Source: Sedimentisphaera cyanobacteriorum
GTDB lineage: Bacteria; Planctomycetota; Phycisphaerae; Sedimentisphaerales; Sedimentisphaeraceae
Reading direction: 5' to 3'
DNA length: 32,000 nt
NCBI RefSeq assembly: GCF_001997385.1
Contig: NZ_CP019633.1
Span: 240,001-272,000, forward strand
Shown: positions 1 through 32,000 of the stretch, piece after piece
How positions within the stretch are numbered: position 1 is the first letter of the stretch
How the letters are laid out: the number at the start of each line of letters is the position of its first letter
Position numbers and translations under genes: made by a program
The notes under the pieces: model-generated
The model's database searches: none
The model's input: the letters and a program-made list of their open reading frames with translations, nothing else
Told to the model about the DNA's origin: nothing

Positions 1-1
1 G

Positions 2-2980
2 ACAACTATTCCAGTGCCTTCAAATTGGGAGTTTCACGGTTTTGGACGCTATAACTACGGACACGACGGGAACAAGTCTGATGAGAAGGGCAAATACCGC
101 AAAGAATTCAAAGTTCCCTCAGAATGGCAGGGCAAGCGTATTAGTATTGTCTTTGAAGGCGTGATGACTGATGCAGAGGTGTTTGTAAACGGCTCCTCAG
201 CAGGTCCTGAGCATCAAGGGGGTTTTTATGAATTTGAGTATGACATAACAGACCAGCTGAACATAGGAGGCAATAATCTGCTTGAGGTAACGGTAAGCAA
301 AGTTTCAGATAACAAATCTGTTAAAAAAGCTGAGCGAAAAGCTGATTTCTGGGTTTTCGGCGGAATTTACAGGCCGGTTTATCTAAAAGCTGTGCCTCAG
401 GAATCTATTAGCTGGACAGCTGTTGATGCACAGGCCGACGGGAGTTTTACCGCGAAGGTCTATATAAAAAACGTTCAAGAATGCAATCTTATTAAAGCAA
501 AAATTTTTGATCAGTCAGGTGAAATGCTTGGAAAGCCTTACAAGCAAAGCATTAAAAAATCGGAAGATTGCAGCACTCTCAAAACTCGGGTAAAAGGCCA
601 TAAAACTTGGACTGCCGAAAGCCCTGATTTATATACCCTGCAAGTTGAGCTTTGCAGAGATGATAAAACCGTTCATAAAGTAAAAGAGAAGTTCGGCTTT
701 AGAACTTTTGAAGTGCGTGAGAAAGGGTTTTATCTCAACGGAACTCGAATCCGTTTCAAAGGCGTAAACAGGCACAGCTTCTGGCCTGATTCCGGCCGCT
801 GCGTGAACAGAGAGATAGACTATAAAGATGCAAAGCTGATCAAAGAAATGAATATGAATGCTGTGCGTCTTTCGCATTATCCTCCAAATAAAAGCTTTCT
901 GCAGGCCTGTGATGAATTGGGGCTGTATGTTATTGATGAGCTTACCGGATGGCACGATGCCTATGATACGCAGGTGGGCAGGAAGCTTGTTGCCGAGATG
1001 GTAAAAAGAGATGTTAATCATCCGAGCATTATGCTGTGGGCGAACGGAAATGAGGGAGGCCATAACTTTGATTTGGTTTCAGAGTATTCTCTTTACGACC
1101 CTCAGGAAAGGACAGTGATACATCCTACGCCCTCATGGAACTCCCCTTCGGTATTCAACGGCATTGATACCGCCCATTACTGCAGCTATGAGGATTTTAT
1201 CAAAAGGCTTGCCAAGCGGGAGAATATCTTTATGCCTACTGAATACCTGCATGGGCTTTACGATGGAGGCCACGGTGCAGGGCTTGAGGATTACTGGAAG
1301 GCAATGATGAAATCGCCGGTAGGTGCAGGCGGTTTTTTATGGGCTCTGGCAGATGAGGGCATTGTGCGAACAGACAAAAACGGCCGAATAGACACCGACG
1401 GCAATCATGCACCTGACGGGATTGTCGGGCCTTACCGTGAAAAAGAAGGAAGCTTTTATACGATAAAAGAAATATTTTGCCCGGTAGAAGCCTTTATTGA
1501 AGAAAGCTCGCATTTCAAAGGAAAGATACAACTGCGTAATTTGTATGACTTTACAAATCTCAGCGAGATTAAATTCAAATGGCAGCTGGCCGTTTTTTCC
1601 AAAGGTAAAAATGCTGATAAAATTATCAAAGAATCAGGCCGAATAAATGGGCCGAAAATTAAGCCAGGCAGAACTGGCAGTCTTAAGCTTGATTTGCCCG
1701 AAAACTGGAACCGGCATGATGTTTTATATCTCAAGGCTTATGACCCCGCCGACCGGCTTTTATGGACTTGGAGTTTTGCCCTGAAAAACCGAAATGAAAT
1801 GCTCCCTGAGATCATTTCACGGAAGTCTGAGAGCAAGCCCGAAGCGGCAGAAGAGGGAAGCAGTATCGTTGTGCAAACAGCAGATCATAATTTCAGTTTT
1901 AACAGCAGCAGCGGCCTGCTTGAGAAAGCGATGTACAAAGGGAGTGAATTCAGCATCACAAACGGCCCTGAAATAGTTCATTCTCAGCAGAAATATAACA
2001 TCAAAAAGCTGGAGAAAGGGGCGCGTATATACACGGACCGCGATTATTCCGTTACTGATTATCCGGTGAGCTTAAAGGGAGCTTATCTTGTAGCAGGAAG
2101 CAATGATGATAAGCATAAGAAGGATTTAAGGCTGAAAATAAATCTGCCAAAACCGGCTGCTTTATATGTGGCATACGACTCTCGCCAGACCAGCTTGCCT
2201 CAATGGCTGAAGAAGTGGGAAAAAACCGGCAAAACGATTTCTACTACAGACGCAGAGTTTGAGCTGTATTCCAAATTTGTTTCAGGCAGACAAATTGTAT
2301 TAAGAGAAAATAATGCAGACTCAATGTATTTTGTCCTGTCTCGTGCTGAAGTGATTCCCGGCAGAATGCTCTCTCCGGTGTCTCAAATAAGCTCCGGCTA
2401 TAAAGGCGATATCTTCCGAATTAAAGCATCCTCAAAACAAGGGGATAAGAAGTTTACATGGTCTGTTTATCCAAGCGGCAAGCTGGGATTGGATTATTCA
2501 TACTCTCTCAAGGGCCGGTATGAATACTTCGGGATTTCTTTCGACTGTATGCCGGAATCTGCTGAAAATATGCGCTGGCTTGGGCAGGGGCCGAGCCGTG
2601 TTTGGAAGAATCGACTCAAAGGCGGCTGGCTCGATATCTGGGAAAGACGATACAACGAAGGCATTCCTGGCCAGGCGTGGGAATACCCTGTTTTCGCCGG
2701 CTATTATGCAAACTGGTACTGGCTGGAGCTAAACTCAGAAAGCCGGTCTGTTATGATTCATAATACCACCGATAACCTTTATTTCAAAGTTGGTGATATC
2801 AAAAACGGAAGGGATCCAGCGAATACGAGGGTTAAAACCCCTGAAGGTTTTCTCTGCTTTATGCATGCAATCAACCCTATAGGTACGAAATTTAGAAAGC
2901 CGGAAGATTTAGGGCCTATGAGCAGTTTAAATTCCGCAGAAAAACACTATTCTGGTACTTTGATTTTCGATTTTAGATGA
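2..2980 (+). CDS. Glycoside hydrolase family 2 (beta-galactosidase-like), 5'-truncated by the window edge
   Basis: The frame is open from base 2 (TTIPVPSNWEF...), so the GTG at 14 used by the track is internal. GH2 hallmarks are present: IPVPSNWE, NMNAVRLSHYPP, WANGNEGG (acid/base region) and MPTEYLHG (nucleophile region). The C-terminal part resembles LacZ domain 5 (WLGQGPSRVWKNRLKG, EYPVFAGYY). Confidence 0.85.
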   Translation, partial: TTIPVPSNWEFHGFGRYNYGHDGNKSDEKGKYRKEFKVPSEWQGKRISIVFEGVMTDAEVFVNGSSAGPEHQGGFYEFEYDITDQLNIGGNNLLEVTVSKVSDNKSVKKAERKADFWVFGGIYRPVYLKAVPQESISWTAVDAQADGSFTAKVYIKNVQECNLIKAKIFDQSGEMLGKPYKQSIKKSEDCSTLKTRVKGHKTWTAESPDLYTLQVELCRDDKTVHKVKEKFGFRTFEVREKGFYLNGTRIRFKGVNRHSFWPDSGRCVNREIDYKDAKLIKEMNMNAVRLSHYPPNKSFLQACDELGLYVIDELTGWHDAYDTQVGRKLVAEMVKRDVNHPSIMLWANGNEGGHNFDLVSEYSLYDPQERTVIHPTPSWNSPSVFNGIDTAHYCSYEDFIKRLAKRENIFMPTEYLHGLYDGGHGAGLEDYWKAMMKSPVGAGGFLWALADEGIVRTDKNGRIDTDGNHAPDGIVGPYREKEGSFYTIKEIFCPVEAFIEESSHFKGKIQLRNLYDFTNLSEIKFKWQLAVFSKGKNADKIIKESGRINGPKIKPGRTGSLKLDLPENWNRHDVLYLKAYDPADRLLWTWSFALKNRNEMLPEIISRKSESKPEAAEEGSSIVVQTADHNFSFNSSSGLLEKAMYKGSEFSITNGPEIVHSQQKYNIKKLEKGARIYTDRDYSVTDYPVSLKGAYLVAGSNDDKHKKDLRLKINLPKPAALYVAYDSRQTSLPQWLKKWEKTGKTISTTDAEFELYSKFVSGRQIVLRENNADSMYFVLSRAEVIPGRMLSPVSQISSGYKGDIFRIKASSKQGDKKFTWSVYPSGKLGLDYSYSLKGRYEYFGISFDCMPESAENMRWLGQGPSRVWKNRLKGGWLDIWERRYNEGIPGQAWEYPVFAGYYANWYWLELNSESRSVMIHNTTDNLYFKVGDIKNGRDPANTRVKTPEGFLCFMHAINPIGTKFRKPEDLGPMSSLNSAEKHYSGTLIFDFR

Positions 2981-3075
2981 TTTTTACTGTTCATAGTCTG
3001 TTTTTAAGTATAGAATTATCTTCTTGAGAAGCGTTCGTTTTATAATGACAATAGCTAAATAAATATGGTGAAAAA

Positions 3076-4320
3076 ATGGAATTAGAGAAATACTCATTCG
3101 GTGTTGGAGATCGCTTCGGCTGTCAGGGGAAATGGCAGCTCAAAGCGATAATGCAGGCTAAAGAGGCGGGGCTGGATATTGTGCCGGTGTGGAATAAATC
3201 ACACCGCGAGCACAAGGCAGTCGGCAGCCGTCCGGAGGATGTAAGGCTCGAGGCAGACCAAAGCGTGCAGGCGCTCGGCTGGCAGGGGGCTTATCACGTA
3301 GATGCAGACCATATCAATCTGAGCAATGTATCGGAATTTATAGGCTTCAGCGATTTCTTCACGCTTGATATCGGAGACTATATCGGAACTGCACCGGCAG
3401 GGCAGGATAAGGATAAATTCACCGCTGAAGCATTTGAGTATGCCGGCAAACTGAAAATTCCGGGCATTGAAGAGGAATATCAAGTTTCACCTGAGCAGAT
3501 AGAAATCATTGCAGACAAGTATCTCTTTGCGGTTAGGGAAGCGGGGAAAATCTACCGCACAATCGAGAAGGCCAAGGGCAATGGCAGCTTTATCACCGAG
3601 GTTTCAATGGATGAAACCGAATCCCCGCAAACCCCCGCAGAGCTGTTTTTCATACTGCTTATGATATCCCGGGAGGGCATTCCGGCGCAAACCATCGCCC
3701 CGAAATTTACCGGACGCTTCAAAAAAGGCGTTGATTACGTGGGGGACCCTGCAGACTTTGAGAAAGAATTCAATCAGGATATAGCCGTAGTTCAGTTTGC
3801 CGCTGAGGAATTTAAACTGCCGAGAAATATCAAGCTCAGCGTGCATTCGGGCAGTGATAAATTTTCGATTTATAAACCAATCAACAGGGCGTTAAAGAAA
3901 TTTAATGCAGGCGTGCACGTTAAAACTGCCGGCACAACCTGGCTTGAAGAGCTTATTGGCCTTGCGGAAGCCGGCGGAGGCGGCCTTGAAATTGCAAAAC
4001 GCATCTACAAGGAGTCTCTGGAGAGATTCGATGAGCTTACTGCCCCGTACTGGTCTGTAATCGATATAAGCAAAGATCGCCTGCCTTCTGCAGAAGAGAT
4101 TCAAGTCTGGAGCTCTGAGAAATTTGCTGATGCTATCCGCCATGAACCTGATTCAAAAGATTTCAATCCGGATATGAGGCAATTGCTCCATGTGGGCTAT
4201 AAGATTGCTGCTGAGATGGGAGAGGAATACCCTCAAGCCTTGAATAAGTATGAAAGCAGCATTTCGAAAAATGTAACGAACAATATTTACAACAGGCATA
4301 TATTGCCGCTGTTTGGCTGA
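3076..4320 (+). CDS. uxaE: Tagaturonate/fructuronate epimerase (UxaE family)-like protein
   Basis: 414-aa ORF. The motifs SFGVGDRFG, YHVDADH, EVSMDETESPQTP, KLSVHSGSDKFSIY and HVKTAGTTWLEE match my recollection of the UxaE (Thermotoga TM0440-type) family. Not verified by search. Confidence 0.6.
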   Translation: MELEKYSFGVGDRFGCQGKWQLKAIMQAKEAGLDIVPVWNKSHREHKAVGSRPEDVRLEADQSVQALGWQGAYHVDADHINLSNVSEFIGFSDFFTLDIGDYIGTAPAGQDKDKFTAEAFEYAGKLKIPGIEEEYQVSPEQIEIIADKYLFAVREAGKIYRTIEKAKGNGSFITEVSMDETESPQTPAELFFILLMISREGIPAQTIAPKFTGRFKKGVDYVGDPADFEKEFNQDIAVVQFAAEEFKLPRNIKLSVHSGSDKFSIYKPINRALKKFNAGVHVKTAGTTWLEELIGLAEAGGGGLEIAKRIYKESLERFDELTAPYWSVIDISKDRLPSAEEIQVWSSEKFADAIRHEPDSKDFNPDMRQLLHVGYKIAAEMGEEYPQALNKYESSISKNVTNNIYNRHILPLFG

Positions 4321-4478
4321 TTTAGAGTATGAAACTGCATGAAATTTTAATCTTCAGCCTGGATTTTTGGCAGAATACAGCCAACTTTTGAAATTCTTCG
4401 CAAAAAAACTTATTTTTTCTTACTAAACTGATTTGTCTGAATCATAAGATAGTGAAGGAATTCTTTTAAGGTTTTTTT

Positions 4479-4997
4479 ATGCAAAAAAAAGATGAGTTTT
4501 TAAAGCTGTTTTTAGCCTGCAACAACAGGCTGTATTGCTATATAATTACATTAGTTCCCAATAAGGCTGAGGCTGATGATATTTTTCAGAATTCTGCATT
4601 AGTGATGTGGGAGAAGTTTGATGACTTTATAGAGGGCACAAACTTTTTCAGCTGGGCATGTACTGTCGCTCGTAATAAGGTGTTTGAGCATTATCGCACC
4701 CAAAAACGTTTTTCTAATTTAATTGATAATCAGCTTCTCGAAGATATTGGCAGTAATTTTCAATTCAATTCTCAACAGGAGAACCTCAGACTTTCTGCTC
4801 TTAACGGCTGCGTAACTAAACTAAGCGATAATGATAAAGAGCTGATAAAAGCCAGATTCACTAACGGAACAAGTTTAAAGGCTTTTGCAAGACAAACAGA
4901 AAGTTCTATTAATACTATATATAAACGTATGGCTTACATTTATGCGATGCTTCAAAACTGCGTTGAAAAGACCTTAAAGCAATGGGGGCAGGAATGA
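4479..4997 (+). CDS. ECF-type RNA polymerase sigma-70 family factor (Rhodopirellula/Verrucomicrobium subgroup-like)
   Basis: 172 aa. Region 2 reads AEADDIFQNSALVMWEKFDDF...FFSWACTVARNKVFEHYR. Region 4 contains an HTH (LSDNDKELIKARFTNGTSLKAFARQTESSINTIYKRMAYIYAMLQNCV). An anti-sigma gene follows with an ATGA overlap. Confidence 0.85.
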   Translation: MQKKDEFLKLFLACNNRLYCYIITLVPNKAEADDIFQNSALVMWEKFDDFIEGTNFFSWACTVARNKVFEHYRTQKRFSNLIDNQLLEDIGSNFQFNSQQENLRLSALNGCVTKLSDNDKELIKARFTNGTSLKAFARQTESSINTIYKRMAYIYAMLQNCVEKTLKQWGQE

Positions 4998-6694
4998 CTA
5001 AGCAAGAGATATACAAACTTTACATTAAAATCGTTTCTGCTATTGAGGTGGATTTGAGCGATAAAGAAAGGGCTGAGCTCCTGCGCACCGTCAGTTCTGA
5101 TTCAGATGCTGCTTATTATTATTCGCGTTTTATGGAAATGTATTCTATGATGAGCTCACAGGAGGGCAGCTGCATAATCAAAAGCTTAATAGAATCAGAC
5201 GAAGATTTGAGCGTTTCTGATGCAGTTAATATTGATAAAAGCATTATTGACCGGATTTTAGAAGAGCAGAAAAATGCACAGCCAATCAATAAAAACAGGC
5301 AGGAGCAAAAGCATCACAACTCAGTTAAACGAAATCAGCTGAATTCGCCTGATTCGTTTCGCCAGAAAAGGCAGATATCAAAAATAAACCTTTACTCTGC
5401 AATCGCCGGCGCAGCGGCTATGCTGTTTTTATTCATATACGCCAATTTTATTTACAGGCCGGCGGTGGCTTATGTGAAAGACAGTATTGATGTTTATTCT
5501 GCTGAGAAAAATTTAAGCAATGATCAAGGACTGAAACCAGGCGGCTATTCTCTTTCGGAGGGTATATTAAAGATAAAATTTGAAAAGGGCACTGAAGCTA
5601 TATTAGAAGCTCCGGCTATGTTTACACTGGTAAGCCCCGGCGAAATAATTCTTGAATACGGCCGCCTTAATGCGAATGTTCCGCCTGATGGTAAAGGATT
5701 TATCGTAAAAACAAAGAATGCAGTAATAAAAGACCTTAGCACGCAGTTTGGAGTGGAGGTAGGGCATCTTGCAGATTGCAAGGTTTATGTTCACAAAGGC
5801 AGTGTAGAGTTATCGTCGGATAAATCATCAAATGCTGAACATAGCATAGAGCATTTCGCAGAAATATTACGCCAGTATCAGGCTGTGGAATTTAATGAAA
5901 GCAGGGGCTTAGCCGATGTTGAGTACCCTGAAACGGGTTATGTTCGTGATTTTTCTTCAGAAGACAGTTTCGTTTGGCGAGGAGAAAGTTTTTCTCTTTC
6001 CGCTGCGGTTTCAGGTAAAAATGGTTTTAAGTTTGAAAGCGGAAATAAGGTTATAGATCTGTCTGACGGAAAGATTAAGCCCATTGAAAGCTGCTATAAA
6101 GGGTGGCGCGTGGCGCAGGACACTTTTAATGAAGTAGAAGGCAGTAAGTACATAGATTCAGTTTTCGTGCCTCAAAAAGACAAAAACGGATGCAAGATAA
6201 GCACTTCCGGCATAACTTTTGAATCCTTTTCTAACAGTGAAAGCGCCTTTTGGGCGCCTGTCAGCGGTGAGCCTGTTGTTTGGAACATTTCTGATAATCA
6301 GCCGGGAGGAGTGTTTGTAGATGTTGAAACAGGATATGATGATCCGGTAATTTTTATGCACTCAAACTCAGGGATCACTTTTGACCTGCAGGCTTTGAGA
6401 AAAAAGTACCCTTCGCTTCGGCCGTCTTTCTTTCAGACAATTTATCAGACCGCAATAAACCGCTCTGGGACAGGGGCATTCAGGTATTGGGTGTTTGTTG
6501 ACGGCGAAGTTGTCTCAGACGGTTTCCAGCCCGGGACAAATGATTTCCTCAACAGGAAAATTTCAGTTCCATTAAATCAAAACTCCCGATTCTTAACTCT
6601 CGCAATCACCGACAAGGACGACGGAACATCATACGATTGGGGGGTATTCATTAAACCCGTGATCAAATTCGATTTGAAGCCGCTCACTGAATAA
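4994..6694 (+). CDS. FecR-type transmembrane anti-sigma factor with a C-terminal NPCBM-like sensor domain
   Basis: ATG 4994 overlaps the sigma stop codon (ATGA at 4994-4997); the track's alternative start is 4982. There is a single TM segment (INLYSAIAGAAAMLFLFIYANFIY) and a FecR-like region (GILKIKFEKGTEAILEAPAMFTLV...GRLNANVP...FIVKTKNAVIKDLSTQFGVEV...VYVHKGSVEL). The C-terminal beta-sandwich-like tail ends in DGTSYDWGVFIKPVI. Confidence 0.75.
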   Translation: MTKQEIYKLYIKIVSAIEVDLSDKERAELLRTVSSDSDAAYYYSRFMEMYSMMSSQEGSCIIKSLIESDEDLSVSDAVNIDKSIIDRILEEQKNAQPINKNRQEQKHHNSVKRNQLNSPDSFRQKRQISKINLYSAIAGAAAMLFLFIYANFIYRPAVAYVKDSIDVYSAEKNLSNDQGLKPGGYSLSEGILKIKFEKGTEAILEAPAMFTLVSPGEIILEYGRLNANVPPDGKGFIVKTKNAVIKDLSTQFGVEVGHLADCKVYVHKGSVELSSDKSSNAEHSIEHFAEILRQYQAVEFNESRGLADVEYPETGYVRDFSSEDSFVWRGESFSLSAAVSGKNGFKFESGNKVIDLSDGKIKPIESCYKGWRVAQDTFNEVEGSKYIDSVFVPQKDKNGCKISTSGITFESFSNSESAFWAPVSGEPVVWNISDNQPGGVFVDVETGYDDPVIFMHSNSGITFDLQALRKKYPSLRPSFFQTIYQTAINRSGTGAFRYWVFVDGEVVSDGFQPGTNDFLNRKISVPLNQNSRFLTLAITDKDDGTSYDWGVFIKPVIKFDLKPLTE

Positions 6695-6900
6695 CTGGCT
6701 TTGCTGTTTTTGAGAATTCAATTTATCCCTTTACCCTTGACTTTTCTTCTTATTTTTTGAGCTCAGGGGCGCAGCGGTCAATTATGCGGGGCACCGCAAC
6801 GTGCGACCATTTATCAGCTCTGGCGGGGAAACCGTTCTCATTCAGTCAGCAAGCTGTCTCACTCCAGCCTTCGCCTTGTTTCCTTTGCTGAATGGTGATT

Positions 6901-6918
6901 TTCCTGACTTCGGCGGTA
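6901..6918. repeat. Left terminal inverted repeat of the IS
   Basis: TTCCTGACTTCGGCGGTA. Its exact reverse complement lies at 8759-8776. Confidence 0.75.
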
Positions 6919-7011
6919 TGATTGTGGAAAACTCTGCAAAAAGTGGGTTTTGAGGCTGTTATGAGGGTTTGTTAAGTTCGGTTCGCTCGTAGTGCCTAAT
7001 TTTTTATTTTT

Positions 7012-7039
7012 TTGACACAATGTTTTGATTTCGTATAAT
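7012..7039 (+). promoter_or_regulatory. Consensus sigma-70-type promoter for the transposase
   Basis: TTGACA (7012-7017), a 16-nt spacer, then TATAAT (7034-7039). A T-rich tract lies upstream. The ATG at 7048 is only 8 nt after the -10 box. Confidence 0.55.
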
Positions 7040-7047
7040 CTGCATTT

Positions 7048-8670
7048 ATGTTTATACGAGTAAAGACATCAAAAAACAGTCCGAAGCAGTCGGTACAGAT
7101 TGTAGAGAGTTATCGCAACGAGAAGAACCAGCCTCGTCAGCGTATAGTTCGTCATCTCGGCACAGCCTTCACAGAAGAAGAGCTTAAGCGGCTCAAGGAT
7201 TTTGCCGAATTCGAGAAGGCCAAGCTTGAGGCCGAGAAAACGCCGGCACTTTTCAAGCCTGAGCATCTTGCAGAAGCTGCAATAGATGCCCGCAAAAACA
7301 TTGATGATAAGCCTTTGCGGGTCAATCTAAAGAATCTCAGGGAACAGGCACGCATAACTACAGGCATCCATGAGGTATTCGGCAGCATCTACAATGAGCT
7401 TGGCTTTAACAATCTTTTCGATAGACGCAAAGAGTCTGCAGGCAAAAACCTTCGTCATATCACAATGGCAAGGCTTGCAAACCCAGTGAGCAAACGCAGC
7501 AGCGTTCAGGATCTCTCCAAAGACTTCGGCATTAACCTTTCTTTAGACAGCGTTTACCGTATGATGGATAATATCACAGATGATATTATCAGCAAGGCTC
7601 AAAACTGTGCTCACAGTGCTGCTAAAGGCCTTCTCGGCGAAGAGATAAGTCTTCTTTTCTACGACTGCACCACGCTTTATTTTGAATCATTTACAGAAGA
7701 TGAGCTCAAAAAGAACGGCTACAGCAAGGATATGAAGTTCAATCAGCCGCAGGTTGTCCTTGGTCTTCTGTCCACATCAGAAGGGCTTCCAGTAGGTTAT
7801 GAGGTATTCCCCGGCAATCAGTATGAAGGGCATACGCTGCATACTGTAATCCCTAAGATCAAAGAGAAATACAACCTCAAGCGTGTTATCTTCACCGCAG
7901 ACAGCGCAATGCTTAGCAAGGCTAATCTTGATTACCTTGAAAAGCAGGGAGTTGAGTATATTGTGGCAGCGAGGCTTAAAAGCCTCACTGATAAATGGAA
8001 AGCAAAGGTTACAGAATCCAATGCCCCGCTTAGAAGCTTTGATTACGGCAAAGATACAAGGCTTATTGTTACCTACAGCGATAAACTCGCTAAAAAGAAT
8101 AAGCACGACAGGGATGAAGCTATAAGAAAGCTCCAGGAGAAGCTTGAAAAGAGCAGCAACCCCAAATCACTTATAAGCAACTACGGCTACAAGAAGTTTA
8201 TGCGTGTTACCGGCGATATAGATTGCCGGATAGATGAAGAGAAATATGAAGAGGCTGCGAATTTTGATGGTCTTCACGGTGTTATAACGAATGTTAAGGA
8301 TATGGATGATTCGGCTGTAGTAGATCATTACAGGCAGCTCTGGCTGATTGAAGAGTGCTTCAGGATAAGCAAGCACGATCTGAAGATACGGCCGATATAC
8401 CACTGGACGCCGAAACGAATCAAAGCCCATATACTGATATGCTTTATCGCTCTAACCTGCGCGAGAAATCTGGCCTACAGGGTTCGGCTGAGATTTGAGC
8501 CGATGTCTGTGGCGAGGATTGTAAATGCCCTCAACCACGTGCAGCTGAGCATACTCTGGGATAAGAAAACAGAGTGCAGATATGTCCTGCCATCAAAGAT
8601 TAACGAGGACGCAAGAAAACTCTATAAAACAGTTAATCTCAGCACCAATACAACGCCTTACAAAATGTAA
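7048..8670 (+). CDS. IS1634-family DDE transposase
   Basis: 540 aa. The N-terminus MFIRVKTSKNSPKQSVQIVESYRNEKNQPRQRIVRHLG is typical of IS1634-family transposases. The DDE region includes LLFYDCTTLYFES, VIFTADSAMLSKANL and YRQLWLIEECFRISKHDLKIRPIYHW. Confidence 0.9.
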   Translation: MFIRVKTSKNSPKQSVQIVESYRNEKNQPRQRIVRHLGTAFTEEELKRLKDFAEFEKAKLEAEKTPALFKPEHLAEAAIDARKNIDDKPLRVNLKNLREQARITTGIHEVFGSIYNELGFNNLFDRRKESAGKNLRHITMARLANPVSKRSSVQDLSKDFGINLSLDSVYRMMDNITDDIISKAQNCAHSAAKGLLGEEISLLFYDCTTLYFESFTEDELKKNGYSKDMKFNQPQVVLGLLSTSEGLPVGYEVFPGNQYEGHTLHTVIPKIKEKYNLKRVIFTADSAMLSKANLDYLEKQGVEYIVAARLKSLTDKWKAKVTESNAPLRSFDYGKDTRLIVTYSDKLAKKNKHDRDEAIRKLQEKLEKSSNPKSLISNYGYKKFMRVTGDIDCRIDEEKYEEAANFDGLHGVITNVKDMDDSAVVDHYRQLWLIEECFRISKHDLKIRPIYHWTPKRIKAHILICFIALTCARNLAYRVRLRFEPMSVARIVNALNHVQLSILWDKKTECRYVLPSKINEDARKLYKTVNLSTNTTPYKM

Positions 8671-8758
8671 TTTCACCCGCCGAAAAACCTTCCGAAATAG
8701 GGTTTGTAGTGCCTGCGCAAAAAATCGAGTCCTTTATTGACAAGGACTTATGAAAATT

Positions 8759-8776
8759 TACCGCCGAAGTCAGGAA
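8759..8776. repeat. Right terminal inverted repeat of the IS
   Basis: TACCGCCGAAGTCAGGAA, the reverse complement of 6901-6918. Confidence 0.75.
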
Positions 8777-9082
8777 GAGAGTCTCTGCCATAAGAGGATC
8801 TCGAACCCTGTTTGCATGAGAAAGCCCATTCCTGCTTGGAGGGGTTGCACGGCGGATAGGAGTCAAAGCTCCAGAATGATTACGCAATGTGTCGGAAACG
8901 TCGTTGAGCGAGAGACTGTGAGCAATCTGGACATGAAGCATAGATACAATGTGCGACCAGCAAGAAAATGTTCGTGATTGCTTGTCAATACCGAAAGACC
9001 GAGACAATTTTGAAACAAGATGTGCAGGAATATGTTGGCATATTTGCTTAAGAATGCTATATTGATGTTTGGCGGGTGTCAT
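8777..9082 (-). pseudogene. IS4-family transposase, N-terminal DUF4372 fragment truncated by the IS1634-family insertion
   Basis: The sequence MTPAKHQYSILKQICQHIPAHLVSKLSRSFGIDKQSRTFSCWSHIVSMLHVQIAHSLSLNDVSDTLRNHSGALT...PPSRNGLSHANRVRDPLMAETL matches the DUF4372 N-terminus of IS4-like transposases. An AGGAG RBS lies 7 nt upstream of ATG 9082. The native sequence stops at 8777, where the IS inverted repeat begins. The DDE domain is absent from the window. Confidence 0.75.
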
Positions 9083-9240
9083 GGGTTACTCCTAATTTGT
9101 TTAATTAGACTGAAAGAATTAGTGTAACTCATACCCCGCTGATTTTAAAGAAACATCTTGTATTTTGCTCTTCTATGGGATGGCTGTGTCAATTTTTCTT
9201 AAAAAAACACACATAAAACTTTACAAAATATAAAATGAGT

Positions 9241-9269
9241 TTGAATTTGGTTTTTTGCAGTATTATAAT
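9241..9269 (+). promoter_or_regulatory. Candidate sigma-70-type promoter for the 9331-12174 gene block
   Basis: TTGAAT (9241-9246), a 17-nt spacer, then TATAAT (9264-9269), about 60 nt upstream of ATG 9331. Confidence 0.4.
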
Positions 9270-9330
9270 TATACTAACGTATTGTGAAATTGAGTATGTA
9301 AAGGATTCAGCATTTTAACCTGCTGATTAT

Positions 9331-9663
9331 ATGAAAATGGATGTTCTTTCGGAATTATCAAATTTCTTTCCGGCAGCTGTTTATACAGGGCTTAAGCTTG
9401 TGATGCTTAGCCCGAACCATGAGGCGGTAATAAGGCGAGCGGAAAATGAGTCGGAATTTCAAACGGCTGAAAGCAGGAATCGAGTAGTAGTTGAGATACT
9501 CAGTGGCAGCGAGGACACCGGCAAGAAGCTCGTGGAAAGAGAGCTTTTTCAGATACGAGACGTTCGCAAGCTGGCAGGTGAGATTGAGAAATATATTGAA
9601 AACGCGCTGGACATTTCGATGAAGTGTGAAGGCGGAGAAAATTCAGATGGCGGACAGGCTTAA
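9331..9663 (+). CDS. Hypothetical protein
   Basis: 110-aa ORF in the same orientation as, and overlapping, the downstream DUF167 gene. I recognise no family, and there is no strong SD. Confidence 0.45.
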   Translation: MKMDVLSELSNFFPAAVYTGLKLVMLSPNHEAVIRRAENESEFQTAESRNRVVVEILSGSEDTGKKLVERELFQIRDVRKLAGEIEKYIENALDISMKCEGGENSDGGQA

Positions 9664-9943
9664 GATAAACGAAGGCCCGGGCTGGGTTGAGCTGGGCTTT
9701 AAGATTGTTCCGGGAAGCAGCAGGACAGCGATTTCAGGCTGCCACGACGGGATGATTAAGGTTAAGGTGGCAGCGCCGCCGGAGAAAGGCAAGGCAAACA
9801 AGGAGCTGATCTCGTATCTGGCCTCACGCTTGAACGCAAAGAAAAAGGATATCGAGCTTGTATCAGGTGCGTCGAATCCTGTTAAAAGGCTCAAAATTTA
9901 CGGCGCAGAGCCGGAAAAAATTATGCAAATATGCAGGGAGTGA
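9647..9943 (+). CDS. DUF167 (YggU/UPF0235) family protein
   Basis: The motifs KIVPGSSRTAISG...MIKVKVAAPPEKGKANKELISYLASRL...IELVSGASNPVKRLKI match the DUF167 pattern. The ATG at 9647 is preferred over the GTG at 9626. Confidence 0.8.
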   Translation: MADRLKINEGPGWVELGFKIVPGSSRTAISGCHDGMIKVKVAAPPEKGKANKELISYLASRLNAKKKDIELVSGASNPVKRLKIYGAEPEKIMQICRE

Positions 9944-9947
9944 AAAA

Positions 9948-10943
9948 ATGGCCGAGAAAGAAAAAAAGAAAGCCAAAAAAAGCAATATGCTTCGTAAACT
10001 GCTGATAGCAGTTCTTGTTGTAATTCTTCTTATTTCAGTTCTTTTCAGCTTCTTCGGCGAAAGAGCGGCCACTGTCGCAGCGGAAAAGGCAGGAACGAAG
10101 GCTCTTGGTGTTGGCGTTGATATAGATGCAATCACGTTCAGCCTTATGGGAGGCGAGGGGAAAATAAACGGGCTCACTGTTGACAATCCCGAGGGTTACA
10201 AGCTCGATTATGCCATGAAGATGGGGCAGGGCGATATAGCCGTGGACACAGGCTCGCTTCTCAGTGATGAGGTGCATATCAAGAAGCTGCACTTCGACGG
10301 GCTTCATATAAATTTCGAGAGCAGGGGCTTCAAGAGCAACTTCCAAACTATCACAGAGAATATGAAGCCTGCCGAAGGCGAGAAGAAGCCGGAGGAAGAA
10401 AAGCCCGCTGAAAAAGGCAAGAAGCAGGTTGTGGTGGATAAGCTCATAATCTCAAACGCAAAGGTTACAGTTAAGCTGATAGACCTGCCTGTAGGCGATA
10501 TGGACAAGATGACCTTCACCCTCCCGCGCATCGAGATGGAAGATGTGGGGAAAGACAAAAAGCTCAGCTTTGCTGAGTTAACAAAAATCATCTTCGGCAC
10601 AATCACCGAAACCATAATGCAGAAGGGCAAAGGCATAATCCCCACGGGCGTACTCGATTCTCTTGGAGGCTCTTTTAAGGGAGCTGCAGGAGTGTTAGGA
10701 GACCTCGGGCAGGGCGTATTCGGCTCTGTATCGGGGATTGCCGGTGAAGGCGGCAAGAAAGTCGGCGAGGCAGTTGAAGGCAGTAAAAAGGCTGTAGAAG
10801 GCGTAGTTGAGGGCGGCAAAAAGGCCCTCGAAGGCGCAGCGAAAACAGGCGAGAATATCGGCAAAGAAGCCGGCAAAATCGTAGAAGGTATAGGCGGTAT
10901 GTTCGGCGGGGATAAAAAAGAAGAAGAAGAAAAGGCCGAATAA
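9948..10943 (+). CDS. N-terminally membrane-anchored protein with a Gly/Lys/Glu-rich C-terminal repeat tail
   Basis: ATG 9948 lies 4 nt after the DUF167 stop; the track start at 9858 overlaps that gene. The N-terminus is basic (MAEKEKKKAKKSN) and is followed by a TM helix (LLIAVLVVILLISVLFSFF). The tail carries periodic KK..EG repeats. No family assigned. Confidence 0.65.
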   Translation: MAEKEKKKAKKSNMLRKLLIAVLVVILLISVLFSFFGERAATVAAEKAGTKALGVGVDIDAITFSLMGGEGKINGLTVDNPEGYKLDYAMKMGQGDIAVDTGSLLSDEVHIKKLHFDGLHINFESRGFKSNFQTITENMKPAEGEKKPEEEKPAEKGKKQVVVDKLIISNAKVTVKLIDLPVGDMDKMTFTLPRIEMEDVGKDKKLSFAELTKIIFGTITETIMQKGKGIIPTGVLDSLGGSFKGAAGVLGDLGQGVFGSVSGIAGEGGKKVGEAVEGSKKAVEGVVEGGKKALEGAAKTGENIGKEAGKIVEGIGGMFGGDKKEEEEKAE

Positions 10944-10965
10944 AGCTTCAGTTTATAAGTCAGGG

Positions 10966-12174
10966 ATGATGAAAAAACATGGATTAACAGCCCCTGCCGG
11001 TTTCCTCGCTTCAGGGGTCTCGGCGGGTATAAAGGATTCGGGCAGTAAAGATCTTGGAATGATAAGCTGTCCAGAAGGAGCGAAAGCCGCTGGAGTTTTT
11101 ACCACAAATGCAGTTGTATCGGCGGCAGTTGAGGTTTGCAGAGAAAATCTCGCCTGCGCCAGATGCTTCGGCGTTGTGGTTAATTCGGGGAATGCAAACG
11201 CCTGCACAGGCAAAAAAGGCCTCAGCGATGCACGCAGTATGTGCAGAGAGGCAGGCAAAGCACTTAAGGCGGAAGAAAGTTCGATTCTCGCTGCCTCTAC
11301 AGGGATAATCGGCCAGCATCTTCCCATGCAGAAGGTTCGCTGCGGCATTAAGGCCTCAGCAGATTCGCTTTCTCAATCACAAAAAGCGGGCAGGGATTTC
11401 GCCGAGTCAATCCTAACTACCGACACCGCAGCCAAACAGTACAGTGAAACCGTCCGGCTCTCGGGAAAAGATGTAACAATCGCAGGCGCAATAAAGGGGG
11501 CAGGTATGATAGCCCCGAATATGGCCACTACGCTCTGCTTTCTCACTACAGACGTCGCAATCAGCAAAACACTTCTGCAAAGAGCGCTGAAAGAAGCGGC
11601 AGGGGAGTCTCTCAACAAGCTTACCGTTGACGGTCATCAAAGCACTAATGACACTGCCCTGATTCTTGCATCGGGAAAGGCTGGAAATGCGGGAATAAAC
11701 AAAGCCGGGAGCCAAGATTATAAGAAATTCTTAAAAACACTGCTTAGCGTATGTCGTAACCTTACCAGACAAATGGCTCTTGACGCTGAAGGGGCCTCTA
11801 AGATATTCAAAGTTGCTGTTTCGGGGGCGGCATCAAAGAAAGATGCCCGCAAAGCCGCAAGGGCAGTAGCGAATTATGATTTGGTAAAATGTGCTGTAAA
11901 CGGCTCTGATCCTAACTGGGGAAGAATAATTTGTGCGATAGGCTCTTGCGGAGCTAAAGTGAATGTTGATAATATAACTTGCCGGCTCGACAGGCTTACC
12001 GTTTTTCGCGGAGGCAGGCCGGTGAAGTTTGATAAAAAACGTGCTGAAGAGATTGTATCGCAGAAAGAGCATACAATCTCAATAGACCTTGGCGCAGGCA
12101 GCAGTTCAGATTTCTGCTGGGGCTGCGATTTGAGCAAAAAGTACGTTGAAATAAATGCTGATTACCATACCTGA
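10966..12174 (+). CDS. argJ: Bifunctional glutamate N-acetyltransferase / amino-acid acetyltransferase ArgJ
   Basis: 402 aa. The autoprocessing-site region is IAPNMATTLCFLTTDVAI, the N-terminus is GFLASGVSAGIK, and the C-terminus is NGSDPNWGRIICAIG...YVEINADYHT. Confidence 0.93.
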   Translation: MMKKHGLTAPAGFLASGVSAGIKDSGSKDLGMISCPEGAKAAGVFTTNAVVSAAVEVCRENLACARCFGVVVNSGNANACTGKKGLSDARSMCREAGKALKAEESSILAASTGIIGQHLPMQKVRCGIKASADSLSQSQKAGRDFAESILTTDTAAKQYSETVRLSGKDVTIAGAIKGAGMIAPNMATTLCFLTTDVAISKTLLQRALKEAAGESLNKLTVDGHQSTNDTALILASGKAGNAGINKAGSQDYKKFLKTLLSVCRNLTRQMALDAEGASKIFKVAVSGAASKKDARKAARAVANYDLVKCAVNGSDPNWGRIICAIGSCGAKVNVDNITCRLDRLTVFRGGRPVKFDKKRAEEIVSQKEHTISIDLGAGSSSDFCWGCDLSKKYVEINADYHT

Positions 12175-12214
12175 GCAGTTCAGGTTTGTTCTTTAACAAC
12201 TGAAGAGGGTTTTA

Positions 12215-12235
12215 CTGAAACATTAACTGTTTCAG
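12215..12235 (+). terminator. Hairpin downstream of argJ (possible weak terminator)
   Basis: CTGAAACA-TTAAC-TGTTTCAG forms a perfect 8-bp stem. No U-tract follows. Confidence 0.25.
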
Positions 12236-12386
12236 ATAAGCTGAATATAAATGGCTGCAGAGAGGATGTTTTTCTTTCGGCGGAATAAGCTTTAGGCTGT
12301 GTGCTTTCTGATTTTCGCATGCCGCCGGCTGACGGAATAGCCGGCAGGCTGCAGAATGTTAAAAAAACATTTTAGGAGTGATTAAG

Positions 12387-13136
12387 ATGCTTAAAAAAAT
12401 GATACTCACAGCGATTATGCTTGCCTGCACGGCAGGTGTAACAATGGCTTTCGATGCTGATATCAAAGGCGATCTCTCAATCGACTATTCAAGCAAGTAT
12501 ATCTGGCGCGGTAAGGCTATTTCTGATGAGTCTGTAATGCAGACCGGCCTGGATTTTACAATGGATAAACTCAGTTTAGGAATCTGGGGAAATATGGATC
12601 TTACAAACGACCTTGAAGAAAGAAACAACTTTACCAAAGTTGACTACTACATTGAATACGGCGACAAGCTCGGCGATGTTATGAAGTACTGCATCGGTGC
12701 TAAAAGATTTGACTTTGATATGGGCTCTATGAATGAAGCAAGAAGCGAAGTTTATGCCGGACTGGGTTTAGATATGATGCTGAATCCAATGGTCAAGGCA
12801 TACTATGATATTGATGAAGCTCAGGACGGCATGTACATCCGCGGCTGCGTGAGCGAGTCTATGGATCTATCAGACGGCGTAGGGCTTGAGTGCTCTGCTT
12901 CAGTCGGCTGGGCTAATGATAAGTCTAACGAAGCTTACTGGGGCTCAGATGATGATGCATTCCAGGACTTCAAAGCAAACGTAGGTATGCCGATTGCCAT
13001 GGGCGATTGGACTCTTACCCCTAACGTTTCATACGTTGCCCTTCTGGACAATGATATGAGAGAAGCAGACGGTTACTACGCTTCAGACGATCCGGACTAC
13101 TTCTACGCAGGTGTAGGGCTTTCAACCAGTTTCTAA
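12387..13136 (+). CDS. TorF/Gcw_chp-like small outer-membrane beta-barrel (putative porin)
   Basis: AGGAG lies 8 nt upstream of ATG 12387. The signal peptide is MLKKMILTAIMLACTAGVTMA. The pattern DLSIDYSSKYIWRGKAISDESVMQTGLDF...LGIWGN, with alternating aromatic/Gly strands and a terminal F, fits the family. The family call is from memory. Confidence 0.55.
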   Translation: MLKKMILTAIMLACTAGVTMAFDADIKGDLSIDYSSKYIWRGKAISDESVMQTGLDFTMDKLSLGIWGNMDLTNDLEERNNFTKVDYYIEYGDKLGDVMKYCIGAKRFDFDMGSMNEARSEVYAGLGLDMMLNPMVKAYYDIDEAQDGMYIRGCVSESMDLSDGVGLECSASVGWANDKSNEAYWGSDDDAFQDFKANVGMPIAMGDWTLTPNVSYVALLDNDMREADGYYASDDPDYFYAGVGLSTSF

Positions 13137-13267
13137 CCTAAATTACGATGCCTTTTACGGGCAGTTTCATTAAGGAAGCGCATTATCCGCAGAAAGGAAG
13201 ACTCTCTTTGCAGCCGGCATTTTAAAACCCTCTTTTGAAAAATACATCCCCTTTGCGTTTTTCTGCC

Positions 13268-13300
13268 AAAAAAAGGCAGACGCTCTGAAGCCGCCTGCCT
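13268..13300 (-). terminator. Rho-independent terminator of the sulfatase operon
   Basis: On the minus strand the sequence reads AGGCAGGCGGCTTCAGAGCGTCTGCCTTTTTTT, a GC-rich stem with one mismatch followed by a T7 run. It lies 30 nt after the stop of the 13331-15013 gene. Confidence 0.6.
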
Positions 13301-13330
13301 TAAGGAAAGATGAAGTTTATACAGCTAAGC

Positions 13331-15013
13331 TCAGCCCCAAGGCCATGGCTTGGCTTTAGTTCTTCTCGCCCATTTCTCCCAGAGCTGGGCAAGTTCTTCC
13401 ACCTTCTCTGGATACTTGTCTGCAAGGTCGTGTATTTCAGATTTGTCCTTATCCATATCGTAAAGCTCCCAGCCTTCGGAGGTGCTGAAATCTCTTATCT
13501 CACGCACATACGAAACGAGTTTCCATTTGCCCTTCCGGATTGCACGGTTGCCCTCGTGTTCCCAGAAAATTGCGTCCCGTTCGATCGGTTTGTCTTTAAG
13601 AGCAGCGGGCAAAAGGCTCTTTCCTTCATAAGGCGTTATTTCGTTTCCGTTGAACCGCTTTGGATACTTCGCATCGGCGATATCAATGCAGGTTGCCATA
13701 ATATCGATAATATGCCCGGGAGAGCGGTTTATTTTGCCTGCCATATATTTCGTTTTTGCAGGCCATGAGAAGATCAGCGGCGTAGCGATTCCGCCTTCAT
13801 GGGTGTAATGTTTGAAAAGCTTGAAGGGCGTGTTCTGAGCGTTTGCCCAGGCCCTGCCGCATCTGATAAAGCTTTCTGGGCCCCCGAGCCTGCCGGTATT
13901 CTTGCCGAAGTTGTGGGCTTGGGCTTTGCCTTCAGCGCAGCCGCCATTGTCTGAGAGGAACATAAACACGGTATTCTCATATTCGCCCTTTTCTTTGAGG
14001 AAATCAACCAGCCTGCCCACGCTCTTATCCATCTCGTCGATCATGGCAGCGTAAACGGCTATCATATCGGCCTGCTCTTTCTGCTCCTTCTCGCTGAGCT
14101 CATCCCATGCAGGTATGCCCCGTTTATACCAGCGGTAGCTGGAGTTTTTGAGTTCGTCCCAGTCTTCCCTTTTGTCGTGAGAAAGCCCCCACTGTTCTTT
14201 GAGAATGCCCATCTCTTTCATACGTTCGTATCTCTGCCTGCGCAGCTCATCCCAGCCGCAAAGATAGCGATCGCGGTATTTCTCAATCGTATCTTTCGGT
14301 GCCTGCAATGGCCAGTGCGGGGCGTTATGAGCGAGGTAGTAGAAAAGCGGCTTACCCTCTTTGAAGGCCTCTTTTGCGAATTGGATCCCGTAGTCAACCC
14401 ATGCGTGAGTTGTGTAAAATCCTTCGGGCATTTCCGATTTGCTGTTGTATTTTAGTTTATCATTTAGATAAATCTCTTTGTTCGGCTGGTAGAAGAAGCC
14501 TGCACCAGTTGGGCAGCCGAAGAAGCGGTCGAAGCCGCGGGAGGTTGGTATCTGGCTCGGGATAGCCCTGCCCACATGCCATTTCCCTGTAATTGATGTG
14601 AAATAGCCCGCTGGCTTGAGCACTTCAGCTATGGTAACGCATTTTCGGTGAATATGCCCCTGATAGCCTTCAAGGTCGTGGTCTTTATACATCCATCCCA
14701 TGCCCGCCTGATGCGGGTAGAGCCCGCTGAGAATGCTCGCACGAGACGGGCAGCATCTTGCTGTATTGTGGAAATCCGTGAATCGGACGCCTTGATTTGC
14801 GAGCCTGTCGAGATTCGGGGTTTCGATTTCGCTTCCGAAGCAGCCGATATCCGAATACCCCATATCATCAACCATAATTACAACTATATTAGGGCGTTTG
14901 GATTTGCTAATTTTCAATTCTTTATTAGCGAAAAATGCCTCTCCGCTAACCGATGAGCCTAAAGCTGCACCGAATGTACAGCCGGCTAATTTAACAAAAT
15001 CTCTTCTGCGCAT
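13331..15013 (-). CDS. Cys-type arylsulfatase (sulfatase family S1) with a Tat signal
   Basis: 560 aa. The Tat-like N-terminus is MRRRDFVKLAG. The metal site is VVIMVDDMGYSDIGCFG, and the FGly motif is CCPSRASILSGLYPHQ. GAGGA RBS. Confidence 0.9.
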   Translation of the reverse strand: MRRRDFVKLAGCTFGAALGSSVSGEAFFANKELKISKSKRPNIVVIMVDDMGYSDIGCFGSEIETPNLDRLANQGVRFTDFHNTARCCPSRASILSGLYPHQAGMGWMYKDHDLEGYQGHIHRKCVTIAEVLKPAGYFTSITGKWHVGRAIPSQIPTSRGFDRFFGCPTGAGFFYQPNKEIYLNDKLKYNSKSEMPEGFYTTHAWVDYGIQFAKEAFKEGKPLFYYLAHNAPHWPLQAPKDTIEKYRDRYLCGWDELRRQRYERMKEMGILKEQWGLSHDKREDWDELKNSSYRWYKRGIPAWDELSEKEQKEQADMIAVYAAMIDEMDKSVGRLVDFLKEKGEYENTVFMFLSDNGGCAEGKAQAHNFGKNTGRLGGPESFIRCGRAWANAQNTPFKLFKHYTHEGGIATPLIFSWPAKTKYMAGKINRSPGHIIDIMATCIDIADAKYPKRFNGNEITPYEGKSLLPAALKDKPIERDAIFWEHEGNRAIRKGKWKLVSYVREIRDFSTSEGWELYDMDKDKSEIHDLADKYPEKVEELAQLWEKWARRTKAKPWPWG

Positions 15014-15041
15014 AAATAATCCTCTTCAAAAAAGTTTAAGA

Positions 15042-16472
15042 CTAAAATTTAACCGCTTCGTCGATGCCTACCTCTTCTGCCCATCTCTTGAGCTCGGCCT
15101 TTAGCTGTTTTACCTTTTCAGGTTTCTGTGCAGCGAGATTTGTGGTTTCCTTGATGTCGCTCTGGAGGTCGAAAAGCTCAGTGTCAGACCCGTCCGGATT
15201 AATAAGCAGTTTCCATTTGCCGTCTCTAACTGCAAATGAGGGACTGATAAATTCCTTATTCCCCGGCATTAGCGTTGCGAAAGGTTTGCCGTACTGCCAG
15301 CATATTGGCTTTTTGCGCTGGAATTTCTTTCCGAGAAGCGCAGGCATCATATCCTGCCCGTCCTTCTCTGAAGAGGCCTTTGCACCGGTAATATTGAGGA
15401 ATGTTGGCGAAAGGTCTATCCCTGCGCATATCGCTTCGCTGTTTATTGTGCCCGCAGGGATTTTGCCCTGCCATTTCGCTATGAAAGGCATCCTTATTCC
15501 GCCTTCGTAAAGGCTCCATTTCCTGCCGTAGAATTCACCTGTAGATCCCGGAGGGTTCCAGCCGTCGCGGTAGTATCGCCGCCAGTCTGTCGGGCCGTTG
15601 TCGCTTGTGAAGACTATCAGCGTGTTATCTTCTATGCCGAGCTGCTTAACTTTATCGAATGCCCTGCCGAGCTGTTTGTCCATCTCTTTGAGTACCGCGA
15701 AGAAAGCCTGCTGCCAAGGGTTCTGCGTTACAGATTTCATTTTCTCTGCCTCGCCTTCTTTAGGCAGATGCCAGTCGTGAACGTCATTGGGGAAAAGCTC
15801 AATATAGAAAGGCCTGTCTGCCTCAACGCTTTCCTCCATAAATTTCAGCGAGCGGTTCACGTAATTCTCAGTTGTATTATGTTTGGGGATTTCGGTGGTC
15901 TTGCCGCCAAGCTTTGCGCTTTGTCTGGAAAGTCCGTGGTCTTCAAAAAGAAGCCTTTCCCCAAGTCCTTCAAACGAAACCAGCGATTCATCAAAGCCGT
16001 ATTTCTGCGGGAGTGGGGCATCATCAACATCTCTTCCGCCTCCAACATGCCATTTGCCGAAATGCGCAGTCTTGTAGCCTGCACGCTTCAGCTCGCCCGC
16101 GGTAACAGGTGCCTTTGCTGTGAGATAGTTGGCCATGCTGCGTTTTTTGTTGATCTTTCGTGAATTCAAGTATGAATGTATCTTCCATCTCTGAGGGTAC
16201 TGACCTGTCATAACTGCTACGCGCGAAGGCGAGCAGATAGGAGAGTTTACATAGAAGTTAGTCAGCTTTGTGCCTTCGGATGCTAGCCGGTCTATGTTAG
16301 GCGTTTTGATTTTGTAGTTTCCGAAACAGGATGGGTCTGCAAAGCCCATATCATCTATAAATACGAAAAGAATATTGGGCTTTTTCTCTTTAAGAGCAAA
16401 GCTCATCGGGGCTGCGGCGGCCGCTGCGCCTGCAAGGATCGACTTTTTAAGGAAATCTCTTCTTTTGATCAT
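15042..16472 (-). CDS. Cys-type sulfatase (sulfatase family S1) with a Tat signal
   Basis: 476 aa. The N-terminus is MIKRRDFLKKSILAGAAAAAAP. The metal site is FVFIDDMGFADPSCFG, and the FGly motif is CSPSRVAVMTGQYP. The gene ends 28 bp upstream of the next sulfatase gene, so the two are likely an operon. Confidence 0.9.
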   Translation of the reverse strand: MIKRRDFLKKSILAGAAAAAAPMSFALKEKKPNILFVFIDDMGFADPSCFGNYKIKTPNIDRLASEGTKLTNFYVNSPICSPSRVAVMTGQYPQRWKIHSYLNSRKINKKRSMANYLTAKAPVTAGELKRAGYKTAHFGKWHVGGGRDVDDAPLPQKYGFDESLVSFEGLGERLLFEDHGLSRQSAKLGGKTTEIPKHNTTENYVNRSLKFMEESVEADRPFYIELFPNDVHDWHLPKEGEAEKMKSVTQNPWQQAFFAVLKEMDKQLGRAFDKVKQLGIEDNTLIVFTSDNGPTDWRRYYRDGWNPPGSTGEFYGRKWSLYEGGIRMPFIAKWQGKIPAGTINSEAICAGIDLSPTFLNITGAKASSEKDGQDMMPALLGKKFQRKKPICWQYGKPFATLMPGNKEFISPSFAVRDGKWKLLINPDGSDTELFDLQSDIKETTNLAAQKPEKVKQLKAELKRWAEEVGIDEAVKF

Positions 16473-16786
16473 TCTTAAGCCTCTTAAAGTTTAATGTTGC
16501 AATTTGTGCTTTAACTTTTTTTGTTATAAAGTAAATAGCTGATTTTTCAATATTTTACATAAATTCTGCACGGAATTTTTCATATACGAACTATATTCTT
16601 GCAATTTTTAAATAAACTGTTAAAATGTCTTTACAATTAGCTCACAATTAATTAAGTTCTTTTTTAAAGAATTTTTGTAAAAAACATTTAATTAAGCAGC
16701 AATTTTGTTAAAAAAGAACACAGTTTTAGTTTAAAAAAACGGCATTAAAATGGCCGGAGAAAGGTTTTATTAATAGGAAGGCAGTT

Positions 16787-17626
16787 ATGAAAAAGAAGGC
16801 TTTTACACTGATCGAATTGCTTGTAGTAATTTCAATTATCGCGCTTCTGATGGCGGTTCTTATGCCGGCTCTTGGAAGAGCGAGAGAACAGGCCAAATCC
16901 ACGGTCTGCCAGACACGCCTGAAACAGTGGGGCGTTATCTGGAATGTTTATACCGATAAGTATGGCGGCAGATTCCCAAGCGCATATGATATCAATGACA
17001 GATACGGAATAGGCTGGCTTAGAGGTGCTTGGATTATTCCTCTGCGTTACGAATGGGAAACAAACTCTGACATCCTTAGGTGTCCAGAAGCAGAAGAGCC
17101 TGCTCCAAAGCAAGACCCCGATGACCCCAGCTACAATGGGCTAAGACATGCATACTGGATGGGAGATCCGGGCAATATTCAAGACGAGGAAGACCTTGAT
17201 GAAAAGGAATATGCCAGCTACGGGATGAACTGCTGGGCTTTTGATGATTCAAAAGATGTTCAGCAAAGACCAGCTGAGTACCACTGGAGAGCTATCAGCA
17301 GAGTCAGCAGGGCGAATACAGTTCCGCTTTTTGCAGACAGCATGTGGAGAGGCGGCGGGCCTCACTATGAACGAGGCGAAACTGCAATTCAGCCATCCCC
17401 GCAAAATGGGCAGTTTATGAACTACGACAATGAGATGTCTCACTTTACAGTGAGAAGGCACCCTAAGGGTACGAACCTGCTGTTTATGGACGGTTCGGTA
17501 GGTAAACTTTCAATTAAAGACCTCTACCACCAGAAATGGCACAGGATGTTTGACCTTCACGGAAGATACTCAGAAGAAGATACCGAAGTTGACTGGCCTG
17601 AATGGATTGAAGACACTACAGACTAA
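16787..17626 (+). CDS. Prepilin-type N-terminal cleavage/methylation domain protein of the H-X9-DG (DUF1559-like) class
   Basis: The N-terminus MKKKAFTLIELLVVISIIALLMAVLMPAL is a type IV pilin-like leader plus hydrophobic helix. The C-terminal HPKGTNLLFMDG matches the H-X9-DG motif. Confidence 0.85.
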   Translation: MKKKAFTLIELLVVISIIALLMAVLMPALGRAREQAKSTVCQTRLKQWGVIWNVYTDKYGGRFPSAYDINDRYGIGWLRGAWIIPLRYEWETNSDILRCPEAEEPAPKQDPDDPSYNGLRHAYWMGDPGNIQDEEDLDEKEYASYGMNCWAFDDSKDVQQRPAEYHWRAISRVSRANTVPLFADSMWRGGGPHYERGETAIQPSPQNGQFMNYDNEMSHFTVRRHPKGTNLLFMDGSVGKLSIKDLYHQKWHRMFDLHGRYSEEDTEVDWPEWIEDTTD

Positions 17627-17660
17627 CGTCTGAGTTAAACAGCTCAGGCGGTTTTTTTTT
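17627..17660 (+). terminator. Rho-independent terminator
   Basis: CGTCTGAG-loop-CTCAGGCG stem, followed by G and a T9 run, immediately after the stop codon. Confidence 0.7.
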
Positions 17661-17935
17661 GTTTTATGTGCTGAGTTATATAATGGGTATGAAAAATTGC
17701 ATTTTTATGTCCTAATTGGTGCCAGCTGGTTTATGATAATAAGCTGCTTTGAGAAAAAAAAACGGGCGATTATCTAACAAATTTGTTTTTTTAAAAAATT
17801 TTGTAAAAATTTCGTATTTGAGGCATTTATTAATTGTGAGGCAGTTTTACTGACTCAATAAATTAATATATAAGTTTAAAGATTCGGCCTTAAGCAAGAG
17901 GCTGTAAGAAAGGTTTTATTAATAGGAAGGCAGTT

Positions 17936-18793
17936 ATGAAAAAGAAGGCTTTTACACTGATCGAATTACTTGTAGTAATTTCAATTATCGCGCTTCTGAT
18001 GGCGGTTCTTATGCCGGCTCTTGGAAGAGCGAGAGAACAGGCCAAATCCACGGTCTGCCAGACACGCCTGAAGCAGTGGGGCGTTATCTGGAATATCTAT
18101 ACGGGCAAATACGGAGGCAGTTTCCCCAGTGCTAATGATATGGACAAAAGATACGGGATAAACTGGCCGCGTGGCGCATGGATTATTCCTCTTCGCCACG
18201 AATGGGAAACGAATAATGACATTTTAAGATGTCCTGAAGCGGAAACACCCAATGAAGACGGCGATTATGGAGATTTAGACGAGGCCTACTGGATGGGCAA
18301 CACTAATGTCGATGAGGAAGAGGATCTCGAAGTACAGGAATATGCCAGCTACGGGATGAACTGCTGGGCATTTGACGAACCGCCCGGAGCTCCTGATAAT
18401 ATTTATCAGGGAAGAGAGCAAAAGTATTACTGGCGTAATATAACGAGAGTTTCACGTGCAAATACGGTTCCGCTTTTTGCAGATGCTGTATGGCGAGGCG
18501 GCGGGCCTCACTATGAACGAGGCGAAACTGCAATCCAGCCATCCCAATACAATGGCAGCCAGGCTCCGCAAGAAGTGTATAATTTTAATGTTAGCTATGA
18601 AATGGCACACTTTACAGTGAGAAGGCACCCGAAGGGAACAAACCTCTTGTTTATGGACGGCTCGGTTAATAAGCTCAGTATCAAAGATCTCTACCACCAA
18701 AAATGGCACAGGAGATTCGATCTGCACGGCCGCTACTCAGAAGAAGATACCGAAGTTGACTGGCCTGAATGGATTGAAGACACTACAGACTAA
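17936..18793 (+). CDS. Prepilin-type N-terminal cleavage/methylation domain protein of the H-X9-DG class (paralog)
   Basis: The first 53 aa are identical to the upstream paralog. The HPKGTNLLFMDG motif and the C-terminal tail RYSEEDTEVDWPEWIEDTTD are also shared, while the middle diverges. Confidence 0.85.
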   Translation: MKKKAFTLIELLVVISIIALLMAVLMPALGRAREQAKSTVCQTRLKQWGVIWNIYTGKYGGSFPSANDMDKRYGINWPRGAWIIPLRHEWETNNDILRCPEAETPNEDGDYGDLDEAYWMGNTNVDEEEDLEVQEYASYGMNCWAFDEPPGAPDNIYQGREQKYYWRNITRVSRANTVPLFADAVWRGGGPHYERGETAIQPSQYNGSQAPQEVYNFNVSYEMAHFTVRRHPKGTNLLFMDGSVNKLSIKDLYHQKWHRRFDLHGRYSEEDTEVDWPEWIEDTTD

Positions 18794-18822
18794 CGTCTGA
18801 GATATTCTTTAGTGAATCATAA

Positions 18823-18856
18823 GCCGTCTGAGTTAAACAGCTCAGGCGGCTTTTTT
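18823..18856 (+). terminator. Rho-independent terminator
   Basis: GCCGTCTGAG-TTAAACAG-CTCAGGCGGC stem-loop followed by TTTTTT. Confidence 0.75.
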
Positions 18857-18978
18857 ACTGCTCTAAATTTTGTTTATGATTTCGCTGAGTTCTAATCAAT
18901 ACTGTTTAATCCGGGCAGGAAGCTGTCTGATTTGCGCGAATTAGTAAAACTCAGTGTCAGGAGATTGTTTTGTCTTCT

Positions 18979-19692
18979 CTAAGCTGAGCTGCGGTTTTCT
19001 TCTGCGTCAGATAGACGCATATATTTTGGGGCAAAGCTGGATGGTTCCTGAAAGTTTTGCTTTTCAATTTCTAACACCGCAAGCCTGCACAGCGAGCTTG
19101 CCTTTACATCCCAAAAATCTTCCGGAAGAATAATATTCCCCTCAGCTTCAAACTTTTTTGAATAATATTTCAGGCCTTCTCCTAAAAGGGCGGTTCTGGT
19201 ATTTTTCCCGCCTGCCATTTCGATTATCTGTTCTGGCTTGAGAAGGGAATCTTCAATTTTCTTTTCCCAGCCCTCGCCATTAAATTCATACATTGATGAG
19301 AAAAACTGCCCCCTCTTTGCATCAAGCACAGGAATTATCCGGTCGAACTTTTCGCCGCTTTGATCGATGTATGCTTGGCAGTTTTCTCTGCACGCGTCCA
19401 GACTGCTTATTCCTAAAAGTTTAGCCCTGCCTGCCAAAACCATCATTTTTGCAGCGGTGATCCCGATTCGAAGGCCTGTATAGCTCCCTGGACCTTGTGT
19501 AACGGCCAGATAGGCAATTTCATTTACTCCTATATTCTCTTTTTGGAGAATATCTTTTGTTGAGGGTATAAGCTCAGCGGCGTGTCTGATCTGTCCGGAA
19601 AATTTTTTTTCGCATAAAATATTATTATCATTGCAAATCGCCGCTGAACCGGCTCTTCCTGACGTGTCTATACAGAGAATTATTTCAGCCAT
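18979..19692 (-). CDS. tsaB: tRNA threonylcarbamoyladenosine (t6A) biosynthesis protein TsaB
   Basis: 237 aa. The motifs ILCIDTSGRAGSAAI, HAAELIP and AVTQGPGSYTGLRIGITAAKMM match the YeaZ/TsaB pattern. Confidence 0.85.
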   Translation of the reverse strand: MAEIILCIDTSGRAGSAAICNDNNILCEKKFSGQIRHAAELIPSTKDILQKENIGVNEIAYLAVTQGPGSYTGLRIGITAAKMMVLAGRAKLLGISSLDACRENCQAYIDQSGEKFDRIIPVLDAKRGQFFSSMYEFNGEGWEKKIEDSLLKPEQIIEMAGGKNTRTALLGEGLKYYSKKFEAEGNIILPEDFWDVKASSLCRLAVLEIEKQNFQEPSSFAPKYMRLSDAEENRSSA

Positions 19693-19958
19693 TTTTCAAT
19701 ATTTCAAAAGAGTTTACAGATTATTTCTTGAAAGTTGCGAGATAATGTGGAATATATTCATCTTTCAGGGCGTGATGTCAAATTAAATTGGGTGAAAAAT
19801 CCAAATGACAATAAATTATTGACAGCGAAAGGTATTTTTGGCTTGCAAAGCTGAAGGCCTAACTATAAACTTAGCAGACTATTTCCGGAAATTTGTTTCC
19901 GGATCGGATAGCATATAAAATTGACACTTAATATACTTATACATTGCCGGAGGTAATA

Positions 19959-22900
19959 GTGGCTAATTTAGCGACACTTGTTGCACGTAAAGGAATGGTG
20001 TTACTAAGAACCGTTTTGGCCGTTGGGCTTATTGCTTTAGCTTCTACGGTTGTCGTTGGCTTTGCAGCTCAGGATGATGCTGCATTGACAAAGGCAGTTG
20101 ACGAGTACATCGAAGTTTGTCAGTCTCAGTACGACAAAGGCCTGTATTCTACAGCTAAAGACGGGCTTCTTGAAGCCAAGTCTGAATATTCTTCAGATAT
20201 GACCGAAGCTCAAAAGAGCCGGATTAATTCGATGCTTGAAAGGGTAAATCAGGCTATCGAGGCTCGAACCCGTGTTTCAGAGATGCTGGAAAACGGCAAG
20301 AAAGCTGTAAACAGCAAAGACTACAGCCAGGGGCTTGAGATGCTTAATCAGGTTGTCTCTGATAAGTATGCCAGCAAGGCTCAGGTTGAAGAGGCTAAGT
20401 CGGTCCTTGAATCTGCTGAAGAGTCTATGCAGAAGGTTGAAGAGCAGATGGAATCTCTGTTCGACGAAAGCGTATCGCTCTACAAAGACGGACTGCTGAG
20501 AGAAGCTATGCAGGGCTTCCAGAAGGTAAGCCGGAGCGGAGTTGATGTTTCCAACTGGTTCGGCAGAGACAGCGAATATTATATCGCCAAAATCAAAGAG
20601 GCGATGGATGCCGGCAGCAATGCAGAGCAAACGGCAGCTTCTAAGCAAACCGAACAGGCCTCCGCTGAGCAGAAAAAGCAGGAAAATGCCTCTGAGGGCA
20701 CCGCAAAGCAGGAAGCGATGGAGCTTTTCAAGCAGAGCGTTGAAGAGTATAAGGCCGGGAATTACGAAGCCGCAAAAGACGGATTCGAGGCAGTTGCAGA
20801 CAGCGGCTATGATATAAAGAATTTCTGGGGCAGAGACAGCGAATACTTCCTTCAGAAGATCAGTGATAAGAGCAAAGAGCTGGCTGAAGAGGCCGAAAAG
20901 GCAGAAGAAGAAGCCAGAATGGCCGAAGAGAAAAAGGCCAGAGAGAAGGAAGAAGCCGAGCAGAAAGCTCGTGAAGAGGCTATGGATAAGCTCTTCCGTG
21001 AGAGCGTGGAGCAGTATCGCGGGGGCAATTTTGATGCCGCTGAAGAGGGATTCCAGCTCGTTGAGAAAAGCGAATTCAATCCGAAATACTGGGGTAAAGA
21101 CAGCAGTGATTTCCTTGCTCGAATAGAAAAGGCTAGAAAGGCCAAGGCCGATAAGGCCGCAGAGGCTGCAGCTGAAAAGCAGACTGCTGAAAAGCAGACT
21201 GCTGAAAAGAAAGCAGAAAAAGCTCAGCAGGCTAAGCAGGAAAAGCCGGATATCAGCGCAGAGGCCAAAGCTTCCGAGCAGAAAAAATCCCCTGAGGCAA
21301 AAGAAGACAGCTATCTGAGGGTCCTCAGCGAAAAGAGGAACCGTCAGAGAGATTACACACGTGCGATAGTGAACGATGCAGTTACAAAGGCAAACCAGTA
21401 TCTCGGCGATGAGCAATTTGCCAAGGCAAGAGAGGCGCTCTCGGTGGCCTATGCAAACATCGAGAAAACCAAGATGCTCCTCGGCGATGAGCTATACAGC
21501 GAATATAAAACACGCCTGGATTCTCTCAGCACAAAGATAGACAACCTCCAGCAGGAGGCGAGGATCGAATCTGCCAAGATTGAACGTGAGCAGACTGAAG
21601 AGCTCGAGAAGGAGATACGCAGGGATATGGAACGTCAGCGCCAGCAGGCGGTGAAAGACTACATGGAAAACGCTATGGCCTTCCAGAGAGAGCAGCGTTA
21701 TGAAGAAGCCCTCGCTCAGCTCGAGGCCCTTCTCGCTATAGACCCGCTCAACAGTATGGCACTGCTCCAGAAGCAGACATTAGAGCAGACAATATCATGG
21801 CGCAAGCAGATTGAGGTTCAGAATAAGATGCACAGGGAAGAGATCGAAACCCTCATCAAAGCCGATGAGGCATCAATCCCTTATGCAGACGATATGACAT
21901 TCCCCTCCAACTGGAAGGAAATCGTTAAAAAGCGTGAACAGCGCGAGAGCGACGGAATGAGCAAGGAAAACCTTGATGTTTACCGTCTGCTTGATCAGAA
22001 GGTTGACCTCTCGGCATTATATGAAGATATGCCGTTCGGCGAGGCGCTTGAAGTGCTCAGGAATTCCACAAATCCTCCGCTGACGATTATCGTTCTCTGG
22101 AGAGATCTGGATGAAAATGCGTTTATCGACCAGACCACGCCAATAAACCTCACAATACCGGCTCCTGTGAAGGTTAAAACAGCCTTAGAGCTTCTGCTTG
22201 ATTCAGTTGCAGGCGGGCTTGCAGAGCTGAGCTATGTAGTTAAGGACGGGATCATACAGATTGCCACTATGGGCTCACTGCCCGATAAGATGGTTACAAA
22301 ACGCTACGATGTTCGTGAGCTCTTGGGCGAAACAGCGAACTTCAGCTTTGAGATGGACGTTTCAAACTACGGACAGAGCGAAGGAAGAACTGCCGGCGGT
22401 GGCGGCGGCGGCGGTGATGACTATGAATCCGACGATGATGACCAGCAGGAAGATACCCGCGACTCTCTAACCCAGAGAGCTTCCACACGTGCTCAGTCTA
22501 TTGTTAATCTGATTCAGGAAACTGTTGCACCGGAAACCTGGTACGATGCCGGCGGCGATGGTTCTATTACCACTTTCCAGAATAATGTGCTGGTAATCCG
22601 CCAAACCCTCGAACAACACGAGAAAATCAAAGAGCTTATAGACGAGCTCCGCCTTACTCTCGGCGAGCAGGTTGCAATTGAGGCAAGATTCCTCACGGTA
22701 ACTGAGAACTTCCTTGAGCAGATCGGAATTGATCTGGATATGGTAATCAATCCGGACGATTCCAACTGGAATGAGATCGCATTTACCCAATCTCACAAAT
22801 CAGGCGGCGCACCTTCAGATTCAGGCTTGCCGGGTTCTCTGGCAGGTGCAATTGCATCTTCAATGAACGGAAGCTATGTTATGGACGATCTTCAGGTGAG

Positions 22901-23525
22901 CTTCCTGATAGAGGCCACTCAGGCTCATAAAGACGCAAAGAGCCTGAATGCCCCGAGGGTAGCAGTGCTCAATGGTGAACGTGCGAGTATCAGAGTGGGC
23001 AAGGAAACAAGCTTCGTGAGCGATTACGAATTTGAAGACCTCTCAACTACAGGCGATAACCCGCTTGTAAGAACGATTGCAGACCCTGAGATCGACAGGA
23101 TACGTGATGGTGTTAATCTTACTGTTACTCCAACCATTACAGCGGACAAGAAATATGTGATTCTCGGGATACAGACTCAGTATCTCAAGACCAACTTCGA
23201 TACATATACAGTTCCTTCGGATACTGGAACTGGAACGCAAGAGTATCCTATCCAGCTCCCTGTGAGGGAAGAGGCGAGAATCGGTACGAGGGTAACTGTC
23301 CCTGACGGCGGAACCCTGCTAATTGGCGGGCAGAAGCTTACAGGCCAGAAAACCGCCGAGAGCGGAGTGCCGGTTTTGAGCAAAATGCCTTTCGTAGGCC
23401 CGCTGTTTGAAAACAGAGGCACGCTTAAAGACCAGAGCATCTTGCTCATACTCGTTAAGCCTTCCATTATCCTCAGGGACGAACAGGAAAAAGAAGCCGT
23501 GGATGCGATGGAAAGCAATTTCTAA
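19959..23525 (+). CDS. Secretin (type II/III secretion / type IV pilus secretin family) with an extended repeat-rich N-terminal region of about 700 aa
   Basis: The secretin C-domain reads LNAPRVAVLNGERASIRVG...DGVNLTVTPTITADKKYV...TVPDGGTLLIGG...SGVPVLSKMPFVGPLFENRG...ILLILVKPSII. Planctomycete-type motifs are present: TKRYDVRELL and IQETVAPETWYDAGGDGSI...VLVIRQT...HEKIKELIDELR. GTG 19959 has GGAGG 6 nt upstream and yields a signal-like N-terminus (ARKGMVLLRTVLAVGLIALAS). Alternative starts are TTG 19944 and ATG 19995. Confidence 0.9.
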   Translation: MANLATLVARKGMVLLRTVLAVGLIALASTVVVGFAAQDDAALTKAVDEYIEVCQSQYDKGLYSTAKDGLLEAKSEYSSDMTEAQKSRINSMLERVNQAIEARTRVSEMLENGKKAVNSKDYSQGLEMLNQVVSDKYASKAQVEEAKSVLESAEESMQKVEEQMESLFDESVSLYKDGLLREAMQGFQKVSRSGVDVSNWFGRDSEYYIAKIKEAMDAGSNAEQTAASKQTEQASAEQKKQENASEGTAKQEAMELFKQSVEEYKAGNYEAAKDGFEAVADSGYDIKNFWGRDSEYFLQKISDKSKELAEEAEKAEEEARMAEEKKAREKEEAEQKAREEAMDKLFRESVEQYRGGNFDAAEEGFQLVEKSEFNPKYWGKDSSDFLARIEKARKAKADKAAEAAAEKQTAEKQTAEKKAEKAQQAKQEKPDISAEAKASEQKKSPEAKEDSYLRVLSEKRNRQRDYTRAIVNDAVTKANQYLGDEQFAKAREALSVAYANIEKTKMLLGDELYSEYKTRLDSLSTKIDNLQQEARIESAKIEREQTEELEKEIRRDMERQRQQAVKDYMENAMAFQREQRYEEALAQLEALLAIDPLNSMALLQKQTLEQTISWRKQIEVQNKMHREEIETLIKADEASIPYADDMTFPSNWKEIVKKREQRESDGMSKENLDVYRLLDQKVDLSALYEDMPFGEALEVLRNSTNPPLTIIVLWRDLDENAFIDQTTPINLTIPAPVKVKTALELLLDSVAGGLAELSYVVKDGIIQIATMGSLPDKMVTKRYDVRELLGETANFSFEMDVSNYGQSEGRTAGGGGGGGDDYESDDDDQQEDTRDSLTQRASTRAQSIVNLIQETVAPETWYDAGGDGSITTFQNNVLVIRQTLEQHEKIKELIDELRLTLGEQVAIEARFLTVTENFLEQIGIDLDMVINPDDSNWNEIAFTQSHKSGGAPSDSGLPGSLAGAIASSMNGSYVMDDLQVSFLIEATQAHKDAKSLNAPRVAVLNGERASIRVGKETSFVSDYEFEDLSTTGDNPLVRTIADPEIDRIRDGVNLTVTPTITADKKYVILGIQTQYLKTNFDTYTVPSDTGTGTQEYPIQLPVREEARIGTRVTVPDGGTLLIGGQKLTGQKTAESGVPVLSKMPFVGPLFENRGTLKDQSILLILVKPSIILRDEQEKEAVDAMESNF
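20457..21134 (+). repeat. Three tandem 89-codon (267-nt) units inside the secretin gene
   Basis: The Leu-Phe anchor codons at 20457, 20724 and 20991 are exactly 267 nt apart. Each unit has a conserved core of about 49 aa, LF.(E/Q)SV..Y..G....A..GF..V..S......(W/F)(F/W)G(R/K)DS..(Y/F)...I, followed by a charged K/E/A/Q linker of about 40 aa. Confidence 0.85.
21171..21209 (+). repeat. 15-bp tandem nucleotide repeat (2.6 copies)
   Basis: GCTGAAAAGCAGACT occurs twice, followed by GCTGAAAAG. It encodes AEKQT-AEKQT-AEK. Confidence 0.8.
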
Positions 23526-23553
23526 AGCAAAGACGGATTTTAGTAATGCCTTG

Positions 23554-23581
23554 GCGCTCGGACGGTTATGCGCCGAGGCGC
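23554..23581 (+). other. GC-rich bulged hairpin in the secretin / giant-ORF spacer
   Basis: GCGCTCGG (23554-23561) pairs with CCGAGGCGC (23573-23581) with one bulged G. No U-tract follows, so this is not a canonical terminator. The loop contains an alternative in-frame ATG at 23568. Confidence 0.3.
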
Positions 23582-23624
23582 ATATTGCGAAATTATAACG
23601 ATAAGATATCAGCAGGATATATAT

Positions 23625-26600
23625 ATGGTTAAGCGAATATTTTCGTTACTGGTTGTAATGTTTGTCTCAGCGGCTGTTTTTGCAGCTCCGTATAACGGAG
23701 GGGTTTTCAAGGTACGCCAGCCTGACGGCAGCGTAGTTAAGGTTAGGGGATACGGCGACGAATTCTACGGCCGATTTGAAAGCCTTGACGGCTACACCCT
23801 GACTAATGACGAAGACGGTATGCTGGTTTATGCAGATATCAGCCAGGATGGTACTCAGTTCAAACCGCTTGATATCAGATACAACCCCACCGAACCTACA
23901 GACACTTCACTTCCGGAATTCCGGAACAGTACGGCTGCTGAGAATAACCGCGGGGTTTTTCCTGAAAGTCTTGATATAAAATCAGAGGTTATCAGGGAAA
24001 TTCGCCTGAACAAGATTGAAGAATATGAGGCTGATCAATATATGATTCCGGCTGAGCAGGGTCCTCAGAAACAGTCACTGCAGCAGCTTCCTTACGACCC
24101 GGAAACCTTTGAGCCTAAATACTACAGGCCTGTAACCGGTGAGATAGAAGGCCTTACAATTGTTATAGAATTTTCAGACATATCCGGAGACATACCAGTA
24201 TCAGCGGAGGAACTTGGCGATAACGAACAGAGATGCGTTGAGAATTTCTGCAACTTGGTCGGATACGACGCTGACGGTAACAACGGATCTATCAGAGATT
24301 ACTATTACGGAGTTTCCAACGGAAAGCTTACATATACAAATCAGGTGGCAGGATATTATACTGCTGAAAATGATTTTACTTACTATAATGACGGCCCGGG
24401 GACTGCCAGAGGGCTCATTAGAGAGGCTCTAAACGGCCTTGCAGACCAAATTGATGTTTCCACACTTACAATAGACCCTGCTACAGAAGAGGTTCAGGCA
24501 TTGAACGTGTTGTATGCAGGACAAAGGCCTAACGAATGGGGAGCAGGACTTTGGCCGCACAAGTATAATTTGAGTGCAGGCGGCGGTGCTACCGTAACCA
24601 TAGACGGAGCTACGTTCGATGTATATCAGATTACAGATATGGGTACTTCAGAAAATCCTGCGATGGAAATTGGTACATTCGCCCATGAAAACGGACATAT
24701 GCTTTGCGGTTATCCTGACCTGTACGATTATGGTTATGAATCCAGCGGAATCGGTTCTTACGGGCTGATGGCCGGCGGTTCATACGGCGGAAACGGAACA
24801 AATCCGATGGCTATAAACGGCTATTTCCGCTGGCTCAGCGGCTGGGAAATCCCTCAGTATCTTACCAGTGAAAGTGAAGGCAATCTGCACACCGCTTTAG
24901 GCAGCGAGATGCAGGCTACAGAAGCCCCTGAAGAAGACTGGGAAACCTTTGACGAATATCAGGGAAATATATTTGTATTTATGAACGAGGAAAATCTTGA
25001 AGAATTCTTCGTAATAGAAAATATAATCAATTCTGGCAGGAAAGGCTCTGCGGCAGATAACGGCCTTGCAGTATGGCATGTCGATGAAGGCAAGGGCGGA
25101 TACGGTGCTAACGACCAGGAGCATATGACTCCTGATAGGCATTATCATGTTTCGCTTGAACAGGCTGACGGAAATTTTGATCTCGAAAACGGGAATGGTC
25201 AGGGTGATGGAACTGATTTATTCGGCGCTCCCAGATTTCCGGAGTTTTACGCAGATCAGAATATTCAGCCAAATTCAGTTTGGTGGAACGGCGAACCTTC
25301 AGGTTTGAGACTTTATGAGATATCAGAGCCGGGCGGTGAGGTAACTTTCTATGCTGAAATATCTCCAAAATATGCAAGAATAGTTCGTCCAAGCGGTGCA
25401 GACCCCACTGATATGGCCAATGAAGTTGAGAGATTTAAGACTATTCAAGAAGCCTTTGATGCCGCTCAAGACGGAGATGATATCTACGTTGCAGACGGCT
25501 TCGAATACCACGAATTCCTCGATACGGTAGGCAAGAGCCTCGCTGTATATGCAGAGGCCGCAGACCCGAACGATCCTAACGATGACAACTGGCAGGACTA
25601 TATGGATGATTACAAATCCGTTCCTGTTGAGCCTACGAATATCGCATTTAATATCGATTATATGGATTACGATCCTGATATGGCCGGAGACCCGAACGAA
25701 ATTCCTTCTCTCACTGTTTCGCAGGGCGAGCAGGTGAGCTTTGAAGATTTTGCATTTACAGGGCATCCGTACTCAGCCATTAATGTTTCTAACAATTCTC
25801 TGGCAGTATTTGAAAGCTGCTCGTTCACTAAACACGGAACTGGAGCACCTAAAGAAGTAATAGATGATACCGGCCAGTTTGTTACAGATCCGGAAACAGG
25901 CGAGAATCTTGTAGCGCCTTCAATTGAATACAATGATTTCTCTGATAATACAAATGCCTTTGTCCTGGAAAATGGCAGCATAGAGCTCACAAACTGCGAA
26001 TTCTCGGGCAACATAGGCAGAGGAGACGGAGGTTCGTGTATTTACGGCGAGGGGCAGTCTTCTGTGATGGCCTCTGGTACCGAATTTGAAGGGAACTCCT
26101 CCAAATCCGACGGCGGTGCTGTTTTCTTCAAAGACGGATACGTAGAATTTTCTCGGTGCAGGTTTGAAGACAACGAAGCCAGATTCAACGGCGGCAGCAT
26201 CAGCCTTGAGTCTGTAGATGATAACAGCGTTATTAGAGATTCCCGTTTTGTATCAAACAGCGTAAATATTTACGGCGGTGCACTTTACAGCTCCGACTGT
26301 GCTGTAGAATTTGTGAATAATCTCCTTTATGAATGCACCTCCAGCTGGTATGGCGGGGCGTTGTATTTTGATTCTCCACATAATCAGAACAAAGTTTACA
26401 ACTGTACTTTTGATAATAACGACGGCCTCGTTGCAGGCGGAGCGATATACCTTACAGGTGCAGCAGGCCAGAGCCAGTTCTACAACAACATCTTCTCAAA
26501 TACCCCGGGTTACGCAGTTTACGAGGCGGCTGCCGGGATTGATGTGGAGCTTAAGAACAACCTATTCTTCAACAACGGAGCTGATTACTGGGATGAGAAT

Positions 26601-29600
26601 GTAGTTGGATATATTGGAGCCTCACAAGTTAACAATATACCGAATTCAACCGGCAACATCGATGATGACCCGATGTATGTTCAGGGCTATCTCGGAGACC
26701 ATTACCTGAGCAATGAAGGTGCAGGGCAGATTCTTGATCAGTACAACAGGCTTGCTTCTGACTTGGGCAGCTCTGCTACAAGCCCATGTGTTGATGCCGG
26801 GTATGGTGAGCCTTCCGATTTTGATATTGATAGCCTCTCTACCAGAACAGACAATGCCCCTGATGACAATGATTCAGCTGATATTGGATACCACTATAAC
26901 GACCCGAATCAGGTTTATGGCGGTGTTTTCAAGGTGTCTATCAATGTTTCGCCGAAAGAAGGCGGACAGGCAGCTGGAAACTTTACATTGTCTGATAATC
27001 CTTCCGGGCAGGAATACGTGTACGGTTTCGACCCGGCTGATCCGAACAACTTCAACGTGAAGCCTTTCGAGCAGGTAGTCCTTGAGGTATCCTCGGACAG
27101 CTCATATATGTTCGAGAAATGGCTGGATGAAGACGGCGAGCAGATGACGGAGATCCTCGGAGGCGATGACCCGGACTCTGATTTCTACGCATTCTACGAT
27201 GAAAACGGCCAGCCGATGTATGTTGATAATGAAATTGGCGGCGAACCATACAAGATTGTTATGACTATCGATCAGCACAGGGAATTCTTTGCTGAGCTCG
27301 TTAAACAGAGAGTAGAGCTTACGGTTTACGTTAAGAGCGGAAACGGCAAAGTTTATCAGGACGGCGAGCTTACGCCGGTTAAAGAATACGCAAAAGGCGA
27401 GGTAGTAGATCTAAGAGTTGAGCCGCTCGAGTCTGAGCATAAAGTTCGCTGGACAGGCACGGATAACGACGCCTCTTTGAGCCTGAAGAATCAGGTTACA
27501 GTCCGAGAGCAGCAGCAGGTTGTGGAAGTTGAATTCTACCAGCCGAATGTCTGGACTGTGGGCATGCAGGGAGACAGCAACCTCTCTGATGTTGTCAGGA
27601 ATATTCTGGTTGACCCGACCTTCGAAGACGGCGATGTTATTCAAGTTTTGCCGGGCGAATATTCTTGGGATGATAATACATATCCAGACACTGGATTAGT
27701 TATAAATATTGACAGGCCGGTTGTTATTGAAGGCGCTACGGGCAACCCTGATGATGTGTCTATAAGAGACGGAATCTGGAACTTCTGGGATGTCGGCAGA
27801 AATACAATAATAAGAAATATCACCTTCGACCATACCGGACAGACTTACAGAACACTGACGAACTATAATGGCAAAACCCCTGAGAACCCGTTCTTTAACG
27901 GTGATAACGGAACCCCGGGCGGAGGTTCTGTAATGAGGTTCTGCTCGCTGTTCGTTCCGGAATACGAATGGATGAACTACGGGAACAGCTATTATCCTGT
28001 ACTAACGCAAGGCCCTGAAGAGGGGAAATGGATTACGGCTTCGCCCACCATTGAGAACTGCAGCTTTATTAATGCAACTTTCGATGTTGCAGACGGCAGC
28101 AATGGAGCATCTGATGATTCTAACTTCGGCGAAGGCGGCTGGCCCGGATACACGCTGGGCGGTGCGGTAACTATAAGCGATTTCTGCGAGCCGAGGTTTG
28201 TAAACTGCACTTTCCAAGGATGTGAAATACAGGGCGGACACGGCGGAAACGGCGCCGGTATTGCAGGATACGGCGGAATGTGGGATTCTCCGGAAAATCC
28301 AGCTTTCGGATATGATGATGATGATATTTATGGAGCAGGCAATATAGGATTCCCAAGATTTGTTCTGCCTTTCCATAAACGAGGCATATATTACTTTACG
28401 TACGAAGTTGCCGGAGATGACGGATTAGAGCAGATAGATGTCCTCGGCGGAGTGGGCTATCCATCCCCTGTTCCTGAACAGAATTTGATGTATTCTTATT
28501 ACAACAGTTACGGCAGCGCCTACTACGGGAATTTCTCTTCTATAGAGCCAAAAGCCAGCTACGGCGGACGCGGCGGTGCTGTGTATATAGGCATCGGCGC
28601 AAGACCGGAATTCGTTTCGTGCGATTTTATAGAGAACAATTCTCAAAGCGGTTCCAGCGGTGTTCGAGGCGGCTCTGGGGCGAGCCCGAGGCAGCACTGG
28701 AGAGTACCTTCGTTTGGCGGAGCTGTTTTCTGCGATGCGAGAAGTGAACCGCTGTTTGAAGACTGCCTGTTCAGGGATAACATCGCAAACTACGAAATTC
28801 CTACTACTCATCCCGATGGCGGTGAGATTCAGGAAGACAACAGCTATATGAGCTACGGCGGTGCAGTTTATGCAAACAGAAACTCTCTGCCCGTGTTCCG
28901 TAAATGCCGCTTTGAAGGCAACGAGGCTGTTGTAGGCGGTGCGATTGCTGTGGACAATATCGGCGTAATCAATGACGAAACCGACCAGATAGAGAATCTT
29001 ATCGTTGAAGACTGCACTTTTACTGGCAACATATCTTCAGTTGGCGGTGCTGTAACAAGTGCCGGCGGTTCTCAGAGCAGATATGAATTCCTTTCCGAGG
29101 ATCCTCTCTTCCCGGGTATCGGGCCTCTGATATATACCGACGATCAGGGCAATCAGTATGATGTTTACAGATGGAATTTCGCTGTTGGCCAGAAAGAAGA
29201 CCAGATCACAGGCGAGCCTTGGGGACCAAAGCTCAACGAGACTGTATCTCATTCTGCCGGCTTCAGCGCATTTATTAGAAACGACTTCATCGAAAATACG
29301 GCTAATCTGTTTATCACCGATATCAGAGCCAGCTATACAGACGAAGACGGCAATGTCTTAGATCCGGTGGATCTCGGGGAATACAGCAGGGCAGGCCTTG
29401 GCGGGGCGTTGGCGCTTTTCACCAGCAAGAATCAGATTGTTGACTGCGTGCTGAGCGAAAATGTCAGCGGCGGCTTCGGCGGCGGTATGTATATCTCAGG
29501 AAAAACTCTCACTGATGTATTAGAGACAACCGAATACAGATCTACATATCTGCGGAATGTGCTTCTTAATAACAACTACTCCGCATTCGGCGGAGGCGGA

Positions 29601-32000
29601 TTATGCACCAGCAAATATTCAGACCCGCAGCTTATCAACTGTACTCTGGCAGATAATGTCGTTACAAGCTCTACCGGCAAAGGCGGCGGTCTGCTTGCAA
29701 CTAACGACAGCTATATTTCAGCAATAAACAGCATATTCTACGGCAACCTCAGCTCTAACGGGGCTCAGATTGCTGTTAATGAGGTGAATGAAGGCGAGCC
29801 TTCAACTGCAGATGTAAGGTACAGCCTTATCGAAGAAGGCAACGTTCAGCAGGCACCGATAGATATGGGCATTGAAGCAGTAAGGCCTGTTAGGAATCCG
29901 GCAGAATCAACATACAGCATATCTGATCAGGAAATTCTGCTCGAATCTGAAACAGACCTCTATGTCTTCGATGCTGAAGAATACGGGAACGACTTCTCAT
30001 CCTCGCTGATTGAGATGGGCTTTACCGTAAACTTCTACGAGCAGACTACCAACAGCGTGTTCGTGAATGAAAACGGCTGCATATCATTCTGGCAGGCGCT
30101 CTCTGAGATACAGAACTATCTTCTCAGCAGTGATTTGGGCACGCCGGTAATCGCACCGTTCCATGCGGATGTGGATACCAGCAGAGGCAATACCGCCAAA
30201 GCGGCCCGCGGAACTGCACGAGTGCTTACAGAAGACGGGTCTTACATCGACACTAAGGTGTTTGCTGTAACGTGGAATGAAGTGGGCTATTATGAGTCTC
30301 ATCTGGACAAGGTAAACAAGTTCCAGTTAGTTCTAATAGACAGAAGCGACCGCGGCGAGAATGATTTCGATATCGAATTCAACTACGACCAGATCGAATG
30401 GGAGACCGGAGACGACCAGAACGGAGCCGACGGGCTCGGCGGAAATTCTGCTGTTGTAGGTTTCTCAGACGGAACAGGCAGCCCGGGCAGCTTCTACGAG
30501 CTCAGCGGAAGCGGGCAGCCAAGCGCCTTCCTCGATAACAGCACAACAGCTCTTATCGCCCGTTCGAGAAACAGCAACGCAATGGGACGTCTTGTATTCC
30601 GTGTTAAAGAAGGCCAGCCCCATATTAAATACGGCAGCCCTGTATATACCAACGGAAGCTCCAAGATAAACTACAACGCAGATTTCGACAGATGGGACCC
30701 GGCAGCGAATAATATCGTTGGCGATCCTGTATGGGCGCAGGAAGGCGTTTATTATCTCAACAAGAAATCCATAGCAATAGACCCGAACAAGCCTGAGAGC
30801 CCATGCTTTGACAAGGGTGCAGGCAATGCGAGGGATTACGATATCTACAGGCATACTACAACTACTGACAACGAGCTCGATGTTGACCGTGTTGATATCG
30901 GATACCATTATGTTCTTCCGACAACTGAAGGGCTCGAGGGCGATTTCAACTTTGACGGGGTGATTAGTCAGTTTGAATCTGTAGAGTCTATGGCGGAATA
31001 CTGGCTCGACGAGTGCTACCCGCCATACTGGTGCCACGGACGCGATCTCAACCAAGACGGGATCGTGAATACCCTTGACAGAACGGTAATGGCAAGCCTC
31101 AGCGAGGTGGATTCTGTAGCTCCCCAGCCTCTTTACGGAGAGAACGGCGAGCTGGTAGAGCAGGACTTCACTGAAAACCAGCCCCGCAGGATGACTTGGG
31201 AAACCAAGCCGATTTCAAACGGCTCAGGCGTGGGCGAGATTCGTATGGTGGCAAGCCTGACTACTGACAACTGCATCGGCTCTGTGGAGTATCAGTTCCA
31301 GATGACATACCCGGAAGCCAAGATTGCACGGGACTGGGGCGTTTCAAGAGAATTCCTCGATACCGGCCTGAATGTAGGGGATGAATATGCATACCGCTGC
31401 AGGGCAAGAGATGCTCAGGGCAATGAAACCAAGTGGTCTCTTGCGGGCAGAACTGTTGCAGGCGACGATTCAACGCCTCCGATTACCGATCTGAACGCAG
31501 AAAATATTTATAAGTCTAAATGGGCTCTATCTGAAACAGGTATGCTTCTCAGCCCGCACGTAGTGAACGTTGCAGGCGGATTGGCAGATATAAAGATGGT
31601 AGCTGTTGAAGCAACAGACGAAAACGGCGTAGAATACTACTTCGAATGCACAAGCGGCAACGGGCACGACAGCGGCTGGATCGAAGAGCCTGAATACATC
31701 GATACTGATCTGCCGGTTGGCGAGCTCTATACTTACAGAGTACGCACAAGAGACCTCTCCAGAAACTTCAACCTCGGCGAATGGTCTGATGAGGCCTCTG
31801 CGTTTGCAAGCATTGAAAACATAATCGATACCGAGCCGCCGGCTCCTCTGAGCTACATAATAGGCGCTGATATCGTAGATGGCGAATATTTGATATGGGA
31901 TGATTATGTATATCATACTATCACCGCTGTTACAGATTCGATTGATATATCTCAGCCTGTATGGTATCAGTTTATCTGCCTGACAAACAGCAGCTTGAGC
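23625..32000 (+). CDS. Giant secreted multidomain protein, 3'-truncated by the window edge: M6/InhA-like metalloprotease, Pmp-like parallel beta-helix modules, InlB-B-repeat-like, NIDO-like, dockerin-like and FN3-like domains
   Basis: This ORF is not in the supplied track. I translated codons by hand from ATG 23625 (positions divisible by 3) to base 32000 and found 2,792 codons with no stop. The signal peptide is MVKRIFSLLVVMFVSAAVFA. The zinc site is FAHENGHMLCGYPDLYDYG, with HEXXH at 24684-24698. There are at least 10 GGA(I/V/L) motifs plus (C/F)xFxxN motifs, and two SPC(V/F)D(A/K)G...DIGYHY caps. The NIDO-like stretch reads FTVNFYEQTTNSVFVNENGCISF...FQLVLIDRSD...DFDIEFNYDQIEWETGD. Confidence 0.9.
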   Translation, partial: MVKRIFSLLVVMFVSAAVFAAPYNGGVFKVRQPDGSVVKVRGYGDEFYGRFESLDGYTLTNDEDGMLVYADISQDGTQFKPLDIRYNPTEPTDTSLPEFRNSTAAENNRGVFPESLDIKSEVIREIRLNKIEEYEADQYMIPAEQGPQKQSLQQLPYDPETFEPKYYRPVTGEIEGLTIVIEFSDISGDIPVSAEELGDNEQRCVENFCNLVGYDADGNNGSIRDYYYGVSNGKLTYTNQVAGYYTAENDFTYYNDGPGTARGLIREALNGLADQIDVSTLTIDPATEEVQALNVLYAGQRPNEWGAGLWPHKYNLSAGGGATVTIDGATFDVYQITDMGTSENPAMEIGTFAHENGHMLCGYPDLYDYGYESSGIGSYGLMAGGSYGGNGTNPMAINGYFRWLSGWEIPQYLTSESEGNLHTALGSEMQATEAPEEDWETFDEYQGNIFVFMNEENLEEFFVIENIINSGRKGSAADNGLAVWHVDEGKGGYGANDQEHMTPDRHYHVSLEQADGNFDLENGNGQGDGTDLFGAPRFPEFYADQNIQPNSVWWNGEPSGLRLYEISEPGGEVTFYAEISPKYARIVRPSGADPTDMANEVERFKTIQEAFDAAQDGDDIYVADGFEYHEFLDTVGKSLAVYAEAADPNDPNDDNWQDYMDDYKSVPVEPTNIAFNIDYMDYDPDMAGDPNEIPSLTVSQGEQVSFEDFAFTGHPYSAINVSNNSLAVFESCSFTKHGTGAPKEVIDDTGQFVTDPETGENLVAPSIEYNDFSDNTNAFVLENGSIELTNCEFSGNIGRGDGGSCIYGEGQSSVMASGTEFEGNSSKSDGGAVFFKDGYVEFSRCRFEDNEARFNGGSISLESVDDNSVIRDSRFVSNSVNIYGGALYSSDCAVEFVNNLLYECTSSWYGGALYFDSPHNQNKVYNCTFDNNDGLVAGGAIYLTGAAGQSQFYNNIFSNTPGYAVYEAAAGIDVELKNNLFFNNGADYWDENVVGYIGASQVNNIPNSTGNIDDDPMYVQGYLGDHYLSNEGAGQILDQYNRLASDLGSSATSPCVDAGYGEPSDFDIDSLSTRTDNAPDDNDSADIGYHYNDPNQVYGGVFKVSINVSPKEGGQAAGNFTLSDNPSGQEYVYGFDPADPNNFNVKPFEQVVLEVSSDSSYMFEKWLDEDGEQMTEILGGDDPDSDFYAFYDENGQPMYVDNEIGGEPYKIVMTIDQHREFFAELVKQRVELTVYVKSGNGKVYQDGELTPVKEYAKGEVVDLRVEPLESEHKVRWTGTDNDASLSLKNQVTVREQQQVVEVEFYQPNVWTVGMQGDSNLSDVVRNILVDPTFEDGDVIQVLPGEYSWDDNTYPDTGLVINIDRPVVIEGATGNPDDVSIRDGIWNFWDVGRNTIIRNITFDHTGQTYRTLTNYNGKTPENPFFNGDNGTPGGGSVMRFCSLFVPEYEWMNYGNSYYPVLTQGPEEGKWITASPTIENCSFINATFDVADGSNGASDDSNFGEGGWPGYTLGGAVTISDFCEPRFVNCTFQGCEIQGGHGGNGAGIAGYGGMWDSPENPAFGYDDDDIYGAGNIGFPRFVLPFHKRGIYYFTYEVAGDDGLEQIDVLGGVGYPSPVPEQNLMYSYYNSYGSAYYGNFSSIEPKASYGGRGGAVYIGIGARPEFVSCDFIENNSQSGSSGVRGGSGASPRQHWRVPSFGGAVFCDARSEPLFEDCLFRDNIANYEIPTTHPDGGEIQEDNSYMSYGGAVYANRNSLPVFRKCRFEGNEAVVGGAIAVDNIGVINDETDQIENLIVEDCTFTGNISSVGGAVTSAGGSQSRYEFLSEDPLFPGIGPLIYTDDQGNQYDVYRWNFAVGQKEDQITGEPWGPKLNETVSHSAGFSAFIRNDFIENTANLFITDIRASYTDEDGNVLDPVDLGEYSRAGLGGALALFTSKNQIVDCVLSENVSGGFGGGMYISGKTLTDVLETTEYRSTYLRNVLLNNNYSAFGGGGLCTSKYSDPQLINCTLADNVVTSSTGKGGGLLATNDSYISAINSIFYGNLSSNGAQIAVNEVNEGEPSTADVRYSLIEEGNVQQAPIDMGIEAVRPVRNPAESTYSISDQEILLESETDLYVFDAEEYGNDFSSSLIEMGFTVNFYEQTTNSVFVNENGCISFWQALSEIQNYLLSSDLGTPVIAPFHADVDTSRGNTAKAARGTARVLTEDGSYIDTKVFAVTWNEVGYYESHLDKVNKFQLVLIDRSDRGENDFDIEFNYDQIEWETGDDQNGADGLGGNSAVVGFSDGTGSPGSFYELSGSGQPSAFLDNSTTALIARSRNSNAMGRLVFRVKEGQPHIKYGSPVYTNGSSKINYNADFDRWDPAANNIVGDPVWAQEGVYYLNKKSIAIDPNKPESPCFDKGAGNARDYDIYRHTTTTDNELDVDRVDIGYHYVLPTTEGLEGDFNFDGVISQFESVESMAEYWLDECYPPYWCHGRDLNQDGIVNTLDRTVMASLSEVDSVAPQPLYGENGELVEQDFTENQPRRMTWETKPISNGSGVGEIRMVASLTTDNCIGSVEYQFQMTYPEAKIARDWGVSREFLDTGLNVGDEYAYRCRARDAQGNETKWSLAGRTVAGDDSTPPITDLNAENIYKSKWALSETGMLLSPHVVNVAGGLADIKMVAVEATDENGVEYYFECTSGNGHDSGWIEEPEYIDTDLPVGELYTYRVRTRDLSRNFNLGEWSDEASAFASIENIIDTEPPAPLSYIIGADIVDGEYLIWDDYVYHTITAVTDSIDISQPVWYQFICLTNSSLS

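What the first reader, a model, noticed from the sequence alone, without database searches (positions are those of the whole stretch)
19959..32000. Secretin gene directly followed by the giant exoprotein gene: candidate dedicated secretin-cargo module
The secretin CDS ends at 23525 and the giant ORF starts 99 bp later on the same strand. The spacer contains only a bulged GC hairpin (23554-23581) with no U-tract, so co-transcription is plausible. The gene upstream of the secretin (tsaB) is divergent. No T2SS or T4P ATPase, platform, prepilin peptidase or major pilin gene is adjacent; the only related genes are the two H-X9-DG pseudopilin-like genes about 1.1 kb upstream. A stand-alone secretin paired with one very large protease/adhesin substrate is not a described secretion arrangement that I can name. 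It could be a minimal outer-membrane export or anchoring system for this protein.
Basis: inference. Interest (0 to 1): 0.75.

Follow-up and report, generated by a model that had tools for sequence, protein, structure and literature searches.

The report
Conserved secretin–giant exoprotein gene pair
In Sedimentisphaera and many related Phycisphaerae, a gene for an outer-membrane secretin channel is followed by a gene for a giant secreted protease/adhesin-like protein, which suggests the giant leaves the cell through that channel, but nothing shows the two genes form a self-sufficient export system.

Summary
The window comes from Sedimentisphaera cyanobacteriorum. It carries a divergent tsaB, an 1188-aa secretin (19959-23525), and a 99-bp spacer with a strong hairpin that lacks a U-tract. 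Then comes an open reading frame of more than 2792 aa with a signal peptide, an M6 protease domain, PMP/beta-helix repeats and a NIDO domain. No pilus or T2SS motor genes lie in the window.

The pair recurs in about 18 distinct loci of the tsaB-linked clade, which is probably Sedimentisphaerales. Secretin identity there runs from 92% down to 30%. The usual order is tsaB(-)|secretin|giant|aroC(-)|aroA(-).

The "stand-alone minimal system" reading is not supported:
- The same secretin family is encoded without neighbouring motor genes in about 57 Phycisphaerae loci.
- It persists without the giant gene in six Anaerohalosphaeraceae-like loci and in Phycisphaerales-type loci.
- It keeps an N0-like domain, which in known secretins docks inner-membrane partners.
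- tsaB, which is functionally unrelated, is linked to the secretin even more stably than the giant gene is.
- The hairpin after the secretin gene recurs in orthologues, and in two of them it looks like a canonical terminator.

The giant's protease head varies between M6, S8 and none.

Best reading (0.42): the giant is a linked cargo of a clade-wide orphan secretin, driven by machinery encoded elsewhere. This would be a new variant of a known kind. Interest 0.5.

The parts
18979..19692 (-). tsaB (TsaD/Peptidase_M22 family, 237 aa), divergent from the secretin. It is the most stably linked neighbour of the secretin in this clade.
   Evidence: Pfam TsaD E=4e-24. tblastn finds it upstream and divergent in about 20 genome loci and 7 metagenome loci.
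19693..19958 (+). tsaB-secretin intergenic region. It has a conserved block with TTGCAA (19843-19848), 15 nt, then TATAAA (19864-19869), which may be the secretin promoter. GGAGG at 19949-19953 precedes the GTG start.
   Evidence: Alignment of four orthologous intergenic regions and the sequence itself. That this block is a promoter is inference only.
19959..23525 (+). Secretin, 1188 aa.
- aa 1-40: N-terminal hydrophobic segment, either a signal peptide or a membrane anchor.
- Up to about aa 660: E/K/A-rich coiled-coil/TPR-like region of roughly 600 aa. It holds repeats that contain a GxDSxY motif, and the family motif QREQRYEEALAQLEALLAIDPLN.
- aa 669-784: N0-like domain.
- aa 792-831: poly-Gly/acidic linker.
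- aa 834-915: one ring-type N domain.
- aa 973-1171: secretin barrel.
   Evidence: Pfam Secretin E=2e-26. The best NCBIfam hits (MshL, GspD, PilQ) all score far below their cutoffs. PDB sequence hits are pIV, PilQ and GspD. In the AF2 model, the top 40 Foldseek hits are all secretins. The N0 model matches the N0 domains of PilQ, XcpQ and LspD.
23548..23579 (+). Stem-loop between the two genes (GCCTTGGCGC ... GCGCCGAGGC) with no U-tract after it. A hairpin with an unrelated stem sequence sits at the same place in orthologues.
   Evidence: z-scores are -2.1 here and -4.4 to -6.4 in L002, L004 and L010. Canonical hairpin-plus-T-run terminators do occur elsewhere in the window, after 17626, after 18793 and below 13331.
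23625..32000 (+). Giant exoprotein gene, cut off by the end of the window (the S. salicampi orthologue is 2938 aa).
- aa 1-21: Sec signal peptide.
- aa 216-485: M6 metalloprotease domain with HENGH.
- about aa 700-2070: right-handed beta-helix with Chlam_PMP repeats.
- aa 2143-2328: NIDO domain.
- C-terminal part: dockerin-like and FN3-like modules.
   Evidence: Translation. TIGR03296 scores 147.9 bits against a cutoff of 110.8. Pfam Beta_helix, NIDO, Peptidase_M6 and Chlam_PMP. Orthologues.
16787..17626 (+). Pseudopilin-like gene 1 (prepilin N-terminal methylation motif plus DUF1559/H-X9-DG). It shows that the cell has type IV filament-type machinery, but it is probably not part of the pair.
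   Evidence: Such a gene is not conserved next to the trio in L002 or L004.
17936..18793 (+). Pseudopilin-like gene 2, a tandem duplicate of gene 1 (76% aa identity). The duplication includes the leader and the terminator.
   Evidence: S. salicampi has a single copy.

Best explanation
This is a conserved two-gene neighbourhood, not a complete machine.

The first gene encodes a secretin that resembles PilQ and GspD. It has an N0-like domain, one ring-type N domain and the secretin barrel. Ahead of these it carries an unusual periplasmic coiled-coil/TPR extension of about 600 aa. This secretin family is found across Phycisphaerae and is always encoded away from its presumed inner-membrane partners.

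The second gene encodes a giant protein that is exported by the Sec pathway. Its head is a variable protease domain (M6 here; S8 or none in relatives). Its body is a long PMP-type beta-helix followed by NIDO and FN3-like modules. It has no outer-membrane translocator domain of its own.

The most likely mechanism has three steps:
1. Sec takes the giant protein into the periplasm. This follows from its signal peptide.
2. The giant crosses the outer membrane through the neighbouring secretin, or is displayed there. This is inferred from the conserved adjacency and from the lack of any barrel or sorting domain in the giant.
3. A type II secretion or type IV filament-type apparatus encoded elsewhere in the genome drives the passage. 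This is inferred from the N0-like domain, from the prepilin-type genes in the window, and from the secretin persisting in lineages that lack the giant gene.

The recurring hairpin after the secretin gene probably uncouples the expression levels of the two genes, acting as a leaky terminator or a 3' stabiliser. This too is inference.
For: **Identity of the two genes.**

**Recurrence of the pair, starting from the secretin.**
- S. salicampi L001 (secretin 92% identical).
- L002/L009 (70%).
- L004 and L010 (about 61%; the giant has an S8 head).
- L011 and L012 (43-46%).
- L025 (30%).
- L070.
- Sources.

**Recurrence of the pair, starting from the giant.** A metagenome scan found eight further distinct cassettes of the form tsaB(-)|secretin|giant|aroC(-): L079/81/87, L080, L083, L084/90, L086, L089, L095 and L096.

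**Arrangement.** In every case where the two genes are adjacent, the giant gene lies downstream of the secretin gene on the same strand, with a spacer of roughly 90-480 nt.

**Age of the linkage.** In the NJ tree, two of the three subclades of the tsaB-linked clade have the giant gene in every locus. Both were also detected by tblastn (8 of 8 and 2 of 2). The adjacency is therefore probably ancestral.

**Flank turnover.** In Sedimentisphaeraceae the genes outside the trio differ between L001, L002 and L004.

**No translocator of its own.** The giant has PMP/beta-helix passenger-type repeats, but neither Pfam nor inspection of the orthologues' C-termini found an autotransporter barrel or a known sorting signal.

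**Machinery elsewhere.** The N0-like domain is modelled at pLDDT of about 90, and its best structural matches are the N0 domains of PilQ, XcpQ and LspD. Two prepilin-type genes lie in the window.
Against: - No experiment and no co-expression data are available.
- tsaB, aroC and aroA are functionally unrelated to secretion but belong to the same conserved block. tsaB is linked to the secretin more widely than the giant gene is. The adjacency could therefore be inherited gene order and nothing more.
- Six Anaerohalosphaeraceae-like loci keep tsaB|secretin|aroC without any giant gene.
- In L074 the giant gene sits 4.7 kb away, beyond aroC and aroA.
- Three relatives of the giant's body (L076, L078, L094) have no secretin gene upstream.
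- Two orthologues (L011, L081) have what looks like a canonical terminator between the genes.
- I could not inventory the rest of the Sedimentisphaera genome. Whether it holds other secretins, or where GspE/F- or PilB/C-type genes lie, is unknown for this organism.
Confidence: 0.42

Rival explanations
1. The adjacency is inherited gene order without functional coupling. The secretin is a core, general-purpose outer-membrane channel for pili or type II secretion, and it sits in a stable housekeeping block (tsaB ... aroC-aroA). The giant gene is a fast-evolving occupant of the intergenic slot, exported by some other route or by the general pathway without any special relationship to this secretin.
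For: - The tsaB-secretin linkage is broader than the secretin-giant linkage.
- The frame tsaB|secretin|[giant]|aroC|aroA recurs with and without the giant gene.
- The secretin family persists in Phycisphaerales-type loci with carA, STAS and priA as neighbours.
- The giant gene varies from 1112 to 7107 aa and its head domain changes between lineages.
- Body relatives L076, L078 and L094 have no secretin gene nearby.
- A hairpin, and in some orthologues a terminator, separates the genes.
Against: - The giant gene is always on the same strand, directly downstream, in about 18 distinct loci spanning secretin identities of 30-92%.
- The trio survives flank rearrangements in Sedimentisphaeraceae.
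- Large, fast-evolving surface genes normally relocate easily, yet this one stays put.
- The giant has no translocator of its own.
Confidence: 0.3
2. This is the first reader's idea in its strong form: a self-sufficient "two-partner" module. The secretin would be a dedicated translocator or anchor for this one giant protein, with no type II or pilus motor. Its own N-terminal hydrophobic segment and 600-aa extension would span the periplasm in place of an inner-membrane platform.
For: - No ATPase or platform gene lies within 10 kb in any locus of the family.
- The N-terminal hydrophobic stretch of about 20 residues is long for a signal peptide, and it is followed by a very long coiled-coil/TPR extension that matches no known structure.
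- The gene order resembles the channel-cargo layout of TpsB-TpsA pairs.
- A second secretin family exists in the order. The general pilus or secretion role could therefore belong to another secretin.
Against: - Orthologous secretins exist without an adjacent giant gene.
- The N0-like domain, which in known secretins docks inner-membrane partners, is retained.
- No known secretin works without an energised inner-membrane assembly (established knowledge).
- No secretin feature co-varies with presence of the giant gene.
- The second secretin family is equally orphan, so lack of neighbouring motor genes is a habit of these genomes and not a sign of autonomy.
Confidence: 0.1
3. The giant protein is not a released cargo but a partner of a filament or of the channel itself. 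It could be a PilY1-like tip or surface adhesin presented by a type IV filament that passes through this secretin. It could also be a surface fibre that stays threaded in or docked on the secretin.
For: - The secretin is closer to pilus secretins than to GspD. MshL gives the best NCBIfam score, and the best structural matches are V. cholerae competence-pilus PilQ and BfpB.
- The giant has adhesin-type modules (beta-helix, NIDO, FN3-like, dockerin-like), and L070 has a weak VWA hit.
- Pseudopilin genes follow the giant-type gene in L012 and L094 and lie near the pair in the window.
Against: - Pseudopilin-like genes of this type appear to be numerous and scattered in these genomes (prior knowledge, not tested here). 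Their proximity may therefore be chance, and it is not conserved in L002 or L004.
- No similarity to PilY1 was found.
- Protease heads (M6 or S8) fit a secreted or surface enzyme at least as well as a tip adhesin.
Confidence: 0.1

Closest known systems
Type II secretion substrates encoded next to their secretion genes (E. coli SslE/YghJ beside the T2SS-beta gsp cluster; Klebsiella pulA beside pulC-O). From prior knowledge, not tested here.
   Same: A large Sec-dependent exoprotein, and for SslE a very large metalloprotease, is encoded directly beside the gene for the secretin-type channel that exports it.
   Different: In those systems the whole apparatus of 12-15 genes is adjacent. Here only the secretin is. 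The secretin also scores far below the GspD model cutoff (107.6 against 351 bits) and has one ring domain, not N1-N3.
Type IV pilus secretins (PilQ, MshL, BfpB)
   Same: These give the best family scores and fold matches. The layout of N0, ring domain and barrel is shared. Prepilin-type genes are present in the genome.
   Different: The scores are below every curated cutoff. There are no AMIN domains and no pilMNOP genes upstream. A coiled-coil/TPR extension of about 600 aa with no known relative takes their place.
Two-partner secretion (type Vb: TpsB channel plus TpsA beta-helix exoprotein)
   Same: The gene for an outer-membrane channel lies next to the gene for a giant, Sec-dependent, right-handed beta-helix exoprotein that has no translocator of its own.
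   Different: The channel here is a secretin, not an Omp85/POTRA protein. No TPS (Haemagg_act) domain was found in the giant. This is a resemblance in layout only.
Chlamydial polymorphic membrane proteins and other autotransporter passengers
   Same: Chlam_PMP repeats (34.9 bits against a cutoff of 20.6) lie within a right-handed beta-helix.
   Different: No C-terminal autotransporter barrel is present. Orthologues end in an acidic low-complexity tail.
M6 (InhA-like) metalloprotease-headed multidomain proteins
   Same: The N-terminal domain passes the TIGR03296 cutoff and has HENGH. More than 40 large proteins share this head.
   Different: Those proteins have unrelated bodies. The two whose surroundings I examined are not next to a secretin gene. 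Within the cassette the head can be S8 or absent.

Membership tests
Secretin superfamily (PF00263) | C-terminal secretin beta-barrel domain | tested here: met
   Pfam E=2.1e-26, 93 bits against a cutoff of 27.5. PDB sequence hits are pIV, PilQ and GspD. The top 40 Foldseek matches of the model are all secretins.
Secretin superfamily (PF00263) | Periplasmic N0 domain followed by at least one ring-building N domain | tested here: met
   In the AF2 model, aa 669-784 have pLDDT of about 90 and a ring-type domain spans aa 834-915. The N0 model's best matches are PilQ N0 (4ar0), XcpQ N0-N2, LspD N0 and STN domains. Their E-values are modest (0.012-0.06) with TM about 0.48.
Secretin superfamily (PF00263) | Forms a 12-15-mer gated pore in the outer membrane | not testable with these tools
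   Needs biochemistry or cryo-EM.
T2SS secretin GspD | Passes the GspD equivalog model (TIGR02517) | tested here: not met
   107.6 bits against a cutoff of 351.35.
T2SS secretin GspD | Encoded in a gsp operon with gspC, E, F and G-M | tested here: not met
   No such gene is in the 32-kb window or within 10 kb in about 57 related loci.
T2SS secretin GspD | Four N domains (N0-N3) | tested here: inconclusive
   The model shows N0 plus one ring domain. The region upstream of aa 660 was not modelled, and by sequence it looks like coiled coil/TPR.
T4P secretin PilQ / MshL | Passes the PilQ (TIGR02515) or MshL (TIGR02519) model | tested here: not met
   97.8 bits against 284.35 for PilQ, and 118.9 against 250.2 for MshL.
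T4P secretin PilQ / MshL | pilMNOP genes upstream, or AMIN domains | tested here: not met
   tsaB lies upstream and is divergent. No AMIN hit was found.
Two-partner secretion (T5bSS) | Omp85-type TpsB channel with POTRA domains | tested here: not met
   The channel is a secretin.
Two-partner secretion (T5bSS) | N-terminal TPS domain in the cargo | tested here: not met
   Pfam gave no Haemagg_act/TPS hit, even at E up to 0.5 on the N-terminal 600 aa.
Autotransporter / Pmp | C-terminal beta-barrel translocator | tested here: not met
   None was found in the last 488 aa of the full-length S. salicampi orthologue. The C-termini are acidic low-complexity tails.
M6 metalloprotease domain proteins | M6 catalytic domain with HExxH | tested here: met
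   TIGR03296 scores 147.9 bits against a cutoff of 110.8. Pfam Peptidase_M6 E=1e-7. HENGH is present in the translation.
Operon (co-transcribed unit) of secretin and giant genes | No terminator and no internal promoter between the genes | tested here: inconclusive
   A strong hairpin without a U-tract sits here and in close relatives. L011 and L081 have a T-run after their hairpin. A TTGCRR hexamer upstream of several giant-gene starts might be a promoter element. Settling this needs RNA data.

The most novel reading that the evidence does not exclude
The secretin is the dedicated outer-membrane partner of this single giant beta-helix protein, giving a secretin-based analogue of two-partner secretion or of LapE/LapA-type tethering. 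The secretin's own N-terminal membrane segment and its 600-aa coiled-coil/TPR arm would bridge the wide planctomycete periplasm. General pilus and secretion functions would be served by the separate lipoprotein secretin family.
Probability: 0.1. Interest if true: 0.85.

Novelty: new variant of a known kind. Interest (0 to 1): 0.5.

Why it matters
It is not known how Planctomycetota move their many giant surface proteins across the outer membrane. Secretins have so far been studied only inside compact, multi-gene machines. A secretin gene that stays beside one giant exoprotein gene across an order-level clade offers a concrete hypothesis linking a channel to its cargo. Sedimentisphaera cyanobacteriorum and S. 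salicampi are cultured, so the hypothesis can be tested. If it holds, this would be the first assigned export route for a planctomycete giant protein, and it would show how a secretin encoded away from its partners finds a substrate. If it fails, the locus still illustrates how far conserved gene order can mislead in this clade, since tsaB is even more tightly linked to the secretin.

Tried and rejected
- **Genome scan with all nine secretin relatives (A1).** It failed because no stretch was conserved enough. The seven-sequence alignment A2 worked. That scan did not return the two Sedimentisphaera isolate genomes themselves.
- **Whole-genome inventory of other secretins and of GspE/F- or PilB/C-type genes in S. 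cyanobacteriorum.** No tool gives access to the rest of the genome. I used my last protein search on the second secretin found in an Anaerohalosphaeraceae chromosome. It revealed a large lipoprotein secretin family (856 hits), but no Sedimentisphaera member appeared among the 120 hits listed. The question stays open for this organism.
- **Literature.** Searches for Sedimentisphaera, for secretin with Planctomycetes or Planctomycetota, for prepilin with Phycisphaerae, for DUF1559 and for orphan or stand-alone secretin found nothing on this gene pair. The genus description paper is not in the library.
- **The M6 head as the conserved partner of the secretin.** Rejected. More than 40 M6-headed proteins have unrelated bodies, and the two whose surroundings I examined lack a secretin gene. 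Orthologues within the cassette carry S8 or no head.
- **A secretin feature that tracks presence of the giant gene** (GxDSxY repeats, poly-Gly linker, length). None does.
- **Sigma-54 reading of the conserved TGGCTTGCA block upstream of the secretin.** Rejected because the GG-to-GC spacing is 4 nt, not 10.
- **A known RNA family in the spacer or leader.** There is no Rfam match near its gathering score.
- **N-terminal 659 aa of the secretin against the PDB and Pfam.** Nothing significant.
Full report
**1. What is in the window**

The secretin protein is 100% identical to a protein of Sedimentisphaera cyanobacteriorum (Phycisphaerae, Planctomycetota) from a 2.95-Mb contig. The ORF map, translations and domain scans give the following layout.

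- 14-16472: sugar and sulfatase metabolism genes, an ECF sigma/FecR pair, an IS4-type transposase, DUF167, a DUF748/YhdP-like protein, argJ, and a weak MipA-like match (E=0.0035, below the Pfam cutoff).
- 16787-17626 and 17936-18793: two prepilin-type DUF1559/H-X9-DG genes.
- 18979-19692 (-): tsaB.
- 19959-23525 (+): the secretin.
- 23625 to the window end (+): an ORF open for 2792 codons.

The spacer is 99 nt. The GC hairpin has arms at 23548-23557 and 23570-23579, folds at about -22 to -24 kcal/mol, and has no U-tract after it. tsaB is divergent. No pilus or T2SS ATPase, platform protein or prepilin peptidase is in the window. A GGAGG five nucleotides upstream and the database annotation both favour the GTG at 19959 as the secretin start.

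**2. The two proteins**

*Secretin (1188 aa).*
- It has a clear C-terminal secretin domain (Pfam E=2e-26).
- Curated NCBI models rank MshL, then GspD, then PilQ, and all score far below their cutoffs.
- PDB sequence matches are phage pIV, PilQ and GspD.
- An AF2 model of aa 660-1188 (mean pLDDT 66.6) shows five parts:
  - an N0-like domain (aa 669-784, pLDDT about 90);
  - a disordered poly-Gly/acidic linker;
  - one ring-type N domain;
  - the barrel;
  - a terminal helix.
- Its 40 best structural matches are all secretins, led by V. cholerae competence-pilus PilQ and BfpB.
- The N0 region modelled alone (pLDDT 83) matches the N0 domains of PilQ, XcpQ and LspD and the related STN and DotD folds. 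The scores are modest (E 0.012-0.06, TM about 0.48).
- The first 660 residues or so are a hydrophobic N-terminal segment followed by an E/K/A-rich coiled-coil/TPR-like region. This region contains repeats that hold a GxDSxY motif. It has no relative in the PDB or Pfam.

*Giant protein.*
- It has a Sec signal peptide.
- Its M6 metalloprotease domain passes the curated cutoff and contains HENGH.
- It has long right-handed beta-helix stretches with Chlam_PMP repeats, a NIDO domain, and dockerin-like and FN3-like C-terminal modules.
- Full-length orthologues end in an acidic low-complexity tail. They have no autotransporter barrel and no recognisable sorting signal.

**3. Synteny, searching from the secretin**

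Protein relatives and their contigs, plus a scan of species-representative genomes (61 loci), were compared with the window proteins by tblastn and by ORF maps.

- The divergent pair tsaB|secretin is present in about 20 loci, with secretin identity from 30% to 92%.
- A large secreted beta-helix protein follows the secretin directly, on the same strand, in these loci:
  - S. salicampi (2938 aa);
  - L002/L009 (2894 aa);
  - L004 and L010 (2743 and 2724 aa, with a Peptidase_S8 head in place of M6);
  - L011 (more than 637 aa, cut by the contig end);
  - L012 (1112 aa, no protease head);
  - L025 (more than 3330 aa);
  - L059, in fragmented form.
- Six Anaerohalosphaeraceae-like loci (L015, L016, L018, L020, L023, L033) have a convergent chorismate synthase gene there in its place.
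- More distant Phycisphaerales-type relatives (27-32% identity) lack both tsaB and the giant gene. Their secretin lies among carA, STAS/anti-sigma and priA-type genes.

In an NJ tree of the secretins the tsaB-linked clade is monophyletic and has three subclades. Two of them always carry the giant gene (8 of 8 and 2 of 2 loci). The third never does (0 of 6). The simplest history is an ancestral adjacency that was lost once.

**4. Synteny, searching from the giant**

- Only three database proteins resemble the whole body of the giant. The other hits, more than 40, share only the M6 head.
- Two such M6-headed proteins are not near any secretin gene.
- The S8-headed 3712-aa relative lies in tsaB(-)|secretin|giant|aroC(-)|aroA(-).
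- A metagenome scan with the giant alignment, analysed, found eight further distinct cassettes with that same frame: L079/81/87, L080, L083, L084/90, L086, L089, L095 and L096. Their giants range from 2397 to 4888 aa.
- In L074 a 7107-aa giant gene lies beyond aroC and aroA, 4.7 kb from the secretin gene.
- Three body relatives have no secretin gene upstream: L076 and L094 with 8-10 kb of upstream sequence, and L078 with 3 kb of housekeeping genes.

**5. What this does and does not show**

Several results argue against a self-contained system.

1. In none of about 57 Phycisphaerae loci does a GspE/PilB-type ATPase lie within 10 kb of this secretin family, whereas outgroup loci do have one.
2. 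A second family of tandem lipoprotein secretins in an Anaerohalosphaeraceae chromosome is equally isolated from motor genes. Scattered encoding is therefore a habit of these genomes.
3. The secretin survives without the neighbouring giant gene in whole lineages.
4. The retained N0-like domain points to an inner-membrane partner.
5. The prepilin-type genes in the window imply that a prepilin peptidase and an assembly machine exist elsewhere in the genome. This rests on established knowledge of type IV filament systems.
6. tsaB, aroC and aroA show that unrelated genes also keep their place in this block. That weakens synteny as functional evidence.
7. No sequence feature of the secretin tracks the presence of the giant gene.

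**6. The spacer**

- A stable stem-loop lies 18-30 nt after the secretin stop in the window, L001, L002/9, L004 and L010. The stem sequences are unrelated between these loci, and the z-scores reach -6.4.
- Hairpins also follow the secretin gene in the more distant cassettes.
- The window shows that this genome does use canonical hairpin-plus-T-run terminators, after both pseudopilin genes and after one sulfatase gene. The absence of a U-tract in the spacer hairpin is therefore meaningful.
- However, L011 and L081 do have T-runs after their hairpins.
- A TTGCRR hexamer lies 19-41 nt upstream of several giant-gene start codons. It resembles the conserved TTGCAA-15 nt-TATAAA block upstream of the secretin gene.
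- In the more distant cassettes the same hexamer lies at the 5' end of the spacer, and in at least L089 it falls within the hairpin arms.
- I therefore cannot decide between read-through and separate transcription.
- No Rfam family matches.

**7. Verdict**

The best-supported reading (0.42) is a linked channel-cargo pair. The giant Sec-dependent protein would leave through, or be displayed at, the neighbouring PilQ/GspD-like secretin, driven by type II secretion or type IV filament machinery encoded elsewhere.

The rivals are:
- inherited synteny only (0.30);
- a truly autonomous secretin-cargo module (0.10);
- a filament-tip or channel-tethered adhesin (0.10).

The secretin fails the membership tests for GspD, PilQ and MshL, but it is a clear member of the secretin superfamily. 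The pair resembles two-partner secretion in layout only. I rate it a new variant of a known kind, with interest 0.5. It is a good and testable lead in cultured organisms, but there is no evidence of a new kind of secretion machine.

Noticed in passing
Giant gene N-terminus, window 23625-25424, compared with L004 13693-, L010 5015-, L070 8001-, L011 10296- and L012 13179-: Orthologous giants at the same locus have different heads on a conserved beta-helix/NIDO/FN3 body. The head is an M6 metalloprotease in Sedimentisphaera and L002, a Peptidase_S8 with a propeptide-like start in L004, L010, L070 and probably L025, and absent in L011 and L012.
   Followed up: partly
L033 19936-23021 = L073 10001-13665 (Anaerohalosphaeraceae chromosome OY775912.1): This is a second secretin family. 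Two tandem lipoprotein secretins (592 and 629 aa, with a lipobox LAGCG) lie 7 kb from the long secretin, also with no ATPase nearby. The family has 856 database hits. Whether Sedimentisphaera has it is unknown.
   Followed up: partly
window 16649-18856: The pseudopilin-like gene is tandemly duplicated with a period of about 1.15 kb (76% aa identity). The duplication includes the leader and near-identical canonical terminators (CGTCTGAGTTAAACAGCTCAGGCGG plus a T-run). S. salicampi has a single copy, so the duplication is recent.
   Followed up: yes
window 7048-9082: An IS4/DDE transposase gene (540 aa) lies with a second, oppositely oriented IS4 fragment (8639-9082). They sit between the ECF/FecR pair and the 110-aa/DUF167 genes. 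The corresponding S. salicampi region (L001) has an ArsP gene just upstream of the 110-aa/DUF167 genes, with no transposase among the called genes.
   Followed up: no
window 19843-19869, and the same block in L001, L002 and L004: A conserved block ATTTTTGGCTTGCAAAG ... CTATAAAC (TTGCAA-15 nt-TATAAA) lies about 100 nt upstream of the secretin start in four orthologues. It may be the secretin promoter. A pair of TTCCGGA motifs (about 19883-19905) follows it, but these are conserved only between the two Sedimentisphaera species.
   Followed up: partly
L005 4765-5684, L007 10184-11396 and about 10 other Phycisphaerales-type loci: In the Phycisphaerales-type branch the orthologous secretin is followed, on the same strand, by STAS (anti-sigma antagonist) and HATPase_c_2 (anti-sigma kinase) genes in 7-12 loci. 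This is a different conserved neighbour for the same secretin family.
   Followed up: no
Secretin aa 150-440 (window about 20400-21280): Three repeats of about 45 aa (YKxGxxxEAxxGFxxVxxSGxDVxxxFGRDSEYYxxKI) are embedded in E/K/A-rich coiled coil. Two of them match the strict GxDSxY pattern used. They occur in Sedimentisphaeraceae and in L011/L012 in variable number, are absent from other branches, and have no Pfam or PDB relative.
   Followed up: partly
L089 8344-8420, L070 7700-7760, L083 6017-6065: The post-secretin hairpin of these more distant cassettes shares sequence (TTTGCAAAT.GTTCCTGCA ... hairpin ... TGATTTGCAG). The leader just before the giant start shares a GGAGCAGRAA motif. This may be a conserved regulatory RNA or DNA element specific to the cassette.
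   Followed up: no

Follow-up and report, generated by a model that had tools for sequence, protein, structure and literature searches.

The window analyzed here comprises 32,000 nt of the genome of Sedimentisphaera cyanobacteriorum (contig NZ_CP019633.1, positions 240,001 to 272,000, forward strand). On its plus strand, a gene for a secretin of 1,193 amino acids (19944 to 23525) is followed after 99 bp by a very long open reading frame that starts at ATG 23625 and is still open at the window edge. An earlier interpretation made from the letters alone (here called the sequence-only reading) had described this frame as free of stops, and retranslation of 23625 to 32000 revealed 2,792 codons and zero stops, in agreement with a second, independent script. 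In this frame, the nearest stop ahead of the ATG is a TAA at 23544, and the codon beginning at 31998 is the last in the window. It had also been stated that the ORF track holds no entry in this frame and that ORFs in the other frames across the region stay below 200 amino acids; both observations were borne out, with 196 amino acids as the longest competing ORF. Since ORFs running off the window edge are omitted from the track, the largest gene of the window is absent from it solely for this reason; the gene itself is real and open to domain-by-domain annotation.

The start at ATG 23625 is backed by an AGGA located 9 nt upstream, and orthologs begin at the equivalent position with the same signal peptide. 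An alternative in-frame ATG at 23568, 19 codons upstream, was dropped, as the ortholog starts and the signal peptide fit 23625. Apart from the lack of a stop codon within the window, nothing speaks for the frame being a pseudogene, an assembly artifact, or open by chance, and we give this explanation virtually no weight. The probability of such a stretch without a stop is about 1e-66 at the observed base composition, dN/dS relative to the ortholog of S. salicampi is 0.07 (0.069 overall and 0.03 to 0.11 in each module), and intact orthologs are present in at least four other assemblies, so that the explanation is already refuted. The frame is thus under strong purifying selection. Known full-length orthologs span 2,894 to 2,943 amino acids, and as that of S. 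salicampi has 2,938, about 146 C-terminal codons lie beyond the window edge. Judged by these alignments, one gene of about 2,940 codons starts here, and 23625 to 32000 covers its first 95%.

The predicted protein begins with a Sec-type signal peptide (23625 to 23684; amino acids 1 to 20, MVKRIFSLLVVMFVSAAVFA|AP), as read from the sequence, whose residues 2 to 19 are helical in the predicted model. Homologous signal peptides (MKRQILISSLILLS...) begin related proteins at other loci, and the Sec signal proposed earlier therefore appears plausible and kept across the family. No transmembrane region follows it. The adjacent segment (23685 to 24134; amino acids 21 to 170) consists of a beta domain, a helix, and a disordered linker and is conserved in 16 of 16 aligned heads; in the model, the strands at residues 26 to 85 reach a pLDDT of 80 to 90, and residues 135 to 162 fall below 50. 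From the match of the head to the fold of the InhA2 zymogen, this segment is possibly the prodomain of an M6 zymogen.

The sequence-only reading had further proposed an M6 (InhA-type) zinc metalloprotease, and this assignment is now supported by family models, by an unvarying zinc site, and by fold. The catalytic domain, together with a beta subdomain at its C-terminal side, occupies 24135 to 25364 (amino acids 171 to 580). TIGR03296 matched amino acids 216 to 485 (E = 5e-43; 147.9 bits versus a cut-off of 110.8), and Peptidase_M6 (PF05547) matched a 600-amino-acid segment with 31.9 bits (cut-off, 22). The two motifs named earlier were found at their places, HENGH at 24684 to 24698 (amino acids 354 to 358) and PDLYD at 24714 to 24728 (amino acids 364 to 368), within the zinc-site motif HENGHMLCGYPDLYD that spans amino acids 354 to 368. 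Residues H354, E355, H358, and D365 do not vary among the 16 aligned heads; the active site of the head is therefore intact, with D365 as what we take, from established knowledge of M6 enzymes (HExxHxxGxPD), to be the third zinc ligand.

An AlphaFold2 model of the head, with a core pLDDT of 85 to 95, gave structures of the InhA2 zymogen (4YU5/4YU6) as the top four PDB matches in Foldseek (E = 4.5e-16 to 4.3e-15; probability, 1.0; TM, 0.45 to 0.47), with a high rmsd because the domain arrangement differs. When the head was searched against PDB sequences using phmmer or a 16-sequence profile, no match was obtained, since sequence similarity to InhA and PrtV is too low, and the fold search alone recovered InhA2. 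The head is predicted to act as a zinc-dependent endopeptidase and may be activated by removal of the putative prodomain. A 657-amino-acid protein with 54% identity (P0066) was rejected as the free-standing form from which the head descends; it stops inside a beta-helix cap motif and is therefore a fragment of another giant protein.

The head is followed by some 2,300 residues that make up beta-helix, NIDO, dockerin, and Fn3 modules. The first of these modules is a right-handed beta-helix with rungs of the Pmp type, GGA[ILV]/FxxN (25392 to 27014; amino acids 590 to 1130), which opens with the cap motif FKTIQEAFDAAQDGDDIYVADG, closes with SPCVDAG...DIGYHY, and matches Beta_helix with 63.5 bits and Chlam_PMP (PF02415) with 35.5 bits (cut-off, 20.6). 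Beta-helix and Pmp repeats had been predicted, and significant matches were thus obtained for these as well as for the M6 peptidase. An Ig-like InlB-B-repeat (Flg_new_2) region follows (27015 to 27749; amino acids 1131 to 1375), matching PF18998 with 24.5 bits against a cut-off of 23.6; in related proteins, the Flg_new_2 matches are far stronger (down to E = 1e-40). The second beta-helix, a long Pmp-like region (27750 to 29894; amino acids 1376 to 2090), is assigned mainly from homology and motifs because its match to Pfam Beta_helix is weak (E = 0.1): GG[AGS]x and FxxN motifs recur from amino acid 1433 to 2038, and in BLASTP amino acids 1646 to 2077 align with beta-helix regions of the relative P0003. 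Overall, the protein harbors 17 GG[AGS]x and 19 FxxN sites. Self-BLAST at E ≤ 1e-3 detected no internal repeats, because the modules have diverged too far for their repetition to show in a pairwise comparison.

Downstream of the second beta-helix lies a NIDO (nidogen-like) domain (30051 to 30608; amino acids 2143 to 2328), as had been suspected; PF06119 matched with E = 2.3e-30 and 106.5 bits (cut-off, 25) over profile positions 1 to 185 of 186. The next segment (30609 to 30917; amino acids 2329 to 2431; SPCFDKGAG...DIGYHY) resembles the end of a beta-helix and repeats the motif that closes the first one. Family models gave no match to it, and it aligns with P0003 from residue 3203 onward and at residues 2386 to 2475.

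A type I dockerin-like module (30927 to 31127; amino acids 2435 to 2501) carries two calcium-binding loops, DFNFDGVIS and DLNQDGIVN, 34 residues apart and an inserted Cys...WC loop. Pfam Dockerin_1 stayed below its cut-off on the single window sequence (17.2 versus 22.9), and it was a profile of the module (A5), searched against PDB sequences, that substantiated the dockerin proposed earlier, with matches to type I dockerins across both repeats (query positions 3 to 57; best, 2Y3N_B at E = 3.8e-10 and CelS 2MTE/1DAQ at E = 2e-8). This likeness, including both calcium-binding repeats, and the conservation of the module among related proteins would fit a role in a cellulosome-like surface complex, in which the dockerin binds an anchor bearing a cohesin. 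We consider such a role rather improbable, as neither the window nor the genes flanking the orthologs showed a cohesin, no anchor was identified, and dockerin-like half-sites also occur in other giant proteins of the PVC group (e.g., P0004) that have no known cohesins.

Two Fn3 modules (31170 to 31832; amino acids 2516 to 2621, VEYQFQ..., and 2631 to 2736, VEYYFEC...SGW...YRVRTRD) are followed by the start of a third beta module, identified by alignment with P0001 and P0002 and cut by the window edge (31833 to 32000). Pfam fn3 did not match the window sequence itself, and the Fn3 assignment made in the earlier interpretation was recovered with a module profile (A4) against PDB sequences, which matched Fn3 domains of titin (6e-12), DCC (1e-4), and chitinase A1 (4e-4) and also FN3con. 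In the low-confidence model of the C-terminal 821 residues, built from a 4-sequence alignment and with a mean pLDDT of 34.9, the Fn3 segments are all-beta and the only parts with a pLDDT of 60 to 80. The orthologs continue for about 146 residues past the window edge and close in an acidic low-complexity tail. NCBIfam models matched full-length P0001 and P0002 with TIGR03296 alone, without a sorting domain (PEP-CTERM, T9SS CTD, or LPXTG), and Pfam found nothing in the last 206 amino acids of P0001.

The GGA[ILV] and FxxN motifs and the Chlam_PMP (PF02415) repeats are shared with chlamydial Pmp proteins and could indicate an autotransporter adhesin of that type. Full-length orthologs argue against this, since precomputed Pfam annotations and a search with NCBIfam models show no autotransporter beta-barrel in P0001 and P0002 and these proteins end in Fn3-type modules and the acidic tail instead. 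Membership in the Pmp autotransporters, which we regard as scarcely credible, was therefore dropped, and export route and anchoring should differ from those of chlamydial Pmp.

The fusion of a protease to so long an adhesin-like scaffold had been called unusual, which holds in part: a length of about 2,900 amino acids lies at the extreme, but giant proteins with an M6 head and an annotated ortholog are already known. Among 9,293 representatives of the M6 head family, the head is N-terminal in all, and the extension behind it varies; more than 40 proteins with an M6 head and 1,600 to 3,900 amino acids were found, and 2 of the 150 closest M6 heads belong to proteins longer than 2,000 amino acids. 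In Planctomycetes, giant genes of more than 5 kb are commonplace (PMC5177795). The ortholog of S. salicampi (WP_085755098.1/ARN56403.1) is 90% identical over all 2,792 residues, with the same domain order and the same neighbors (tsaB, the secretin, a small transmembrane protein, dxr, and rseP); it belongs to another species, and the S. cyanobacteriorum copy is cut by the window edge. Its RefSeq name, "M6 family metalloprotease domain-containing protein," covers the head and not the scaffold. In clustering at 90%, P0001 is grouped only with a protein from a second strain of S. salicampi. A scan of a genome collection for relatives matched a single MAG; the source genome and S. salicampi were not among the matches. 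Proteins of this kind are thus common in the phylum, one of them carries an annotation in a sister species, and the S. cyanobacteriorum gene adds one more; it is ordinary for the phylum save for the conserved place that it occupies immediately behind a secretin gene.

Characterized M6 enzymes (MEROPS M6) such as InhA1 and InhA2 of Bacillus and PrtV of Vibrio cholerae share with the head the HExxH...D zinc site, the TIGR03296/PF05547 families, and the fold (4YU5/4YU6). These enzymes act on external proteins. They are secreted and have about 700 to 920 amino acids with small accessory domains (PKD in PrtV), whereas the S. cyanobacteriorum protein extends for about 2,300 residues beyond its head; PrtV, with 918 amino acids, is exported by the V. 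cholerae type II secretion system (T2SS) (PMC4519245). A further parallel is offered by giant proteins of Omnitrophota, which carry S8 or C39 heads and dockerin repeats and adjoin T2SS-like loci including gspD (West-Roberts et al., bioRxiv 10.1101/2023.11.21.568195). Both are secreted or surface proteins of PVC-related phyla with an N-terminal peptidase, dockerin-type repeats, periodic folds, and a secretin gene (gspD in Omnitrophota) at the locus. The Omnitrophota proteins, however, are far larger and are reported to have numerous transmembrane regions and secretion loci of more than 10 genes, compared with a single secretin gene and an M6 head in S. cyanobacteriorum.

By sequence comparison, the noncatalytic scaffold defines a family of giant exoproteins in Sedimentisphaerales, of which the protein studied here is the version with an M6 head. 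Some members have an M6 head, some an S8 head, and some no head at all, and the gene is missing in some genomes; at the related secretin loci scanned, heads were S8 or absent. P0003, with an S8 head, shares 32% identity with the window protein over a C-terminal block of 428 residues. It and the other family members (loci L010 to L045) resemble the window protein in the signal peptide, beta-helix cap motifs, Flg_new_2 repeats, dockerin-like module, terminal Fn3, and genomic slot after the secretin gene, and they differ in having an S8 subtilase head with a fervidolysin-like prodomain or no head. P0003 has an additional VWA domain, and NIDO was not matched in P0003 or in the first 1,000 amino acids of seven other members. 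Within the family, the acidic tail is confined to the Sedimentisphaera clade. In the headless members (L012, L020, L023, and L035), the cap motif of the first beta-helix directly follows the signal peptide.

This distribution bears on what the protease cleaves. Heads of the S8 and C39 type in Omnitrophota giant proteins have been proposed to process their own chains (bioRxiv 10.1101/2023.11.21.568195), and by analogy the M6 head might act mainly in cis, releasing smaller mature products from the giant precursor. This appears unlikely to us. The existence of headless members implies that maturation of the scaffold needs no head, two unrelated catalytic classes at the same position fit an added effector better than a maturation enzyme, and the InhA and PrtV precedents are of cleavage of external proteins.

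We also analyzed the neighborhood of the gene across related genomes. The secretin carries an anchor at its N terminus, followed by a long coiled-coil/TPR-like region in which three repeats occur, and has its secretin domain at the C terminus (PF00263, amino acids 992 to 1176); all NCBIfam subtype matches (GspD, MshL, and PilQ) were below cut-off, a permissive Pfam scan gave nothing significant for its N-terminal 880 residues or for the small membrane protein downstream, and the window holds no GspE/F-type genes. Of 75 secretin-related loci retrieved, about 25 were informative, and in about 20 of these a giant scaffold ORF (2,000 to more than 3,300 amino acids) lies immediately 3' of the secretin gene, in the same orientation, with a short spacer and a homologous signal peptide. 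The secretin genes preceding them comprise about 1,000 to 1,200 codons and occupy one fixed site.

Whether this adjacency reflects function is a close call. The backbone of tsaB (minus strand), the secretin gene, aroC (minus strand), and aroA (minus strand), with tsaB upstream and aroC and aroA downstream, is syntenic across loci and includes unrelated housekeeping genes, and at four loci (L022, L024, L028, and L030) the secretin gene is kept and the giant gene absent, which implies that the secretin functions without it. The gene order may therefore simply be inherited, with the giant protein an ordinary substrate of the general secretion machinery or of another route, and to this we assign nearly an even chance. 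Against it, the junction of the two genes is kept in the Sedimentisphaera clade despite a rearranged downstream flank (small transmembrane protein, dxr, and rseP), the giant gene has the same orientation as the secretin gene in every case and lies a short spacer away, and giant proteins with an M6 head on other scaffolds have no secretin neighbor. As the flanking housekeeping genes are likewise syntenic, functional coupling of the giant protein to the adjacent secretin is a plausible hypothesis.

S. cyanobacteriorum is a cultured, anaerobic, fermentative planctomycete that degrades polymers in microbial mats. Taking these findings together, we consider it likely that the gene encodes a Sec-exported giant M6 protease-adhesin, a protease held on a stalk at the cell surface or in the matrix and exported via the adjacent secretin. 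Its domain order is signal peptide, N-terminal domain (perhaps a prodomain), M6/InhA-type protease, Pmp-type beta-helix, Ig-like repeats, second beta-helix, NIDO, dockerin-like module, three Fn3-type modules, and acidic tail. The rigid beta-helix stalk and the binding modules (NIDO, dockerin-like, and Fn3) would hold the protease at the surface or matrix, where it may cleave proteins of the surrounding mat material. [quoted passage not shown]

A more far-reaching possibility, which we hold to be doubtful, is that the two genes form a dedicated export or display module in Sedimentisphaerales, in which the secretin exports and perhaps retains the stalk protein and the distal N-terminal "warhead" has been swapped in evolution (M6 for Sedimentisphaera, S8 or no head for other lineages). 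Such a module would represent a modular surface-weapon system with a logic akin to that of the Omnitrophota giant proteins at type II secretion loci. In any case, the gene provides a well-defined giant protease-adhesin in a cultured planctomycete that is open in principle to genetics and proteomics. Its significance would grow if the coupling proved functional, with one scaffold family, one locus, one secretin, and an M6, S8, or no head; it could then serve as a tractable model of the export and use of giant surface proteins by PVC bacteria and of swaps of enzymatic heads on a shared stalk. Should the adjacency be synteny only, it is a routine giant surface protein.

The 99-bp spacer between the two genes contains no terminator-like or promoter-like site on the plus strand. 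It harbors a GC-rich hairpin without a U tract (23548 to 23579, plus strand), and a 105-nt spacer sequence folds at -29.2 kcal/mol (z = -2.1). The hairpin is kept in S. salicampi, with a change from U-G to C-G in its stem.

Re-translation of 23625-32000 (+) gave 2,792 sense codons and zero stops, as the sequence-only reading had claimed, and an independent script placed the in-frame stop upstream at 23544 and the final codon in the window at 31998. A stop-free run of this length has a probability of ~1e-66 at the same base composition. The longest ORF in the other frames across this stretch is 196 aa (all had been put below 200 aa), and the frame lacks an entry in the ORF track because the lister omits ORFs that leave the window. 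The motifs HENGH (24684-24698) and PDLYD (24714-24728) were found exactly where they had been reported. An AGGA sequence lies 9 nt upstream of ATG 23625. A start at a second in-frame ATG (23568) was rejected, since orthologues begin at the equivalent of 23625 with the same signal peptide.

The giant ORF is most similar to a 2,938-aa S. salicampi protein, annotated in RefSeq as "M6 family metalloprotease domain-containing protein," which shows 90% identity across the entire query and indicates that the window protein is short of ~146 C-terminal codons. The dN/dS ratio between the two genes is 0.069 overall and 0.03 to 0.11 per module, and these low values in all modules show the frame to be coding and under constraint along its entire length; a pseudogene or an artefact was excluded. 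Furthermore, a 2,894-aa homologue with 50% identity was found in two JGI metagenomes and an orthologous ORF of 2,894 aa in one Phycisphaerae MAG. A 657-aa fragment with 54% identity (P0066), which terminates in the cap motif described below, is a further member of this M6-headed clade.

The giant protein has a Sec-type N-terminus, consistent with the proposed Sec signal peptide, directly followed by a conserved N-terminal beta domain. The assignment of the head to the M6/InhA-type zinc proteases was confirmed by matches above cut-off to TIGR03296 (147.9 bits, cut-off 110.8) and PF05547 (31.9, cut-off 22) and by residues H354, E355, H358 and D365, which are invariant in an alignment of 16 heads. 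PDB searches by sequence alone with the head gave zero matches. An AlphaFold2 model of residues 1-625 (mean pLDDT 75.5; core 85-95) had the Bacillus anthracis InhA2 zymogen (4YU5/4YU6) as its sole strong fold match in the PDB (E ~5e-16, probability 1.0). The active site is thus intact in an InhA-type fold, as judged from alignment and model, and catalysis itself is predicted.

The M6 head is followed by the cap motif FKTIQEAFDAAQDGDDIYVADG and a first right-handed beta-helix with Pmp-type GGA[ILV]/FxxN rungs, for which the Beta_helix and Chlam_PMP models both matched, as the sequence-only reading had anticipated. The remaining scaffold comprises an Ig-like region (Flg_new_2, 24.5, cut-off 23.6), a long second beta-helix recognized by motifs and by homology to P0003, an S8-headed scaffold relative, a complete NIDO domain (E=2e-30), a cap-like segment with a second copy of the SPC.D.G...DIGYHY motif that closes beta-helix 1, a dockerin-like module and Fn3 modules. 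The family profile of the dockerin-like module matches both Ca-binding repeats of type I dockerins (best E=3.8e-10), and that of the Fn3 modules matches Fn3 domains of titin, DCC and chitinase A1 (best E=6e-12), so that the NIDO, dockerin-like and Fn3 modules that had been suspected are all present. A structure predicted for the C-terminal 821 residues from a shallow alignment reached only pLDDT 35 and was left out of domain assignment. At the C-terminus the orthologues extend further, by a third beta module and then a low-complexity acidic tail, and autotransporter barrel, PEP-CTERM, T9SS and LPXTG signals were sought there and none was found; this excludes a Pmp-type autotransporter. Neither a membrane anchor nor a sorting signal was found in the giant protein. 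Both the observation and the interpretation of the initial reading are therefore supported, and the complete module map is one of two things that the present analysis adds.

Whether the architecture is as unusual as had been stated was examined with the M6 head alone, which retrieved 9,293 representative proteins (E≤1e-3). In these relatives the head is always N-terminal and followed by a variable extension; the best 150 are 508 to 2,894 aa long, and only two of them exceed 2,000 aa. A word-indexed search found >40 M6-headed proteins of 1,600 to 3,900 aa on different scaffolds (among them Laminin_G, PATR, CARDB and RCC1). Kohn et al. found giant genes (>5 kb) in each of the 29 planctomycete genomes that they studied, and >90% of bacterial giant genes code for surface proteins or PKS/NRPS (PMC5177795). 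By size, the protein is thus an extreme case among M6 enzymes, but it represents no new kind: an annotation of its orthologue already exists, and neither giant surface proteins nor M6 proteases with many domains are novel. The same Cys-containing dockerin-like half-site, W...C....C.G.DL..D..V...D, recurs in P0004 (L006, 8001-13130) and other M6-headed PVC giants with entirely different scaffolds, and seems to be a module common in PVC bacteria.

Separated from the giant gene by 99 bp, and co-oriented with it, the upstream gene (19944-23525, +) encodes a secretin whose 1,193 aa make it unusually long. The protein combines an N-terminal hydrophobic anchor with a C-terminal secretin domain, and its long coiled-coil/TPR-like region contains three internal repeats of ~45 aa (LF.ESV..Y..G....A..GF..V..S......W.GRDSEY...KI). 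Further features are Lys/Glu/Ala-rich stretches of coiled coil and, before the conserved C-terminal portion, a poly-Gly/acidic insert, GGGGGGGDDYESDDDDQQED. The secretin scored below cut-off against every NCBIfam secretin subtype, including GspD, PilQ, MshL and SctC.

In every orthologue locus tsaB(-) is followed by the secretin and then the giant gene, and no secretin neighbors were found for M6-headed giants on unrelated scaffolds. The S8 subtilase-headed P0003 (3,712 aa) belongs to the same scaffold family, with 32% identity to the window protein over 428 C-terminal residues spanning cap, dockerin-like and Fn3 modules, and its gene sits at the corresponding position, behind tsaB and a secretin of 1,119 aa that is 38% identical to that of the window. 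A secretin-alignment scan of metagenomes yielded 75 loci, of which roughly 25 were informative, i.e., had a full-length secretin relative and sufficient downstream DNA. A giant same-strand ORF lies immediately downstream in about 20 of these, and both its scaffold and its signal peptide are homologous (complete ORFs of 2,039 to 2,603 aa; those cut by contig ends, >3,300 aa). Three (L017, L038 and L041) have an S8 head with a fervidolysin-like prodomain, and in four headless giants (L012, L020, L023 and L035) the cap motif directly follows the signal peptide, whereas in the window protein it follows the M6 head. These sequences suggest that the M6 head was added to a shared stalk in a lineage-specific manner.

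The adjacency to the secretin could be inherited gene order, i.e., mere synteny, since the tsaB(-)-secretin-aroC(-)-aroA(-) backbone is itself syntenic across the secretin loci. Between secretin and aroC, an S8-headed or headless giant of 2,039 to 3,712 aa is present in L005, L012, L017, L020, L023 and L035 and absent in L022, L024, L028 and L030; the secretin thus functions without it. However, three observations speak for coupling: the secretin-giant junction is kept in the Sedimentisphaera clade, where the downstream flank is rearranged, orientation and short spacer are constant across loci, and the spacer has no terminator-like or promoter-like site on the + strand. It does contain a hairpin (23548-23579, +) that is GC-rich, has a stem of 10 bp and lacks a U tract; S. 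salicampi shares this hairpin, with a U-G pair replaced by C-G. It may serve in processing, stability or attenuation.

The giant gene is thus a constrained gene for a protein with a Sec-type N-terminus and a long beta-helical stalk bearing NIDO, dockerin-like and Fn3 modules. [quoted passage not shown] The stalk, together with its binding modules, would tether the predicted active protease to the cell surface or close to it, where it may attack proteins of the microbial-mat matrix. As rivals, the head could act in cis on its own precursor, or the protein could dock in a cellulosome-like manner via its dockerin. There are two precedents. PrtV, an M6 protease like the head, is exported as a T2SS substrate (PMC4519245), and in Omnitrophota the genes for giant proteins that bear S8/C39 heads as well as dockerin repeats adjoin gspD-containing loci (bioRxiv 10.1101/2023.11.21.568195). 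The head-swapping scaffold family at a fixed secretin-adjacent site is newly recognized, yet has a published analogue, and merits genome-wide and experimental study.

Just past the window end, a gene for a small polytopic membrane protein follows the giant in the Sedimentisphaera clade only (L001, 18904-19962; L002, 18769-19620; L004, 11920-12801). In the products (283 to 352 aa), a TM segment conserved at the N-terminus is joined by a low-complexity acidic linker to three to four C-terminal TM helices; no Pfam or NCBIfam family matched them. At 16787-17626 and 17936-18793 (+), tandem paralogues with 76% identity encode prepilin-type (N-methyl, H-X9-DG) pseudopilin-like proteins; the S. salicampi site has one such gene, indicating a recent duplication in S. 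cyanobacteriorum. At 4479-6694 (+), an ECF sigma gene (TIGR02989, Rhodopirellula/Verrucomicrobium type) shares 16 nt with a gene for a 570-aa FecR-like protein that has a weak NPCBM-like C-terminus; GH2 and UxaE-like genes lie upstream of this pair, which may act in glycan-sensing regulation. Between this pair and the ArgJ region, a 540-aa DDE_Tnp_1 transposase ORF (7048-8670, +) probably belongs to an IS element.
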